Source of the DNA: Amphiscolops sp. MND2022
Lineage: Eukaryota
NCBI GenBank assembly: GCA_964187785.1
Contig: OZ076409.1
Location: 79,114,001 to 79,178,000, forward strand
DNA length: 64,000 nt
Reading direction: 5' to 3'
The notes beneath the pieces are model-generated. The model worked only from the letters and a program-made list of their open reading frames with translations, was not told the DNA's origin and did not search any database. The position numbers were made by a program, and so were the translations under genes. This document shows positions 1 through 64,000 of this stretch, piece by piece (position 1 is the stretch's first letter; every line of letters starts with the position of its first letter).

Positions 1-1
1 C

Positions 2-1852
2 AAGGACCTCACAATCGATCAATTATCAGTGGGAATGAAGTACATTGCTGCTAAATTGACGAGCGAAACTCAGGCTGAAATCCAAGCCTTCAGCAGCACC
101 TACGACGCCTGGTACCAGCGGCTACAAACTACCACCGTAGCAGACATTGCAAAAGAGCTTGGGATGTCAACCGACCAGTTTGCCATCTGTTTGGGATTGG
201 GTTGGAGTCCCGATGTTATTCGAGTCGAGTTCGATTTAGAGGAGAGTTGGTTGATCGAAATCAGCGAGATTATCGGTACCGTGCAGGTGAACGAACTCTT
301 TGCACTGATGCTCACTTTCGGGCAGAAACGCTTTGTAGCTGGCCCAATGATGATATTGACTGACCTGGTTACCGAGTGTAATCTGGAATGGCTATTTTCA
401 TATCTGGTGATTGCACGAGGGAATATCTCATGTCTAACCGCCCTAGCCAAGCTGTTGCAACGGAAAGACGCTCAGGATTATCCCGCTCACCTGGAGCGTA
501 TGACAACTTCATTGTATCACTGGATGTATTGCAGTCTGGTCTTTGCCTCGGGACTCTTCGTGGGGGTGGATAAGCACCAACCGTTATATGATGGACGTCA
601 GCTAGTGACCGAGGTAGCTGGATTTTTGACACCCAACCAGCTGGCAGATTTCACTTTGGCTGAAGTCGAAGATCTTATACCGGTGTTAGCACCCGTGCTA
701 ACTCCGATATTTGGCCCAACCGGGATACTCCGATACCCCACCAAGCCTCTGAGACTGGCCTCGGAGACGTTAACGGTATCCATCCTAACTTATCTGAAGA
801 ACGTAAAACCACACAACTATCAACAGATGCTTGAACGTGGGCTGTTTCTGCTAGTACCACGTATGTATACCACAATAAAGAATGAGACACAGCAAGACGA
901 AAACCTGGCCGGTATTCTCAAAGCCCGAACAAAGAAGGCGTGCCCTTTACCTCGCGAATACGGCCCGGTGAATTGGTATAATTCTCCCCTAGACCACCTC
1001 GGAATCCCACAGCGATTCAATTGGAGTTTCGCACACCTCAGGAAGTACGTGACCGAGTGTGTGCAAACCATGGGCGGTCACACGAATCAGGAGTACAATT
1101 TCCAAATGATTAAGCTTCCAGCCAGGTACTGGCGAGGACCCATCGGTTATATCCGGGCCAAGCCAATCAGTATGGTCGAGAAGGGCTTTGATGAGCAGTA
1201 TGCCTATCGCGACCACTACAAACTTGGCGTGTGGATGTCAAGAACCCTGGAGGAGCGCCAAGGACGCCTAAGAGGTTTAATCATCCCCCCACTGACAATG
1301 CCTGTTTGGAATCCAGAGGCGAGGGTTACTATGGGAAGCGACATGCCAGCGGAGACTTGCTACCACGTCATGGAATTGCTAAGTGATCCCCTCGGACCCG
1401 AATGGGAAGCCTCTAGGCAAATCATAGAGCATGCGAATAGGGACAACTGGTCCAGAGCCTGCGGGCTCTGGGGCCGACCTGATCTACGCCCGAAACTCAG
1501 TGCGAAACAGAAACGACCCATTGCCACCCGCAATAGACCGCTGGATCTACCGCACTTGTTTAATGCTAGTAGACTGGATGTACAGATCCCAATCTCCACA
1601 TCAACCACAAGTTCTGCCAATGTTAGCGGCTCAGCCAATGCAGCGCAAGAACATTCGCCAGAAGCATCAACTCCGGTAGCCGCAGAAAATGGCCCTGGTG
1701 GCTCAAACACGACTCCTAGGACCCATGAAACTGCCAGCGCAGAACCAAAGCCAGTCCTGCGAGGAGGAAATACGCGAAGAGGATCTCTGTCTGAACTGCA
1801 ACCAAAGGCAGACGTTTCCCCCAGAGCGCGTCACTCCTCTGCCACCCAGTAA
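2..1852 (+). CDS. Orphan ORF (>607 aa, frame open to the window start); probably an accessory ORF in the 3' part of an LTR retrotransposon
   Basis: Uninterrupted frame from position 2 to TAA at 1850-1852, with a low-complexity S/T/P-rich C-terminus. No RT, integrase or gag motif recognised. A PPT/LTR-like junction follows about 1 kb downstream. Confidence 0.6.
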   Translation, partial: KDLTIDQLSVGMKYIAAKLTSETQAEIQAFSSTYDAWYQRLQTTTVADIAKELGMSTDQFAICLGLGWSPDVIRVEFDLEESWLIEISEIIGTVQVNELFALMLTFGQKRFVAGPMMILTDLVTECNLEWLFSYLVIARGNISCLTALAKLLQRKDAQDYPAHLERMTTSLYHWMYCSLVFASGLFVGVDKHQPLYDGRQLVTEVAGFLTPNQLADFTLAEVEDLIPVLAPVLTPIFGPTGILRYPTKPLRLASETLTVSILTYLKNVKPHNYQQMLERGLFLLVPRMYTTIKNETQQDENLAGILKARTKKACPLPREYGPVNWYNSPLDHLGIPQRFNWSFAHLRKYVTECVQTMGGHTNQEYNFQMIKLPARYWRGPIGYIRAKPISMVEKGFDEQYAYRDHYKLGVWMSRTLEERQGRLRGLIIPPLTMPVWNPEARVTMGSDMPAETCYHVMELLSDPLGPEWEASRQIIEHANRDNWSRACGLWGRPDLRPKLSAKQKRPIATRNRPLDLPHLFNASRLDVQIPISTSTTSSANVSGSANAAQEHSPEASTPVAAENGPGGSNTTPRTHETASAEPKPVLRGGNTRRGSLSELQPKADVSPRARHSSATQ

Positions 1853-2862
1853 AACAGAACTAACTTTGTCGTCATTCAATTTCCAACTTCAATAGTCTTA
1901 TGCTAGATAAAATTTTGCGAAATCTCATGGTTTCAATCTCTGTTGTTGCTAAGCTTCGATTATGGAAATGCCAATTGGTCATGGGTAAAAATCTCCGAGT
2001 GGAGATGAAGCCCCCGGGCTTCATCTTCCTTGTTATTCCGTTTTGGGACCGGCAACCCAACCATGAAACTGCGTTCTTGCCTTGCCTTAGTTAGATGCAA
2101 TATTCAATTTGCAATTTGTGTTTGCAGTTAGTGCTTTTTCATGCTACTTCATGCTAAATGTGGATGCGCTGTGCGCACTCCGTGCTCTAAATTTTCGGTG
2201 CTATTACACCCTTTTAGTTGCTAGTTATCGTTTACACTGTTGCCACTGTCGAAAAAGATAAAAAGAAAAGATAAAGGAAAAGGAAACAAGGAGGGAGAGA
2301 TGAGAAATGAATAGAATAAAAAGATTGATGAACCTCGACCATTGTTTTTCTTGAGCTGCCTGACAGGATCGAGAGTAAGTCTCGCAAAAGAAATTTTAAA
2401 TTGACCGTACTAATTAATTGATTTTATGGCAACTGCTTACCAAAAGAACTTTTATCAAACGCCAAGCAGTGCGAAGCTCCCGAGCTTCGGAAAATATGTT
2501 TCGAACAGTCATGTGATGGTCGTTGACCTTAAAACAAGTTTTAACGCTAACGGCAAATAAAAACTTTTTTTGAATGGCCGAAAAGAAATTTTAACGCCTG
2601 AATTGCTCACGACAGGCTACAAAAAGCAATGACTTTGCCGTATAAGATTTGTGTACAAAGTTGTATTGATTTGATCAAAATGCAGCAACGCTGGGTCAAA
2701 AATACTTCCACGAGGCCAATTTGACGATGTCTCGATGAACCGCCCAGCGCTATTTGATGTGCACTCTACCTCCTCAGTGGGACACAGATGACTCTGGGTA
2801 CAGACTCAATGACGCCAACCCACACTTGACGGGGACGTCAAGACTAGACCCCGGGGAGTGTA

Positions 2863-3631
2863 TGTAGCGACTACCTATCGAGTGCACGATTTCGAAAATT
2901 TCGATGAAAATTTCGTTCAAGGGACTATATCTCCTCTACTAAAGAGTCATATTCCGCCAGACGGCAGCGTGTCTTTACTCAAGTACCTGTCCACGGAATT
3001 GAAGAGGATTTGAGCAAGAGACTCGAAAGAGACCCCAACCGAACGAGAAGATTGCAGAAAAACACGGCCACTATCAGAAAAAGACTCAAATTTCTGCCAA
3101 AACGGACTGAACTTTGTTCTAACCAGTGCTTTCTTCAGCGAAGCGTTACAAGACGCTGTGATTACCAAAAATGAGTCAATTAGCTTGACCAAGCATCCGT
3201 GCTTGTGTCCCCGGCTAATTGCTGCCTCAAAAGTGCTAATTATGTAGTAATTTTCGTATTTTCTTGTTGTAACAGCTCGTGAGCTACTCATTTCAATCTC
3301 CTGTGTAACTTCGATAAAACTTGATTTTTCCTTTCCACCACTTGCATTTTTTAAAGGCTGTCTAAGTGTTGATTTCGAAGAAAAAGCGTAATGCGCACTA
3401 CTGATAGCAATTACAGACTGGATCAGGCCGGCGAGCACTTCACAAGAAGCGGAATCCTCCTCTGACGGGACAGTTTTTACCCGATAGAGGCAAAATGAGC
3501 TCATGGTCATGGGCGCCTGTCCCGGGCAAATACCCATATCATGTGTTCCTCTAACTCTTATGGTTACGGCGACAATGGTGAGAGCTTGTCGTTACAAATG
3601 GGCCGCGAATGGCTAATCATGTTACGCTACG
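2863..3631 (+). repeat. Putative 3' LTR of an element extending left of the window
   Basis: A purine-rich GGGGAGTGTA (2853-2862) directly precedes TGTAGCG (2863). An imperfect inverted end CGCTACG lies at 3625-3631. The partner LTR is not visible. Confidence 0.4.
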
Positions 3632-4960
3632 AAATTACACTGCCAAAAGAAACGACTGAGTCCGTTGAAAATCCGTATGATCATTTAGGAGAATCCTTAT
3701 GATCATTTAGGAGAAGAAAACAAAGAAAAACTGAGTCCCGAGACATAAGATTACGCAAAAATACCACAAGAGCAAATAACATGAAATGTGTGTCATGCTC
3801 AACTCTAATAAGAGAGTTTGCGCGTTTTATTAGATATCAATTATTCAATTTATATCAATTAACTGGCCGGTGGTTCAAATTTGCGTTACCCAAATGTCAG
3901 TTACGCTTTTTTAGAAACAAAAGTGTTAATTAAAAAAAAACCGAAATGCTTTTCATCAGAAGTATCGTTGTATAAGTATACTGGCGTTGTATAAATCCTA
4001 AAAGTCGTACACGTTTAACTAGTAGTTTTGACATTACCGAAATCAATTCAAAACAGTAGCCTGAATATCATTATTTCGAAAATGCCCAAAACACTCGAAA
4101 CCTCCAAACGCGATTGCTTTTAAATTGATGAAAACAATCGCAAACCGAAGTTATGAAAATGTTTTAATTCAACAACAATCGGTCCCTTTTATACAAACGT
4201 TCTATGAAATCAGAGTTATTTGTACCGTCACCAAACCTTACAATTAGCAAAGCTACTTAGAAGTACCATAAGGCTCAGTATAACCGTTATAACATTTGGA
4301 TCTCATATTGGAATAGTGACCTACTTTCATTTGTTTGGGAAGACTTGGATGGGGGGTGTTGTTGGATAAGAAACAGTATTTATCTGAGGGAGGATAAGGC
4401 ACATGGTCCAAACTTCGTTTTTAGTTCAATAATTCAAGATCGGTATTCCATAAACTACTGTTTTCGGTTTGATAAAGTTTCAACTTCGTATAGACTAATT
4501 GTTACAACTTTTCTTGATGTTGCTCACGACAGGGATCAAAATAGATCCTTGTCAATACCCTGGCTCAAAATACCCAGACCAAAATAACAAGTTATCCAAT
4601 CATTCCGGTGACCGTGCTCACGACAGGGACCAAAATTAAAATTAGTTAGGCAACTATTACTAAGGGCTGCTTTGAAATTATTTTTTCTTAAAATAGGAAA
4701 CCCGTTGACAGATCAATCAATTGTTATGAATGTACTAATTAGAAGCTACAAGGTATTTTATTTGCACGTAAATGCGTGGATGAAACACACGTGTTCACGT
4801 GTGCATCTTGCTTTGAATGCAGTTTATACGTACTATGCACGGTAGAGCTTAGTAATGATAACTAATTATTTATTGAATCATTGTTTACTTTGACTGGTTT
4901 ACTATGCTGTGGTATGGATTGGAATTAAAACGAACACTGAGTTTTGAATGCATATAAACA

Positions 4961-5532
4961 TGGTGTAAGTTAGTCAAAACTTTGACTAACTCCCACTTGT
5001 TGCAAGTATAGCGATCTGCAATTTGCAAAAAGTGGAAGTTAGTCAAAGTTTTGACTGAATCACGAAAAAGAGTATTTTTGGACTAACTTCCACTTTTCAC
5101 TAACTACGTGCTTTGACTACAGTGTATGACGCTGAAAATTTAATAAACGTTATTCAAAATTTCCATCGCTCGGTAACAGCTTCTTTGTGATTGGTTAATT
5201 AAATTAAATAGACAATCAACTTTTTTACAAATAGACATTCAAGATTATCGAAAGAATGAAAATGCTGCTTCGCATAGCGGCGCAAACTTTCAATCTTAAT
5301 TACACGCTGTATGCGAGCAGTGTATGCAGAGGGATTAGTAAAACTCAATGTCGATTTTTGAATTTTGATTGTCTATTTAGGAATATCAATCTTTCACCTG
5401 ATTGGTTCTTAATTTTTGAATGTCGTTCATTAACTTTTCAGCGTCATACACTGTAGTTTACACTATTTTCCATTACGCGCGTTGACACAGCTACACCGTT
5501 GAAGAATAGACAGTCTTGACTAACTTACGCTG
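4961..5532. mobile_element. MITE-like element with terminal inverted repeats (host of a nested MITE)
   Basis: GTAAGTTAGTCAAAACT near 4965 matches AGTCTTGACTAACTTAC near 5512-5528 in inverted orientation. Internal palindromic AGTTAGTCAAA/TTTGACTAACT copies are present. Ends are approximate. Confidence 0.5.
5120..5453. mobile_element. Tc1/mariner-type MITE
   Basis: TIRs CAGTGTATGACGCTGAAAA...TTTTCAGCGTCATACACTG, flanked by TA on both sides (5118-5119, 5454-5455). Confidence 0.7.
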
Positions 5533-6599
5533 AATGACCATTTTACGGATTACACAGATTACGCTGCGTGACTGAAATCCACTTTACCGGGATGTGTATC
5601 GTAATGACAGCTCAGTGGGCAGAAACGCTCGAACACGAAAGACAATTGTTGAAAAATGGTCGACATTGGTCCATCATTATTTTGTCTAGTGAATGGCAAC
5701 TTGACCTGCTGTCTGAAATTTCAATACTGCTTTCTGATGAAACATTCAAAAGTGCCCCGAAGCTTTTTTTACCAAATGTACGCACTCTTTAAAGTTATCG
5801 GCGAGTGAAAAATCCCAGTTGCCAACGCTTTCTTGAAAAACAAAAAACGGGTAGTGCCGAAAAATGTCACAAACTTTGAAACACATATTTCACCAATAAG
5901 AAACAAGTAACTAGCTGCTACAGCAATTGTTTGCAATTTCGGACTTGGTTCCAGAAATGGTATAGATACAGATTTACCCCAAATTCGAATTTGGGGCTGT
6001 TATGTCCGTTTCACAAAAGCATTATTGAAACAATAACTGAAGAATATGGGTTATTATACCTTACCGAGAAGATCTTCTCTTGAAAGGTTTCCCGAGAGAA
6101 ATGTTGGTCATCGGATGTTTGCCCGACGGAAGTTTCTTGTCCGACGGAAGTTTTTTGACCTCCTGGAAACCACAAAAGCTAGACGTCTGAAAGTCCAGGT
6201 CTAACCCCAGAAAAATAATTACCTGCAATACTTTGAAAACACTTGGGCTAATTTGATACACTCAAATAGGTTCAATGTTTACTTTCGCCCTCAAAAATTA
6301 CGAATGATCAACAGCTACAAAGGATTCAATAACAGGTTCAATATTCGTGCAAGAAAAAGAAGGAACCCGAGTTTCTGGAATTCTAGAAACTAAATAGTCT
6401 GCTTTCTTCTTTGTGTTTATTTATATTATTGTTATTTGTTCATTAAATACCTGCCCTGCCACAAAAGTGCAGATGAAGCTTTCTTCTTACGTATAGGATA
6501 GCAAAAGAACAGTTGAATTTTAATATTGAATTCTCTCTTTTATACATCTTTTGAAGATACAACATCGCGCAGTCAGGGTAACCATAAAAGTTACAGAAG

Positions 6600-9480
6600 T
6601 CCATCACAAAAACATTAATGGGTGACAGCACAAACACCTCTCCAAAGAACGGAGACCCAACAGGACGTCGACGGGACCAAACTCAAGTGAACAACTGCTA
6701 CCAAACGATACGTTGAACAGAACCAACGAACGAACATGTACCCAGAAACTCTCACCATTCCAACATTGGAAAAGCAAGGCTACAAAACTGCAAACATGTG
6801 GTGGCGGAGGTTTGCACAACACATAAAGATGACAAAGGACCTAGACTTATCGCCAATGACAAACCGTAAAGAGATACCTCCATAATACCGTTATCAATTA
6901 GAAACAGAGATAAAAGACATATTTCTGTGGGAAATTGGACAGAGCGCTATCACCGAAAAGACCAAAACGATTAGAGAGAAAGGGAGCCGAGCTCACTACC
7001 GTTGCAGAAAATATACACATTATTCAGACTACATTTAACACCAGAGAGAAACGTCGAACACAGTTGAGCCGATATTTTCGATCTTAAACTAGAAGACGTA
7101 GAGTCCGCGGCAGACGTCTGGAAACGAATACTAGATGTCGAGAGAAATTGCGAATTTGAAACAATAACTGCAGCGGAACTTTCGGCATCAAAATTCCTAT
7201 CAATCGGTAAATATGAAGGTGATTATGATCACAAGAAAAAAATCAGAAAAAGAGACATTTCAGCGGAGGCAATTACCGAAGCACTACACGAGTACATGTA
7301 TGAAAAATTAAACGATTCACTAGAAACAGAAGTTGAGAAGAAAATCCGACATCTCATGAATGAAAGAGAAAAAGTACCAAAGAACCAATGGACAAACCAC
7401 CTAAATTGAAGAAACTAGACTGCAAAGGATGCGGAGCACCCAACTTGTCTAGACAGCACGAAAGTCGGGCTAGGGGAATGAAATGCACGAAACGCGAAAA
7501 GATCGGCCGGTACGCGAGATGCTGTAGAACAAACAAAAGAATACACCACATACAAGAACAGGAATCAAGCAGTGCGGAAGAGGACGATTGGTCACCGAAC
7601 ACAATCCATTCCGTAAATTAGAAGATCCATTCGACGCGGGAAATGAGAAAAAAATGGTCCGGAATTCTTCACTCTTACCGCATTGGTCAATAACCGGCCA
7701 ATCAAATTTATAATAGACAGCGGATCACCAGTAACTTTATTACCGAAATCGCATTCCAACAGAATGACGCCATTAAAACCAATTGAAACTGAATATAGAG
7801 ATGTAAATGACAAACGGATTTGATTCGAAGGAAAGACAACAAAGACAATCGCAAATGTAGAAATGAACGGGAAACGAAACAACCTAGAAATCCTGGTAAC
7901 AGCAAAGAAAACCAACGCTTTAGTAGGCTTGGACTGTGTGGAGAAATTGGGAATAACACTGATTACCGTTGAGACCGATCCACAGATAAACCAGATAATG
8001 GAAGATCCAGACATAACATCTCTAAAAACAAAGTTTAAAAACTTCGCAACGATAACTTCACTGTGAATGGATATGAAGGGAAGATACAATTGAAAGAAGA
8101 CGCAAAAGAAGATACAGCAAAAAAGTAGACCAATACCGATCCTTTTCGACAATCGGTCGGAAAAGAAATTGATCAGCTCATGAAACAGGCCCATATTGAA
8201 ACAGCAAACAACATTGACAAAAAATGTTTCATCAGCCCGGCGGTAATCACCGTAAAGAGGGACAAGTCGATAAAATTGCTCTGGATTCGCGAACGTTGAA
8301 CAAAATTACCATAAAAAGAAAGGTACAGATGGCTCCTATGGAAGAATAAATTTCCGGAATCTCCAGAAAGATTGCGGATGGACCGTCAGATGAGATTTGG
8401 AATTCAAAAGTTTAATCTGGGTTTTGTGTATGGCCAGCTACTCTTGTCCAGAGGCGCCCAAAACTTGTGAATATTCGCCGTAACCAGTGGGAATTGGACC
8501 GGATATTTCCGTTTCTTAGAGGGGTTTTACGGGTTAGCGGACATACTGACCATTTCTAGGAAAAAATTGACCGAACACTGGAAAAGAAACATCCAGTTAG
8601 ATGACATAATCGTCATAACCGAAGGCTCAAACAATTACAAGAAAAAGAGCTAATAGACGTTCTAACTCGACTGGGAAATGCCGGATATAGACTCAGCGAA
8701 AATAAACCCGCAATTTTCGAAACGGAGATTGAATGGATTGGTCGAAAAATAGACCAAAAAAGAATCAGGCCACTGCAGGACAAACTGCTGTCAATAAAAG
8801 GTTGAAACGACCTAATAACTCAAATTAGGAAACAACTCAAATTATTTTTGGGTGCCATCCAATACCTGTCCAAACACATAGATAACCTATCCGCACAGAC
8901 GGATAGCCTGAGACAGCTCTTAAAGAAAGACACCGAATGCCTATGGACGGAAAACACACGCAGGTAATTGAAAATCTCAAGCAAAGATCACGTAGACTAG
9001 ACACCGTGTCTAGCTTTACAATTGAAATTACTCGAACGTTATAACAAACGACGCCAGCACGAAAGGCCTCAGTGCAACATTTTGGCAAGAACAGCTAGGC
9101 GGATAACTAAGGCCAATCGGTTTCGCAAGCCGATTTTTAACAAATACCGAAAAAAAACTACGCGATAAATAAACTCGAACTTTTGGGCGTAGGTTGGGGA
9201 TTAGAACACTTTCGATTGTATATCTACGGTAAACTGATTAAATTGATTCACCGATCATTAAGCATTAGAACCATTAAGTAAACGAAACCGGTCCAATAAA
9301 GCGTATAACGCACAGCTAACGAAATGGCTGGACCCATTAGAACATTTCACTATCATTGTAAACACAATCGCAGGCAAGCATTTAGAACTCACGGATTACA
9401 TGAGCAGAAATCCGTCAACGGCGTCACAAACGGACGACACATACGACGAAGAATACAGAATACAGATCATAACAGAAAAT
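6600..9480 (+). pseudogene. Heavily decayed Ty3/Gypsy gag-pol (zinc knuckle, protease, RT and RNase H remnants)
   Basis: Fragments: CKGCGAPN...C knuckle (7388 ORF), protease FIIDSGSPVT (~7706), RT LDDIIV (~8598), RNase H TTDASTKGL and YAINKLELL (~9044-9185). Many stops and frameshifts; boundaries approximate. Confidence 0.75.
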
Positions 9481-9817
9481 TGTGCATTTGATGGTGAAAA
9501 GCAGAATAAAAAGAGCAACGATTAGCAGTTAAACCACTGGCACTTGGCTGCAAAAATGGCACCATAAGTTTCTATGGGGAGATAAAAAACGAAAACGCCA
9601 CCCACAAAAATAGAAAATCAGAACTGCCTATTCATTGGCAACCCCGCGGTGATAAACAGCATAATACTGTCAATGTCAAGGACATGAAGTCACCCTTTAA
9701 GCACGAACTGGGTATTTTTGTTCGTTTTGGAACGCTAGATGCGATTACTTTGTTTTTAATAGTGAAACATGGTGTCACTTCTGCATGTTGTGAGAAGCCG
9801 GAAATAATGCTACAACC

Positions 9818-10347
9818 AACAAGACGGGAACGTCTAAAGTCGGCGCTATATCTAAGGCTCAAAAAGCGCAAAGTTTTTAAAAACTGAAAAAAAATATTTT
9901 TTATGACAAAAAATAATCATTTCGAAAAATCTCACAATGTCGAAAATTGTAAAAGGGGGGACCCTTTGGGCTTTTTGAAAATCCAGTTTGTTGCAAAATA
10001 TCAAAAAATTGAAGGGGGACCCTTTGGAGACATTAAAAAAACGTCGAAAAAAAACGAAAAATGATTTGAACAGTCTCATAGTGACGAAAAATGTTGAAGG
10101 GGGCTTTGGGCTTTTTCAACATCCCTTCAGTTGCAAAATATCAAAAAAAAATTGAAAGGGGGACCCTTTGGAGACAAAAAAATTCGAAAAAAAGTCTCAT
10201 AGCGCCGAAAAATTTAAAAGTGGGGACCCTTTGGTCTCATCCGGTTTTGAAGGTTACGTTAAAAAAGTAAAAAAGTAAAAGTCTGAAAAAAAGGTCACTG
10301 CTATAGTCGGGCATTTTTCCTTAAAAGGATAAAGCGCCGACTAAAAA
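9818..10347 (+). mobile_element. Non-autonomous interspersed repeat, Helentron/HINE (DINE-1)-like family, copy 1
   Basis: Starts AACAAGACGGGAACG. Subterminal AGTCGGCGCT/AGCGCCGACT inverted repeat, terminal TAGTCGG...CCGACTA hairpin, internal GGGGACCCTTTGG repeats. Related ends occur at 17553, 34014, ~36205 and ~48450. Confidence 0.55.
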
Positions 10348-11162
10348 CGCAATGTTGAAACTGGGCATGGAACATTCTTACAAATGACCACTAAGTATTA
10401 AAAGAGTATAAACTGTTGTAAAATTGAGGAATTAATATAATCTTGCATATAGACGCATTGTTAGATGAAATGAATTTGAGACAAAAACCTTCTTCCCAAA
10501 CAAATACCATTATGTAGAAGATAATTATATTCCGCAAAACTAAAATTATAATAATTCAATTTGTTTACAAATGGAAATGAATAACCAAACAAAATCATCG
10601 AAAACTATTTTTTCCTTTCTAATAACTAATCTAGCTACAATTTGTACTCTAGAGTTCAAAATTGAGAGAAGCATGAAAATTTAACTGAACATTTGCGCTC
10701 TTGAGTTACTCCGTAATTATCAATATTGTCAACCAATAAACACCTGTCAGGTAGCAAGCGTATAGTTTCTAAACGTTTGCCCTCTTTTTAACTAGAGACC
10801 CCATTTAACTAACGAGCATCCAGTGGGGGGGGGTTTCATACAGGGTTGTAAGGCCTGTTCAAGATATAGTTGGAATCTTTCATATTTTATGAATGGTGTC
10901 ACGGCATTTCAACCCATGTAATTTCAACCGCTGCCAATTCAATCGACCACACTTTCCACCTTTTTGCATTTTCATCAATCGGAAATTTCAACCCATCACA
11001 GTTCCTAAGTACACTCGGACAGCGGTAATTATGAATACCTTTATTGTAATTAGTAATGCTATAAAAAGGGTCGAGCAACAAACAATAACCTTTAACACTA
11101 TGAAAAAGGCTAATTACTTGCTACATCGATGTAGATAAAGGTTATTTGTTATTGTATAATGA

Positions 11163-11638
11163 CAGGGGCGGTAATATTACACGGACATGACAACTGAGAA
11201 ATCACGGAAAATTTCACGTTAGATTCAAACACATTACACGGAAAAATTACGGAAAATGAATAAAAAACACGCTTTTTCACGCAAAAAAATATCAATTAAC
11301 ACATATTTATTCAAAAAATTTTGCATTGACATAAAGAAACAAAAGGTGTTTATGGTCGTTTCATCCATATTTTCTCTTTCTTCGCTTAGTAATTTGTTGA
11401 AATACGAAAATGTTAGCTCTTCCAACGCAGAAGACGAGGGAAGAAAGAAATTAGGTAATAAGTGATTAAACTGGTATGTATTAACGATAAAACGGGTATA
11501 CGATGGCGGCAATTGTGTTATTTTACACGCTATTTTACTTATTGAGCTGTAATTTCATGCTATATCACGGCGTGATTTGATTAGTCAAATTACATGGAAT
11601 TTCACGCGATTTCAATCCGTGTTTTATTTCCGCCCCTG
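11163..11638. mobile_element. hAT-type MITE
   Basis: TIRs CAGGGGCGG...CCGCCCCTG, extended by ACACGGA/TCCGTGT. The left 8-mer TATAATGA recurs on the right (TATAATCC, then TATAATGA at 11649-11656). Confidence 0.6.
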
Positions 11639-11786
11639 TATAATCCTGTATAATGAGAACCAAGTTAGTTCGAGTTGCATTTATTGGAAATGCACAACGG
11701 ATTATTTATTCAAATGTTTTAACGACTAACTAGAACGTAATTCTCAATTTCATTTTAAACCATTTCTCTTGAAAGATGGCGGAAAA

Positions 11787-12165
11787 GGTGCCTATTCAAT
11801 TCGTCGAACATTCAAATCGTCGAAAAATGCAAAGCTATTCAATGCGTCGAAAGAATTCCATATCAGCGATTATTTTCATTTGGTTATATTTTGTGGCGAA
11901 TAACATATTTGTTGTATGGCTCGGTCGCTTCGCTCCCTTCGCCAAGTAGCAACATTGAGGCATGGCCATATGGCACGTCGCTCCGCTTCGCTTCGCTCCT
12001 GCATTTAGGGCACTAGGGGTATGTGAACATATCTGACTACGTTATCGTAATTTTGAATGCTCGATTTTGATTGGCCGAAATCAATTCATTCCATTACGTC
12101 ATACCATGGTCGCTAAATTAATACGTGTTCGACGAATTGAATGTTCGACGAATTGAACAGTCCCC
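11787..12165. mobile_element. Mutator-like MITE
   Basis: Inverted TTCAATTCGTCGAACA/TGTTCGACGAATTGAA ends. 9-bp direct repeat GGCGGAAAA at 11778-11786 and 12166-12174. Confidence 0.65.
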
Positions 12166-13875
12166 GGCGGAAAAACCGAAAACGATGTGGTGACCAATTT
12201 TAGATTCGATTAAAACTTTCGATCAACCCAATTTAGCTTCAAGGATTTGTTCTAATTGTTTGGTTTTTGTTTTGCTAGAGTTCATTTGATTTTGAGTTTT
12301 GCCTAGTTTCAGTTTTACTATTGAGATATGTTTTTTGTCAGTTACAAATAATTGGCACTCACTCAGTTGCGTTCTCAACTGAGATTCGAAGCTTGGTGCA
12401 TTGGTTTCGTCCATGTTGAGTTGCAGTGCAACGAAAGTCTTGAATGCTTAAAATGTTACATGTAGGTTCTTTCACAGTTTGTGTTCTTGTATTGTCTAGC
12501 TTCGATCACGTCTAATTAGTTTGGGACGTTATTAAAGGACGCAACTACCTTGAACTAAAAAATCGGTTTATGACGTATCAGTTGAATCTCCATGCGATTT
12601 AAGTTGCAAATGGTTGGTAGTGGTAGGACAAAATGACATTCATGAAATGGTATCTGTTTGACAAAATTACTTTTCGGTGAACCCCATATTCACACTATCG
12701 TTCCAGTGTACTTTATGCTAAATGACTGCTAAAAATAAAACAAGTCTTGCATGGATCTAAACTTTTCAGTAGTTCAGTTCCTGACAACCTTCTCAGAGTT
12801 GTATCCATGAACTATTAAAGTATTTGTTCCTACAAAAATGTCTGTTTCAACATGGAAAATTGAAGACTCTGATACATTTGGTTGGATTTGGTTGGACACT
12901 GAGGAAATTTAAACATTTCATGTAGAAAGATCTCGAGTAAATTTTTCAACAGTGGTTTCAGGATACCAAGTGTCGAAACGCGTCGTTAATGGTATGCCGT
13001 CACCAAAAACGGCAAAAAACACGAAAAATGATCCTATTAGTTTGAAACATTGTTAACACCAGTTTGAAATCTTTTTCGAAGATGATATCAAACAAAATTA
13101 ACAGTTGTAATCTTTTCTCAATTTTTTGTTCAAGTTTTTCCAGGAAAGTTTCAAAACGTGATGTACGGAAAGCTCGTGACTGGTTTCCCAATTACCTGTT
13201 TGAAGTGTTGTTGTTTTGTAATAATATTTCAGTTCCGCTTGTCTACTCAGGAAGACAGTGTCTTTGAACACAACTATCAAACCTACCAAGTTTCTCTTCA
13301 ACTTTTTATTGCTAAATAAATAGCACGAAAAAAACCTTCAGGTTAATCTTTTTGGTAGCAATTTGTAAATTGGATCAAAAGTTTTTAATTCGGAAACGAT
13401 TGTTATTTGAATAAAATAACGCGGGAAAGTACTCGTCTATAGAATTGAGTCACTGGGTCTCTGATCGACCCCCAAGAGGTATTTGAAAGAATTGGTTATA
13501 CCTTGAATCAAAAATATAACCCAGTAGCCGATAAAAAGCCACTAATGAAACCATCGTTTCTAGAACGAAACATTTTAATGAGTTTCTCTTTCCATTGTCC
13601 TTACTTCGGCATTGGCTGTATATTTGAAAGGATCACTTCTTCAGATATGAAAATTAACTCTACGTCAAAATGTACAGCGGTAGAAATTTCGCGGCGAGCA
13701 AGCTTCGATGATCAAAAATGACGTCAACAGGCGTGCCCCGCTATAAGAGAACCAAACCGGAGACCGACAAGACAGCAAAGAAATGCGTCTATAGTTCGAA
13801 GTGTAACAAATTTGAAATATACACGTAGGCTCTACTAGCAGGTGCAAAAATCGCCGCATGAGTAAATTGTCATTA

Positions 13876-14815
13876 CCCTAGTTTGGAAAAAAATTGAAAC
13901 CTTGTACTGATCTTGCAAGTTTCTTACAAAACATGGTATTCTTGCAAGCTTCTTGCAAGCTTCTTGCAAGCCCATGCCAGTCTTGCAAGAATCTTGCAAG
14001 ACAATGCAAATCTTGCAAGATAATGAATTAGAATACCAATCTTGCAAGACTCTTGCAAGACCATGCGAATCTTGTAAGACAACAAATGAGTTATGATAAC
14101 GTAGTCAACAGCTTCCCCAATTGTCGAAAAAGATTATTTTTCTCTTGTTCTTGCGTTTTTTTTTCAAAAAATGTGCTTATAATCAATTTAGGTTCGTTCG
14201 GCCTAATTTCAAAGTCTCCTTCGTGTACATGATAAAAGAGGGTCATTTGTTTTCCAATGTACTACATCAAAACTGAGTTTCAAATGTCGGTTTCTTAATT
14301 ACAAAAAATAGGCTTTTAGGGCCTATTACACTAAAAGCACACTTCTAGAGTTTCATTTTTTTAGAGTTTGCATTTTTGGGTCCTTCACAATTTAAGAAGT
14401 GAGACTGTGGCTGTATCTATCTGGCTGTCTCCTTTAAGTCAATATTAAAGTGACAAAACTGAGGTGACTGAAGTCAGATTTTTGTCTATCAAAATCTTAT
14501 TTAAAACATTCTGAATAAAAATGTCTGGAATCGCTTTTTTGATAATAGAGTACAGGGACTAGTGGAGTTGATTATTAATGGTGATGTTCAATGGAACGAA
14601 AAGATTTTTGGGCACCTCGAATTCTCAGTCGAAGCTTGCAAAATCTGGAAAGTTCGACACTTTCCTAGCAATTATTACACGATGTCAATTCATTTATTGC
14701 AAAAATCTTGCAAGAACCTTGCAAGACAATTTGCAAGAATAATGCATTGACTTGCAAGATCTTGCAAGACGTCTTGCAAGATATTTCCAAGAATTACATT
14801 TTTTCCAACCTAGGG
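13876..14815. mobile_element. MITE with subterminal arrays of the palindromic octamer CTTGCAAG
   Basis: TIRs CCCTAGTTTGGAAAAAA / TTTTTTCCAACCTAGGG, flanked by TA. Many CTTGCAAG copies at 13911-14060 and 14700-14780. Confidence 0.65.
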
Positions 14816-17398
14816 TACTGTACAAAAAAGTCGCTTTGAGTAATTACTCACCATCGGTGTCTATGAAGCGAAAGCTAATGAGATAATTGTATTGCCGTAC
14901 TGATTGTTGTATGTTCCTGTACTTTGAGCTCGTGAGCTACTTTGGCAATTTAGATGATACTCTTAGCTAGTATTCGAGAGAAGCGTGACCTCCTCCCCAC
15001 GGGAAAGCAACCAAAGGATGTAAAATGGATTTATAGATATATTGGAGCCCGTCCGGTGTAATAACCCTAGTCGAGATTGCTTGAACTTTTTATATGCTGC
15101 ATGGAAACATGCGGGCTAATTTTTTATAAAACATGGAAAATTCCGGGACCGTGCATGGAAACATTTTATAGGAATACAATGCAGCCTTCACCATTTGAAT
15201 TAAAACTGAAAACAATTCCACTTCTTCGCCGCAGCGATCACTTTGTTTTCACGCGTAAGTTTCTCATGTTAGTACCTTATGTAATCCCCGTTAGCCAAAT
15301 AGCACGCTGAATATGACGCTACTTTGAAACTTATAATGTGACTGAAATTTGTTTGCATTGAAAGCGCGGTAAAATTGATTAAGGTCTCAGCTGCTTTCAA
15401 AATTAGAACGGCGTCTTTATGAAACCTGCAAAACGTCGCCGCGCAGAATTGCCGCCAAGCTTAGGATGCATTTTATAGGCAGCTTGATAAAATTAAATCG
15501 AATCAGTGAAGATTTAATGCATTGACATTTCTTTGAGAATTTTATAAAATCATGGAAAATTAGCTTGGTAACCTACAAAAACATGTAAAAAGTTCAAGCA
15601 GTTCCAACCAGGGAAGGGCCAATCGCTTTGGACCCGCCCACTCAAGCAACCGAATTAAGCTACAAGGCAGCTTGCCGTTATATGTCCTAAATGTTACATC
15701 AAGAAGATGAAAGTGTTTCACTCATTCATCAATTTTTAGACATGGGGGCTGCCAATACAAACCCTCGATTATTTATAAGAAGAGTCCAAGCAAACTGATT
15801 GTCTCTTATAACGAACGACGAAAATATCATTGCAAAATTGATACCCAGAAAATCGAGAATTTGCAAGAAGTTGCACTACCTGTGGTTGAGCTAAAAGTTT
15901 CCAGAGTGACGCATTTTTTAAACTTGAAAAGTGTTTTGAATATTATTCAGTCCAACAGAACATCCAATAATCAACAATCCAAGAAAATTAAGTTCAAGGA
16001 AAACCAACTGTAACCAACAGAAAGCAAGACGTCTCAAGATTTTAATCAAAACTCGAGTCCCTCACAAAAAAATGAAGCGCTGATTCTAAGCTCGTCAAAT
16101 TACACACCAGAAGTCGCTTTCCGAGAAAATGTAAATCGAAGAACAAAGAAAGGTATTTTTTGTGAGTCACATACAGAGACCTAATCGTCAGATTTCGAAC
16201 TTCGCTTTTAGCGTGAAGCAACCATGAGGCGTCGTTGGGAGCTTTTTCAGACTCAAGGTATTGTCGTTGTGGTATCATTATGGACAACAGAACGAGCAAA
16301 TTTTGATGAAGCAGGAAAATCATAAAGTTACATGTTGTCACTGCCATATAACTTAGAACTTGTTCTACTGTTTGATAGTGGAATCTCTGCAATCGGTACC
16401 ACTCTGCTTTTGTGCATACAACGCTAACTCTTTACTAGGCATGTAAACTTCAGGGAGACCTTATGGACAATATCATGGACAATCCAACATAGTTCCCAGT
16501 TTTGCAAATCAAACCTGGAACAAAATTTCTACTTCGATGTTTTTTCTCACTTTTGTTTCCAAAACACTCGATTGATGTATACAACATTGTTGAAAGTGCA
16601 TGCTGAATGTGACGCTATGTTTCAGTTTAATAAGTGAGTGACATTGCTTTGCAGTGATTTAGCGGTTAAGTTTATGAAGATTCAGTTTACATCATTCCTC
16701 GCTTCCTCTTTGTCAGTTAAACAGCCCAGGTTCAACTGCACGTCCACTGACGTTGTTGCACTATCCTATAGAGTCTCGCCATATTTACAGAAGGAAAAAA
16801 TTGGTACAGTGGTTCGAACATTCGGCCTGTACTGGTACGTTATCAGGTTCGAATGTCACTCAACTAACCATTGTTGGGGCTTGAGCAAGTCCTTCATCCG
16901 TAGCTTAAGGATTTGGTCGTGACGTAACGTACTCGGCGGAGAAAAGCAGAAAGATCAAGGGTAAGAAGTAAAGCCTTTGTGACCTTGAGCAAGGCATTTT
17001 GCCTACATTGGCTTGCCCTAGTTGAGACTGCTTGAATTTTTTGCGTACTGCAGGCCTGCAAGCAGGGTTATTTTTTATGAAACCTAAAAAATTCAGTAAG
17101 GTTCCGGTGCATTTTCTACTGCATTTACACTGCATTTTCCACTACTTAAACCAAATTTTAAAATAAATTCTGCATCATTACCGACACAATCACTTTGTAT
17201 TCACACTTTGTTTTCTCGACAATTACTCAGGTTCTGTGACAACCGTTTCGAAATAGGACGCTAAACAAAACACTCGCTAGCCGTTCATTACGCGACTCAT
17301 TTTATTTTGTATCAAGATATCGGTAAAACTGATAGCAACTTAGTTACATCTAAAATTAAAATTGTTTTTCAGTGAAACCTACAAAACTTCAAGGCTTG

Positions 17399-17555
17399 AA
17401 ATTGCCGCCAAAACTTTTTAAAGCAGCTTGATAAAAGTCCAAAACAGCGAAATAAAAAGAGGTTTAGAAAATCGTGATAAAAATTGCTGCCAGCATTAAA
17501 GTACATGTACTTTAATGTTGGCAGCAATTTTTATCACGATTTTCTAAACCTCTTT
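17399..17555. repeat. Foldback palindrome centred on GTACATGTAC (17501-17510); the right arm continues at 34014-34069
   Basis: The reverse complement of 17399-17505 matches 17506-17555 followed by 34014-34069, with few mismatches. Confidence 0.8.
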
Positions 17556-17896
17556 TTAGTCTGCGCATTTTAGTAGAAAATGTGCCCGACTATTACAGTG
17601 GGTAGTTTTTTTAGACACGAAAGGTCCACTTTTTTGTCCATTTGTTCAACAACCTCAAACCTCAACAACTTCAAACCTCAACAAATCCAACCTCAGAAGC
17701 GCGTCCAAAACGAAAAGAAAAAACAAAACAGACGTCCACAACCTCGAAAACACAATAAAGATCCCACCTTAGCCCCACTTTTTTCGGAACTATGCGACTT
17801 TTTTTTGAAGTTTTTTGGATTGCACCAGAGGGTCCCCCCTTCATTTGTTTCGATATTTTGCAACACAATGGATGTCAAAAAATCGCAAAGGGTCCC
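17553..17896 (-). mobile_element. HINE-like repeat copy 2, left part (split by Gypsy element A; right part 33803-34014)
   Basis: TTTTTAGTC...CCCGACTA end and AAGGGTCCC motifs. Resumes after the TSD and ends GCCGTTCTCGGCTTGTT at 34014, the reverse of the copy-1 start. Confidence 0.6.
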
Positions 17897-19606
17897 TGTC
17901 GTGATTTTGTTCGTGTGCAAAAGATTCTACCGAACTTTCTCTAGACCTTAGTCTATTGCTTTCATGTGTATAACACATTTTGGGGCGATTTTCCCATGTT
18001 TTCAGCGGATTTTCTCCTCCTGAGTTCCATTGTAGCCCATTGGACCTTCGGTCCTCTTTGGTGAAATCTCCTTCCTTCGGGCTGGGATGTAGCCCGTTGG
18101 ACCCCCGGTCCATTGTAGTAAAATTCGTTTTCCTCTGCGTTTCCAGCGTATTTTGAATGGAAGGGAGTACAGTATCAGCTATTGCAGCTGATATTGCGTT
18201 TTGTATTTGTGAATTTAAACTAGACTTAATTTCATTCAACCTCCTTGACATTTGGTTGGAAATTTCTTCATTGATCAATCTAGTGGTCTCTACAGTAACT
18301 TCGCTATTCTCTCTACTATTAGTATTGAGTAAAGACCTAAAGTCTTCTCCTACTAGGTTTGGATTTTGGTGTAGTCTATTAGACCCTGAGTCCAAATTAA
18401 GTTCACTTTCGCTTCGTTCTGCTCTTTCATCATCCCTATCATAACTTCCGAGCATTATATCAACATTCTCTACGTCGGACATGATGTCCAATTGCCTAGA
18501 ACGCCTTTCTTTGGCTTTCTGTTTTCTAGTGGAAGGCATGGAGAAATCTGGTATTTTCAAATAGTCAATTGAAAACTATTTCAAACAACAGAACGTAGGC
18601 AAAATATTATAACAAATCAGTGATGCGAGTGTATTGCAAGTTGTATCGAGATCTATTGTTGTGTCCTTCGGACTGAAGGTCCCGGGTATATATACTTTGC
18701 ACTGCATGACACCAGTAATTTAGGCCGTCATGTTACTATTAATAGTTGATTCATTCCCGAAATAGACCCACGGGATGACGTCAATACTGCATCATTTTAC
18801 ATTTATGGTTAAAAATAGCATCAAAGCCAGGTTGATAGGTTAGGCGGTCTCGCCTCAGGGTCTACTTATGAAGATATTACAAGAATATGAGTGCATGTTT
18901 GAATGTTATGTAAAATACATGATCTTCTAAATATTACATGACATCCAGTCAAATAGACTGGTAATGTATTGGTAAACAACACTAAATTGGATCTAAATTG
19001 CGTCTAAACACTTAATTCTATTTGTAAGTACTAATTTAAATCAAAAGCACTATGGCGGACCACTGGTCCATGCGTCTACAGCACTTAGTACAGCAGTTTA
19101 ATGGTAACAGCAAACAATAATAGGACGGACCACCAGTCCGTGCGTCTACACTAAATGTACTTAAATACAGCGCTGTGATTGGTCAATGTATTGGATGACG
19201 CCGCGTACAGCAAGCTACAAGAAACGATCATTTGAACTCGTTTCCTGTAACCTGCTTACTTGTGCGTTTCAATTCAATTATTAAATTACAGCACCGTTTA
19301 TATTCTAACATTACAACAATTTGCCAATCTTTGACAAGTATTTCAACACAGATAAAACCAATATTAAAACATATTAAAAGTGACTAGTAATCCGTTTAAT
19401 TAATACAAAAGATTGTTGTAGCCAAATCGACTTAAGTTCGAATATGTGTGAAGTTAATTTACAATGCAACAGTAACATATATTGTTTGTAGGCGTTCGTA
19501 CCAATGGTCCATTGTTGATTAGATTGGTAATACTCCTGGTGGGGGTTAAGAGCGCTATTTCCTGGTATCTGATAGAATATTCCATCACAAGCGGCAGCTT
19601 GCGACA
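17897..19606 (-). repeat. 3' LTR of element A (1710 bp)
   Basis: Direct repeat of 32092-33802 with about 20 substitutions and one 1-bp indel counted by eye. Confidence 0.95.
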
Positions 19607-20327
19607 CTCCCCCTGGGACTAAAATCACACTTGCTGCTCTCATTCCTGCTTCAAAGGCGTCCCGGCGTCTTATCCGTTGAGCATAAGTTTCGCCAGGTAC
19701 GTGGGTCTGTTCCAAATCTCCTAGCGTCATTTCCTCTTGGATCATAGCGTAGGACTTTCCACACACAGTACAATCGCCATGCTGGACGTAATTTGCTTCT
19801 CCGCAAAGTTTGTTAGTACTGATCGCCAGTCCAGTGATGTGTTGGTTTGTTACCCAAGTAATTTCATTATCTTGTTCTGCTTGCCGCTGAGTATGGTATT
19901 GACCTTGAGTCGGTCCCTGATCGGCTAATGGGGGCGACATCGGTGAGTACGGAATTGTGTCGATCCGGCTACAAATCGCCATACGGTGATTCGGGTCTCC
20001 GTCCGCATAAGTCTGCAAAGGTGGGCTACCAATTACCTAATCTATCAGGCTGTCCAAAGGGTCAAAGGTTGAGCCAATTGATCCTGATGGGCCACATTGT
20101 AGGTAGTCTTAGTCTTCTCCACCAGTTGGTAGGTCAAAAGTCATAGCCCTACCGACCGTTAGCTGGGGAGGGTAACTTGGTGCTTCTCTACAGCATGCAA
20201 GTACTTCTATGTCACTGTCGTCGTCCAGACTTCGGTTAACTACGGTTGTGGATACCGTATCGATCTCCATGTCTTCATCAGAAGACTCATATAGGGCGCT
20301 GACCAAGGGTCGGATGAATTCCTCCAC
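19519..20327 (-). pseudogene. Element A sense accessory ORF3 (~269 aa, non-env); two premature stops and a 1-bp deletion
   Basis: ORFs 20327-20109 and 20018-> share a frame, with stops at 20109 and 20037. Homologous to the element B ORF at 50765-51550 (SPMSPP, CxVCGxS, RRxAxExG, VSQxAACDG). The 5' LTR copy, with an extra G, gives the ending PPPGVLPI*. Confidence 0.8.
19607..19614 (-). other. Polypurine tract of element A
   Basis: Minus-strand AGGGGGAG immediately before TGTCGC of the 3' LTR. Confidence 0.8.
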
Positions 20328-21376
20328 ATCAAATTAGAGTGACATTTTATTGCAGTAGCGTGAAAGGAAGATTTTCTTAGCAATTTTGTTGGATCAACTA
20401 ATTTGTGTCTTGAAAATGAGTAGAATAATTTTTCTAGTCCAATGGACCCTGAGTCTTCCCCAGATTGGCGGGAAGCGATTTCGCGGGGAAACAGGGTCGC
20501 ATATTCCTTAAATATTCCTAAACTCTTCCTTTTAAGTGAGGGTAAAAGGTTGATAAACATCATCAGTTGGTTGAGGGGCTCGTTAATAAGTCTATAAGTA
20601 CTTCTCATTTTGTTTGTTTAACAGCAGTCTCGTAACAATCGTCAATGAAAGCGTTAACTTGTCTAACTAATTGATAAATAATATTCGCCATCAAAGACCA
20701 CCGGTCTAAGCGGCTTCAGCTAAGACGTCAGCCAATAAGATGGCCATAATTAATGCAGTTGAAGACTGCCGGTCCAAACGGCTAGAGTCAACGAATTGAC
20801 CAATTAGACGCGTTTAATGAAGAATTAAGTAATTACAGTAATAATGGGAATAAAAATGAAGATGACTGAATAATAACCAAGATGTTTAAGATGGTAATAT
20901 TACCATATGGTAAATTATGTATGGTATCATGAATGTTGCTGGCAGGTCACAAACATGAAAGGTTTATATTAGATGATGATCAGTGTAATTGGATTCAAAG
21001 AAAAGGATTTTAGCCACGACATCCTGTACCAAGTGTAAAATAAATGTTTCAGGATTATTAGTTCGGTAGACTAGTTGAGTAAATCAGTCAGGTTGGAATA
21101 TTTTAGTAGTGTCATAAATATTACATACATATAGTCTGTGTTTGACGTACAGTATTCCGCAAAGCCTCTAACAGTTTACTGTTTTCGTCACGCATTTCCA
21201 CATTTAAATTGGATTATCAATTGAATTTTGAATTGCCTCAATTACTGTCGTCCTTCGGTCCACTCGACTACAGTACTTTGTGTGGATTATAAGCCCAGAA
21301 GCAGGCTATCGAAGAATTCCCTCTATCTCCAAAAGGACTAGCGGTCACTTGTGCCCTCAAATTCTGCCTCTACAAA

Positions 21377-24300
21377 ATGGAGATGACATCAGGTTGGTTC
21401 TTTAATTTGTCTTAGCATAAACTTGATCAGGGTTCTGCTTTGACTTAAGTTACTTCCTCCATCGTGAAATGTTTTCATATTGAAACATTGATTCCAACTT
21501 ACTTCCGGAAGATTTTCAAAATGCGGCAAAATGGATTCATATTCACGAAGTCAACCGCGTAAATTTATTTCTTTCCAATTAGGCGAAGAAAAGAACGGCC
21601 AACCGACACAAGATCCCAAAGTCATCGAGACTGAGGACAATTCCGCCCAAACTGCTGCTATGGAAACCAATCCAATAGTGTCTGATGAGCAATCCGAGCT
21701 GCAAGCTGAGCCAGAGGACCAAAGGGCCGAACAGCTACAGCAATCCCCTAGCCCTACCCTGATTTCCAGGTTTCTAGCCACAGACAGCAGCGGGTCTACT
21801 GAAAGTTGCCGAACTTACATCACCTGTAAGATGAGTCAATTGGAGGAAGCTGCGGCAAAAGATTTTGCTGAGGTCACTGAAGCTGCCCAGCGTGAAAGCA
21901 TTAGCGAAGCCATGGAAGTTACCGTTAACCCCGAACAGTCCTCCTCTGGACAAATTCAGTCTTCCTGTCGACCACAGGTCATATTCCTTGACCCTCCAGA
22001 TTCTCAGACTCATGGCTCACAAACAGGACTAGTTGGGCCTTCATCCAAACGTTCCCGTAGTTCTCTTTCCGAATATGGTTCCTCAGTCGGAACTGAACCA
22101 GCTCTTAAAGACTTAGTGGCCGCCACCCCAGGTCAGACTGGAGTTCCATCATCAAACAGTCCTCTACCACCTCCACCCCTCTTTGGGGACCAGAGTGGGT
22201 CCGAAGTTGACCGAGCGTCAGACTCTGAGTCCGGACCAAACGCTGGCTCAACTCTAGCCGACGCATTGAAGACTGTTCATGACTGCAGCCTCCCTGTGTG
22301 CAGTGATCAATCCAGTGTAGCAACCCCTTTCGATCCCCCACGCGAACCCAGAGACGTCCCCTTAGGCGGAAGAAGCCGAGCTCTGATCAAGGAACACTTT
22401 GAAAACAGTGAACGAATTCGTTTCCCACCTGGGCATCCAGTCGTTGCCTTCACTGAAAGCCAAATCTCAGCTGTCATGCGAGCGGTAGCAGATGAGACCA
22501 CTAGGGCGTCGTATGATATGCTCGAAAATCTTGTTTATCGAGCCAGTCGATTATCTCTTGCCTCCAGGCCCGGGGGTACCAAGTCCAGCAAGGGAAGTTC
22601 TTCCAGAAGAGGCTCCTCTGTTGTTACCAGTGCAGGAAGAAATCGTTCCTCTTCCACCGAGAGGTATAGCAAAACCAGTGGGGCATTGCAAAGTAACGAC
22701 GACTTCGGAAGCCTTTGATATTCTTTCGAGCATTCTGACGCTGAAATGCAGATTGGGCGGTCCCCATATGGGCCGATGCCTGGGTCTAGCCGAACGGACC
22801 CGCAGTCCCCCCAGACTACTTTCAACTTGGACAGTCCTGGACTACAGACGCTTGCTGCACTAAGGAAAGAAGCAGTTGCAGATCGACAACAGAAGAAACG
22901 GTCCACAAAAGCTAAAGGGAAAGGGCAATCTGGTAGGGGCACTTCTGCACGTGTGAAGACCACAAGGACTTGCAAAGTCATGAAAGAAGCGTACTTCCGC
23001 GGAATGGAATGGACAAGGACTTTTGTTTCTGGCCCTGTAGACCCGAAGTGGAATAAGTACAAATTTTACTGCCAGATTTGCAAGGCTAATATCTCCATCT
23101 ATTCCAAAGTGGCCCGAGAGATCCTGAGACACCATTCGACAGAGAAACACCTCCGAAAAGATCAACGATGGAGGTATGAGTACCTGTACAAACTCGACCC
23201 CTGTACGAACACTCGGATTCTCCAAGTCAGAGGTAAAGATGGAAAGCTATTAACGCCATACGAGCTGGCTATCGAACTTCCCCGTTTCAAGGACGTTGAA
23301 TTGGTCGACATCGGGGAAAAGCTCCCCTTTTATGACGAGTACATGGCCGGTGCAGATCATATGTCCTCCTCCTCAGAGAACCGTGCCTGTATTCAGATCT
23401 CGGTGCTGGGACGTTTTCTCCCTAACTACGGAGATATTGACATCCTTCGTAGCTTCTGGAGGGACATAGGAGTAGTAGTGAACCACCAGGCACTATTTAC
23501 GGACTTCAATTGGACTAAAGAGCGTCTTACAGTTAGTATTCGTTAACTGGAGTTATTGAATCCTCCATACCAAGTTCTTAGCTACTTAACTTTCAAACTA
23601 GCTGTTCTATAAGCCTTAGGACCTTTGGTCGATTTTCCTACAATCATTTTGATCATGCCACATGTTTCAGGCCCTGTTCCATCACATGTTCCTCGAGGTT
23701 CTGAATGATGTGGGAAATCACATTCTCACAAGCAACGAGTATGCTCTGGAATTTGCTAATGACGGCATCTTCTTATTGGTATTTGTGAGATTCTGGATGG
23801 GCAACGAGATGTGCCGAGTGTTCCTCAAAAGGACTGGGAGGGCACATGGCCAGACCCAAGCTGAGATCTCGTTGATCTCCTGTGTGATGGGAGCCATATC
23901 AACCAGTCCTGAGATCATCAGCATCAGCGGCTGCATTTCAAATACTGTACAGTTACTGGATGACAGCCCTTATGGTCAATTTTCCGTACAGAGTCCACCG
24001 CGCTTCGAAGAACTCCAACTGAGGTCTCTAATGCACAAGAAAGACTCAAGTGTCTTTGGACACATCGATATGTTTGGGGTCCTACACCATCTCATCGCCT
24101 CTCTGGGACTGGAATTAGAACAAGAATGGGTGATAATCTCCCCAGAATTATCCAAGGTAAACTTCGTTTCCATTAGGTGTTGATTTTCCTTTAGGGTTTC
24201 TCTGCATTGAACTATTTGTTGTAGGCGATCAGGACTTGTCAGTTAGATATCAATGGTCTACCTACCCTGTGCCAGGAATTGCTGAAACACTGGCCCCAAG

Positions 24301-25767
24301 TCATTGCGTATCTGTCGCAACACTCAGTCACCCAGGGCATGCAAGGCGTTCGAAAGCAGGTTGAGTATTAGAAGACTTCTCTGGTTTTCTAATCTAAGTC
24401 TATAATGAGCCTCCCATTTTATGTAGTCAAAAGGACCCTTGGTCCGTAATAGCTAATCTACTTCTCAAAGTCTGTAGTAAGCCAAGGTGTATGAAGGTTG
24501 AGGAAAGTCGCATTTATCCTTAAGTAAATCATTGTCTTTTTGTTGTTATAGCCACAGAGTCTTGATTGGACGTTGGTGTACGACGAGTTCTTTCCTGCCC
24601 GCTTGGAACTATTCTATCGACTAGTACGGGACTACGTCAACAGCTTCGTGGTGAATCTAAAGCAGCGACGGGACCGAGGGTTCCATGTGTTCAGGGAACT
24701 TTGCCAGTTTCTCTTCAAGTTGGGACGACGATGTATCAAGTCCCCTAATCTGCCATCTGAGAGCGACTATCGTAAGATTCTGAATCTTTCTATTCCGGAC
24801 GTCAAGGCGCTAAGTACTGCAGATTTTCTGTCACGCTCAAAGCTTGACGTTAGAATTGCCCCTGCCTGCAAGTCCAAGGCTGAATCAGAGAAGGGAAAGA
24901 AGAAGAACGAAGGACTGACTCTGGACACCATTATCGCCAATTGTAAAGAAGAATTCGGGCGTAATGCCAGGAGCTATGTGATTTTCCTTTTCAAAGGGAC
25001 TCAAGGGCTAAGTCGTTTTACTTCTGACATTGTCAGGGGCTTGGGTCCTTCGACTTGGATGTGATGCTAGTGGATCCATTGGAGAATGCGATTTACTGTT
25101 TTAAGCAGCTGTTCACTAGTTTCCTGCTCCGTGGTGTATTTCAGGCCGATGAGGAATCCATCTTTATTGAGGAATACTTGTCGTTCCTCGATATCATAAG
25201 ATCTTCCCATCCTGACATTCAGCAGCCAAAACTCCTCATTGCAGACGCCATTCATTTTGTGTCTAGTCAGGAATCTCTAGCGTCTCGCCCCCACTTGCGG
25301 AGGATTTTCCGCCTAAGTTGCCTATGCCTTGATGAGCCTCGAATGTCGTTTACACCCGTAAAGTTTGGATCCCACCGGACTGACGATCCACTTAGTACAA
25401 TGTTCGACATCATCGCACCAATTCAATCCTTCCTGGGATATGTCGGCCATGGGTTAGATGTCCTTACTTCAGATGCGTCCGTGTCTCGCTTCCTGTCCTG
25501 GAGCAGTCTTTCGGGAACTCTGGTTTAAGTGACCTTTATAGCCCTTGGGACAGCGTCGACCACTTTGGGAAGACCCAGATTCGAGAGAATTTGGAATCAA
25601 AGGAGGCGGGCAGTCAGTCTGGACCGCAGGTCAACTCAGCTGCGGAAGAAGCCCCCATGCAGTCCTTCCCAGTTCCCAAGCCAGGCAAACGCCATAGTCA
25701 CTTGCTGAGCGAAGAAGAACTGACGGAATCAGCGTCCCGATTGGTGGCTGAATCTAGTAAACGTTAA
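21377..25767 (+). pseudogene. Element A antisense spliced gene, hAT-transposase-like/BED-finger protein (~1267 aa); exons 21377-21392, 21583-23531, 23671-24156, 24225-24359, 24552-25767
   Basis: Four GT-AG introns join the ORF pieces in frame at the same positions and phases as in element B. Cx2Cx16Hx5H finger at 23070-23150. Lesions: TGA at 22716 and frameshifts at ~25046 and ~25498. Confidence 0.85.
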
Positions 25768-25931
25768 TTGTGCTATATGTACAATTGTAACTTAGACTCC
25801 TTTGTAAATACTCTTCAGTTTCTTATTTATTGTTTGTCTATTTTAGTCAAGTTGTTTGGTTTAGCAGTCAGTCGAGTCCCAAAAAGATACTATTTATTAT
25901 TTGGCAGTGGGACTGTAATTTAAATGTCTGA

Positions 25932-28900
25932 CTAGTATCTGTATTCATCAGTAAAGTTGGGGGTGGGGTTAGGACGAAGGTTTTATCTTCCTCCCCTGGG
26001 GCTTTTATTGTCTACAATCACATCATCATTTTCATCATCTGGTACTTCGGGCACGATAGTATCTCTCCCTCCTGATGATTGTTGATCATCAGTCTGGTCA
26101 GTAAGGCGGTCCGGGCACGTTTGTTCGGTCATATCAACGTCGTTATTTTGGTGTGGCCCAGTGGACCCGAGGTCCACGTCAGTGAAAACTTCTCCTGGCG
26201 AGCTGTCAACATCCACGAGGTCATTAGAAGCGTCTGTGGCGTCTAGGTTCGTAGGAAATGTGGCTTTTTCGGCCGAATTGAGAAATTCTCCAAAGGTGGT
26301 TTCCCACGTAATAACGTACAAGTCGTCTTGCGGGATAACAATTTCGTCATCCTGTTGCAAGTTGCCTTCCGGTTAAATATCTTGTAGATCGGTGTTCGGT
26401 TCGTATTTACGCAATCTGATACGGTGTAGGATCTGTGTTTTATTGGAATTAAGTTTCCTGACAATGTAATTCTCATTCGGTAATACCTTTTCTACTATGT
26501 AGGGTCCAGTCCACCGGTATTCGCGAAACGGTATTTTTGATCCTTGGTGGTCAGCAATAGGTTGTAATATAAAACAATAGTCATTTAGTTTCAAAGGTGC
26601 TGCTTTTGCCTTGCGATCATAGTATTCCTTGTATTTCAAATAGGATTGCATGATGTTTTTCTTCGTGGAGTCCATCAGTATTTGTGTTCGTCTTTGAAAT
26701 TCATCTGCAAAATCTGTAGTCGGAAGGACCTTGGGGTTCGGATTAAGTCCCAATTTATGATCAGGAATATTATATGGAATACGTCCATGAAAAATTCTGG
26801 TTGGTTCGCAGCCCAGGGTGGCGTGATACGTCGTATTATAATTTAGGACAGCTAAAGGTAGATATTTATGCCATTGTCGCCTATAGTCCCCTGAGGCCAT
26901 TTTTAACTTTGTTTTGAGGCTGGCGTGTGTTCGCTCAAGTTTGCCAATGGTTTGTGGATGTTTTGTAGTCGCGCATTTCATTTGGATTCCCAAAATTTGA
27001 GCGATCTCAGCCACCAACTTGGACGTGAAGGCCGTACCTTTGTCTGTAATCAAGGTAGTGGGCAAATAGGTGTGCTTGGTCATTATATCAATGATGACTT
27101 TTGCCGTATTTATGGCCGAAGCGTCCGTGACTGGATAGGCAAAAAGATATCTTGAAAACACATCCATTGCAGTGATGATATTTTCGTATCCAGCTTTTGG
27201 TGGTAAGTTTGGTAACAAATCAATTTGCATTGCATCGTCTGGTCCTAGGTCCCATTCAGGCAAATTGAGGAGTTCAGGGGTAACGGATGAATTGGGAATT
27301 CGTTTGTCCTTGATACAAATTTCACATCCCTGAACCCATTTTTTGATAACTTTCGCAATTCCTGGGTAATAATATTTTTGTCGAATTTCGATAAGCATCT
27401 TGGATATGCCTGGGTGTTTAGTTGCTTTCCCATGTAAGGATTCAAGGAGTTCTGCGACTAAATGCTTTGGCAAGAACACCTGATTGTATTTAACTGACCC
27501 TGTTTCATCAAAATACTGCCTGGTGATGATTTCATCTGTAACGGACAGTCGGTCCATTTGGCGACAGTAATGTTGGTATCGATTGTCTTGCATTAGTATG
27601 GACTCTGAGTATTTTTCTTTGAGTATTTTGAGTCGTAGTTGTTGTAAAATAATGTCGTTGTTTTGTTCGACTGCTATGGAGTTTATGCTGGTTAGTTTTT
27701 GGATTGTGGAAAGTTTGTGGTATTGGCTTTTATGTGTTGTGAATTTTTCGAATGAGATATCTGGTAGTTGATGTGCTGTGTGGGCTCTAGCGTCCTTTTT
27801 GCGTTGTAGGATTTGTTCTTCCGTCTCGTCGTCGTCATCCGTGTAGAAAATTTGTTCTTCCCTCTGACACTCCCGCCGATTGGACATGTAGTTCAATCGG
27901 TGTTGTTGGAATATCTTCTCTTATCCTGAGGATCAATTTTTCTTTTGGAGAGATTTCGAGTCGGGACAAATAGTCTGCGGCAGTGTTGTTTTTGCCTGGT
28001 ATGTGAGCAATGGTGAAGTTGAACTGAATGACGTAGTCACATGCGTTCCATAGAGTTGGAGGGATGATTTTTGTTTGAAAAAATCTTGTGACTGATTTGT
28101 TGTCTGTAAGTATAATCACCGGTTTCGGGGTTCCCCAAAATATGTGTCCGAATTCCTTGAAGGCAAAGAAAATTGTCAGGAATTCCTTTGCGTAGATGGA
28201 CATTTTCAATTGGGTAGGACTAAAGGTCTTGGATCCGTAAGCTACTGGTGCGAAAGCTTTCCTCGTAGAGGTATATTTCTTGAGGGGATCATCTTCGATG
28301 AGAACCGCGTACCCTGCAGCCGAAAAACTAGCGTCGGTCATAAGGGCTATTTGTTTGTTCGGTAAAGGTTGTTTGAGTGCCAGTTCACAACATCGGTCAA
28401 GAGCCTTATTTATCTCGGTGAATTTCTCCAGGAGGTCCGGAGTAACCAGGACTTTTTCATCTTTTGTAAGCAATTTGAAAAACGGTGTTAGTTTTTCTGA
28501 CAGCCTTGGGATGTAGTTCCTGTAATAGTTTAAGAATCCCAAGTAGCGTTGAAGTGCTTTATTGGATTTTGGAAATTTGGTATTTTCCAGGAAATTTTGG
28601 ACCCGTGGTCTCTGCGGCTTCACTCCCGCAGGAGTGATGGTACGTCCCAGAAAATCAATTTCCGTTGCGCCAAAATGGCATTTATGCATCGTGAGCTTGA
28701 GACCGGCCTTTTGTATGCATTGGAATGTGGCCCTCAGGTTGTTGATGAGTTGTTCAGCATCGTTGGCAGCGATGCCAATATCATCGACGTATTGGGCACA
28801 TTGGTCTGCTTTGATGACTTTGTCTAAGTATTCGCGCATAAAGCTAGAGAAGGCCGATAGGGCTCTGCTGAGTCCCTGTGCCAATCTTCTGTACGCAAAG

Positions 28901-30971
28901 GTTCTGCTGGCGAAATTGAAAGCAAGCATTTCAATGGACCGTTGGTCCGCCATTTGTAGGCAATGGTATGCTTGGGAGCAGTCTAGCTTACAAAATAACT
29001 TCTTCCCGGCCATATGTTGGTCTGCATTGGTAAGCGTGCTCACTGGATGGTTGTTGTTGATATAATCATCCGAGATAAGATTGTTAATCTTGCGCAAATC
29101 GACTAGAAGTTGCAATTTACCATTGGGTTTTTTCTGGGCAAATATTGGGCTTGCATATTTGGAAAATGGGAGTGTTGTAATGATCCCATAACGATGTAGT
29201 AGTGCCAATTCTACAAGGATGTCCTCTTTGAGATTGATTGGCGTTGGCAAACTCTGACTATAAGCTGGGGAATCGTCTTTCGGCGTCAGTTTGACCTTGA
29301 AGTCTTCGTTCATGCCTATGTCAAATCGGTGTCTTGCAAATATGTCGTGAAATTCGACAAGTAAATCTTCTATGCGAGCTATTTCAGCTGGTTGTAGCAT
29401 AGAATCTGTCCAATCAAAATTGGACAAAAATTGTTGTCTGGACTCAGGGTCATCCTGAGGATTAAGTTGCTCTAATTCCTGAAGGTTGATGAGTTCTGAT
29501 TAAATCCGTTTCTGGATTGGTGTATGATGCTGAGGGTCCCCAGGGTCCTCTGGTGTTGGAAACCAGTAATTTTCCTTGAAGTCCTCAGGTTTATTAGACT
29601 TGATCAAGCTACTTGCATAGTAAGCAGCAGTTTCAGGATTGTCCTGCAAAAGGTGCCATGTGGTCACTGGGTCAATGGGTTTGACATATTTCATCTGTTC
29701 TGGTGTAAGGACAGTGAAATTAGCAACCTGTGTGCCTCTTTTGAGGGTATACGGACTGTCGGTGAAGTTGTTCAGATGAACCGAAACTTGACCATTGGTC
29801 AATGTGACTAGAGCAGCACAGAAAGCGATATCGCCATCATCTGTAAGCGTGTTGCTCGGTTGAAGGATCCCGGTAACCGTAGTGTCTTCGAACAGTTGTG
29901 ATGCCAGCTGGACCGATTGTCGGTCATTAGGTGGGATGGTTACATCCTCTCTAATGCAAATGAGTTCCATGACGTTAGTGTACTTGTGGTCGGCAGTTTT
30001 GAGCTGCATTGAGAAGAAAGGAAAATTTAGGACGCCTTGTCGCATGTCCAGAATGGTGTTATTCCTTTGAAGGAAGGAAAGACCAATCAATGGGCTAGTG
30101 AGCTTTTCCATGACTATGAATATCTCGTGGAATTCTATGTCGCCAACTTCAAACTTCAGCTCGACTGTGCTCTTCGGAGTCTCCAGCTGCCCATTAGCAA
30201 CCATAATTTGGAAGTTGGGAGCCGGGCCCTCTTTGACAATAGACTGAGGGGCTAGTAGTCGGATTTTACGTAGATCAGCTTCTGGGATTGCGCTAGATAG
30301 AGCTCCCGTGTCTACAAGGCCATCTAATGTTAGTTCGCCAAAATCCATCGGAAAATAGAGCATTCCTCGTTTGTATTTAAGGCCAAGATTGGTTGTCAAC
30401 GGTACATTGTCTGGTTCGCCAGTCCTCGTGATTAGAGTGTTCACGAAGCGCGCGGCAACTGCTGTAGCCAGAGAGACTTGTGGTCCCACACGGTGAAATT
30501 CGTTGTCAGGCCCATTGTGGGTCATTTGACATTTTGGCGGTGTGTCATTTTGCCATGGGTCAACTCGTGCTTGCGCAAGGACCACATTCAAGGCTTTGTC
30601 ATTGTCATAGGAATCTGGTTCTTTGACGTGACTCGGTTTGTTAAAATTACGGTAGAAGTATAGATGATGTTGATTGTAGCAATTAGCGTCCCAATAGGGG
30701 TCAAAACCATAATCAGGATCAGAGTAGTATGGGCTATAGTCATCAATGAGGGGTAAAAGCCGTATAGTAGTAGTATCGTGCTGTAGTCTGTTGGACATAG
30801 GGTCCAAAGTGGTGTGGGAGGTAGGTGGAGTCTTCATCTGCTGCTGCCAGTCAGCTGATGGTGTGTCTTTATGTGAGGTATAATTTTCAGTATAATAGAC
30901 GTTTAAGGGGTCTGATATTATGTATTGTCGAACACGGAGCTTTTCATTAAATTGGAGTCGTGGCGAATCTA
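25932..30971 (-). pseudogene. pol: Element A pol (protease, RT, RNase H, integrase)
   Basis: LVDTGA protease; YVDD RT; TDAS, TDN and ADYLSR RNase H; HHCC zinc finger, D-D-E core and GPY integrase. Stops at 29500, 26373 and 25983, and a frameshift at ~27865. Confidence 0.95.
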
Positions 30972-30978
30972 GTTTTTT
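30972..30978 (-). promoter_or_regulatory. -1 ribosomal frameshift heptamer A AAA AAC at the gag/pol junction (element A)
   Basis: gag ends CCA AAA AAC TAG. The -1 frame reads LDSPRLQFNE... without a stop into the pol ORF at 30837. Confidence 0.8.
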
Positions 30979-32077
30979 GGGTTTTTCAAAATGGAGGTCG
31001 GTTGTGTATTTTTTGCGTCGTCTTTGCTGGTGGACGTATGAGCGGCGGTAGTGTCCTCCAGTTTAAAGTTTTTGGGCTTGAGGTGGGCTCCGGCGCCTTT
31101 CCAACATCGTTCCGCCGGGTGGTTCGTTTTGTCGCAAGTTGGACATTTTGGATACTCTTTCTTGGTAACCTGCCCGTCATTGCGGCGTTGTTCCTCCTTT
31201 CGTTTAAGTTTTAGGCATTCATCCTTGACATGTCCGGGTTTTTTGCAATAGTTGCAGGTAATGTTTGGATCGATGCCAGAGGAAAGAAGGCCAGTTCCCG
31301 GTCGTGTTGCTGTAGGGGCAGTGGACATTGTTGGTACTGGAATGTCATCCCCCTCCTCAAGTCCATTGAGTTCAAGCTCACGTTCTAAATGGGTGACTAT
31401 CTCCTCGTATGTAGCGTTTTCAAGTCTAGCCATATTGACTGAGCGTTTCAGTTTTGGTGGCAATTTGGCATAAAGGAGACTGTCAATCATGGCCTGGGCG
31501 TTCTCGCCAAACGCTTTTTCAGCTCCTTGATTTAATTTCTCAAGGAAGTCTGGCAGTTTTATGGTGTTTGGGTCGAACACCAATCTGTGCCATTTGTGTT
31601 TGGCGGTCGCCTGGGACTCAGGTTTGACGTATTTCCGGCGAAATACTGCCAAAATGTCTTCCAAGGTCTGCCTGTTTGCCGTATTAATGTTGCGGAAGGT
31701 TTGTAACGCATTTTTGCGTAACAAGGAATGAAAATGGTTTATTTTCATTGTTTCAGTCATGTCAGGCTGCATTTTTATCATAGTGTGAAAGAGATCTTCG
31801 AAAAGTTCAAATTTCCCTGATTTGCCGTCAAACGTCAGTGTAGTCCTGCTGACTGGGCGTACCATCAGTGTTTGTGCTGATGGACGGTTATTCATGCCGA
31901 CCAATACTTCTGCTAGACGGTTGATGGGTCAGTGGAAGTAGTTGTTTTTGTAGTCTCGTGGACCGATGGTTCCGGGTCCTGTGGCTCTTCATTAGTGGAA
32001 TTTTGATGTTGCAGGGGTTCACGGGGATGCATGGGCCGTCCAGTGAGGAACTCAGGAACCATACGGGGGTTAGAGTT

Positions 32078-32091
32078 GGCTCCTGTCACCA
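32078..32091 (-). other. Primer-binding site of element A
   Basis: TGGTGACAGGAGCC directly after the 5' LTR end CGACA. The first 12 nt are identical in element B. Confidence 0.8.
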
Positions 32092-33802
32092 TGTCGTGAT
32101 TTTGTTCGTGTGCAAAAGATGCTACCGAACTTTCTCTAGACCTTAGTCTATTGCTTTCATGTGTATAACACATTTTGGGGCGATTTTTCCATGTTTTTAG
32201 CGGATTTTCTGCTCCTGAGTTCCATTGTAGCCCATTGGACCTTCGGTCCTCTTTGGTGAAATCTCCTTCCTTCGGGCTGGGATGTAGCCCGTTGGACCCC
32301 CGGTCCATTGTAGTAAAATTCGTTTTCCCCTGCGATTCCAGCATATATTGAATGGAAGGGAGTACAGTATCAGCTATTGCAGCTGATATTGCGTTTTGTA
32401 TTTGTGAATTTAAACTAGACTTAATTTCATTCAACCTCCTTGACATTTGGTTGGAAATTTCTTAATTGATCAATCTAGTGGTCTCTACAGTAACTTCGCT
32501 ATTCTCTCTACTATTAGTATTGAGTAAAGACCTAAAGTCTTCTCCTACTAGGTTTGGATTTTGGTGTAGTCTATTAGACCCTGAGTCCAAATTAAGTTCA
32601 CTTTCGCTTCGTTCTGCTCTTTCATCATCCCTATCATAACTTCCGAGCATTATATCAACATTCTCTACGTCGGACATGATGTCCAATTGCCTAGAACGCC
32701 TTTCTTTGGCTTTCTGTTTTCTAGTGGAAGGCATGGAGAAATCTGGTATTTTCAAATAGTCAATTGAAAACTATTTCAAACAACAGAACGTAGGCAAAAT
32801 ATTATAACAAATCAGTGATGCGAGTGTATTGCAAGTTGTATCGAGATCTATTGTTGTGTCCTTCGGACTGAAGGTCCCGGGTATATATACTTTGCACTGC
32901 ATGACACCAGTAATTTAGGCCGTCATGTTACTATTAATAGTTGATTCATTCCCGAAATAGACCCACGGGATGACGTCAATACTGCATCATTTTACATTTA
33001 TGGTTAAAAATAGCATCAAAGCCAGGTTGATAGGTTAGGCGGTCTCGCCTCAGGGTCTACTTATGAAGATTTTACAAGAATATGAGTGCATGTTTGAATG
33101 TTATGTAAAATACATGATCGTCTAAATATTACATGACATCCAGTCAAATAGACTGGTAATGTATTGATAAACAACACTAAATTGGATCTAAATTGCGTCT
33201 AAACACTTAATTCTATTTGTAAGTATTAATTTAAATCAAAAGCACTATGGCGGACCACTGGTCCATGCGTCTACAGCACTTAGTACAGCAGTTTAATGGT
33301 AACAGCAAACAATAATAGGACGGACCACCAGTCCGTGCGTCTACACTAAATGTACTTAAATACAGCGCTGTGATTGGTCAATGTATTGGATGACGCCGCG
33401 TACAGCAAGCTACAAGAAACGATCTTTTGAACTCGTTTCCTGTAACCTGCTTACTTGTGCGTTTCAATTCAATTATTAAATTACAGCACTGTTTATATTC
33501 TAACATTACAACAATTTGCCAATCTTTGACAAGTATTTCAACGCAGATAAAACTAATATTAAAACATATTAAAAGTGACTAGTAATCCGTTTAATTAATA
33601 CAAAAGTTTGTTGTAGCCAAATCGACTTAAGGTCGAATATGTGTGAAGTTAATTTACAATGCAACAGTAACATATATTGTTTGTAGGCGTTCGTACCAAT
33701 GGTCCATTGTTGATTAGATTGGTAATACTCCTGGTGGGGGGTTAAGAGCGCTATTTCCTGGTATCTGATAGAATTTTCCATCACAAGCGACAGCTTGCGA
33801 CA
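32092..33802 (-). repeat. 5' LTR of element A (1711 bp)
   Basis: Direct repeat of 17897-19606, followed by the PBS on the minus strand. Confidence 0.95.
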
Positions 33803-35749
33803 GTCCCCCTTTTACATTTTTCGGCACTGTGACACTGTTCAAAAATCTCATTAAAAATTTTTTTGGGAAATTTTTTTCATGTCTCCAAAGGGTCCCCCCT
33901 TTGATTTTTTAAAAATTTTTTGCAACCAGCTGGAGTTTCACAAAGCCCGAAGGGTCCCCCTTTTAAATTTTGAGCCCTAGATATGGCGCCGACTTTGGCC
34001 GTTCTCGGCTTGTTATTTCGCTGTTTAGGACTTTTATCAAGCTGCTTGAAAAAGCTTTGGCGGCAATTTTATGCATACAAAAATTTAAAGCATTATGCAT
34101 GCAAAAATTTAAAGCAATTTCAACAACAATGACAACTTACCTGCAAATATGGTACAAATCTTGTTATGTGGAGATAATGTTCCAAAGGGCGCCCACTTAA
34201 AAAAGCAGACATCCCTAGCGGATTTGTGAATAAACTCTTTCTTTCTTTTTTCTTGTTCATTTATCGCTGTATTGACTCGCACATTCTGGGTTTTTAATTT
34301 TTACACATTGTGTCTCAAAGTTCCTATTTATGATCTACAATCGGTGTCGCAGGTTGCCAAAGCTTCTAGACTTATACGATTTAGTGACTCTTCAATTTTT
34401 GTGTGATTTTTTGAAATGGTATATCATTGGGTGTATTCGGTATTCACTTTTTCCAGCGAAGAAAACATGCATTCATTTTCTTTCAACGACAGAATTGTCG
34501 TTAGATAACTCAAAAAGCAGATACCTAAATTTCAACGTTAAAATAACTTTGACTTTTAAAATTCTAACGTTGAAACTGCTAACGTTAAAACTTTTTTTTT
34601 GCTTAAAGTGTGAAATTTCATCGAGCTGTTTCTGAATTTCCAGCGATCTCGCTCAGCTAACGAAAACTAAAACAAATGAAAAATTACGCAACTTTTTTTT
34701 AATAGCGATTGCAGTTAATTTTCTGTCTCGAATTTCTAGAGATAGCGAATACGTAATTGCATTACATAATATCATTATATCCAATGTTTCTTCTTCCTAG
34801 ACTTTTCATTAATTAATTGCTCGTGTGTTTAATAAAGAAGGAGGGATAAGGAAATATCAAGTCTGAAACTATTCCAATTCTTTCTGTCTAGACAGTGATG
34901 ACTGAGGATAACTTAATGCAATTCTGTTGTGTCAACTACTTGTAATCATAATTGACAAGATTCAACGCTGCATATTAATAGTTCATCGGCAGGTTCATTG
35001 ATGTTCCCTTCAGTTGATGGTCTTTTGAACCAAATTGAACTGAAAATTCAAATTAAATTCTGTATATTTATTCCTCAGCTGTGTGAGCAGGTATATCAGG
35101 AACTGAGGAAAAGGAATTGTGAGGTGTAACCTGTTTGCTTTCAACTAGGATCATTGAAATGTGTTTTTGGGCTAAAATATTTTCGCAATAGAAGCACAAT
35201 CATTTTTCTAACTCCGTTGTCAGAAAAACTAAATTTGAAAATCTACCCGACTAGAAGTTACACGCAGTCAAACAAGGTATTCACTCTTCGCTCTTTGAGA
35301 TGTCTGGAAAATGTAAAGAAAAGAACAGACTTAATTTCACAATTCATGTTTACCAGTTTTTTAATCTTTTAATCATCCACAGCTCATGTGTTCACCATCC
35401 CGAAAATCATTCCATGTAGAAAACTTTGAATGTCTCAAATTGGACTCTTTTGAAAGTCGGGGAAACTTTAAATCCACGTATAACAAAAATAGCACTCCAA
35501 GGTTCAACATCTCGATAACTCACAGACAACAATTCATTTAGTCGACCACGTGTGTGAGATTTTGAGCAGGAACAAAATCAGCGAGAAATCGACGGGAACC
35601 AGATCTGAATATTGCCAATTTTGATCAAAATTGCGAGGAATAAAGAGCACACTTTTCTTGTACACAAAAGTGTCTGGGAGCTTCTTAAGAAGACCTATAG
35701 GCCAAAAAACGTGACTCTTTGGTCATTTTCTGCACCAAACAGGATGATA

Positions 35750-36205
35750 AAAAAGCCCGAAGGGTCCGCTCTTTTGCGTTTTTAAGCACTAGGAGACTCT
35801 TTCAAAATTCTCATTTTTCCTCTGAAATTAGATTTTCTCAATATATATCCACTTATATACTATTTTCTAAATACTATCCGAATTGTTGACGTTATACCCG
35901 TAGTAAATTGCGTTTTATTAAAAGGAAGCTGAGGTTCCAAAAAAGTGCGTTGAATCCGAACTATGGCGTTATATCCAAAGTAAATTGCGTTTCACTAAGG
36001 AAGAGGCCGATGTTCGATAAAAGCGGTCCTATGTAGCCCAACACTTTATATCCGAACTTCTGAGCGTTTTCCGAACACGAAAGGCACCCTTTGGGTATTT
36101 CGATGCATTTTTGTGAGCTTTTCATAGAAAAAACGTCCTGAGCATAGTTTAAAAACTTTGAGCCATAGGTATACCGTCGCGACTAGAGACGTTCCCGTCT
36201 TGTTT
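35750..36205 (-). mobile_element. Diverged HINE-like repeat copy
   Basis: Ends GACGTTCCCGTCTTGTT (~36188-36204), the reverse complement of the copy-1 start. Contains AAGCCCGAAGGGTCC. Left boundary uncertain. Confidence 0.45.
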
Positions 36206-37631
36206 TGTCTATTCCATCAATCGCCTCCATTTCCATCTCCCATATAATTGTTTGGTGCTCAGAATTACTCGACTGATCTACAATAATGAAGCAATCCAAT
36301 TTGATTGGTTGGTAAAACGATCTCAGTTAAGCGGTCAACCAAATTTCAGCTCGAAATAATATTTCATTGATAATCCAGTTGTACAAAATAAGAAGGTTAA
36401 ACTTGAAGCGCCTACTGTGTGGTGACAAATCATTGCGCCGAAAAATGAAGTCAATCCATCGCGCCAAATTTAGATTTAAATCTTATGCGACATAAACTTG
36501 TGAAATTTCTTATCAGTGTAAAGTCCAGCAATCGGCGAACGAAAATTACAAACATTCGATGAAAAATTCGAAATATGCGATTCAAAACGGCCGATCTCGC
36601 AGATACCGAAAATCGTAAAAGAAGCAGAAAAACGCACAAAAACCACCCCCACCCAGCCCGAGAGAGAACACCCCGCCACAGAAGAATCCCCGAAATCGGT
36701 GCCATCGCCCTCGGAAGACGTCCCAGCTACCGGCGGAACCCGAAGAATGGCCCAAGGGATGAAGAAACTCAGAAGTTTGCATATTTTACATGTGCCACCT
36801 AGCAGGTCAAAGACTAGCTGACACTGACGCCTGATGTTTCCTCAGTCTGTTGTACCGTATTTGCGATTTTTGCAGATATTTGGTGATGTTTGACCCCTAT
36901 TTTTGTTATTTTAGACGTTATTCAACTAATTAAAATGTACTTTAGCTAAACCCCTGTGTTCGGACCTCGGACGTATGTAGAGTCGCAAGAACGTTAGGAA
37001 CCTTAGGATACGTTTTTACAGGCATGTGTGACGTGTCCGGACTTTGAGTGCACCGGCACGTCGCCACGGAGCTCTAACTGAGGATCCTCTTTTGACGTTT
37101 GAAAAAGTCCCTTTTAGGAGACCATTTCTGGATTAAGAATTAATGTCTAGGGCTGTAGTAAGACAACGATCGCCTGTTTAAGCACCCTAGACATTATCCC
37201 ACTTCTATGATGTACTCTGCTAGGTGGACGTTACACAGAGTTTAGTTTTATCTTGGTTGAATGTCTCCGCAGTCCTCCTTCCGGGCCTCTTCGCGCCTTT
37301 CCAGATTGGCCTTCGTCAAAACAAGTAGCTGGTCAACTAATGGCACGTCACTCCACTTCGTTTCGCACCTGCATTTAGGGCACTAGGAGTATGTGAACAT
37401 ACCTGATCACATTATGATAATTAGTTCGACCCTATGCAGAATACAAACTCAGTTATCTTAACTTTCTCCTGTTTTATGTTTCGACCATTTAGAAGAAATG
37501 CATAATTGTTTTTTTAGGGCGCGATTAGTAGCCTGCTAATTTCGGGCGCAAAGAAAGTTCGGTACGATGGGACTCCACTACTGAAATTTTCAAGAAACTA
37601 CTGTTGATGCGTGTGTGTGTGTGTGTGGAAT

Positions 37632-40600
37632 TTAGTTAGCGCCCAAAAGTGTTCTTTTGGCAAGCGCTATCGACAAGGCGGGCTCTTCAGACAGGAGTTC
37701 TAGGCGGGGTTCTGTTGTGCCGAAAAGTTCTTGGCGGCACGCTGCTGTAGATTGGCAGTTCATCCAGTGCTCCAAAGTTTGTGGCTCTTCTTGACATTTG
37801 GGGCAGTTGGGATCTACGTTTTCTTTCATGAGGTGGGAATAGGCTTTCAAATGGCGGCAGTGTCCAGCTCTTAATTGTGCAAGCAAGGTGGCGTCTTTTC
37901 GGTTGTCTATTTGTTCTTCATCTCTTTTTTCCGAGTATCCAGCGTAGGTCCGTTTTGTTCGGTGGTGCGACGGAGCGGGATCCCTGAAGGACCGTTTGAT
38001 ACATGATAGGGCGGCTTTCAGGCTGGTACTTTCGGGTTGTTCTGTTGTGAGTTTAGAACCGTTTTTTGCTTCTTCGTCAGCTATTTCATTTCCCTTCAGC
38101 TCGGAGTGTCCTGGTACCCACTGGACCCAGATCGTTTTTTCGCTTCTGTCCAAAAATTTCCTCAGTTCTTCGGTATCTCGGGTTTGTGAGTTCAGGGCTG
38201 TGCAGAGGGATTGGCTGTCTGTGCAAATGAGTATTTCTTTATCGTAGGGGTGGTGTTTTTCCAGGATTTCTAGGCACGACAGGAGGGCTGCCTTTTCTTC
38301 GTCGTAGGATGAAGTGATGATCCTGCCTCTTTTCCTGATTATCCTGATAACTTCTGGGTTGTAGGCACTACCTCTGGTGAAAATGGCTGCGTACCCTCCG
38401 TCTGTTGTGCCGGCAATGGCTGATCCATCTGTGTAGATAGTTAAGTTGCAATTGAACGAGTCAAGGTGAGATATAACTTCATTTAGAGTTACGTCTTTGT
38501 TTCGCCCGTTGACTGTGACGTTGGAGTGCCAATTGCTGGAGCTCAGCCATGGCGGGTGGTTCACTTGCACTGTTTGTCTTGGGTTCAGTATGGCTGTTGG
38601 AAGGGTTTTGTTGAGTTCCTCTGATTGCCTTCGCCAGCTGCTTCTTTTAAGTCTGTTTGGTGCTGGCCTGTACAGAATTTGGGTGCGTGGATGATCAGGT
38701 GGGTTTCTTGATGCTTTTTGGTATGATGAAGCTATGAGTCGGTTGCTGTGAGTGCGGTAGCTACTTATGCCACTTTCTATCTGCAGTGCCTCGATTGCAG
38801 TGGAGCTGCACTGTCCAGTTATGGCGCGGAGAGCTTTGTTCTGTGACCGCTCCAGTTTATCGAATTGTGTTTGACTCAGGTTAGGTTGCCATGCTGGTGC
38901 TGCGTAATCTAGGACACTTCTCTGGGTGGCAATGTATATTTTCCGAAGTGTCTTTTTCTGCCAACCCCAGTCACGGGTTGCTACAGCGCGTATTAAGTTC
39001 GTGCGTTTGGATACCTTTTGGGAGATTTCCTCAGCGTGGGGTGCGAAGGTGAGACCCCTGTCCATTTTAATCGCTAGGAACTTTGGAGTGGGGTTGAAGG
39101 GCATGACCTCATCATTCAGTCTCAATGTAGGTTTCCATCTGGCTTCAGTGGTCCCGGAGGCAAAGAAGGTGCCTTCGCATTTTGTTTGATTTAGGCTGAG
39201 CTTGAATTTTCTGCTCCATTCTGCCACGTGATCGATGGCTTTCTGGACTCTCTCTACGGCTTTTTCTTTGTTGTTGTCACATGACCATACTGAGAGGTCA
39301 TCTACGAAAAGGGCGTGTTCCGCGGGTAGGTTTTTCGTTACTTCGTCAATAAAAAGGAGAAACAGAAGGGGGGCTAGCACAGATCCTTGGGGAACGCCCT
39401 GTTTTATTTTGTGACTTCTACTCTTTGCTGAACCATATAACACTCTGGCTTGGCAGTTATTCAAGAAAGCGGCAATCCATCTGATGAATTTTGCTGGGAT
39501 TCCTTTCTCTGATAGTATGATCAGTAGACTCTCTCTCCATACTGTATCAAAGGCTTTTGAATAATCGAAGAGAGCCATGACTGTTCTCTTTGGCTTTTTT
39601 TTCTTGAAAACCATCGTCAATGGCTTGGGTCAGACGTGTTATTAGGTCTTCGCAGCATCGGTTTTTCCTGCCTCCGCACTGTGCATTGCTCAAGAGTCCG
39701 TTTGTTTCGACGATGTGGATGAGTCTGGTGGCAATCATTCTCTCCAATAATTTGACTAAGCATGAAGTGAGGCTGATAGGTCTGTATGAGGAAATTTCAG
39801 ATGCTGGTTTGCCCGTTTTTAGCAGGGGAATGATTGTGGCATTCTTCCATTCTTGTGGGCATACTCCTTGGTCCCAGGAAAGGTTGAACAGCGCTAACAG
39901 TTCTTCTCTTGCTTTCGGGCCAAAGGCTTTTATGAACGCGGGTGTTATTTCGTCGGGACCAGCTGCTCCATTTTTCCTCATGCTTCTGATCGCTTTGTTG
40001 AGTTCACTGGCTGAGAAGCTTTGTGTGCTGCTGTTGTCTACCGATGGGGCGTTCACGATCTTTTTTGAGAGTCTGTTTTCGTTACGTTCTTCCTTGTTAA
40101 AGGTCAATTTGCTCTGACGGGCATAATAAGCTGCGAAGGCGTCCGCTTTTTTGATGTTGCTGTGGAGGACGCGTTTGTTGACTGTCAGGGCCTCGTTTGG
40201 TTGTGAAGGTGGTGTTGTGTTGCCGATAGAATGGAAGACACGCCAAAGCTTGCTGGGGTCAGTGCTGAACTCCGTTTCTTCAATAAAAGATCTCCAGCTG
40301 CGTTGTCTTTCCGTCTCAATTTCTTGATGTACCTTTTTGCATGTTTCAATCCATTCTTGGCGGTGCGCACGTACCATCCTTCTTAGCTTGTTCCGCTGTT
40401 TGATTAGAGTTTTGATAGCCGGAGTTAGGTAGCTCTTTGTTTTCTTGCCTGGTTTTGTTCGGGGGACCGTTTGTTTTGCTGCGCTGATGACCGCCTCTTG
40501 GAAGTTCTTGATTCTCTTGATGGTGTTGTTTTCTGTACTATCTACCTTTTCTTCTAACAGTTCGCTAAAGGCAGATAGGTCAGCGTTTTTCTTCCATCTC

Positions 40601-42170
40601 GGTTGTCTCTCAAGGGGCTTCATTTTTTGCATTTACAGAGGAGTGTGGTTGTTGACGGCAAGTGGTCTGAGCCACCTATGTCTTCGTTTGTGGTCCACTG
40701 TATCCTGTTCAACCACTGCGATGGCGCCAGGAAGACGTCTGGCGTGCTCTCATTGCCGGTGGCTCGGTTGATTCTGGTTGCTGAGCCATCGTTGGCGCAG
40801 TATAAGTTGCTGTCCGATAGCCACTCTTCTATCCGTTCTCCTCTGCTATCTGGAGGTTGCTTTGGGTCCCACAAGGCTGAATGGCCATTCATATCACCAG
40901 CGATGAAACAGGATCTTGATGCTGGGATTTGATCCGTGTAGATGACTTCTTCACCATTGTCGCGGTTTGGGGCCATGTAGACGTTGCTAATTGTGAGCCA
41001 TTTTCTCTTGTCAATTCGGACTCTGAAGGAGATTGACTCAACAATACCAACAGTTTGTTTTCCCTTCGGTATCTCCGAGTATGGGATGCTGTGCTTGATT
41101 AAGCAGAGTAGTCCACCGCCATCCCCTTCTCTATCGTACCTAATGGGAGCGTAGCCTTCGAAAGTGGGCGTTTTGTTCTTTTGCTTGTACTTTGTTTCTT
41201 GAATCAGTGCTATATCGATTTGTTCTTTTTCAGCCTCTCGTTAAGCTCAGGCCATTTAGTAGACAAGCCGTCAGCGTTCCATTGGAGGATCTTTAATGAG
41301 CTTTTGACTTCTCCTTGGAAAGGTTGACTTGATTCGATGGCATCATCCAAGGTTGAGGTTGTGGATGGAACGGGGGCTGGAGGTGATGAGCACTTGTCGC
41401 ACTTCCATTCTTGTAGGCAGCAGAGGATTTCGATCTCGTCCCTGGTGTGACCCGACCTTGTGAGGCAAGACTTGTGGAAGGCGCCATCGCAGGAGGAGCA
41501 TACCAGAGGGGCTGTATTTTTTGCAATGGTCCTCTTGCATATGCTGCAGCTAGTGCGAACTTTTTTAGTTTCTGTTCGTCGCTGCAGTGAGGCAACCGTT
41601 CTCCCTGCGATTGTGAGTTTTGCGCTGGTTGAATGGGTTGGGCACATCCACTGTTCTTTACTGTATCTGCTGATTGTGCTGCAGTCTTGTTTCTTGTGGC
41701 AAGTTTGTTTGCAACTTTTGGCAGTGCATTGAAGGGCCGGCGTGCCTACTCTCAGGGGTTCGTTGCAGACTGAGCATTTGTCCCCTCTTTTCGATAGGTA
41801 CGTTGGGTCCGGGTCCTCCGGGTGTTCTCCATGTGCGTGGCATGTCCATTCTTGTGACCTGCTGTACCGCGAGAGACCACTGCATTTTTGTTGCTTGTGC
41901 GTGATGTTTCTGCAGAGCTTGCACTTGAAGTGTGGACGGTCTTCGCCAATTGGTTTTTTACATTTGTGGCACTCTGGGCCAGGGTTTAGTTCAATGTCTC
42001 CGGCCAGTACTAATAAGAGGGGAGCGTAGGCCGGTTTGGCACTCCCCTTCTTCAAAAACCCCGTTTGGTGCCAGTGTGAAGGTGAGCCTTGTCGATTTCC
42101 ACTGCTTGGCGTGTTCGTCTCCTTTTTGGGGAGTCTCTTGGTCGCCACGTTGAGGCCACGCCATTTGACC
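37632..42170 (-). pseudogene. LINE polyprotein: 2A motif, 3 PHD-like fingers, AP endonuclease, RT, RNase H, C-terminal CxxC...HxxxC; about three frameshifts
   Basis: APE: ILQWNADGL, GDMNGH, SDHLP. RT: QGSVLAP, FVDD. RNase H: YTDGS, TDSQS, WVPGH, GNEIAD. C-terminal CPKCQEEPQTLEHWMNC. Frameshifts near 41220, 40625 and 39605. Confidence 0.9.
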
Positions 42171-42173
42171 AAG
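42107..42173 (-). ncRNA. HDV-like self-cleaving ribozyme at the LINE 5' end
   Basis: CUUGGUC(P1) AAA UGGCGUG(P2) GCC(P3) UCAACGU(L3) GGC(P3') GACCAAG(P1') AGA CUCC-CCAAAAA-GGAG(P4) A CGAA(J4/2) CACGCCA(P2'). The first P1 base abuts the TSD. Confidence 0.88.
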
Positions 42174-42810
42174 ACTGTTGATGCAGAGGGAACTAATGCA
42201 CACTGCAACAAAATCGCATAAACTGCGAATCCATTTTTTTTCGTTGTAAACCTTACAGAACCCCTCTTTCAATAAATTAAATTGAGTTAAAATTGAGTTA
42301 AAATTTCTTTGAGTTGAATTGGAACATGACAAAAATTGGGGGAAAACACGACCGATACGTTTGTTTATTCATGCTTGACATAAGATGTAAAGTCTAGGCG
42401 TCCTAAACGTTACTTCTAAATCATCAAGTAATTCAATGAACTATCAACGTCAGTTAAATTTTGATGAGAAAAATCAACTTCTAGCAATGATTTTCCTTAT
42501 TCTTTATGGTTTGATCATGTAGCAAGCACTTTGATTTCAATCTCAGTTGGTGAATCCAAATGTTTCCATGTAGAAAATGACCGGAATTTTTGATAACAAA
42601 TTTATTCCACATATCGTTTGGTATCAAAAACATATGAAAGACCCAAAGTCATGATTGAAGAAAAAGGTCTATTAAAAAATTCTAACGAAAACTGAATACA
42701 TTTGGATGAGTCAAGAAGAACGTTGTCAATGTCAAGGTTACATTATTCACATTTCTAAGATTAAAATGTCTCATTTTCGTTTATCAATCATTCCAGGGGC
42801 TTCACAAACA

Positions 42811-45800
42811 TTATAAATAAGGAGTCTCTTGCTTGTTAGCATCTCCAACTTGATTATTTTTCTTTTTTCTTCGTCCCATAAAAAACAGGCCTATAGTCAT
42901 TCCAATCCACTGCAGGAACTCCAACACTGATAAAATACTCCACCCTAACCATAAACCCAGATTACCCCCAATAGTCCCGAACAAAGTAGACAAATTATAC
43001 TTGGGCGACTCTTTGATTCGCTGGTACACCAAAGTCTCGAAACTTATCTCAACTCGAGCAAAATTGTCTTCGACTCGCTCTTGCAGAATGCTCTTTGCCC
43101 ATTCGTCATTGTAAGCTTGGGACAATGCCGTGTTGATGAATTTCCTAACTTTACTTGAGTTTGATTTCTTCATCAGCGATATAAAGTGGGCCGTGTAAGC
43201 TGCTGAGGGCCATAACGCACTTGACAATGTTGACCTGTAAGATATGTCGGAACAAGAGTTTGGGCAACCACACGAACGTTGTCCTTCGTTGAACTCATCA
43301 AAAACCGAGGTTAAACAGTTGTAGTCAACATTATTCCATACGTCACAGTTGCTCTTAGCCTTTTCCTGAATATCGGAGTTATCGGTGAAATTCCAATCGA
43401 ACGTATCGGCACAGCCGCAGACTTCAGCCAGTGTCTTTTGGTAGCAAAGATATTTGCAAAACTCCAAAGTATACCGATATTTCTTGTAAATAGAATTAAG
43501 TTCCAAGAAATCGGGCCAGGTCTCGGCACAATCAGAAAAAGGGTCGCTCCGTCGTAAAACTGTTTGTTGACGAATGGAGATAGTAGTTGCAGAGCCAGCA
43601 TTAACTTGCATGCCTTTCGTCAGAAGAGGCGGGTACTCGTCCGAATTATGTAATACTACCCTGACACCCGTCTTGTGACCCATCACCCCTAAATATTCAT
43701 CAGCTTCCAAGAACAACGAAAGAGCCAGGCCATTTTCAGAACCAACTTTTGAAGTATACCTGGCCTCTCCTAGATACTGGGATTTCCCTTGGGCGTTGAT
43801 GACTGAGTTGAAACTGAAACAGTTTCCGTATGAAACGTGCTGAAACTTGTGAAACCAAGTTATGTCGCAAACTTCGCCGTCAAAAACGCACTGCACGATG
43901 AAATCTTCCTTCTGATGTCCATTTCCAACTAGCTCGTCTTGCGTGAATTTTGTAAACTTCCTGAAGTCAGAAAAGTCGGGCATTTTGGAGTTTTTATACA
44001 CTGAGTACCAGTCATACATATCAATGTCGTTGAACTGTGAGAATTCATGGCTGATTGGTGGTTGGGGCTGAGGTGAAGCTTGGTGGTTTTGATTCGGCTG
44101 TTCTTCAAAGTATTCGGTATAAGAGGGGGGTTCTGTGTTATAGTATTCTGACTCATAAGTTTCAGAGGTTCCTATAATATACAAAAGGTACTTTCTCGTG
44201 AACAAATATGCTTATAAACCAGTCAAAGTGCTGATCATTAGATTTAATTGATTTTTATTTAAGAAAAAAATCAATTGATTTCGAAATAAAAATTGAAACA
44301 TTACAAACAACATTTGCCTAACAAATTATCATGAATGACATTTTTTCAGTGTTGTAATTAGTTTCAATAGCATCACTACTGGGGGAAGAACTTTTTTACC
44401 CGTTGTAATGTTTTCCTCACTTTCACCTATTTATGTTTGAGACAACCTTCGATGGGTTTTCTAAAAACATCATTACATGGTTAATTCAAAACAAATTACC
44501 TTGATCCGGACGACCATTAGTGCCCTCACCCATCCCATCAGTTCCACCACCAACAAAATCGTAGTCACAAGAAGTCGACGAAGTTATTTCATACCCAGTG
44601 TTTTCTTGAATCTGATCCTCCGGTACTGCCTCATATGTGAAAGACCAGCCTCGGGTAGTAAGGGAAGCATCAGTTGAGAACCAAACTGTCAGTTTATTGC
44701 TTTGAGAAACAATATCTCCAAAATTACACATTTGTCCGCACATTCTCGCTGTTCCATTGAAAGTGAAGAAACTAAGAGCTTCATCAGAAGTTCCTTCTTG
44801 AATTGTCAATGCATCGCACCAGCAAAGATTCTCTTCGCACAGCTCTACCGCAAACATGTCGAAAACTATTTTTATTACGTGATTCTCTGCAGCTTCGATA
44901 AAATAATACTTGTCCAAGTTGTTCATGTAGGTGTTTGGGTAGTTCGGAGACGTCACTGTTTTCGGAATCAAGTCGGCTGTGAAGGTAAAATTACCAGAGT
45001 TTGAAGTACAACCGAATTCTTCCGACTCGTCGTATCCAGGTACTACGACACAGTCGCGGACTCCGTCGCAAACTGAAGCGCAAGTTTTTTCCTCTGGACA
45101 TTGAAGGTACGAGTCCAAACAATTATTGGTATAGTTGAAGCTCGGATACTCAGGGCATATATCTGGATTCTCGTCGGAACCATGCATACAATCGGTCCTT
45201 CCGTTGCAAACCCAGCTTCCTTGTATTGGGGAGGTTGAAAATATTTTGCACCAATGAATCAGGCAAATAAAAAAATAGAATGCTTCTTTTTGCCTGCATT
45301 TATCTACTAGAAACTTTTCATCATGATTCAGTTCAAATAAGCTTTGGAAGTTTTTAGGGTTCTTGTGATGTATTGAAGACGAAGTTTTGGATGAAACTGA
45401 AAAAGCTAAACTTTCACAACCCTAGAGGTAATACTTGCCATTCCCAAAGGAAAATAAAATATGCAGAACAAGAAGCTTTACAGATTATAGCAGACCAAGT
45501 CTGATGGTTCGTTACTGGAGAATTTTTACAGAAATTCGTTCAAAGATGGCGTTTCTCCGACACCTCAAATATAGAGCAGTGAAACATATTGACTGTCATT
45601 TTGGTTGGAAAAGTAAAATTTGGTATTCATAAAAATATTTTCAATATCCATGCCTGGGATCCAATTGTTATCATAGTCACATTGATACAGACCCAAGGAA
45701 GCAAGAGCTGCGTAGTTGCGATTTGATGGCGGGAGAATTTCTTGGTATACATAATCCGACAAAGACGCCAACTCATTGTATTTTGGAATCCTTGAAATGG

Positions 45801-46224
45801 AACTTTTTTTCACAATATTGTTATTACATATAGTGACTGCCGGAAACTCCAAAGAGTTTGACCCGGTTTCGATTGTGACTTCTACGTTGACAGGGTGAGA
45901 ATAGTAATCCTTAAAGGTCAAAACGGCTTGTAGGGTCAATATTGCTACAAAGAACAGGTAAAAAGATATCCATATCACAGAAATGAAAGCTGAATTACCC
46001 AAAATCTGAGGCATAGTGTTGCCGATGAAACTTTTCGTCATCATGGTTAGCTTCTCTGAAGTTCGCATCGTACTCAATGACTCATCGTGGTTTTGATGCT
46101 TCAAATTTGATTGCTTCATTTCCACACTACGCATATTAGATCCTGCCATATTGTCGGTCCACAAATTGGGCTTCACGAACTCTGTTGGTTCGGGTGGAGC
46201 AATCTTTGGAGAATTGGGAGACAT
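42811..46224 (-). CDS. DEG/ENaC (amiloride-sensitive channel) family protein with LDLa-LDLa-CUB in the ectodomain; exons 46224-45654, 45219-44500, 44171-42811 (883 aa)
   Basis: TM1 followed by FPAVTICNNN, YGNCFSFN, a Cys-rich thumb and TM2 GTIGGNLGLWLGWSILSVLEF. LDLa: CNGRTDCMHGSDE and CDGVRDC...DESEEFGC. CUB: TSPNYPNTY...CGQ...FSTDAS...GW. Exons sum to 2652 nt in frame with two phase-1 introns. Confidence 0.9.
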
Positions 46225-48019
46225 TCCGGCAAAATATTCAGTTATTTTTGAGCTCTAATAAGCAAGTCTCTAGGCTGCAAGAGTTTTAAGGTAATTTTGG
46301 TAATGTTTGAGAACCCGATGTTAAATAATTGAAGTTAATGATAAACCTGGGTCCAGATAATGGCGTTTGAATAATCCATATTTTTCTTTGAAAAAAATGA
46401 ATTCTGTTGTAGATTCTGTTTTGACGTCACTGATATTTTGTAACCAAGAACTGAGCAACAGGGCATTCCGGCTCTAGCATTTTTCAAAAAACTTCTAGTT
46501 TGAACCGTTCCAGTCTCTTTCCGTCAGCTGGTCAAAACGAAAAGAAACTTCAAAATCTGTAGACCAACCAAGTTATCAAAATATCGATCTAATTGAATCT
46601 TTAGACCAAGTTAACATTTTCGCCACATGGTATACTCTCTTCAAAATCCGAAACACAAATTACAGTGACTTAATTAACCTCAGCAAGGCCGAAAGTTGGA
46701 AATAACCGCTTCACGTCTAACTTCCATGCTCTGAGAAGATTCATACAAATTGCAGCAAACATTGTTACATCTGATAAATTAGCATTAAATGTGTTCCAAT
46801 TTACAAAGTAGCATTAAAGTTTCGAATTCTGAATGGTTCAAATGGAAATTTTCATGTCCGAAAAATAAAACTAGCAAGTGCTCAATGCGGATCATAAGAT
46901 CGACCATGCATGACACAAATGGAGCAAACTGTTAATGCCACGCATCTCCTCCGACCATGACTCGCACTATGCGTTTTTCCTTCATCCTCTCGCTTCAACA
47001 TGCCCAAGCAAACTTGATCAAATCTTCATATTTTTCAAGTTGGCAACACCGTATTTTGGAAAGCATGAATTTTGTAATTTTTTTTGCTAAAACATTTTAC
47101 CTTCATTCAAAGTTTTGGCAGTTCATTGCATAGAGTGATATCAAATATAAACATCGAATTGATTTCAATTGTTTAATTGTTCTTACTGTTTCCAAAAAAC
47201 TAAAAATTAGAAACACTTGCTCAAGTTTAAAAGCGAATAACAATTCTCAGAGAATTAAAAACTTCAAAATCTTAAATCATCATCGCAGATGCAAATTTGA
47301 GGATTGTAAACTTTAAGCTTGGAGAAACCGTAGCCTTGTATTTATTTTGCAATCAAATTCATTCCGAGCTTTTTATATCATTCCAATCTAATTTTTAGAA
47401 AAATGATAACATGAACGCATAAAGATAAATAGTGTTGACTAAATGAGATGCTCACCTTGCAACTTTTCTGGTTTTTCAAGAACCTTTTGAATATTTGACT
47501 GGAATGTAACAAACTGAGAAGAGTCAATAACGAAGAGTAAAGAAAAAAGTTTGAAAAATTGTTTTCAAGACCCTCACAGTGCAAAATACCTTGAAACTCT
47601 TGAGGATAATCTTGCATATTTCAGGAGCTTTTGGTAAGAATCTTGAGAAGATTTTTACCAAGAGCACCATCAATCTTCAAGATCTTGCTAAGAGTTTTAA
47701 AAAACGCCATCTTTTTTGACCAAAATGTAACGAAAGCAGTTTTTTGTATAGAAAAAACTCTTAGGAAACTCTTAGAATTACCAAGAATTGTGTCCGAAAA
47801 TGCTAGAAAATACAAAACCCAGACCGGAAAAAAAAGCAAGAGTATAACGATACTTGATTAAAATCTAGCCAATCGAAGAAAAAACAATAGCATCAAGTTT
47901 TCAGTTGTAAATTTTGAAGCCACATGATTTATAAGCACCGAAATATGAATCTAGGGAAACTCGTCGAAAAAAGATCGCCGAAAATTTTCCAGCGGAAAAC
48001 TCGTGGCAAGAACAGATAA

Positions 48020-48452
48020 TAATCTCTTTCGCATTTTTTAACATCCATTCTGTCGCGAAACATCAAAAAATTGAAGGGGGAGCTTTGGTGAATTTTATTT
48101 CGAAAAATAGTCTCACAATGCCGAAAAACGGAAAGAGGGGACCCTTTGGGATTTTTCAACATCCATTCTGTCGCATAACATCAAAAAATTGGAAGTTTTT
48201 TTCGATAAAAACTCTCATAATGCCAAAAAACGGAAAGGGGGGCCCTTTAGTCTTTCCCGGTATTGTATGTTACGCGCAAAAAGAGGAAAACTTTTTTGAT
48301 TCAGTTCGCTAGGCCAAATGATTCAATTTGGGACCATGAAATTTTGTAGAACTTTTAACAACTATTTTGGTCAGTTCGTGTGGATTGAAAACAAAATTAT
48401 AAATGCGTCACTATAATAGTCGCGTTTCACTTCATGAAGCGCTGACTAAAAA
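48020..48452 (+). mobile_element. Partial HINE-like repeat copy, flanked by TCGTCGAAAA/TTCGACGAG-rich repeat sequence
   Basis: GGGGACCCTTTGGG motifs and the end CTATAATAGTCG...AAGCGCTGACTAAAAA, as in copy 1. Confidence 0.5.
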
Positions 48453-49103
48453 ACTATATTGTGCCTAAAACTGAAAATTTCAAGCATTAATTAATGAAAA
48501 TTAATCCCTCCCTTTTAGCACTGGATAATCCGTGTGGGTAATTCGTAATTATTCGACGAGGTTGTACTCAATTATTATTCGACGAGTTAATTTTCGACCA
48601 GTTTTCCGCCCTTCAATTTCGACGATATGTTTTCGACGAGTTGCATTCGGCGAGTTGTTTTCGACGAGTTTTCCGCGTACCGCGAAATACAATTCAAATC
48701 ACTGACATGGGACCAAAAAAAGTCGGAAATTATATAAAACACTGCAATAAGGTCTAAATACACTTGGAATAAGATATAAAAAGTCAGGAATAAGATCTAA
48801 TAGCACTGCTACATCTAGAATCTCTACAAAAATATGCTCTTCTAAAAGAGACACAGTGGCTATCAAGAGACACAGTGGGACTGTGGCATTTTTCGTTGTC
48901 TGTTACAACAGAAAACTTCCAACGGAGAACCCTTCAGGGTAAACAACAACTTCTTCCTAACTGAAAATATCACAAAAACCCGATATTGTGGTTTGTTACG
49001 AAACATTTTTGTTCGAAAAAATCACACAATGCCGAACTTACCTAAAAGTGAAAACCTCCTTTATGATCACTATATCAATAAACTTAAAACATTATATTAC
49101 ACA

Positions 49104-50853
49104 TGTCATGAACATTACGGTGTGTTTTATCACCGTGTTCATTATTAAGAGTAGATTTAGATTTCGCGTTGTACTGAACTTCGGAGTAACTTTCCGGTCT
49201 CTCTCAGATCTCTCCCATCCCCGTCTAGTCTCCTGTCCTGAACCGGCCATAATAACGTTTTGAATTTGGGGCAAAACTTGGTTATTGATGGCGTCACTTA
49301 TGGCTCTCTGGATTTGAGAACTAACACTGTTCATCATCTCATCCATCTCCCTAGATATTCTAGAGTTCAGTTCACTCGATAACTTATTGATCTCAGCCTG
49401 AGAGTCTATACTCGCTGAATTTCGGTCATAACCGGCACTAGTCCCAGTTTCTGGATTTCTATGGTCAGAATGGAGATTCATTTCCTCATTTTCTAAGTTA
49501 TTACTTGCAACACTTTCTTGCCTTCTAATGGAAGTTCCATCGAGGCTTTCATCTCTCCTCATGTCACTGAAGTGGTTTTCACCTAACATTATGTCAAGGT
49601 TTTCAATGTCAGAGAGAATTTCTAATCCTCTAGATTTCCTTGCTTTCTTCTGCTTCCTTGTAGTAGGCATTAAGACTGAATCGGGTTGAAAACTTGACTT
49701 ATCAATTCCGGAAAATTAACAGTGTAACCGTTTGTATTATGAACGTCTTTATCAAAAGAGAGAAGCACAAAGTATGAGTCTTCCTGCAGGGGTATGGGTA
49801 TTTATACCCCTGAAAGTATGACACACACATTTTTACATATTTTGATCAAGACAAATCATAGAATTTTACAATCAACATAGGAAAATCCCCGACAACTACA
49901 TATTTCCGGGGGACATTTAAGGAATGGCATTCAGAGTCATCATTTTAAGTAGCAACTTCAAACAATTTATCGGTTAGACCTACTTCAAGTGTGATGTAAA
50001 CAAATACCACAGCCTGCATATTTTATGGCAATGTAAAATGAAGGCACGTGCCGGCACAAGTTTACTGCAAATTAGGCTGAAAACGGAATGTATTACTATG
50101 TGTGGAATTCTAATACTGCATCGATATTCACGAAAATACACTCGCATATCAGAGCCGGAATGGGCCCAAATCCATAACATGTACTGCGCATAGGAAAGAC
50201 ATGGTAAAAGGCCTTAACCGTCCCTTTATCCAAGTTAAAAGTATACAAACATCAAAACATCACAAACGTATTTATTTAGACTAAAAACATGCTTCTAATA
50301 ACTCGGCGTAAGTATTGATCCAATTAGGCAACAAAGGTATCATTATGCTCGAATTGGCCGAAGCCGTCCATTTGACTGGGGGACTGATATAAATTAGCAC
50401 CGCTTAGTCAATTGGCCATATCCGGCCATCATAAATAAAGCACTCATAATTAGCAAAAGGAGAGCTCTGATTGGCTAATAACTGTACTGAAAGTTACATC
50501 GCCGAGAAGGGACGTTTTCTTACTTGAACACGTTTCCTTCTCGCGATCAGCCTGCTTATTGTACGTTACCGCTTTGATTAATTTCAACACTCTATTTGCA
50601 ATACACCGAACTTCCTTTTACAAATCTCAAATCACAACCTGATTTGGATAGCTTCAAATCGTAATTTTAACAGACTAATATCACGAACAATTATATAAAA
50701 ATGCACTTGAATAAACAAAACGAATGTGATTAACTAGTAAATATAAGTTTCAGTAAGGGAAAGATTAAAACGTGGGTAGGGTACCTGGGACAATTTCTTG
50801 ATTTTCCGCTGACGTCGTTATTAATGTGCCGTCGCAGGCGGCAGGCTGCGACA
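49104..50853 (-). repeat. 3' LTR of element B (~1750 bp)
   Basis: The outer end TGTCATGAAC is confirmed by the copy at 63426. The inner end (TGCGACA, 50853) is inferred only by homology with element A, and the adjacent sequence is not a clear PPT. Confidence 0.7.
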
Positions 50854-51550
50854 CTGCGGGTGTTATGAAGAGGAATGCCCCGGCGTTGAGACCGTTCTCA
50901 TATGCTTCTCTTCTGATTTCCGTGATGTACTCAGGCTCTCCTCGCGGCTGGGACCTTGCAACATACCATTCTACTTTCTCTTTCTTTATTGCTTCTGAGG
51001 ATCTGCCACACACCATACAACCAGAATACAGTTTGTTGCTTACGTCCTCGTACGGCCTTGTGTTCTGTACGTGGAACGACGCGTGAAAACCACCCATTGT
51101 ATGCTGCATCAGGGGGGTGTCCAAACTTGGCCCTCTCTCATGGTCAGGCGGTGACATGGGTGACTCTGGCACTGGTAATAGAGTCTTGCAAACCTCTATC
51201 CTTGACTTTCCCAACTTCTTTGGGGGAGCATAACACATCTCCTGGTCAAAGTACCTGTGGTCAAATTTCGGAGTCACATCTGTTCGCATCTGGGAAGAAC
51301 TGGGGCCAGCTTCTGGTTCGTCTCCTGAAGGTTCCTCCATAGTCATTATGCAGCCCCCAATTAGCATGGGGCTGGAGGTGACTTCCCTTTCGATTCTTGC
51401 AATAAGTTGCTCCGTGTATGTGGAGCAGTCGGTTTCCCAGTCTGATGACTCTTCCTCACTGCTGGAAATGTATATCACTGACCTTTCAGAATCATCTGAG
51501 TCGTATTCCTCCAGATCGAACAATCTTCTAGCTAAGTTGTATTTGCTCAT
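50765..51550 (-). CDS. Element B sense accessory ORF3 (261 aa, intact, non-env, acidic N-terminus, CxxC)
   Basis: Open 261-aa frame homologous to element A ORF3. No signal peptide or transmembrane segment is evident. Confidence 0.8.
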   Translation of the reverse strand: MSKYNLARRLFDLEEYDSDDSERSVIYISSSEEESSDWETDCSTYTEQLIARIEREVTSSPMLIGGCIMTMEEPSGDEPEAGPSSSQMRTDVTPKFDHRYFDQEMCYAPPKKLGKSRIEVCKTLLPVPESPMSPPDHERGPSLDTPLMQHTMGGFHASFHVQNTRPYEDVSNKLYSGCMVCGRSSEAIKKEKVEWYVARSQPRGEPEYITEIRREAYENGLNAGAFLFITPAVSQPAACDGTLITTSAENQEIVPGTLPTF

Positions 51551-52433
51551 GATTACCTTTTTTGCTATTTTTGAAGCTATTCGTAGTGACTGTATTGAAG
51601 AGAAGTTTGTAGTAGAATGGATTTGTCAGTTTTAAGATTTTAGCCGAATCAGGCCTTTTCCCGAACTTTCCAGTTCGGCGGGAGAACCTTAGGTTAATCG
51701 TCCCGATTTGTCGTAAACTTTCTAAATGGAATTTTATAATTAGTCGGCAACCTTTGATAATACGGTGTTTACCCTCCATCAGCACCATCATTCTGAGAGG
51801 TGTTAATGACGCTTGAGTTGTAAACATTATCTCCACCCGTTTCAAGTGGGTAATTAAAAGTTTGCCTGAGAGCGATTAACGGCACGCGACGCGGAATTCT
51901 TTCAAAATGGCTTCAGCCAATCAGCTTTAAGCTTCGATAAATTGCAAAATTAAATAATAAAAATGGCGAAAATAATAAATCCAAATAATTCAAGATGGCG
52001 AAAATTCTAACTAAAAAGTAACTAAGGCAACTGAACGAAACGGCAAAATAAAACAGGGCAAACGGCCATAATCGGCCATTAATTAAATAGGCTGCAAATA
52101 ATGAAGATCTTTGTACACTTCGCTGGCAGACTCCATGTACAGAATAAATATGTAAATAACCAAATAATATTAGTCTGGTAAACTTTCTTCAGCCACGAAC
52201 TCCAACTTCTAAATTCTATTACCCCATTTTAATTCCAGTTCAATTCTGATTATTTTACTTCTGCTTTCTTTATCTGAAATCCTTCATCAGACAGCTTTCG
52301 CTACTCATCTTTAACTTCGCCAACAGCCTTCTTCTCTGAAGTATCCCCGGGACCCGTCCCTAATCCGGATTCGGCCAGATTCTACAACTCTGGAGCCTGA
52401 TTGGTTCGACATTGATAGGCGAAGCAGAGCAGA

Positions 52434-55400
52434 ATGTCTTCAGTTGAAGGTTGGTTTGCTTTGGTTTTGAACCTAATTTAACTTGATCAGGGCTAAATTT
52501 GTTCACAAAATGCTTCCTGTTTCCATCAGTAAACACGTGATAACACGTTTTATTCAAATTTTCAAAGTAGTTCCGGAAGTTTTCTAATGCGGTAGAATGG
52601 ATTTCTTTCAAGGAAGCTCACCGCCAAATTTCATCTCCTTCTGTTTAGAACATCAGAATGTTGATGAACCACAAGTCCAAAGCAACACTAGAACTGGCAA
52701 TCTCACTGGGCCTCCTCAACGTCCAGTTCCCATTTCAATGCCCAGCAGTGTACCTTCTCCTCCTACATTTCCCCCAGTCAGAGCTGTTCTCAGTCAAACA
52801 ATGCAGATGGCTGTTGATTCTCCTTTCAGCAATGAGAGCAACATCGATGTCACCACTTATGCGGATGAGATGGTTCAGCGAATGGAAATTTCCCAAGGAC
52901 TCAATGGTGTTGATCCTGCTCGCCACGATGAGGAAGGTCCATTTACGGCCCAAATCCCAACTGCACAGGCTACAATTCGGGATCCTGAGTTTGTACGCTC
53001 AAGCACTCCAAATCCATCCAACCAGCCTGGGGCTACAGTAGTCAGTCTTTCCTAGCTTGAATCATCCCTCTCCGTTGTGCCAAAGGCACAAGCTGACCTC
53101 CCTGAATTACAAGTCAACCAGGACCAGACTCAAGAGGTGTCTGAGGCTTCATTCCTTCAGTCTGAAGAGAATGCTTCATCCTCAGTCAATGAACCACCGC
53201 CACTCCCTGGGAGAAATGAGCGGGCCAAAGCCTCGGGTTAACATAGCGACACCAATCAAACACTGGAAAGTGTAAGTCAGTCCGAAATCCCTGCTCTGTA
53301 TGGAACAAACCCCTTTGACTCTGTCCCACTATCTGAGGGAGGTGGCGAATCTGGGTCTGAGATTCATGACCCGGGCCAACCGGGCACGTCAAGGGCAGGC
53401 CTACCGGTACAAGGTGAAGTTCTGCGGGATCTGTCAGGACGGGGTAGAGCAACCCTGAAACAGTATTTTGAGACTGAGGACCCATACACCTTCCCTGTCG
53501 GACAAAGGGTCGTTGCCTCCACTGAGCCACAAGTCTACCATTTACTCCGAGTTTTGACTGATGAGGCCATAAATATGACTTGCTCCACTATGGAGAAGAT
53601 GGTAATTGGAGCTGTCAGTGGGACACTTGCAACGGCCCCTTCACGGACTGAAAGATTTCGGTCAGTAGCTCATTCCTCTACTCCAGGTCCCAATCAATGT
53701 GTTGGGTCCAGCTCCGAAGGGATTCTGACTGGATATGGTTCAGGATCAGCATCTCAAGCTGACACGAGCATGCTTCAGAATGTCAGCGACTTCTTCAATC
53801 CTGATGAGAGTGATGGTGCCACGGAGATGGCCCTAATTAACCAAGCCTTTGGCATAACCGCTTCTGGGAGTTCTCCTCCTGCAGCACAACCAGGACAGTC
53901 ACGAGGCCTTTCTGAGGAAGGAACTGAGTCAGCCGAAAAGAGTAGCCTCGATGCCACATTGTCCGAGGTCCGTAACCGGTCTTTTGCCCAGAAGTCCCGT
54001 CAGGTAGTTGTGACAGCCAAATCTGCTAAAGCCAAAAGGGGACGAAAGCGCGGAGTACCCATGAGGGAGGAGTTTTTCTCCAAAATAAGGTGGACGAGGT
54101 CTTTCATCTCTGGGCCAACTGACCCTCTCCACAACCCACACATGGTATGGTGCCACATGTGTAAGAAAAACTTCAGCATTAAAACCAAGGGCACCGTTGA
54201 AATCTTGCGCCACCATAGAAAAGAAAAGCACCTACGTCGTGATCAAAGGTGGAGATATGAACACCTCAGAACAACTGATTCGGTGACCGGAAAGATTCAA
54301 CATCGGGTTCGTGGGAGGAATGGCATAATCCTCAATAAGAGTGAATTAGCCCATGAACTGCCTAAATTCATCCACACTGAGCTCATCGATGTAGGAGAGA
54401 GACACCCCTTTTATGAGGATTATCTGAAGGGTCATACTTCCGCACCTGTTACGCCTCAGTCGCGGTTGCGGACTCAGATTTGCCTTGTTGGAGACTTTGT
54501 CCAAAGTTCGGGAGACCTGGCTCTACTTCGTAAAATGTGGGCGAGGGCTGGCAACTATACAGGGTATCAAGCGGCCTTCCAAGGCTTCGATTGGAGCGAA
54601 GATCATATAATGGTAAGTTTATTCAACTGCTTCTCATAGAGTCATGGTTAGCATAACAGAGGGTTAGAAAAGCAGCAGCACATAGTCTTCCAATTTTGTT
54701 CCATTTCAGGCCGTCTTCCAACACATCTTCAATTGCATGATGGAAGACGTATCCAATCAGGTTGCCGCATCCCAACATTTTGGGATCGAATTTGAGAAGA
54801 GGGGGACCAATCGCTACATGTACTTCCGATTCTGGAATGGTGCCCAGCTTTGTCGGATCTTCATCTGCCGGAGTGGTCTTACCGGCACTGGGCTTAGTGA
54901 AGAACTGGGCTCTCTGTCACGGCTGTTGTCCGTCATTTCTACAACCCCCGATGTAGTCGCCATCTCAGGATGTGCCGTCGACCTGATCAGGACAGTGGAC
55001 AAACATCCCACTTACCCTCGGGGCGTGCAGAGCTGTTTCCGCTTCGAGTGCCTCAACCTCCAAACGCTGATGCACAAGATGAATTACAGTGTGTTTGGCC
55101 ACATTGACATGTTCTCGGTGCTTCAAGGCCTGCTAGTTTCACTTGGAGGATGCCTCTCAGAAGACTGGATCATTGAATCAGCTGAACTCGTTCGAGTAAG
55201 TTCACTTTGTGAATTCAGTCTGTAAGGTACTAGTGTGCAAAGATAAACTACACCAATTGGCCTCTTGATCCTAAGAGCTGTAACGTTCTAGGCGATTACA
55301 ACTTGTACACTCGAAGTGAAAAAGATACCAGATTTGTGCCGGGACCTGCTAAAGAAATGGAAGTCAATTCTGCGATACCTCTCAGTCCAATCTCGCAGAC

Positions 55401-56858
55401 AGGAAAACCAAGGAGTCCACAATAAGGTTATATCTCTTTTATGGTACTTATTTCCTTTAGGAGGAGTTCATGCTAATTGCCACCCTTTTGGTAATGTGGG
55501 TAGGGTTATTTGTCTCGTATTCCCCCGTGTCTTTCGCAGGTCCAGAGTTTTGAGTGTTCCCTTATCATGGACAATTTCTTCACCGCCAAATTAGAGCTGT
55601 TCCAGCGCCTGGTCAGCGATTGTGAGCATTTCCTATTTCGTGATAGTCACTTTGGTCAGTTGTCCTTTTAAGGACCTTTAGATTTTGTTTTTCAGACGTC
55701 ACCAGTTTCGCTATCAATCTAGCTCAAAGACGGGACGCTTCCTTCTTCCTGTGCGGAGAGATATGCAGGTACATCAATCGTCTCTGTTTTCGTGTTTTCC
55801 GACCCGACACCGTGCCATTAGACAATGCCTGGTTTCTGTTAATGGACTTCCAGCTTGGCCAAGGCACACTCATGGACGATGAAGACTTCCTGGTGCGTCT
55901 TAAGATAGCCAGCAGAGTTGCCACTGCCTGTAACCTGAAAGCAGCCGGACTCCACTTTAACAAAAAGTCCAGTAAGGCAGCCATTGCCAAAACAGCTGAA
56001 GTTGCGAAGTCAGATTTTGTGTCCAGCGCCAAGAACTTTTTCAAATTTCTGTTGTCAGAGGTCCTCCAACACACAGAGCTCACTTCTGACCTTATCAAGG
56101 GACTAGCCGCGTTCGATCCCTTTGTTTTTTTCCAAAGGCCTGTGGAAGTCGCCTTACGCCATTTCGACTATTTGTATTCGACATTCCAGTTGCGTTGCTG
56201 GGTCTCTGCATCGAATGAGTCAGTTTGCCGAGATGAATATGTGGCCTTGTTGGACTATCTCCGTACCAATCATTCCACCGAATTCGGTTCCACTAGTCAT
56301 TCTCCTGACCTCATTGACTTTTTTATGGGTTTAGATTTCCTTCAAACCCACGACCACATTTGAAACTTGTTCAAGTTGAGCTGTTTGTGTATAACATCTG
56401 TTAGCCCCCAGTATCCCCCAGTGTCTTTTGGAAAGATTGACACGAGAGGACTTCAGTCCCGTTTGACAGACGTTATCTTGCCCTGCCAGAGTTACTTGAC
56501 ATCAGTGCCTGATTCCCTGCTTGCCTGTTGCACTGAGTCCCGACTTGAGAAGTTCTGTCATTTGTCCACTTCGTTTGGACAATCAGGTTTCGCCGCCGAT
56601 TATGACCCTTGGACCTTCGTAGACGGTTTCGGCAGTTCTGCTATTTACAAGACTCTTGTGGCATCTTATCGTTCTGTTCTCGCTGGGTCAGACTTCCATT
56701 TTAGGAGTCCCACTCTTCCTGATGTTTCTTCTGTGCAAGACGCACCTGCTGTCAAGTTGCCTAGTGAAAACAAACGTAGACGGATGAAAAGGAGTTGTTC
56801 CCGTAGTAGATCCTCATCTGTCATTGAAGAATCCCCTGCTGATAGCTCTAAAAACTAA
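52434..56858 (+). pseudogene. Element B antisense spliced gene, hAT-transposase-like/BED-finger protein (1281 codons); exons 52434-52449, 52649-54612, 54710-55195, 55292-55426, 55540-55621, 55696-56858
   Basis: Five GT-AG introns; exons sum to 3846 nt in frame. Cx2Cx16Hx5H finger at 54151-54231. In-frame stops at 53053, 53239 and 56361. Confidence 0.87.
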
Positions 56859-57099
56859 CTGTACATATGTATTTATGTACTTACGGACTGTAAATTTTTC
56901 TGATTTTCTGTTTGTATTGTTTGTTTCATTTTGTTGTTCTTGATTTCCTGATCCCGTATTTATTTCCTTGCAAGGGATCGTCCAAATGTTCCATTATTTA
57001 TTCAGAAAATACTACTGTATGGGACTGATAAAAGGAAAAATAAAAGAGAAAAAAGCAGAACAGTTCAGGGTTAATTTCCTGAACCGAATTTAATTTTCT

Positions 57100-60000
57100 C
57101 TAGTATCTGTAGTCTTCTGAGTAGTTTGGGTTGGGGTTAGGCCTGAGATTATATTTCCCTCCTCTGGGCTCAGACTCTCATTTCTAGCATCATTTTCAGA
57201 TATTTTGGGCACGATAATATCATCTCCCTGTTTGGAGAGTTTTGTGTATCATTTTCATTCGCCAAGTCTCTTTCTGAGAAATTTTCATTGTTTTCCGGTC
57301 TATTTGCCGTATTCGGCAAGGATGTTTCTTGGTTTTTTAGGGAAACGGCCGAATTCGGCCAATCAGATTCTTAGTTTTCTGTCACTGTAGTAGTTCCATT
57401 TCTTTTAGTGACGTCATCACTTAAGCGATCGTTCTGGCTGTGCGTCGCATTGTCGTTGTTTAATTCTTCTCGCGTGATTATGTAATCCGCCTCGTTCTCG
57501 TCTGCGTCACTGTGACTCGGTTCTGCCGCGTTTGGCCGTTCGCCGTTCGGCATGCTAGTCGGAATAGGATCGTGTCCTTGTGTAATTAGCTGCTCGCCAA
57601 AATCTGTTTCCCACGTTATGATATACAAGTTGTCTTGCGGAATGACGATTTCCTCATCAGGCTGTAACCGCTGTTCTCGGAAATTGTCCTCAAGCGGTTG
57701 GTTAGGGACAAACTTTTTAAGACGGATCCGATGCAAAATTTGAGTCTTGTTCGTATTAATCCGTCGTACTATGTAGTTTTCATTTGGCAAAACTTTTTGG
57801 ACTACAAATGGTCCAACCCATCGATAATCGCGGAATGGAATTTTTGATCCTTGATTGTCCGCTTTCGGCTGTAGGACAAAACAGTACTCGCTCTCCTTTA
57901 ATGGAGCAGCTTTCGCCTTGCGATCGTAATATTCCTTGTATTTAATGTACGATTGCATAATATTCTGCTTCGTCTTGTCAATCAGGGTTTTCGTAAGGTT
58001 TTGGATTTCTTCAGCAAATTCGGTTGTAGGGCTGATCTTTTCGTTTGGATTATTTCCAAGCTTGTGATCCAGAATATTAAATGGAATTCTTCCATGGAAT
58101 ACTCTCGTCGGCTCACAACCGATGCTGGCGTGATAACTAGTATTATGATTCAGTACTGCTAATGGCAAGTATTTGTGCCATTGTCGGCGATATTCCCCAC
58201 ATGCCATTTTGAGATTTGTTTTCAATGAGGCATGAGTTCGCTCCAATTTCCCAATTGTCTGCGGGTGTTTTGTCGTTGCACATTTGAATGTGATGCCCAA
58301 AATCTGCGTAACCTCCGCAATAATTGTAGAAGTAAATGCAGTACCTTTATCAGTGATAAGAGTCGTTGGTAGATATGAGTGTTTAGTCATAATGTCTATG
58401 AGCGCTTTTGCTACATTGATCGCTGATGCGTCCGTAAGGGGGTAGGCGAACAAATATCTGGAGAATACATCAATTGCCGTTAGGACATTTTCATATCCTC
58501 CACTTGGGGGAAGGTTCGGCAATAGGTCGATTTGCATGGCGTCTTCAGGTCCAAGGTCCCATTCGGGCAAGTTGAGCAGTTCAGGTGTGATCGTTGCGTT
58601 AGGAACTCTTTTGTCTCTGGCACATTGTTCGCACCCTTCTACCCACTTTTTGACGTGTTTAGCCATGCTAGGGTAGTAATTACTCTGTCTAATTTCCTGC
58701 AACATTTTTGAAATCCCAGGATGTTTATGTGCTGTCCCGTGGAGAGACTTAAGCAGTTCCTGAAGTAAATGTTGCGGGAGCAGAATTTGATGGTAATTAA
58801 CGTTCCCTGTTTCATCAAAGTATTGCCTTGTCAGGATTTCGTCCTTTAGTACAATTCGTTCCAGATTATTTGCATAGTTTCTGTATCGGGCATCCTGTTG
58901 CAGTATGTTTTCTGAATAATCTTCATGAAGGAGTTTTGCCTTCAATTGTTGTAATACTGCATCCTTGGATTGTTCAATAATGATCTGGTTCGTTTTCCTC
59001 AATCGGATTTGTATATCGGGGTGTTGCTTGACCAGATTTGTTGACAAAGTTTGTATAGTAACAGTGGGCTCATCAGTTGCTGGATTTTTCCTGATTGCTT
59101 CTTTTCTTGCCCAGTACTGTTCCTCTGTCTCATCGTCGTCATTGGTGTAGAAGATTTGTTCTTCTTGCGACACTCCTGCGGATTGGACATTGATTTCGAT
59201 TGGTAGTGTTTGTACATCTTCACGAATTTTCATCACCAATTTGTCCTTTGGATCTGCTTTCAATCGAGACAAATAGTCGGCAGCTGTATTTTGTGCCCCT
59301 GGGATGTGTGCTATGACAAAATTGAACTGAATGACATAATCACACGCGTTCCACAGGGGTGGGGGTATTATTTTTGTTTGGAAAAATCTCGTGACAGCTT
59401 TGTTGTCCGTAAGGATGATGACCGGTTTCGGCGCACCCCAGAAGATATTTCCGAATTCTTTGAATGCAAAAGAAATTGCAAGGAATTCCTTGGCATAAAT
59501 TGACATTTTGATCTGTGCTGGGGTGAAAATTTTTGATCCATATGCGACTGGTGCATACGATTTTCTGAGTGACGTAAATTTCTGGCTTGGGTCGTCTTCG
59601 ATTAGGACCGCGTACCCGGCTGCACCAAAACTTGCATCAGTCATTAGTGCTATTTGCTTGTTTGGAATGGGTTGTTGTAAGGCCAAGTCGCAACATTTGT
59701 CTAGTGCTTTGTTGATTTCTTCGAATTGCTGGACTAATTCTTTCGATACTAGGACTTTTTCGTCACTTTTCAGCATCTTGTAGAATGGGGCAAGGCGTTC
59801 GGAAAGTCTTGGGACATAATTCCTGTAGTAGTTTAGGAATCCTAAATATCGTTGTAAAGCCTTTTTCGACTTCGGGGATTTGGTCTTTTCCAGAAAGTTT
59901 TGCACGTTCTGTTTCTGGGGTTTGACGCCTTGTGGGGTAATAGTCCGTCCGAGAAAATCGATTTCTTTTGCACCGAAGTGACATTTGTGCATTGTTAACT

Positions 60001-62301
60001 TAAGGCCTGTTTCCTGAATGCATTTGAACGTAGCTCTCAGGTTCGTCATGAGATGGTCACCATCATTGGCTGCGATGCCGATATCGTCCACATACTGGGC
60101 ACACTGATCCGCTTTATTGACTTTGTCTAGGTATTCCCTCATGAAACTCGAGAATGCGGATAGTGACCGACTAAGGCCTTGTGCCAAACGTCTGTAGGCG
60201 AATGTGCGACTGGCAAAATTGAAAGCCAACATTTCGATTGAACGTTGGTCGGCCATTGGTAGGCAGTGGTATGCCTGCGAACAGTCTAATTTACAGAACA
60301 GTTTTTTGCCTGCCAAGTGTTGGGCAGCATCAACTAGTGTACTGACGGGGTGATTATTGTTGATATAATCATCTGAGATGAGGTTGTTGATTTTTCTCAA
60401 GTCAACCAAGAGTCGGAGTTTCCCATTCGGCTTCTTTTGTGCGAAAATTGGACTCGCATATTTCGAAAATGGCAGTGTAGTTATTATGCCATATTTGTGT
60501 AACATGGCTAATTCAACTAGGATGTCCTCCTTCAAGTTGATAGGAGCTGGGAGGCTTTGACTATAGGCTGGGGAATCGTCCTTAGGCGTCAGTTTCACCT
60601 TGAATTCCTCGTTCACGCCTATATCAAATCGGTGTCGTGCAAAGATGTCATGGAATTCCACTAACAATTCCTCAATTTTCTCCTTCTCTTCAGGAGTAAG
60701 GGTGGAATTTTTCCAGTCAAAGTTTTCTAAGAATTTTGCACGCGATTCTGCATCTGTAGTGGGGTCGAGTGTCTCTAGGTCCTGTAGGGCCTGTAGCTCG
60801 CGTAGGATTCGTTTTTGTATAGGTGTGTGTTCCTCAGGATTTCCAGGATTTTCTGGAGTTGGGAACCAATACTTTTCGGAGTTTTGTGGATTTCTATTGG
60901 TCGTGATGAGACTGCTGACATAATGGGCTGCTTGCTCCTGGTCATTCTGCAAAAGGTGCCAGGTTGATGCCGGATCTACCGGTTTGACATACTTCATCTG
61001 TTCTGGCGTCATGACTGAGAAATTGGCAATATGAAGTCCCTTTTTGAGTTTATAAGGGTGATCTGTGAAATTGTTCACTGGTATCAATGTATTGCGGTCA
61101 TTCAGAGTGACCAAAGCTGGGCAAAATGTGATGTCGCCTTCTTCGTGTAGAAGGTCGCTCGGTTGCAAAATTCCAGTGACAGCATTCTCGGGGTAGAGTA
61201 GGGAATTGGTCCTAATTAGGACTTTATCATTTGGTGGAATAGTTATCTCAATAGGGTTGAGAATTGGTTCCAATATATTTGAATACATATGGTCAGCCGT
61301 TTTGAGCTGCATGGAAAAGAACGGGAAATTCAGTATCCCTTGTCGCATGTCCAGAACTGTATGGTTTCTTTGGAGGAACATTAGTCCGATGATCGGGCCT
61401 GTCAGATGTTCCATGACTATGAAAATCTCGTGAAACTCGATGTCACCAACTTCAAATTTGAGCTCTATTGTACTCTTAGGAGTTTCCAATCGCCCATTAG
61501 CGACCATTATTTGGAAATTTGGAGGCGGACCTTCCCGGATGACAGATTGTGGAGATAAAAGTTGAATTTTCCGGAGGTCCATTTCAGGAATTGCACTGGA
61601 CAGCGCTCCAGTGTCAATGAGTCCGTCAATGGTCAATTCCCCGAAGTCCATTGGGAAATACAACATGCGTTTTTTGCATTTGAGGTTGATGTTGGTTGAC
61701 AGGGGTATACAGTCTGGTTCACCGTCTCTAGTGATTAAGACATTCTGGAACTGTTTCTCGTCTAGCAATGATTGTGGTATAGTTTCAACATTGCTAACAT
61801 GGGTCTCGGTCCCCAATGGGTTTGGAAACACTGGATGGTTTGTGCCATCATTCATTTGCCAGTTTTCAATTAATGCTCTGGTCTTCTTATTGTGGGTGAT
61901 TGGAGGGTTCTCGTGGACTGTCCGATTGTAGTGTTCAATATCATCTAGAACGTATTGAAATTGTAATAGTTCTTGATTATAGATCTCGGTGTCCCAATAT
62001 GGATCTCTGCCGTAGTCTTGGTCGATATACGTTGGGTTAAAGTTCACGACTAGGGGAATGGGCCTGAATCGGGTATTGAAGGTGGTGGTGTAATCAGGGT
62101 CCCAAACAGAATTTGGTTTTTGGAATAAATGGGTGTTGTTATAGGTGATGGTGATAGCTTTGTCCATCTGTTGTTGCCAGACAACAGAGGGATAGCCCAT
62201 CAATTGTTGTGTATACTGATGAAAAGTTTTTGTTGGAGGATCCGACCTGATGTATTGGCGGACGGATATCAGTTCGTTGTATTGGAGTCGTGGCGAAGTT
62301 A
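57100..62301 (-). CDS. pol: Element B pol (protease, RT, RNase H, integrase); only the C-terminal tail is disrupted (stop at 57371)
   Basis: 1610-aa ORF with LIDTGA, YVDD, RNase H, HHCC-DDE integrase and GPF. The homologous end GGKYNLRPNPNPNYSEDYRY* lies at 57100. Confidence 0.95.
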
Positions 62302-63993
62302 GTTTTTTGACTCATCATTGGGATATGAGGATTGGGAGCTCGATGATGTCGGTTTGGTCTGAGGTTTCTGAGCCTTTGAATTGGGCTTATTGTCAGTTGA
62401 GTCTTCGGGCCTAGTGCGTTTGGGTTTAAGATGTGCACCAGCACCTTGCCAACATCTTTCCTCCGGGTGGTTCTTTTTGCCACAAGTGCTACACTCCGGA
62501 TATGTTTTCTTCTGCGTCGATTTGCCTTGTTGGGCATCTTTCTCTTTTTTCTTTTTCAGTTTTTCGCAGTCCTTGACCATGTGGCCCTTTTCCTTGCAAT
62601 AATTGCAAGTGATATCGGACAGTTTCCCTGTGGACAGAGGCGTTTTAGGTTTTGTAGATGAGGAGGCCATTGTGGCCATTGGTAGGTCGTCTGACTCCTC
62701 GAGGGCGTTAAGTTCCAATTCTCTCTCCAAATGAGCAACGATCTCGTCGTATGAGCCATTTTCTAACCTGGCCATGTTGACGGACCGCTTCAGTTTTGGT
62801 GGCAGTTTTGCGTAGAGTAAGCTGTCAATCAATTTCTGTGCATGATCACCAAACGCCTTCTCGGCTCCCTGGTTTAATTCTTCGAGAAAATCAGGCAACT
62901 TCATCGTATTGGGATCGAAGACCAGACGGTGCCATTTATGTTTGGCAGTCGTCTGTGACTCGGGCTTGACGTACTTTCGTCTAAAGATGACTAATACGTC
63001 CTCTAGAGTTTGTCGGTTGTTTGAGCTGATATTTCTGAATGTCTGAAGAGCATTCTTCCTCAATAAAGAGTGGAAGTGATTGATCTTCATTTGCTCAGTC
63101 ATTTCTGGCTGCATCTTGATCATAGTGTGAAATAGGTCTTCGAACAGCTCGAATTTCTCACTTTTGCCATCGAATGTCATGGTATTTGAGTTGACTGGGC
63201 GTATGGTAAGTTGTTGGGCCGTCGGTCTATTCTGCATTGTAGTCAAGACGTCTGCCAGTCGAGTGATAGGGTCGGAGTCAGCAGCCGTAGCGATTCTCTC
63301 TTGTGCCGGGATCGTCGTGTCGAGGTTGATGTCCTCAAAGGACCTGTCGAGATGATTTCTGGATGAGATTCGTCCTGTGAGAAACTCAGGAACTGGATTT
63401 GGAAATTCGTTGTCTCCTGTCACCATGTCATGAACATTACGATGTGTTTTATCACCGTGTTCATTATTAGGAGTAGATTTAGTTTTCGCGTTGTACTGAA
63501 CTTCGGAGTAACTTTCCGGTCTCTCATCAGATCTCTCCCATCCCCTTCTAGTCTCCTGTCCTGAACCGGCCATAATAACGTTTTGAATTTGGGGCAAAAC
63601 TTGGTTATTGATGGCGTCACTTATGGCTCTCTGGATTTGAGAACTAACACTGTTCATCATCTCATCCATCTCCCTAGATATTCTAGAGTTCAGTTCACTC
63701 GATAACTTATTGATCTCAGCCTGAGAGTCTATACTCGCTGAATTTCGGTCATAACCGGCACTAGTCCCAGTTTCGGGATTTCTATGGTCAGAATGGAGAT
63801 TCATTTCCTCATTTTCTAAGTTATTACTTGCAACACTTTCTTGCCTTCTAATGGAAGTTCCATCGAGGCTTTCATCTCTCCTCATGTCACTTGAGTGGTT
63901 TTCACCTAACATTATGTCAAGGTTTTCAATGTCAGAGAGAATTTCTAATCCTCTAGATTTCCTTGCTTTCTTCTGCTTCCTTGTAGTAGGCAT
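62299..63993 (-). CDS. gag: Element B gag (564 aa, intact, two CCHC knuckles), starting within the 5' LTR
   Basis: CNYCKEKGHMVKDC and CSTCGKKNHPEERC knuckles. The first ~189 codons lie in the LTR. Confidence 0.93.
   Translation of the reverse strand: MPTTRKQKKARKSRGLEILSDIENLDIMLGENHSSDMRRDESLDGTSIRRQESVASNNLENEEMNLHSDHRNPETGTSAGYDRNSASIDSQAEINKLSSELNSRISREMDEMMNSVSSQIQRAISDAINNQVLPQIQNVIMAGSGQETRRGWERSDERPESYSEVQYNAKTKSTPNNEHGDKTHRNVHDMVTGDNEFPNPVPEFLTGRISSRNHLDRSFEDINLDTTIPAQERIATAADSDPITRLADVLTTMQNRPTAQQLTIRPVNSNTMTFDGKSEKFELFEDLFHTMIKMQPEMTEQMKINHFHSLLRKNALQTFRNISSNNRQTLEDVLVIFRRKYVKPESQTTAKHKWHRLVFDPNTMKLPDFLEELNQGAEKAFGDHAQKLIDSLLYAKLPPKLKRSVNMARLENGSYDEIVAHLERELELNALEESDDLPMATMASSSTKPKTPLSTGKLSDITCNYCKEKGHMVKDCEKLKKKKEKDAQQGKSTQKKTYPECSTCGKKNHPEERCWQGAGAHLKPKRTRPEDSTDNKPNSKAQKPQTKPTSSSSQSSYPNDESKN
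62302..62308 (-). promoter_or_regulatory. -1 ribosomal frameshift heptamer A AAA AAC (element B)
   Basis: gag ends TCA AAA AAC TAA. The -1 frame LTSPRLQYNE... is open into the pol ORF. Confidence 0.8.
63414..63425 (-). other. Primer-binding site of element B
   Basis: TGGTGACAGGAG directly after the LTR end TGACA. Confidence 0.8.
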
Positions 63994-64000
63994 TAAGACT
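63426..64000 (-). repeat. 5' LTR of element B (partial)
   Basis: Direct repeat of 49104-49677, with a few substitutions and one 1-bp indel. Confidence 0.93.

What the first reader, a model, noticed from the sequence alone, without database searches (positions are those of the whole stretch)
21377..25767. Gypsy retrotransposons carrying an antisense, intron-containing gene that looks like a catalytically dead hAT DNA transposase
Seen: elements A and B are diverged (non-coding LTR parts not alignable by eye). Both carry, between pol and the 3' LTR and on the opposite strand, a gene of about 1270-1280 codons. Four GT-AG introns sit at matching positions and phases, and three exon sizes are identical (16, 486 and 135 nt). 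The proteins align through a Cx2Cx16Hx5H finger (FYCQICKANISIYSKVAREILRHHSTEKH / VWCHMCKKNFSIKTKGTVEILRHHRKEKH) and on to the C-terminus. Inference from recalled hAT/ZNF862-type patterns: the finger is BED-like. YALEF...LLVFVRFW...CRVFL resembles the first RNase-H-fold strands (FSLxxDES...LxxxVRY...xxFL) with the catalytic D absent. IISISGCISN matches the second-Asp region, LIKGLAAFDP resembles the hAT LxxLDP motif, and PHLRRIFRLSCLCL resembles the start of the dimerisation domain but lacks the SA.ER.FS glutamate motif. Established: introns on the antisense strand are not removed from the genomic RNA, so they survive reverse transcription. This suggests a class I element lineage that captured and repurposed a class II transposase, perhaps as a DNA-binding regulator, anti-silencing factor or targeting factor. 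I know of no description of this arrangement but cannot search.
Basis: partly seen in the sequence, partly recalled or inferred. Interest (0 to 1): 0.95.

Follow-up and report, generated by a model that had tools for sequence, protein, structure and literature searches.

The report
Retrotransposon carrying a disabled DNA transposase
A very abundant family of copy-and-paste jumping genes carries, on its opposite strand, a spliced and conserved gene that looks like the enzyme of an unrelated cut-and-paste jumping gene with its normal cutting site lost, suggesting that one kind of mobile element has tamed another's enzyme as a helper protein.

Summary
Confirmed and extended. Both Ty3/Gypsy elements carry an antisense multi-exon gene (about 1,267 and 1,281 codons) tail-to-tail with integrase. 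The host genome gives 7,166-7,739 first-look candidates per exon query. All 8 families examined keep the gene beside integrase, and the two co-diverge (Mantel rho 0.72, 574 of 40,320 permutations). The conserved core is under purifying selection (dN/dS 0.15 and 0.14; shifted frames 1.7 and 2.9). Three introns are precisely absent in different relatives, which supports the junctions; no RNA run was listed. Pfam and profile comparisons do not detect hAT. Two separately folded exons each put Hermes first in one search, in the right order (last exon VIA rank 1 of 48,161, Z 6.3; exon 3 Foldseek rank 1, E 0.036). These scores are modest, so hAT-superfamily origin is likely (~0.8), not proven. By-eye register gives E/G/none for D-D-E. 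Best reading: a dead transposase kept as a DNA-binding accessory regulator of the element (function ~0.5, untested). Antisense accessory ORFs are known in plant Gypsy elements; my searches found no hAT-derived, intron-bearing case. Corrections: B has a fifth intron; exon 1 is uncertain.

The parts
17897..19606 (-). Element A 3' LTR (1,710 bp, TG...CA)
   Evidence: 21 mismatches in 1,709 aligned bases against the 5' LTR; 5-bp target-site duplication GTCCC at 17892-17896 and 33803-33807
32092..33802 (-). Element A 5' LTR; the gag frame starts inside it
   Evidence: primer-binding-site-like TGG... follows at 32068-32091 on the minus strand
25933..32461 (-). Element A gag-pol (broken by stops and frameshifts), ending tail-to-tail with the antisense gene
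   Evidence: about 70% DNA identity to B gag-pol; pol stop about 165 nt from the antisense stop
19377..20348 (-). Sense ORF3 of A (acidic N-terminus, CxxC); reads through the polypurine tract into the 3' LTR; head-to-head with the antisense gene; broken in this copy
   Evidence: 27% identity to B ORF3, E 1e-16; dN/dS 0.41 over 45 pairs
20349..21376 (.). Non-coding spacer, probable bidirectional internal promoter (CCAAT and AAGATGGC motifs; factor names recalled)
   Evidence: motif hits at 20737 and 20798; promoter activity not tested
21377..21392 (+). A exon 1 (16 nt, uncertain; alternative in-frame ATG at 21531)
   Evidence: donor GT in 9 of 10 copies; conserved with B
21583..23531 (+). A exon 2: poorly conserved low-complexity N-terminus, small conserved module, basic stretch, C2H2 finger (23070-23150), helical segment; stop at 22716 in this copy
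   Evidence: dN/dS 0.26 for the N-terminal part
23671..24156 (+). A exon 3 (486 nt): RNase H-like core
   Evidence: model of the B counterpart matches Hermes from about residue 149
24225..24359 (+). A exon 4 (135 nt)
   Evidence: 135 nt of coding sequence in 8 of 8 families
24552..25767 (+). A exon 5 (intron 5 absent): helical domain resembling the Hermes insertion and C-terminal region; frameshift near 25030-25060 in this copy
   Evidence: model of the same exon from another A-family copy: top VIA hit Hermes 8edg_A residues 338-605, Z 6.3, rmsd 7.2, 183 aligned
25768..25932 (+). Short T-rich 3' region with repeated TGTA motifs, shared terminator zone with pol
   Evidence: 2-5 TGTA in the first 90 nt and 41-47% T in 8 of 8 families
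49103..50853 (-). Element B 3' LTR (inner end inferred from similarity to the A LTR end)
   Evidence: 98.6% identical over 577 bp to the LTR starting at 63425
50768..51550 (-). Sense ORF3 of B, reading into the 3' LTR
   Evidence: no Pfam family
52434..52449 (+). B exon 1 (16 nt, uncertain; alternative ATG at 52597)
52649..54612 (+). B exon 2 with finger at 54151-54231; stops at 53053 and 53239 in this copy
54710..55195 (+). B exon 3 (486 nt), RNase H-like core, folded directly
55292..55426 (+). B exon 4 (135 nt)
55540..55621 (+). B exon 5 (82 nt), followed by intron 5 (55622-55695), which A lacks
   Evidence: GT in 30 of 30 and AG in 30 of 30 B-family copies
55696..56858 (+). B exon 6; stop at 56361 in this copy
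57374..63999 (-). Element B gag (62302-63999, starting in the LTR) and pol (57374-62311: protease, RT, RNase H, integrase)
   Evidence: Pfam; best PDB match Ty3 Gag-Pol, E 7.6e-45

Best explanation
An ancestor of this Gypsy lineage acquired a whole hAT-superfamily transposase gene (from a nested DNA transposon or a host gene derived from one) in reverse orientation between pol and the 3' LTR. Being antisense, its introns are not spliced out of the genomic RNA and survive reverse transcription (established logic); occasional recombination with spliced RNA would explain the exact intron absences (inferred). The gene lost terminal repeats and the D-D-E triad but kept the zinc finger, the RNase H scaffold and the helical domains. 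It is probably expressed from an internal promoter shared with a small sense ORF3 (inferred). Most likely job: a nuclear, sequence-specific DNA-binding accessory protein that binds its own element and keeps it transcribed (activator or anti-silencing factor). Shown: gene structure, linkage, selection, co-divergence. Supported but modest: hAT fold. Inferred: loss of catalysis, expression, function. Odds: hAT-superfamily origin about 0.8; not an active transposase about 0.85; regulator role about 0.5.
For: dN/dS 0.15 (A, 45 pairs of 10 copies) and 0.14 (B, 435 pairs of 30 copies) for the core, 0.10-0.12 in the most diverged third of pairs; shifted frames 1.66 and 2.87. Integrase end 163-243 nt downstream and opposite in 8 of 8 families. 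21 of 23 A-family integrase hits have a listed cassette beside them. Mantel rho 0.72, 574 of 40,320 permutations. Exact intron absences: intron 5 in A, intron 4 in L079, intron 2 in P0368 and P0364. Exon-3 model has helix, three strands, helix, strand, helix topology. For it Foldseek ranks Hermes first (4d1q, E 0.036, probability up to 0.97) and VIA aligns 131-143 of 162 residues to four Hermes entries (114 to a fifth) against about 70-120 for other folds. The last-exon model ranks Hermes first of 48,161 chains, at residues 338-605, downstream of the exon-3 match. Atlas leads for finger plus exon 3 are hAT-associated families (DUF659, DUF4371, ZBED1, zf-BED) at 0.78-0.83, a lead only. No Asp at the candidate first position (E in 46 of 57 rows); G in 53 of 56 at the candidate second position; no conserved acidic residue at positions 263-275 of the last exon.
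Against: All structural scores are below the tools' own confidence marks (Z under 8, Foldseek E above 0.001). In the wide VIA search of exon 3 Hermes ranked 22nd by Z (5.5), behind actin-like, Argonaute and integrase folds. Foldseek on the last exon found nothing better than E 1.2 and no Hermes among the rows shown. The atlas gave no hAT lead for the last exon. Pfam finds no hAT family; zf-BED appears in only 2 of 87 rows, best E 0.11. Profile comparison with 8 hAT ORFs of the same genome was not significant. Catalytic positions were mapped by eye. Near-invariant acidic residues remain (two in strand 1, one in the G-x-I-D motif, two after the L-C-L motif), and VIA maps the end of the exon-3 model onto Hermes up to 567-573, the helix that carries E572, in a low-confidence part of the model. 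Nothing here tests DNA binding or regulation.
Confidence: 0.6

Rival explanations
1. Same origin, but the protein works at integration: it binds host DNA or chromatin through the finger and tethers the pre-integration complex, or helps nuclear entry of the cDNA.
For: The finger region is the best conserved part across families (59-93% identity), which fits a fixed host target. hAT proteins bind DNA ends and subterminal motifs (PMC10368747, passages). A role in nuclear import is proposed for plant antisense ORFs (PMC7264820).
Against: A separate antisense transcript gives no obvious route into the particle (inference). Insertion-site bias was not tested.
Confidence: 0.2
2. The protein is a remodelled but still active nuclease or metal-binding enzyme with a non-canonical acidic site, acting on cDNA ends, RNA/DNA hybrids or competing elements.
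For: The RNase H-like exon is under strong purifying selection, and several acidic residues are near-invariant. The G-x-I-D helix may occupy the third-catalytic-residue site in the exon-3 model.
Against: Gly at the candidate second position in 53 of 56 rows; the first position is replaced by Ala, Val or Thr in some families including A. Hermes needs D180, D248 and E572 (PMC2533014, passages).
Confidence: 0.12
3. The ancestor was not hAT but another RNase H-fold protein (Mutator-type or other DDE transposase, an integrase duplicate); Hermes scores best only because it is the nearest solved structure of its kind.
For: Integrases and actin-like folds tie with Hermes by Z for exon 3; no sequence-level hAT signal.
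Against: Two separately folded exons hit Hermes in colinear order. Hermes gives the longest alignments. A C2H2 finger precedes the core as in hAT, and all ten best atlas hits with a family share a family or clan.
Confidence: 0.15
4. The cassette is a passenger: independent nested insertions, or a neutral hitch-hiker.
For: None found; the two window copies are broken.
Against: dN/dS 0.14-0.15, same position and orientation in 8 of 8 families, co-divergence with integrase, no framing inverted repeats.
Confidence: 0.02

Closest known systems
Antisense additional ORFs of plant and fungal Gypsy elements (Retand TRP28/PF04195, maize Grande gene23, rice RIRE2, Botrytis Boty); PMC11963269, PMC7264820
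   Same: Conserved gene between pol and the 3' LTR, antisense, kept in most copies, own internal promoter and nuclear product (Grande), proposed DNA-binding regulator.
   Different: Those papers report no similarity to other transposons and call the origin unknown; PMC11963269 does not use the word intron. Here the gene has 4-5 spliceosomal introns, about 1,270 codons and a hAT-like architecture, in what appears to be an animal genome.
hAT transposases (Hermes; PDB 4d1q, 8edg, 2bw3)
   Same: Order of C2H2 finger, helical segment, RNase H-like core and helical C-terminal region; colinear structural matches.
   Different: No D-D-E triad by the register used, no terminal inverted repeats or 8-bp duplication, long added N-terminal region, no Pfam hAT hit, resides in a retrotransposon.
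Host-domesticated dead hAT genes (DAYSLEEPER; PMC8616336, passages; ZBED/ZNF862 recalled)
   Same: hAT scaffold with finger kept, DDE and terminal repeats lost, under selection for a new role.
   Different: The domesticator is another mobile element, not the host; the gene is in very many copies and moves by reverse transcription.
Transposon-encoded anti-silencing and accessory factors (VANC21 of VANDAL, PMD in Gypsy; PMC8616336; rotifer ORF3 DEDDy/GDSL, PMC5408684)
   Same: Extra gene carried for the element's benefit; possible functional analogue.
   Different: Unrelated folds; the rotifer ORF3s keep their catalytic residues and are shared among retroelements rather than taken from a DNA transposon.

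Membership tests
Ty3/Gypsy LTR retrotransposon (the carrier) | Two LTRs with TG...CA ends and a short target-site duplication | tested here: met
   A: 1,710-bp LTRs, 21 mismatches, 5-bp duplication GTCCC
Ty3/Gypsy LTR retrotransposon (the carrier) | pol order protease, RT, RNase H, integrase, with Ty3-like RT | tested here: met
   Pfam order in B pol; best PDB hit Ty3 Gag-Pol, E 7.6e-45
hAT transposase superfamily | N-terminal BED-type CCHH/CCHC zinc finger | tested here: inconclusive
   Cx2Cx16Hx5H kept in 37-39 of 39 rows; zf-BED in only 2 of 87 rows, best E 0.11; finger not folded
hAT transposase superfamily | RNase H-like catalytic fold | tested here: met
   Topology of the exon-3 model; all top VIA and Foldseek hits are RNase H-like, Hermes longest; mean pLDDT 62
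hAT transposase superfamily | Large helical insertion domain and C-terminal region | tested here: inconclusive
   Hermes 338-605 is rank 1 of 48,161 but Z 6.3, rmsd 7.2; not recovered by Foldseek or Pfam PF05699
hAT transposase superfamily | D-D-E catalytic triad | tested here: not met
   By-eye register: E in 46 of 57 rows, G in 53 of 56 rows, no conserved acidic residue at last-exon positions 263-275; register not statistically supported
hAT transposase superfamily | Intertwined homodimer | tested here: inconclusive
   Complex prediction returned no verdict
hAT transposon (as a mobile element) | Terminal inverted repeats and 8-bp target-site duplication around the gene | tested here: not met
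   No inverted repeat pair frames the cassette in A or B; the longest pairs are 70-90% chance-like matches at unrelated places
Antisense pol-3'LTR accessory ORFs (Retand/Grande type) | Conserved antisense ORF between pol and the 3' LTR in most copies | tested here: met
   8 of 8 families; 21 of 23 A-family integrase hits
Antisense pol-3'LTR accessory ORFs (Retand/Grande type) | TRP28 (PF04195) domain | tested here: not met
   No PF04195 hit
Antisense pol-3'LTR accessory ORFs (Retand/Grande type) | Transcribed from its own promoter | not testable with these tools
   No RNA run was listed

The most novel reading that the evidence does not exclude
A retrotransposon lineage has domesticated a complete, intron-bearing class II (hAT) transposase as its own chromatin factor, and this factor (with ORF3) protects or targets the element well enough to help explain its very large expansion in this genome: domestication between transposon classes as a route to anti-silencing or targeting in an animal.
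Probability: 0.45. Interest if true: 0.92.

Novelty: new variant of a known kind. Interest (0 to 1): 0.82.

Why it matters
Antisense accessory genes of LTR retrotransposons have been described for decades with unknown origin; the two reviews read here say no similarity to other transposons was found (PMC7264820, PMC11963269). This case gives one a traceable origin in a DNA transposase and shows that transposase domestication, known from hosts, can be done by another mobile element. The antisense position also shows how a retroelement can carry an intron-rich gene, and the exact intron differences between families make a natural test system for intron loss through spliced RNA. With dozens of diverged families under selection, the protein's DNA target and partners are directly testable.

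Tried and rejected
No hAT signal at sequence level: Pfam on window ORFs and on 87 and 48 aligned relatives, PDB profile searches, hhalign against 8 hAT ORFs from the same genome (best probability 0.26%). Foldseek on the last-exon model gave nothing under E 1.2. The viral structure library gave no hit under E 0.001 for exon 3; a viral hAT-domain protein was rank 11 with the highest TM-score shown (0.41). The atlas search of the last exon gave unrelated helical proteins. Homodimer prediction: no verdict. Related loci: none confirmed in JGI metagenomes, viral contigs or phage records. Earlier scan notes: nothing on this genome or sequence; one unrelated hAT note. Literature: ten searches, aimed directly at a hAT or inactive transposase inside Gypsy, returned 0 papers. 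Repbase, Dfam, GyDB and subscription journals (e.g. Steinbauerova 2011) were not searchable. The host group was not determined; an acoel paper (PMC6451197, passages) was read on a guess and not used. Within-family variation in the segment before the exon-2 acceptor was too low to decide between exon 1 and the inner ATG. Alignment A5 was not folded because exon-2 tails misaligned.
Full report
Setting. The window lies in a 1.07-Gb eukaryotic assembly (G000, 1,929 contigs). An amiloride-sensitive channel gene and a CUB/LDL-receptor protein in the window suggest an animal; the group was not determined. Two minus-strand LTR elements are present. A spans 17897-33802 with 1,710-bp LTRs differing at 21 of 1,709 positions and a 5-bp target-site duplication. 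[quoted passage not shown]

The observation. The plus-strand gene is there. A has five exons (16, 1,949, 486, 135, 1,216 nt) and B six (16, 1,964, 486, 135, 82, 1,163 nt); all nine introns are GT-AG. Among 10 A-family and 30 B-family copies, donors of introns 2-5 were GT in every copy. Acceptors of these introns were AG in every copy except 2 of 30 at B intron 3. Exon 1 is less secure. Its donor is kept in 9 of 10 and 26 of 30 copies, but an in-frame ATG 52 nt before the acceptor begins a peptide conserved across the exon-2 alignment, and this 'intron' is more conserved in DNA than the others in family A (0.023 against 0.053-0.075) and alignable between A and B. It may be promoter, 5' leader or an alternative start. 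Both window copies are broken (A: stop 22716, frameshift near 25030-25060; B: stops 53053, 53239, 56361).

Abundance and linkage. Protein queries from single exons gave 7,569, 7,739, 7,267 and 7,166 first-look candidates in G000, of which only 106-150 were scored per call; these are not copy numbers, but indicate a very large family. In one search, 137 of the 150 best matches had no stop inside the match (my count; biased to best hits). I fetched short stretches from six further families whose exons 3-4 differ from each other and from A and B by 37-66% of residues. All six have the 135-nt exon-4 sequence, five have a 486-nt exon 3 (one copy is frameshifted; it also has a degenerate intron-5 donor), and all six have the integrase C-terminus on the opposite strand about 160-245 nt downstream. 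Of 23 A-family integrase hits, 21 lie beside a cassette listed; the other two sit 1-3 kb from another integrase copy and look like internal duplications. Cassette and integrase distances correlate across the 8 families (Mantel rho 0.72, 574 of 40,320 permutations; DNA 0.62, 1,413 of 40,320). This uses only 47 integrase residues, so it is consistent with joint inheritance rather than proof. No inverted repeats frame the cassette.

Selection. Pairwise comparisons of natural copies give dN/dS 0.15 for the A core (45 pairs, about 542 codons) and 0.14 for the B core (435 pairs, about 554 codons), falling to 0.10-0.12 in the most diverged third of pairs. The N-terminal part gives 0.26 and 0.31, A integrase 0.39 (at lower dS), and ORF3 0.41. 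The same B DNA read in shifted frames gives 1.66 and 2.87. Pairs are not independent, but the contrast is large.

Introns are real, indirectly. No RNA run was listed. However, three introns are absent at exactly the predicted junction in different relatives: intron 5 in family A (and, by protein sequence, in related families), intron 4 in L079, and intron 2 in two database proteins, P0368 and P0364. The region after the stop is T-rich with 2-5 TGTA motifs in 8 of 8 families, as expected of a 3' end (motif meaning recalled). P0368 is at most 44% identical to anything scored in G000 and P0364 comes from a JGI contig, so the gene family probably extends to other species; their genomic context could not be fetched. 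All listed database relatives are unnamed (119, 110 and 120 listed; 446 representatives at E up to 0.001, 150 listed).

What the protein is. Sequence methods fail: no hAT Pfam family, no PDB profile hit, no significant hhalign to 8 hAT ORFs of the same genome. Structure is more telling. Exon 3 of B, folded with 45 sequences (mean pLDDT 62), has RNase H topology. Foldseek ranks Hermes transposase first (E 0.036, probability 0.80 and 0.97). VIA gives Hermes Z 5.5-6.5, tied with integrases, Argonautes and actin-like folds and only 22nd in the wide search, but with the longest alignments (131-143 of 162 residues in most Hermes entries, rmsd 4.0-4.8, starting at Hermes 149-153). The last exon, folded separately from an open A-family copy (48 sequences, mean pLDDT 69), returns Hermes as rank 1 of 48,161 chains (Z 6.3, rmsd 7.2, 183 aligned, residues 338-605), although Foldseek missed it. 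Each score alone is below the tools' confidence marks. The weight comes from a family named in advance appearing first for two separate exons in the right order, behind a conserved C2H2 finger, with a concordant but weak atlas lead. I put hAT-superfamily origin at about 0.8.

Catalysis. Hermes needs D180, D248 and E572 (PMC2533014, passages). Aligning strands by eye to hAT ORFs of this genome (a forced alignment agrees for the first strands but is not significant), the first position is E in 46 of 57 rows (Ala in A), the second is G in 53 of 56, and no acidic residue is conserved where the third is expected. The CxxH and TRWNS motifs (names recalled; seen) also appear degenerate. Against certainty: several other acidic residues are near-invariant, and the last helix of the exon-3 model aligns to the Hermes region around residue 570, so a remodelled site cannot be excluded.

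How it most likely works. The genomic RNA is the opposite strand, so the introns are carried intact. An internal spacer of about 1 kb, with CCAAT and AAGATGGC/AAAATGGC motifs in both elements (both motifs are enriched in the window over shuffles but also occur elsewhere), separates the gene head-to-head from a sense ORF3 and is probably a bidirectional promoter. A protein that keeps finger and scaffold but not the triad is best read as a DNA-binding adaptor. I favour a role in keeping the element transcribed (about 0.5) over integration targeting (0.2) or residual nuclease activity (0.12). None of this is tested.

Comparison with what is known. Antisense ORFs between pol and the 3' LTR are known in plant Retand, Grande and RIRE2 and fungal Boty elements; their origin is described as unknown and without similarity to other transposons (PMC7264820, main text read; PMC11963269, abstract, background and passages). 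Dead hAT proteins domesticated by hosts (DAYSLEEPER) and transposon-encoded anti-silencing factors (VANC21) are known (PMC8616336, passages). Spliced but non-coding antisense transcripts occur in Arabidopsis Copia elements (10.1101/2024.04.02.587720, passages; supplements closed). Rotifer LTR elements capture enzymatic ORF3s (PMC5408684, passages); a review of giant transposons had no such case in the passages seen (PMC6431247). Hermes domain roles are from PMC10368747 (passages). Ten literature searches, two aimed directly at this combination (0 papers), found no hAT-derived intron-bearing gene in a Gypsy element; repeat databases and closed journals were not searched.

Verdict. A real, selected, lineage-wide accessory gene of Gypsy elements, probably a disabled hAT transposase. 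It works like the plant antisense accessory ORFs and like host-domesticated hAT proteins, is not a member of the TRP28 family and is not an active hAT element. New variant of a known kind, interest 0.82.

Noticed in passing
window:19377-20348 and 50768-51550 (minus): A third, sense ORF (about 260-320 codons, acidic N-terminus, CxxC) reads through the polypurine tract into the 3' LTR in both elements; 27% identical, E 1e-16, dN/dS 0.41, no Pfam family.
   Followed up: partly
window:62302-63999 and 17844-18575 (minus): The gag frame starts inside the LTR and crosses the primer-binding site; gag gives a weak DUF1759 hit (E 2.7e-5), a family I recall from BEL/Pao elements.
   Followed up: no
L012 (G000:C1:79182273): A near-identical copy of B's cassette lies 14,323 bp downstream, equal to the LTR spacing, so B is part of a tandem array sharing an LTR; similar 14.5-kb spacings appear on C12 (three copies) and C2.
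   Followed up: partly
window:21393-21582 and 52450-52648: The proposed intron 1 holds DNA blocks conserved between A and B (including TTCCGGAAG, found only at these two places in the window) and an in-frame conserved ATG; may be promoter or a signal on the genomic RNA.
   Followed up: partly
window:22360-22540 (A exon 2): A small conserved module of about 60 residues inside the otherwise divergent N-terminus, kept even in the distant P0368; possible partner-binding site.
   Followed up: no
window:37635-42268 (minus): A non-LTR retrotransposon with RT, RNase H and an ORF1 with a C1/RING-like finger, broken into several frames.
   Followed up: no
window:42814-46254 (minus): Amiloride-sensitive sodium channel (ASC) frames interrupted by a CUB plus LDL-receptor frame, an unusual domain mix if it is one gene.
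   Followed up: no
window:2-1849 (plus) and 7595-8305 (minus): A 616-codon open frame and a 237-codon frame in a strongly A-skewed region, neither with a Pfam family.
   Followed up: no
L041-L070: The genome also holds many ordinary hAT transposase copies (2,215 candidates, 150 scored over the Pfam cut-off), some with open frames of 600-700 codons; none was detectably close to the cassette.
   Followed up: partly
window:9912-10267, 17780-17896, 33805-34069, 48026-48248: A dispersed short repeat family flanks element A on both sides, so A inserted into one of its copies.
   Followed up: no

Follow-up and report, generated by a model that had tools for sequence, protein, structure and literature searches.

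A stop-free leader, a predicted slip site and a hairpin between an HDV-like ribozyme fold and the 2A sequence of an Ingi-type LINE from Amphiscolops

The 5' end of a full-length Ingi-type LINE of Amphiscolops sp. MND2022 brings together the fold of an HDV-like ribozyme, a leader without stop triplets in any frame, a predicted slip site followed by a hairpin, and a 2A (StopGo) sequence. We studied it in a window of 64,000 nt, the whole stretch of contig OZ076409.1 that was analysed, in which the element lies on the minus strand and position 42173 is nt 1 of the ribozyme. The explanation that best covers all these features, and that we consider moderately probable from their sequence, is that the ribozyme is followed by a frame-open leader, that slip site and hairpin would funnel ribosomes into Pol, and that the 2A would trim off the leader peptide. 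The ribozyme by itself is a routine addition to what is known, and had already been described in a sequence-only reading of this DNA. The newer part is what lies between ribozyme and 2A, namely the stop-free leader, the slip site and the hairpin, all absent from that reading.

The element spans 4,563 nt (37611-42173, minus strand) and contains a single ORF, which carries three frameshifts in this copy. It is flanked by an 11-bp target-site duplication, GCATCAACAGT, whose 5' copy (42184-42174) ends at ribozyme nt 1, as had been claimed, and whose 3' copy occupies 37610-37600. The ORF encodes, in this order, the 2A, Cys/His-rich fingers of PHD- or C1-like type (41213-41974, including the start of the next domain), an APE endonuclease (approximately 40623-41240), a reverse transcriptase (approximately 39074-39796, projected from copy L017 and split by a frameshift here) and RNase H (38055-38444). 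A (CA)n tail (37611-37627) lies 4 nt past the stop codon (37632-37634). In L017, APE, RT and RNase H all gave Pfam matches above cut-off in the single ORF. The same domain order has been described for L1Tc (PMC3185411), and Vingi elements are described without RNase H (PMC13708176). The element is Ingi-type by this architecture, which makes L1Tc/ingi the right comparison; our RT tree covered the loci of this analysis. Three Ingi traits occur together here: a 2A near the N-terminus, an 11-bp target duplication, and a 5' ribozyme fold.

A genome search returned at least 15 matches to the 5' end of the element and at least 40 to its 3' end. Seven other full-length copies, two of which (L017 and L021) have common flanks, are 99% identical to the copy in the window, and all seven begin with the heptamer CTTGGTC, the start that the sequence-only reading had expected of them. 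The duplication abuts nt 1 in six of seven independent young insertions, counting L017 and L021 once and including the window; the exception, L020, has one extra base in between, and L016 is ambiguous by one base. The ORF is broken in all eight full-length copies of the family, one to three times each. On the sense strand, target sites look like CAG or CAA repeats in the window's family, in its sister family B and in several metagenome relatives. The window's family has internally deleted derivatives in which the ribozyme is joined to the 3' end (L027:387-823, plus strand; L023; L026), the shortest of about 400 nt, like NARTc and RIME. The 5' flanks of L003, L007 and L009 show two independent insertions some 20 nt downstream of the same GC-rich repeat of about 45 nt. 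A young copy (L005:613-1509, minus strand) has been inserted in antisense at the border of a long open frame that encodes C2H2 zinc fingers.

The ribozyme fold comprises the first 67 nt (42107-42173, minus strand, the strand having been left unstated before), with the predicted cut immediately 5' of 42173. P1 (7 bp) pairs nt 1-7 (42167-42173) with 31-37 (42137-42143) and starts with a C-G pair; P2 (7 bp) pairs nt 11-17 (42157-42163) with 61-67 (42107-42113); P3 (3 bp) pairs nt 18-20 with 28-30 and encloses L3 (42144-42156 for both), which is UCAACGU at nt 21-27. A single pair, C22 (42152) with G39 (42135), makes P1.1. The P4 hairpin (42119-42133) has 4 bp (nt 41-44 with 52-55), and J4/2 is CGAA (42114-42117), with the predicted catalytic C57 at 42117. 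U21 and G26 are spaced like the U-G pair of HDV. The nested double pseudoknot of P1, P1.1, P2, P3 and P4 is thus complete between 42173 and 42107; the pairings are as first described, and the coordinates given for the fold proved exact. A strict descriptor of the fold matched once in the window and never in 200 dinucleotide shuffles searched on both strands. In the covariance-model search that had been proposed, the top Rfam match in 40000-50000 is an HDV family on the same bases (HDV-F-prausnitzii, RF02682, 42105-42173, minus strand, E 0.11), at 26.8 bits against a gathering score of 44, a shortfall that says nothing against the fold class because RF02682 models one bacterial variant. Nested minimum-free-energy folding is unexceptional (z -1.25), as expected of a pseudoknot. 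The initial C-G pair of P1, the one-pair P1.1 and a U at -1 that could lengthen P1 in this copy may slow cleavage; such an extension of P1 has been discussed for L1Tc (PMC3185411).

Comparison with relatives adds covariation to these pairings. Family B, about 65% identical to the window's family (family A), keeps P3, L3 and CGAA, has a much longer P4, and differs from family A by changes on both sides of one P1 pair and of four P2 pairs. Across seven sequences of the two families, 96.8% of the cells are paired and five pairs show double changes, against 36-47% paired when the partners are slid. Seven other folds retain C-G at both ends of P1, with one to four double changes each. Among 79 metagenome loci related in Pol, 18 reach a 2A, and six of these 18 have an HDV-like fold with C-G at both P1 ends and two to four double changes; taken singly, such folds score near background in a loose scan (33.9-37.4, for a shuffled 95th percentile of 31.9 and maximum of 37.6). 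The equivalent of C57 is kept in its CGAA context in family B and in four metagenome folds, and L3 differs in many relatives that retain the fold. The first interpretation is supported in the fold itself, in its position at the exact 5' end of the element, in the conservation of that end among other copies and in the covariation with a sister family; the predicted cleavage there has indirect support from the boundary of the duplication. As a separate case, an HDV-like fold also heads a LINE that has no 2A (L077:4632-4703, minus strand), where an AUG overlaps J4/2 and P2.

Judged by sequence and predicted fold, the ribozyme is a further member of the L1Tc/ingi kind, known from trypanosomes. The core had been likened to the 5' signature of these elements, a resemblance that may include the part upstream of +25. 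From +25 onwards it is borne out, by CGTG at +25 to +28 (42146-42149), where L1Tc has the same letters as a promoter element (DPE; PMC4748587) and which is a candidate promoter here, and by the 3' strand of P1, which a primer places at 31-37 in L1Tc too (PMC3185411). The likeness to Pr77 of L1Tc/ingi extends to an HDV-like fold starting at nt 1, a 7-bp P1 ending at nt 37, a 3-bp P3 and a single-pair P1.1 (PMC3185411, PMC4035085), and beyond it to target duplications of 11-12 bp, a single ORF with 2A, APE, RT and RNase H, and short internally deleted derivatives (PMC3185411, PMC4035085, PMC3383444, PMC4748587). The L1Tc ribozyme cuts at +1 in vitro (PMC3185411). The Amphiscolops element differs from L1Tc in its animal host, in a (CA)n rather than poly(A) tail, in the zinc fingers between 2A and APE, and in its CAG/CAA-like targets. 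HDV-like ribozymes of R2, RTE, R1, R4, LOA and Ingi are described as self-cleaving 5' ends with a proposed role in cap-independent translation (PMC5786205, PMC6765202). The suggestion of a new animal instance holds as to fold, 5'-end position and covariation, but adds only modestly to what is known: both Ingi and RTE have been listed before among clades with 5' ribozymes (PMC5786205), and animal Ingi ribozymes may have been listed earlier in Ruminski 2011.

The leader (42054-42173, minus strand, 120 nt) has no stop triplet in any of its three frames and a sole AUG (42162-42164), out of the Pol frame; families A and B have no in-frame AUG before the 2A. A number of observations show that the lack of stops is common among relatives. 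First, the leaders of 13 elements, whose 5' ends were set by the fold (eight), by copy comparison (one) or by eye (four), hold 11 stop triplets where dinucleotide shuffles lead one to expect 62.5 and, in 2000 rounds, never gave fewer than 42, a significance that the shuffles overstate because the elements are related; 11 of the 13 have none at all. Second, the antisense strand of the same leaders is at expectation (89 stops for 88.6). Third, a fixed window of 120 nt at 21 loci gives six stops for 48.3 expected. Fourth, TGA is the most depleted of the 64 triplets (0 for 29.7) and TAA the second, TGG and TGC being enriched in leaders that are otherwise T-poor and TA-poor (TA 58 for 141). The depletion includes the ribozyme itself: the three frames of the first 70 nt contain 0, 0 and 2 stops, for about seven expected in each, and the first 36 nt contain none for 9.5 expected. 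Off-frame stops reappear straight past the slip motif. AUGs are at chance level (29 for 25 expected) and spread over all frames.

Controls behave differently: an HDV-headed element without 2A has eight stops in 72 nt, and two 2A LINEs of another type have nine upstream stops each and no in-frame motif. None of 36 2A loci in the viral collection is preceded by 120 stop-free nt, and no relatives of Pol were found in that collection. In three decayed members of the window's family, one to three stops have arisen. Leader stops are present in L086, L095 and L103, and the copies of family F, one of the RTE-like families described below, have two stops in common, each of them in the +2 frame, so that entry in three frames is not universal. 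Two simpler arrangements were considered and rejected: a fixed upstream AUG frame, as in a simple uORF followed by a shift, since AUGs occur in all frames and are missing from some leaders; and a GUG start inside L3, which fits only families A and B.

In the Pol frame the predicted slip site (42053-42061, minus strand) reads GGG UUU UUG; in the +1 frame it is G_GGU_UUU, with UGA directly after, and in the +2 frame GG_GUU_UUU. G(G/U)(G/U)UUUU(U/C)G or a close variant was found at all of 21 loci (the window, families B and C, and the 18 metagenome loci), with an in-frame UUU codon in 20 of them, in which the motif is locked to the frame of 2A and Pol. It stands 59-64 nt ahead of the 2A glutamate in 17 of the 21, and three loci with longer spacing are still in frame. 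At position 8, 20 of 21 loci have a pyrimidine, whether the codon stands for Leu, Ser or Trp, which indicates that the constraint acts on the RNA. Perfect G_GGU_UUU occurs in eight of the 21 motifs, the window's included, and imperfect variants elsewhere, among them G_UGU_UUU (7/21), which is poor for a tandem -1 slip. The pre-shift frame is open, though no AUG is conserved in it. Among 120 homologous proteins listed, 25 have a 2A, and many share a G/V-F-L motif about 30 residues before NPGP, preceded by unrelated sequence.

A hairpin follows the slip site (42015-42052, minus strand, z -4.0), its stem of about 9 bp starting some 6 nt past the motif. In an alignment of 21 segments (19 motif loci and two from families E and F), eight of the nine pairs show double changes, in 47 cells, and covariation is 0.57, compared with 0.21 in shuffled alignments and at most 0.33 with slid partners. 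Hairpin z-scores are weak in families F and G, and z-scores across loci are biased in any case, because the U-run with the best downstream fold had been picked. Pairing of the U-rich motif with the hairpin loop into a pseudoknot, which looked possible in family B, was discarded as inconsistent by eye across loci. The 2A core, DIELNPGP, is at 41975-41998 (minus strand).

The -2 site of arteriviruses has the sequence RG_GUU_UUU. G_GGU_UUU is among the most shift-prone -1 heptamers, and viral -1/-2 signals share with the LINE a spacer, usually of 5-9 nt, and a 3' stem (PMC5009743). There are further parallels in cardioviruses, where a shift site neighbours StopGo, and in arteriviruses, which are known for -2 shifting at a site that depends on a viral protein (PMC5009743). 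In the LINE, unlike these viruses, the site precedes the 2A at the start of the ORF, and two frames would converge where in viruses one diverges. As to L1Tc, its primers imply stop triplets in the first 77 nt, and hence no stop-free leader, and the excerpts available describe no slip site or hairpin before its 2A.

A genome search with the 2A region revealed four further families (E-H), in which members sequenced far enough have APE and RT and gave no RNase H match. In our judgement they look RTE-like by motif; families E and F lie far from the Ingi-type RTs in the tree (100/100 support), from which L132 was left out as too short. They provide an independent set of leaders. In 14 of 15 copies of these four families, one having been left unscored for its damaged motif, there are 15 stops for 61.9 expected, and 67 for 68.6 on the antisense strand. 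Eleven of the 15 stops fall in the +2 frame, mostly in family F, whose motif, GGU UUU UCG, suits a -1 slip and not a -2 slip.

Other families show variants of this organisation. Vingi have been reported without 2A (PMC3708506), whereas the Vingi-like family C (L070-L073; a single ORF of 1,304 residues with no RNase H match) has the 2A, the slip site and the hairpin; at its 5' end a P1-like pairing can be drawn by eye, and the scan gave no full HDV fold. In family B (L037:868-6644, plus strand; L038), the first ORF consists of a 2A and a GDSL/SGNH esterase-like domain (Pfam E 0.008) and ends at a UGA kept in both copies. Beyond it, and still in that frame, come another 2A-like motif, the fingers, APE, RT and RNase H; the stretch just downstream of the conserved UGA is rich in GC, and stop read-through is possible. 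Family A resembles family B with the segment that separates the first 2A from the fingers deleted. In L245 (1602-3254, plus strand), an RTE-like element that has this cassette too, a single open frame covers a 2A, an esterase, a further two 2A motifs, fingers and APE. In L099 a second cassette with its 2A (4751-4900, plus strand) lies at the 3' end of the metagenome contig, behind a Pol ORF, and an internal duplication between slip site and 2A preserves the frame.

How could such a cassette work? The steps would be the following: 1) self-cleavage at C1 would release the element from a longer transcript and fix the 5' end that is copied, which we regard as very likely; 2) ribosomes would cross the leader in any frame, those in frame passing straight into Pol; 3) ribosomes in the +1 frame would slip by -1 on G_GGU_UUU and those in the +2 frame by -2 on GG_GUU_UUY, motif and hairpin being likely a frameshift signal for both; and 4) the 2A would release a variable leader peptide, so that Pol would always begin at the same proline. 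That the 2A yields a uniform Pol N-terminus whatever peptide precedes it seems a good bet, and the 2A of one animal Ingi element is highly active in vitro (PMC3708506). For the origin of the ribosomes we see two sources, each of which we would put somewhat below an even chance. One is an upstream ORF on the uncut transcript, made attractive by the avoidance of stops in the first 36 nt as well; a slow ribozyme, with its C1-G pair and single-pair P1.1, would suit such entry, and L1Tc cleavage is partial and context-dependent (PMC3185411). The other is initiation close to the 5' end, at AUG and near-cognate codons scattered there, where leaky initiation, at a capped or a 5'-OH end, would likewise use all frames.

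The alternative that survives best, which we nevertheless think unlikely, has the ribozyme work as in L1Tc and involves no frameshift: translation would start at a non-AUG codon at or beside the U-rich motif, the hairpin holding the ribosome in the manner of an IRES. Conservation of amino acids does begin at the motif, whose first codon is GUG in 7 of 21 loci; HDV-like ribozymes have been reported to aid cap-independent initiation (PMC6765202), and AUG-free IRESs in LINEs have been raised as a possibility (PMC3894237). Yet in 8 of 21 loci the first codon is GGG, and several loci have UCG, UGG or UUA as the third; no start codon is among these. A start at the motif also leaves the three-frame lack of stops upstream of it unexplained.

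More doubtful still is the view that the first 77 bases or so are mainly an internal promoter, with a DPE at +25 to +28, through which transcription sets the 5' end, and that an inherited fold cuts little, the RNA being capped and translated by leaky scanning. The position of CGTG matches that of the L1Tc DPE, the C1-G pair and the single-pair P1.1 suggest a slow ribozyme, and ribosomes on a capped RNA would meet an AUG at +10 and GUGs at +15 and +26, and so use all three frames; but a promoter does not need the double changes in P1 and P2, and L3 varies in many relatives that keep the fold. Both functions coexist in L1Tc (PMC3185411), and a promoter is thus more an addition to the ribozyme than an alternative. 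Least probable is that stop depletion and U-rich motif are by-products of base composition (the leaders being T-poor and TA-poor), of shared ancestry (the elements being related) or of the protein needs of the 30 residues before the 2A (which requires a suitable upstream context; PMC3708506), given that the shuffles preserve dinucleotides and antisense stops are at expectation, that TGA alone is missing with TGG and TGC enriched, that the pattern recurs on RT lineages split with full support, and that synonymous positions of the motif are fixed.

The preferred reading, in which ribosomes of all frames are merged into Pol, lends itself to a broader and more tentative proposal, which we rate as somewhat more likely wrong than right: LINEs that have given up their own start codon may hitchhike on translation. 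A portable 5' cassette would capture ribosomes from an ORF at the landing site, merge their frames and cut off the foreign peptide, and the ribozyme would later free the template; the cassette would have moved among Ingi-, Vingi- and RTE-like lineages, and CAG/CAA-type targeting would favour sense landings in coding DNA. Landing in host ORFs was not shown by two tests. The longest upstream open frame has a median of 95 nt in sense and 79 in antisense for a background of 125 (19 sites), and so gives no sign of landing in host ORFs. When stop-free stretches of the 5' flanks (137 of them, from 34 insertions) were searched with Pfam, credible domains came up in sense for five and in antisense for two, one of the five being the ENaC gene upstream of the LINE in the window; two more insertions matched a long ORF in sense, in a search otherwise swamped by self-matches. 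A sense bias of about seven to two among 34 sites is suggestive only.

Several strands of earlier work touch on this cassette. Ingi-1_AC of Aplysia and other 2A LINEs encode a single ORF with the 2A close to its N-terminus and, in some cases, a PHD domain behind the 2A (PMC3708506, PMC3894237), and Ingi elements are common in gastropods, while a cleaved 5' ribozyme can support RTE translation (PMC11203168, PMC8501958). The parts available of the 2A-LINE papers mention neither ribozyme nor frameshift and treat the 2A as a down-regulator (PMC3708506, PMC3894237). For LINE clades with HDV ribozymes, the available excerpts described neither a leader open in three frames nor a frameshift into Pol. 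A comparable G/U run, with a possible stem, is seen in the 5' UTR of an insect RTE, where no function is given to it (PMC5786205 supplement), and the passages on non-LTR elements in a review of frameshifting name HeT-A, TART and mammalian L1 only. In the literature covered, with Ruminski 2011 and Kojima 2011 outside it, we found no frameshift signal or three-frame open leader before a LINE 2A; the motif may already appear in supplements of the 2A papers or in Repbase entries.

Papers on the 2A name two open questions: by what route LINE RNAs without a cap or an AUG are translated, and why in some LINEs the 2A lies only 40-80 residues from the start (PMC3894237, PMC3708506). A cassette of 200 nt whose predictions are sharp brings both within reach of simple reporter assays. 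If the proposed reading is true, the cassette would be a naturally occurring example of two frames that lead to a single product, would join ribozyme, frameshift and StopGo in one module, and could serve, as a frame-independent entry cassette, in gene traps and retrotransposon-based insertion tools.

The ENaC/degenerin gene (42811-46224, minus strand) is apparently split, with two ASC halves and, between them, a CUB domain and short Cys-rich modules. This gene points the same way as the LINE, stops about 630 nt upstream of it and could provide a read-through transcript. Farther off are two gypsy-type LTR elements, related to each other and each with gag and pol ORFs, at 26373-32446 and 57371-63993, both on the minus strand.

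What the first reader, a model, noticed from the sequence alone, without database searches (positions are those of the whole stretch)
44500..45700. DEG/ENaC channel with LDLa-LDLa-CUB modules inside its extracellular loop
Seen: between FPAVTICNNN and the canonical remainder of the ectodomain lie two LDL-receptor class A repeats, a CUB domain and an acidic/Pro linker. Most of this is on one symmetric phase 1-1 exon (720 nt), consistent with exon shuffling. Established: this position corresponds to the variable finger region. CUB plus LDLa is the ectodomain of channel auxiliary subunits such as NETO and LEV-10, and nematode EGAS proteins are a precedent for extra modules in this family. Inference: a ligand- or matrix-tethered channel subtype.
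Basis: partly seen in the sequence, partly recalled or inferred. Interest (0 to 1): 0.7.

Follow-up and report, generated by a model that had tools for sequence, protein, structure and literature searches.

The report
Sodium channel with built-in receptor modules
This marine-worm gene encodes a sodium-type ion channel with protein-binding modules inserted into its outer sensing region, and similar channels occur in acorn worms, sea stars and lancelets, suggesting an unstudied class of channels that may be opened by binding proteins or peptides.

Summary
The observation largely holds. A three-exon minus-strand gene (46149–42811, about 858 aa) encodes a DEG/ENaC subunit whose Pfam ASC domain is split by an LDLa repeat, a degenerate LDLa-like repeat, a CUB domain and an acidic linker, in the finger slot where vertebrate ENaC has its GRIP domain. 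Unsplit homologues from acoel worms (RefSeq Symsagittifera, Convolutriloba) carry the same cassette in one chain, so the pieces very probably form one gene. Exon shuffling by exon 2 is not supported: intron 1 cuts LDLa1 in half and two close paralogues lack it. The gene is not unique. It belongs to an expanded acoel family, and LDLa arrays (with CUB, kringle, PAN, F5/8C, SRCR, TSP1) sit at the same position in hemichordate and echinoderm channels; amphioxus members carry kringle/F5/8C. Most acoel members have a furin-type site after the CUB; this gene's subfamily lacks it and has rewired cysteine pairs. Ten literature searches found no description of such channels. Best guess: a Ca2+-dependent protein or peptide binding cassette that controls gating (0.45). 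No expression or functional data exist for this gene; intron 1 needs a GC donor.

The parts
45654..46149 (-). Exon 1 (coding, from the ATG at 46149; an in-frame ATG at 46224 is an alternative start): cytoplasmic N-terminus without the HG motif, TM1, FPAVTICN motif, first finger helix, first half of LDLa1
   Evidence: ORF; Pfam ASC 16-120; hydropathy peak at aa 52-63 window starts and alignment; ATGs
45823..45846 (-). Post-TM1 FPAVTICN motif of DEG/ENaC channels (aa 102-109)
45220..45653 (-). Intron 1 (434 nt, GC-AG, phase 1), inside LDLa1, absent from paralogues P0001 and P0002; 18-nt inverted repeats near both ends
44500..45219 (-). Exon 2 (720 nt, phase 1-1): second half of LDLa1, LDLa-like repeat, CUB, first part of linker
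45155..45696 (-). LDLa1 (aa 152-187, interrupted by intron 1); cysteines 1 and 3 both lost, acidic D175, D181, E182 kept, N at 171
   Evidence: LDLa HMM 26.2 bits; alignment
45008..45121 (-). Degenerate LDLa-like repeat (aa 199-236), six cysteines conserved in the acoel family
   Evidence: 0.4 bits on LDLa HMM; conservation
44630..44989 (-). CUB domain (about aa 243-362); first cysteine pair lost, new C293 and C300 gained; Y263, E291, D301, D349 kept (recalled Ca2+-site pattern)
   Evidence: Pfam; AlphaFold plus Foldseek; alignment
44032..44629 (-). Acidic Tyr/Pro-rich linker (aa 362-458: 20 D+E, 8 Y, 9 P, 1 K+R), interrupted by intron 2; no furin-type site
44172..44499 (-). Intron 2 (328 nt, GT-AG, phase 1); ORF ends of P0001, P0002 and P0005 suggest an intron at this position across the subfamily
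42811..44171 (-). Exon 3: rest of finger, palm, beta-ball, thumb, knuckle, TM2, C-terminus and stop; 13 of the 14 core cysteines
   Evidence: Pfam ASC 128-453
42937..42945 (-). GxS selectivity-filter position in TM2 (GWS, aa 815-817)
   Evidence: alignment; alignment of homologue P0039 to human alpha-ENaC

Best explanation
The gene encodes one subunit of a trimeric DEG/ENaC-type cation channel of an acoel worm (organism group inferred from homologues). The LDLa / LDLa-like / CUB cassette is a folded extracellular binding unit in the finger slot, the slot that in vertebrate ENaC holds the regulatory GRIP domain. SHOWN: architecture, position, family-wide conservation, paired cysteine changes, retained acidic residues, furin-type site in most paralogues but not here. 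INFERRED: the cassette binds Ca2+ and a basic protein or peptide ligand (as LDLa and CUB modules do in other receptors; established knowledge, recalled); binding shifts the finger against thumb and palm and changes the open probability; paralogues differ in ligand, giving a repertoire of sensory or paracrine receptor-channels. In most paralogues a single furin cut after the CUB would loosen the cassette without releasing it, since it stays joined to TM1; this gene's subfamily uses an uncleaved version. Loss of the HG motif suggests it may need partner subunits.
For: ASC split at profile 120/128. In homologue P0039 the cassette replaces what is unaligned against human alpha-ENaC residues 165-276; GRIP and its polybasic sites are described in PMC8791634 (passages; residue position of GRIP recalled). 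AlphaFold of full-length homologue P0047: mean pLDDT 80, pTM 0.74, cassette blocks (aa 191-410) 66-95, linker 411-454 below 50; core matches ASIC/FaNaC/ENaC structures. Cysteines are lost and gained in pairs in window, P0001 and P0002, as expected for a folded unit under selection. In 58 of 58 proteins having both the FPxVTxCN motif and an LDLa hit, the first LDLa starts 39-58 residues after the motif. The modules found there in relatives are typical ligand-binding ones and vary widely (47 of 103 scanned relatives carry them). Acoel cell clusters called chemosensory express combinations of amiloride-sensitive channels (PMC8097308, passages; the genes are not matched to this family).
Against: No ligand, current or expression data for this gene or any member. 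LDLa1 has N at a usually acidic position and repeat 2 is degenerate, so classical lysine-docking may be weak. HG motif absent in 12 of 12 acoel family members with that region aligned (P0018 starts too late), and the filter has a bulky W, so the subunit may not conduct alone. Close relatives in sea urchins, sea star and Ptychodera lack modules, so the cassette is not needed for this channel clade as a whole. C. elegans EGAS fusions gave no currents.
Confidence: 0.45

Rival explanations
1. Protease-controlled latch, as in vertebrate ENaC: the cassette or the acidic Tyr-rich linker holds the channel shut and cleavage in the linker opens it; the modules recruit the protease or act as the inhibitory piece.
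For: An RX[KR]R site lies in the CUB-to-core linker of 14 of 16 acoel homologues outside this subfamily (two of the 14 are 97% identical; one more, P0130, was dropped by the pattern but has such sites). The linker is predicted disordered and lies in the GRIP slot.
Against: 0 of 3 members of this gene's subfamily show the site (window complete; P0001 and P0002 linkers are open-ended). ENaC activation needs two cuts (PMC8791634) and no site was seen upstream of the cassette. Only 14 of 39 ambulacrarian modular channels have such a motif anywhere in the insert.
Confidence: 0.18
2. Built-in auxiliary subunit: the cassette does not gate the pore but localises, clusters or assembles channels through contacts with other membrane proteins (NETO or LEV-10-like role in cis).
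For: CUB plus LDLa is the ectodomain type of those auxiliary proteins (recalled, not tested). The HG-less N-terminus fits a modulatory subunit.
Against: Relatives swap CUB for kringle, PAN, F5/8C, SRCR, HYR, TSP1 or ShK at the same slot, which points to varied ligands more than to one scaffold role. Domain order differs from NETO as I recall it.
Confidence: 0.15
3. Mechanical tether: the cassette anchors the channel to matrix, mucus or a neighbouring cell so that force opens it, as proposed for nematode degenerins.
For: Modules are extracellular adhesion-type domains on a flexible linker.
Against: Acoels lack basement membranes (PMC11191258). No mechanical data.
Confidence: 0.13
4. This copy is a recent pseudogene or makes only a cassette-less product: the 434-nt segment is an unspliced mobile insertion (read-through stops at 45567-45565), or exon 2 is skipped in frame (618 aa).
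For: Intron 1 needs a GC donor and an AAG acceptor, is absent from paralogues and has end inverted repeats. Phase 1-1 allows skipping.
Against: All three exons are open, all 14 core cysteines and the cassette cysteine pattern of P0001 are intact; the GC-AG join restores the paralogue sequence almost exactly. Skipping would leave half an LDLa with an unpaired cysteine. This rival concerns only this copy, not the family.
Confidence: 0.09

Closest known systems
Vertebrate ENaC (alpha, beta, gamma, delta; SCNN1)
   Same: Best sequence match among solved structures for homologue P0039 (human alpha-ENaC, E 2.4e-31). Same core, a regulatory insert at the same finger position, and furin-type sites there in most acoel paralogues.
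   Different: The insert is LDLa/LDLa-like/CUB, not GRIP; no HG motif, no PY motif found, no furin site in this gene. [quoted passage not shown]
Acoel LDLa-LDLa-like-CUB DEG/ENaC family (e.g. XP_063722317.1 Symsagittifera roscoffensis; XP_075257925.1 and XP_075240197.1 Convolutriloba macropyga)
   Same: Same architecture and order, 30-40% identity over the whole model; one supported clade with the window gene (100/99). Present in RefSeq only as 'uncharacterized' or 'ENaC-like'.
   Different: The window's subfamily lost one LDLa1 and one CUB cysteine pair, gained others, lost the furin-type site, and has introns that some paralogues lack.
Modular ENaC-like channels of hemichordates, echinoderms and amphioxus (e.g. 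XP_070566951.1 Ptychodera, XP_006816276.1 Saccoglossus, XP_077983148.1 Glandiceps, XP_038077374.1 Patiria, XP_035696828.1 Branchiostoma)
   Same: Modules between the FPxVTxCN motif and the C-terminal core; LDLa first in ambulacrarians; ASC+LDLa+CUB in 6 of 56 hits, all hemichordate.
   Different: Longer and more varied arrays (up to about 11-12 LDLa, kringle, PAN, F5/8C, SRCR, HYR, TSP1, ShK); many keep HG; amphioxus members examined have no LDLa.
C. elegans EGAS-1 to -4 (EGF plus ASC)
   Same: DEG/ENaC proteins fused to extracellular repeats (name confirmed in PMC10424705).
   Different: EGF repeats, nematodes; position of the repeats and relationship not tested here.
NETO / LEV-10 CUB-LDLa auxiliary subunits
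   Same: Same two domain types near an ion channel (recalled).
   Different: Separate membrane proteins acting on glutamate or acetylcholine receptors; here the modules are inside the pore-forming subunit. Not tested.

Membership tests
DEG/ENaC (Pfam ASC) superfamily | ASC domain above curated cut-off | tested here: met
   55.5 and 204.3 bits against cut-off 23.6
DEG/ENaC (Pfam ASC) superfamily | Two transmembrane helices with a large extracellular loop | tested here: met
   Hydropathy peaks near aa 52-80 and 818-837; two long terminal helices in the homologue model
DEG/ENaC (Pfam ASC) superfamily | Post-TM1 FPxVTxCN motif and conserved core cysteines | tested here: met
   Motif at aa 102; 14 core cysteines conserved across aligned homologues
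DEG/ENaC (Pfam ASC) superfamily | GxS filter in TM2 | tested here: met
   GWS at aa 815-817
DEG/ENaC (Pfam ASC) superfamily | Palm/thumb/finger fold | tested here: met
   Shown for homologue P0047 (40% identical), not for the spliced window protein: Foldseek prob 1.00 to ASIC1, FaNaC, ENaC
DEG/ENaC (Pfam ASC) superfamily | Pre-TM1 HG motif (common, not universal; role recalled) | tested here: not met
   Absent in the window and the acoel family; present in P0191 and P0102
DEG/ENaC (Pfam ASC) superfamily | Trimer, cation conduction, amiloride block | not testable with these tools
   A trimer exceeds the 1000-residue limit of the complex tool; needs electrophysiology
Vertebrate ENaC proper | GRIP domain with tandem polybasic sites | tested here: not met
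   Slot filled by LDLa/CUB; no RxxR in the model
Vertebrate ENaC proper | C-terminal PY motif | tested here: not met
   No PPxY in the model's C-terminus (sequence)
Vertebrate ENaC proper | Placement inside the SCNN1 clade | not tested
   No vertebrate ENaC sequence was identified among fetched proteins
ASIC | Placement with ASICs | tested here: inconclusive
   Only one ASIC-labelled row (P0029, automatic name, long branch) in the tree; the window does not group with it; PDB sequence scores favour ENaC over ASIC1
LDL-receptor class A repeat (repeat 1) | Profile match and acidic C-terminal Ca2+ cage | tested here: met
   Pfam at cut-off for the half repeat; 26.2 bits whole; D175, D181, E182 kept
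LDL-receptor class A repeat (repeat 1) | Six cysteines | tested here: not met
   Four cysteines; first and third lost together
LDL-receptor class A repeat (repeat 2) | Profile match | tested here: not met
   No Pfam hit; 0.4 bits; LDLa-derived at best
CUB domain | Profile match and beta-sandwich fold | tested here: met
   Pfam 62.5 bits; Foldseek to neuropilin-2, C1r, MASP-1 CUB domains

The most novel reading that the evidence does not exclude
An undescribed ancient class of receptor-channels: DEG/ENaC subunits whose finger slot is a plug-in socket for protein-binding modules, directly gated by protein or peptide ligands and expanded as sensory repertoires in acoels, hemichordates, echinoderms and amphioxus. 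The first LDLa entered once in the common ancestor of acoel and ambulacrarian channels (a single clade is not rejected, p-AU 0.233), which would make it a rare genomic change bearing on the disputed position of Xenacoelomorpha and would suggest that the vertebrate GRIP domain reuses the same regulatory socket.
Probability: 0.22. Interest if true: 0.85.

Novelty: new variant of a known kind. Interest (0 to 1): 0.58.

Why it matters
Most invertebrate DEG/ENaC channels are orphans. Here the likely sensor is a separate, soluble, well-folded unit that can be expressed alone for ligand fishing and deleted or swapped in oocytes, so the question of how the finger region couples to the gate becomes directly testable. 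If the modules gate the pore, these would be ion channels with LDL-receptor-type ligand recognition, and module swapping offers a natural template for channel-based sensors. The shared insertion site across acoels and ambulacrarians is also a character for early bilaterian phylogeny. The single gene in this window is an ordinary member of its acoel family; the interest lies in the class.

Tried and rejected
Exon shuffling by exon 2: rejected (intron inside LDLa1; read-through paralogues). Pieces as separate genes: rejected (single-chain homologues). Uniqueness: rejected. GT donors for exon 1 at 45693, 45681 and 45594: lower scores and more gaps; the one at 45564 lies behind a stop. Hidden furin-site micro-exon in intron 2: no RX[KR]R in any frame. 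No whole genome is held for this window. JGI metagenome scan: 430 pattern matches, none a relative. Docking of the cassette on the channel core of homologue P0047 (three pieces of one protein, alignment not used by the tool): no answer, score 0.00, no evidence for or against. ESM Atlas: no usable hit by features; one ASC cluster by structure. Earlier findings of the scan: nothing in 4 look-ups. Literature: ten searches combining ENaC/degenerin with CUB, LDLa, LDL receptor, kringle, acoel, amphioxus, hemichordate gave no paper on this architecture, judged from listings and abstract starts. Term searches inside PMC9949801 (its 8 supplements, where long sequence lines were cut), PMC8791634, PMC9822975, PMC10507113, PMC9234716 and PMC4729200 found no mention of LDL modules; PMC9911081 has no mention of amiloride or sodium channels. 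Two ENaC evolution reviews that I recalled were not held and could mention lancelet or hemichordate inserts; subscription papers, bioRxiv supplements and InterPro were not searchable. Tree rows dropped: 35 with under 300 profile positions plus near-duplicates; the second tree used 51 hand-picked rows.

Full report
OBSERVATION. The region lies on the minus strand in AT-rich eukaryotic DNA among retroelements. Three open frames carry, in order, the N-terminal part of Pfam ASC (profile 16-120), an LDLa half-repeat plus CUB, and the rest of ASC (128-453). The best splice model is exon 1 46149-45654, exon 2 45219-44500 and exon 3 44171-42811, 858 aa. The exon 1/2 join uses a GC donor; it scored 806.1 bits on a family HMM against 780-794 for the 9 other in-frame joins listed and leaves one gap position against paralogue P0001. 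The exon-3 acceptor (four candidates within 2 bits) and the start codon (46149 or 46224) are unresolved. There is no transcript evidence for this gene.

WHAT THE CASSETTE IS. LDLa1 (aa 152-187) is real but has four cysteines; the second repeat (aa 199-236) keeps six cysteines and acidic residues yet scores 0.4 bits on an HMM of 91 non-acoel LDLa repeats, so it is degenerate. The CUB domain is confirmed by Pfam and by fold. A 97-residue linker with 20 acidic residues, 8 Tyr and 9 Pro follows. In the window gene, P0001 and P0002, LDLa1 cysteines 1 and 3 are lost together, the first CUB pair is lost together, and C293 and C300 are gained together; I read this as selection on a folded unit. Against human alpha-ENaC, homologue P0039 aligns at residues 85-164 and 277-582, so the cassette stands where ENaC has its finger insert; that this is the GRIP region is recalled, and GRIP's role is described in PMC8791634 (passages).

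ONE GENE, NOT A SHUFFLED EXON. Full-length proteins with ASC, LDLa and CUB in one chain exist: RefSeq XP_063722317.1 (Symsagittifera roscoffensis), XP_075257925.1 (Convolutriloba macropyga), and unnamed P0018, P0022, P0039, P0047, P0048, P0051-P0053. The unnamed ENA proteins appear to be plain ORF calls: the window's own entry P0003 starts inside intron 2. So P0001 and P0002, which read straight through the intron-1 position, lack that intron, and P0022 and P0039 probably have no introns in the cassette. Intron 1 cuts LDLa1 in half, so exon 2 cannot have delivered the modules. All named close homologues are acoel worms; the window is inferred to be acoel DNA.

HOW WIDESPREAD. An HMM of the C-terminal core searched against 1.84 billion representatives returned 150 best hits. 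I scanned 103 of them, mostly those of about 500 aa or more: 47 carry extracellular modules, and 11 carry ASC+LDLa+CUB, 7 of the acoel type and 4 named as Ptychodera, Saccoglossus (2) and Glandiceps. A search from the Ptychodera core gave 56 hits, 40 with LDLa and 6 with LDLa plus CUB; the LDLa bearers are hemichordates and echinoderms, amphioxus hits carry kringle and F5/8C, and sea-urchin, Capitella, Acropora and nematode hits carry none. In 58 of 58 proteins with both the FPxVTxCN motif and an LDLa hit of 12 bits or more, the first LDLa begins 39-58 residues after the motif. These samples are biased to near relatives, so absence elsewhere is not shown.

PHYLOGENY (core only, insert excluded). 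FastTree on 137 rows joins the acoel family with the deuterostome modular channels at 0.99. IQ-TREE LG+G4 on 51 chosen rows gives acoel LDLa channels 96/82, deuterostome ENaC-like channels 100/95 (ambulacrarian LDLa subclade 99/95; amphioxus with module-less ambulacrarian genes 95/90), and the two together only 75/95. One clade of all LDLa bearers is not recovered but not rejected (p-AU 0.233). A single insertion with later loss or replacement and parallel insertions at a tolerant site both remain open. No vertebrate ENaC was identified in the set.

CHANNEL FEATURES. Two TM helices, the FPxVTxCN motif, 14 core cysteines and a GWS filter are present; the pre-TM1 HG motif is absent here and across the acoel family. 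AlphaFold of P0047 (40% identical) gives mean pLDDT 80 and pTM 0.74, a confident cassette and core, and a disordered linker at 411-454; the core matches ASIC, FaNaC and ENaC structures. A furin-type RX[KR]R site lies in that linker in 14 of 16 acoel homologues outside this subfamily, but in none of window, P0001 and P0002 (the last two with incomplete linkers) and in only 14 of 39 ambulacrarian inserts at any position.

MECHANISM. Most likely (0.45) the cassette is a Ca2+-dependent binding site for a protein or peptide whose occupancy shifts the finger and so the gate. This is inferred from position, from the module types and their turnover among relatives, and from recalled properties of LDLa and CUB domains; it is not shown. 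Rivals: protease latch (0.18), built-in localising or assembly unit (0.15), mechanical tether (0.13; acoels lack basement membranes, PMC11191258, passage), and a dead or exon-skipped copy (0.09). Acoel cells called chemosensory express amiloride-sensitive channels (PMC8097308, passages), but those genes were not matched to this family.

NOVELTY. The protein is a DEG/ENaC by every sequence test but HG, and is not vertebrate ENaC. The architecture is in public databases under automatic names. Ten full-text searches (listings and abstract starts seen) and term searches inside recent DEG/ENaC phylogeny papers (PMC9949801; PMC8791634; PMC9822975; PMC10507113; PMC9234716) and genome papers (PMC4729200; PMC9911081) found no description; I saw passages only, never whole texts. 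Two reviews were not held, and subscription literature and unseen supplements could hold a mention. EGAS is the named precedent for fused repeats (PMC10424705, passages). Verdict: real, a new variant of a known kind; the gene is one ordinary member of an apparently undescribed, widespread modular class. Interest 0.58.

Noticed in passing
window 45220-45653: Intron 1 is GC-AG, gene-specific, and has 18-nt inverted repeats near both ends (45230-45247 and 45632-45649, 89%; 13-nt perfect core reached by 0 of 1000 Markov shuffles). Possibly a MITE- or Introner-type recent intron gain (cf. PMC9860276, passages, which does not mention acoels); no second copy in the window and no clear target-site duplication.
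   Followed up: partly
P0191 (XP_063721906.1, Symsagittifera roscoffensis): A second acoel channel type with two canonical LDLa repeats, no CUB, an HG motif and a long C-terminus with a PPxY-like motif; sister to the LDLa-CUB family in the tree. May be closer to the ancestral state.
   Followed up: partly
P0085, P0232, P0234-P0236 (Branchiostoma): Amphioxus ENaC-like channels carry kringle, F5/8C and link modules instead of LDLa.
   Followed up: partly
linkers of P0047, P0023, P0037, P0053: The furin-type site is followed by Asp/Tyr-rich runs that resemble tyrosine-sulfation sites (recalled pattern); after cleavage these would form a new acidic N-terminus, a possible tethered ligand.
   Followed up: no
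   Followed up: no
window 37632-42268 (-): Frameshifted non-LTR retroelement-like ORFs (PHD-like, endonuclease, reverse transcriptase, RNase H motifs by eye) begin about 540 nt downstream of the channel stop codon.
   Followed up: no
window 26373-32461 (-) and 57371-62311 (-): Gypsy-like LTR retroelement ORFs (gag, protease, RT, integrase motifs by eye); the first is broken into several frames.
   Followed up: no
window 21492-25528 (+) and 52588-56858 (+): Two related fragmented ORF sets with a zinc-finger-like motif, probably a DNA transposon family; related small ORFs recur at 17841-18575, 31913-32461 and 49092-49715, and at 19374-20036 and 50765-51625.
   Followed up: no
window 47958-48248 and 48597-48674: Short inverted and dispersed repeats upstream of the gene with relatives near 9919-10267 and 17780-17896, likely MITE-like.
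   Followed up: no
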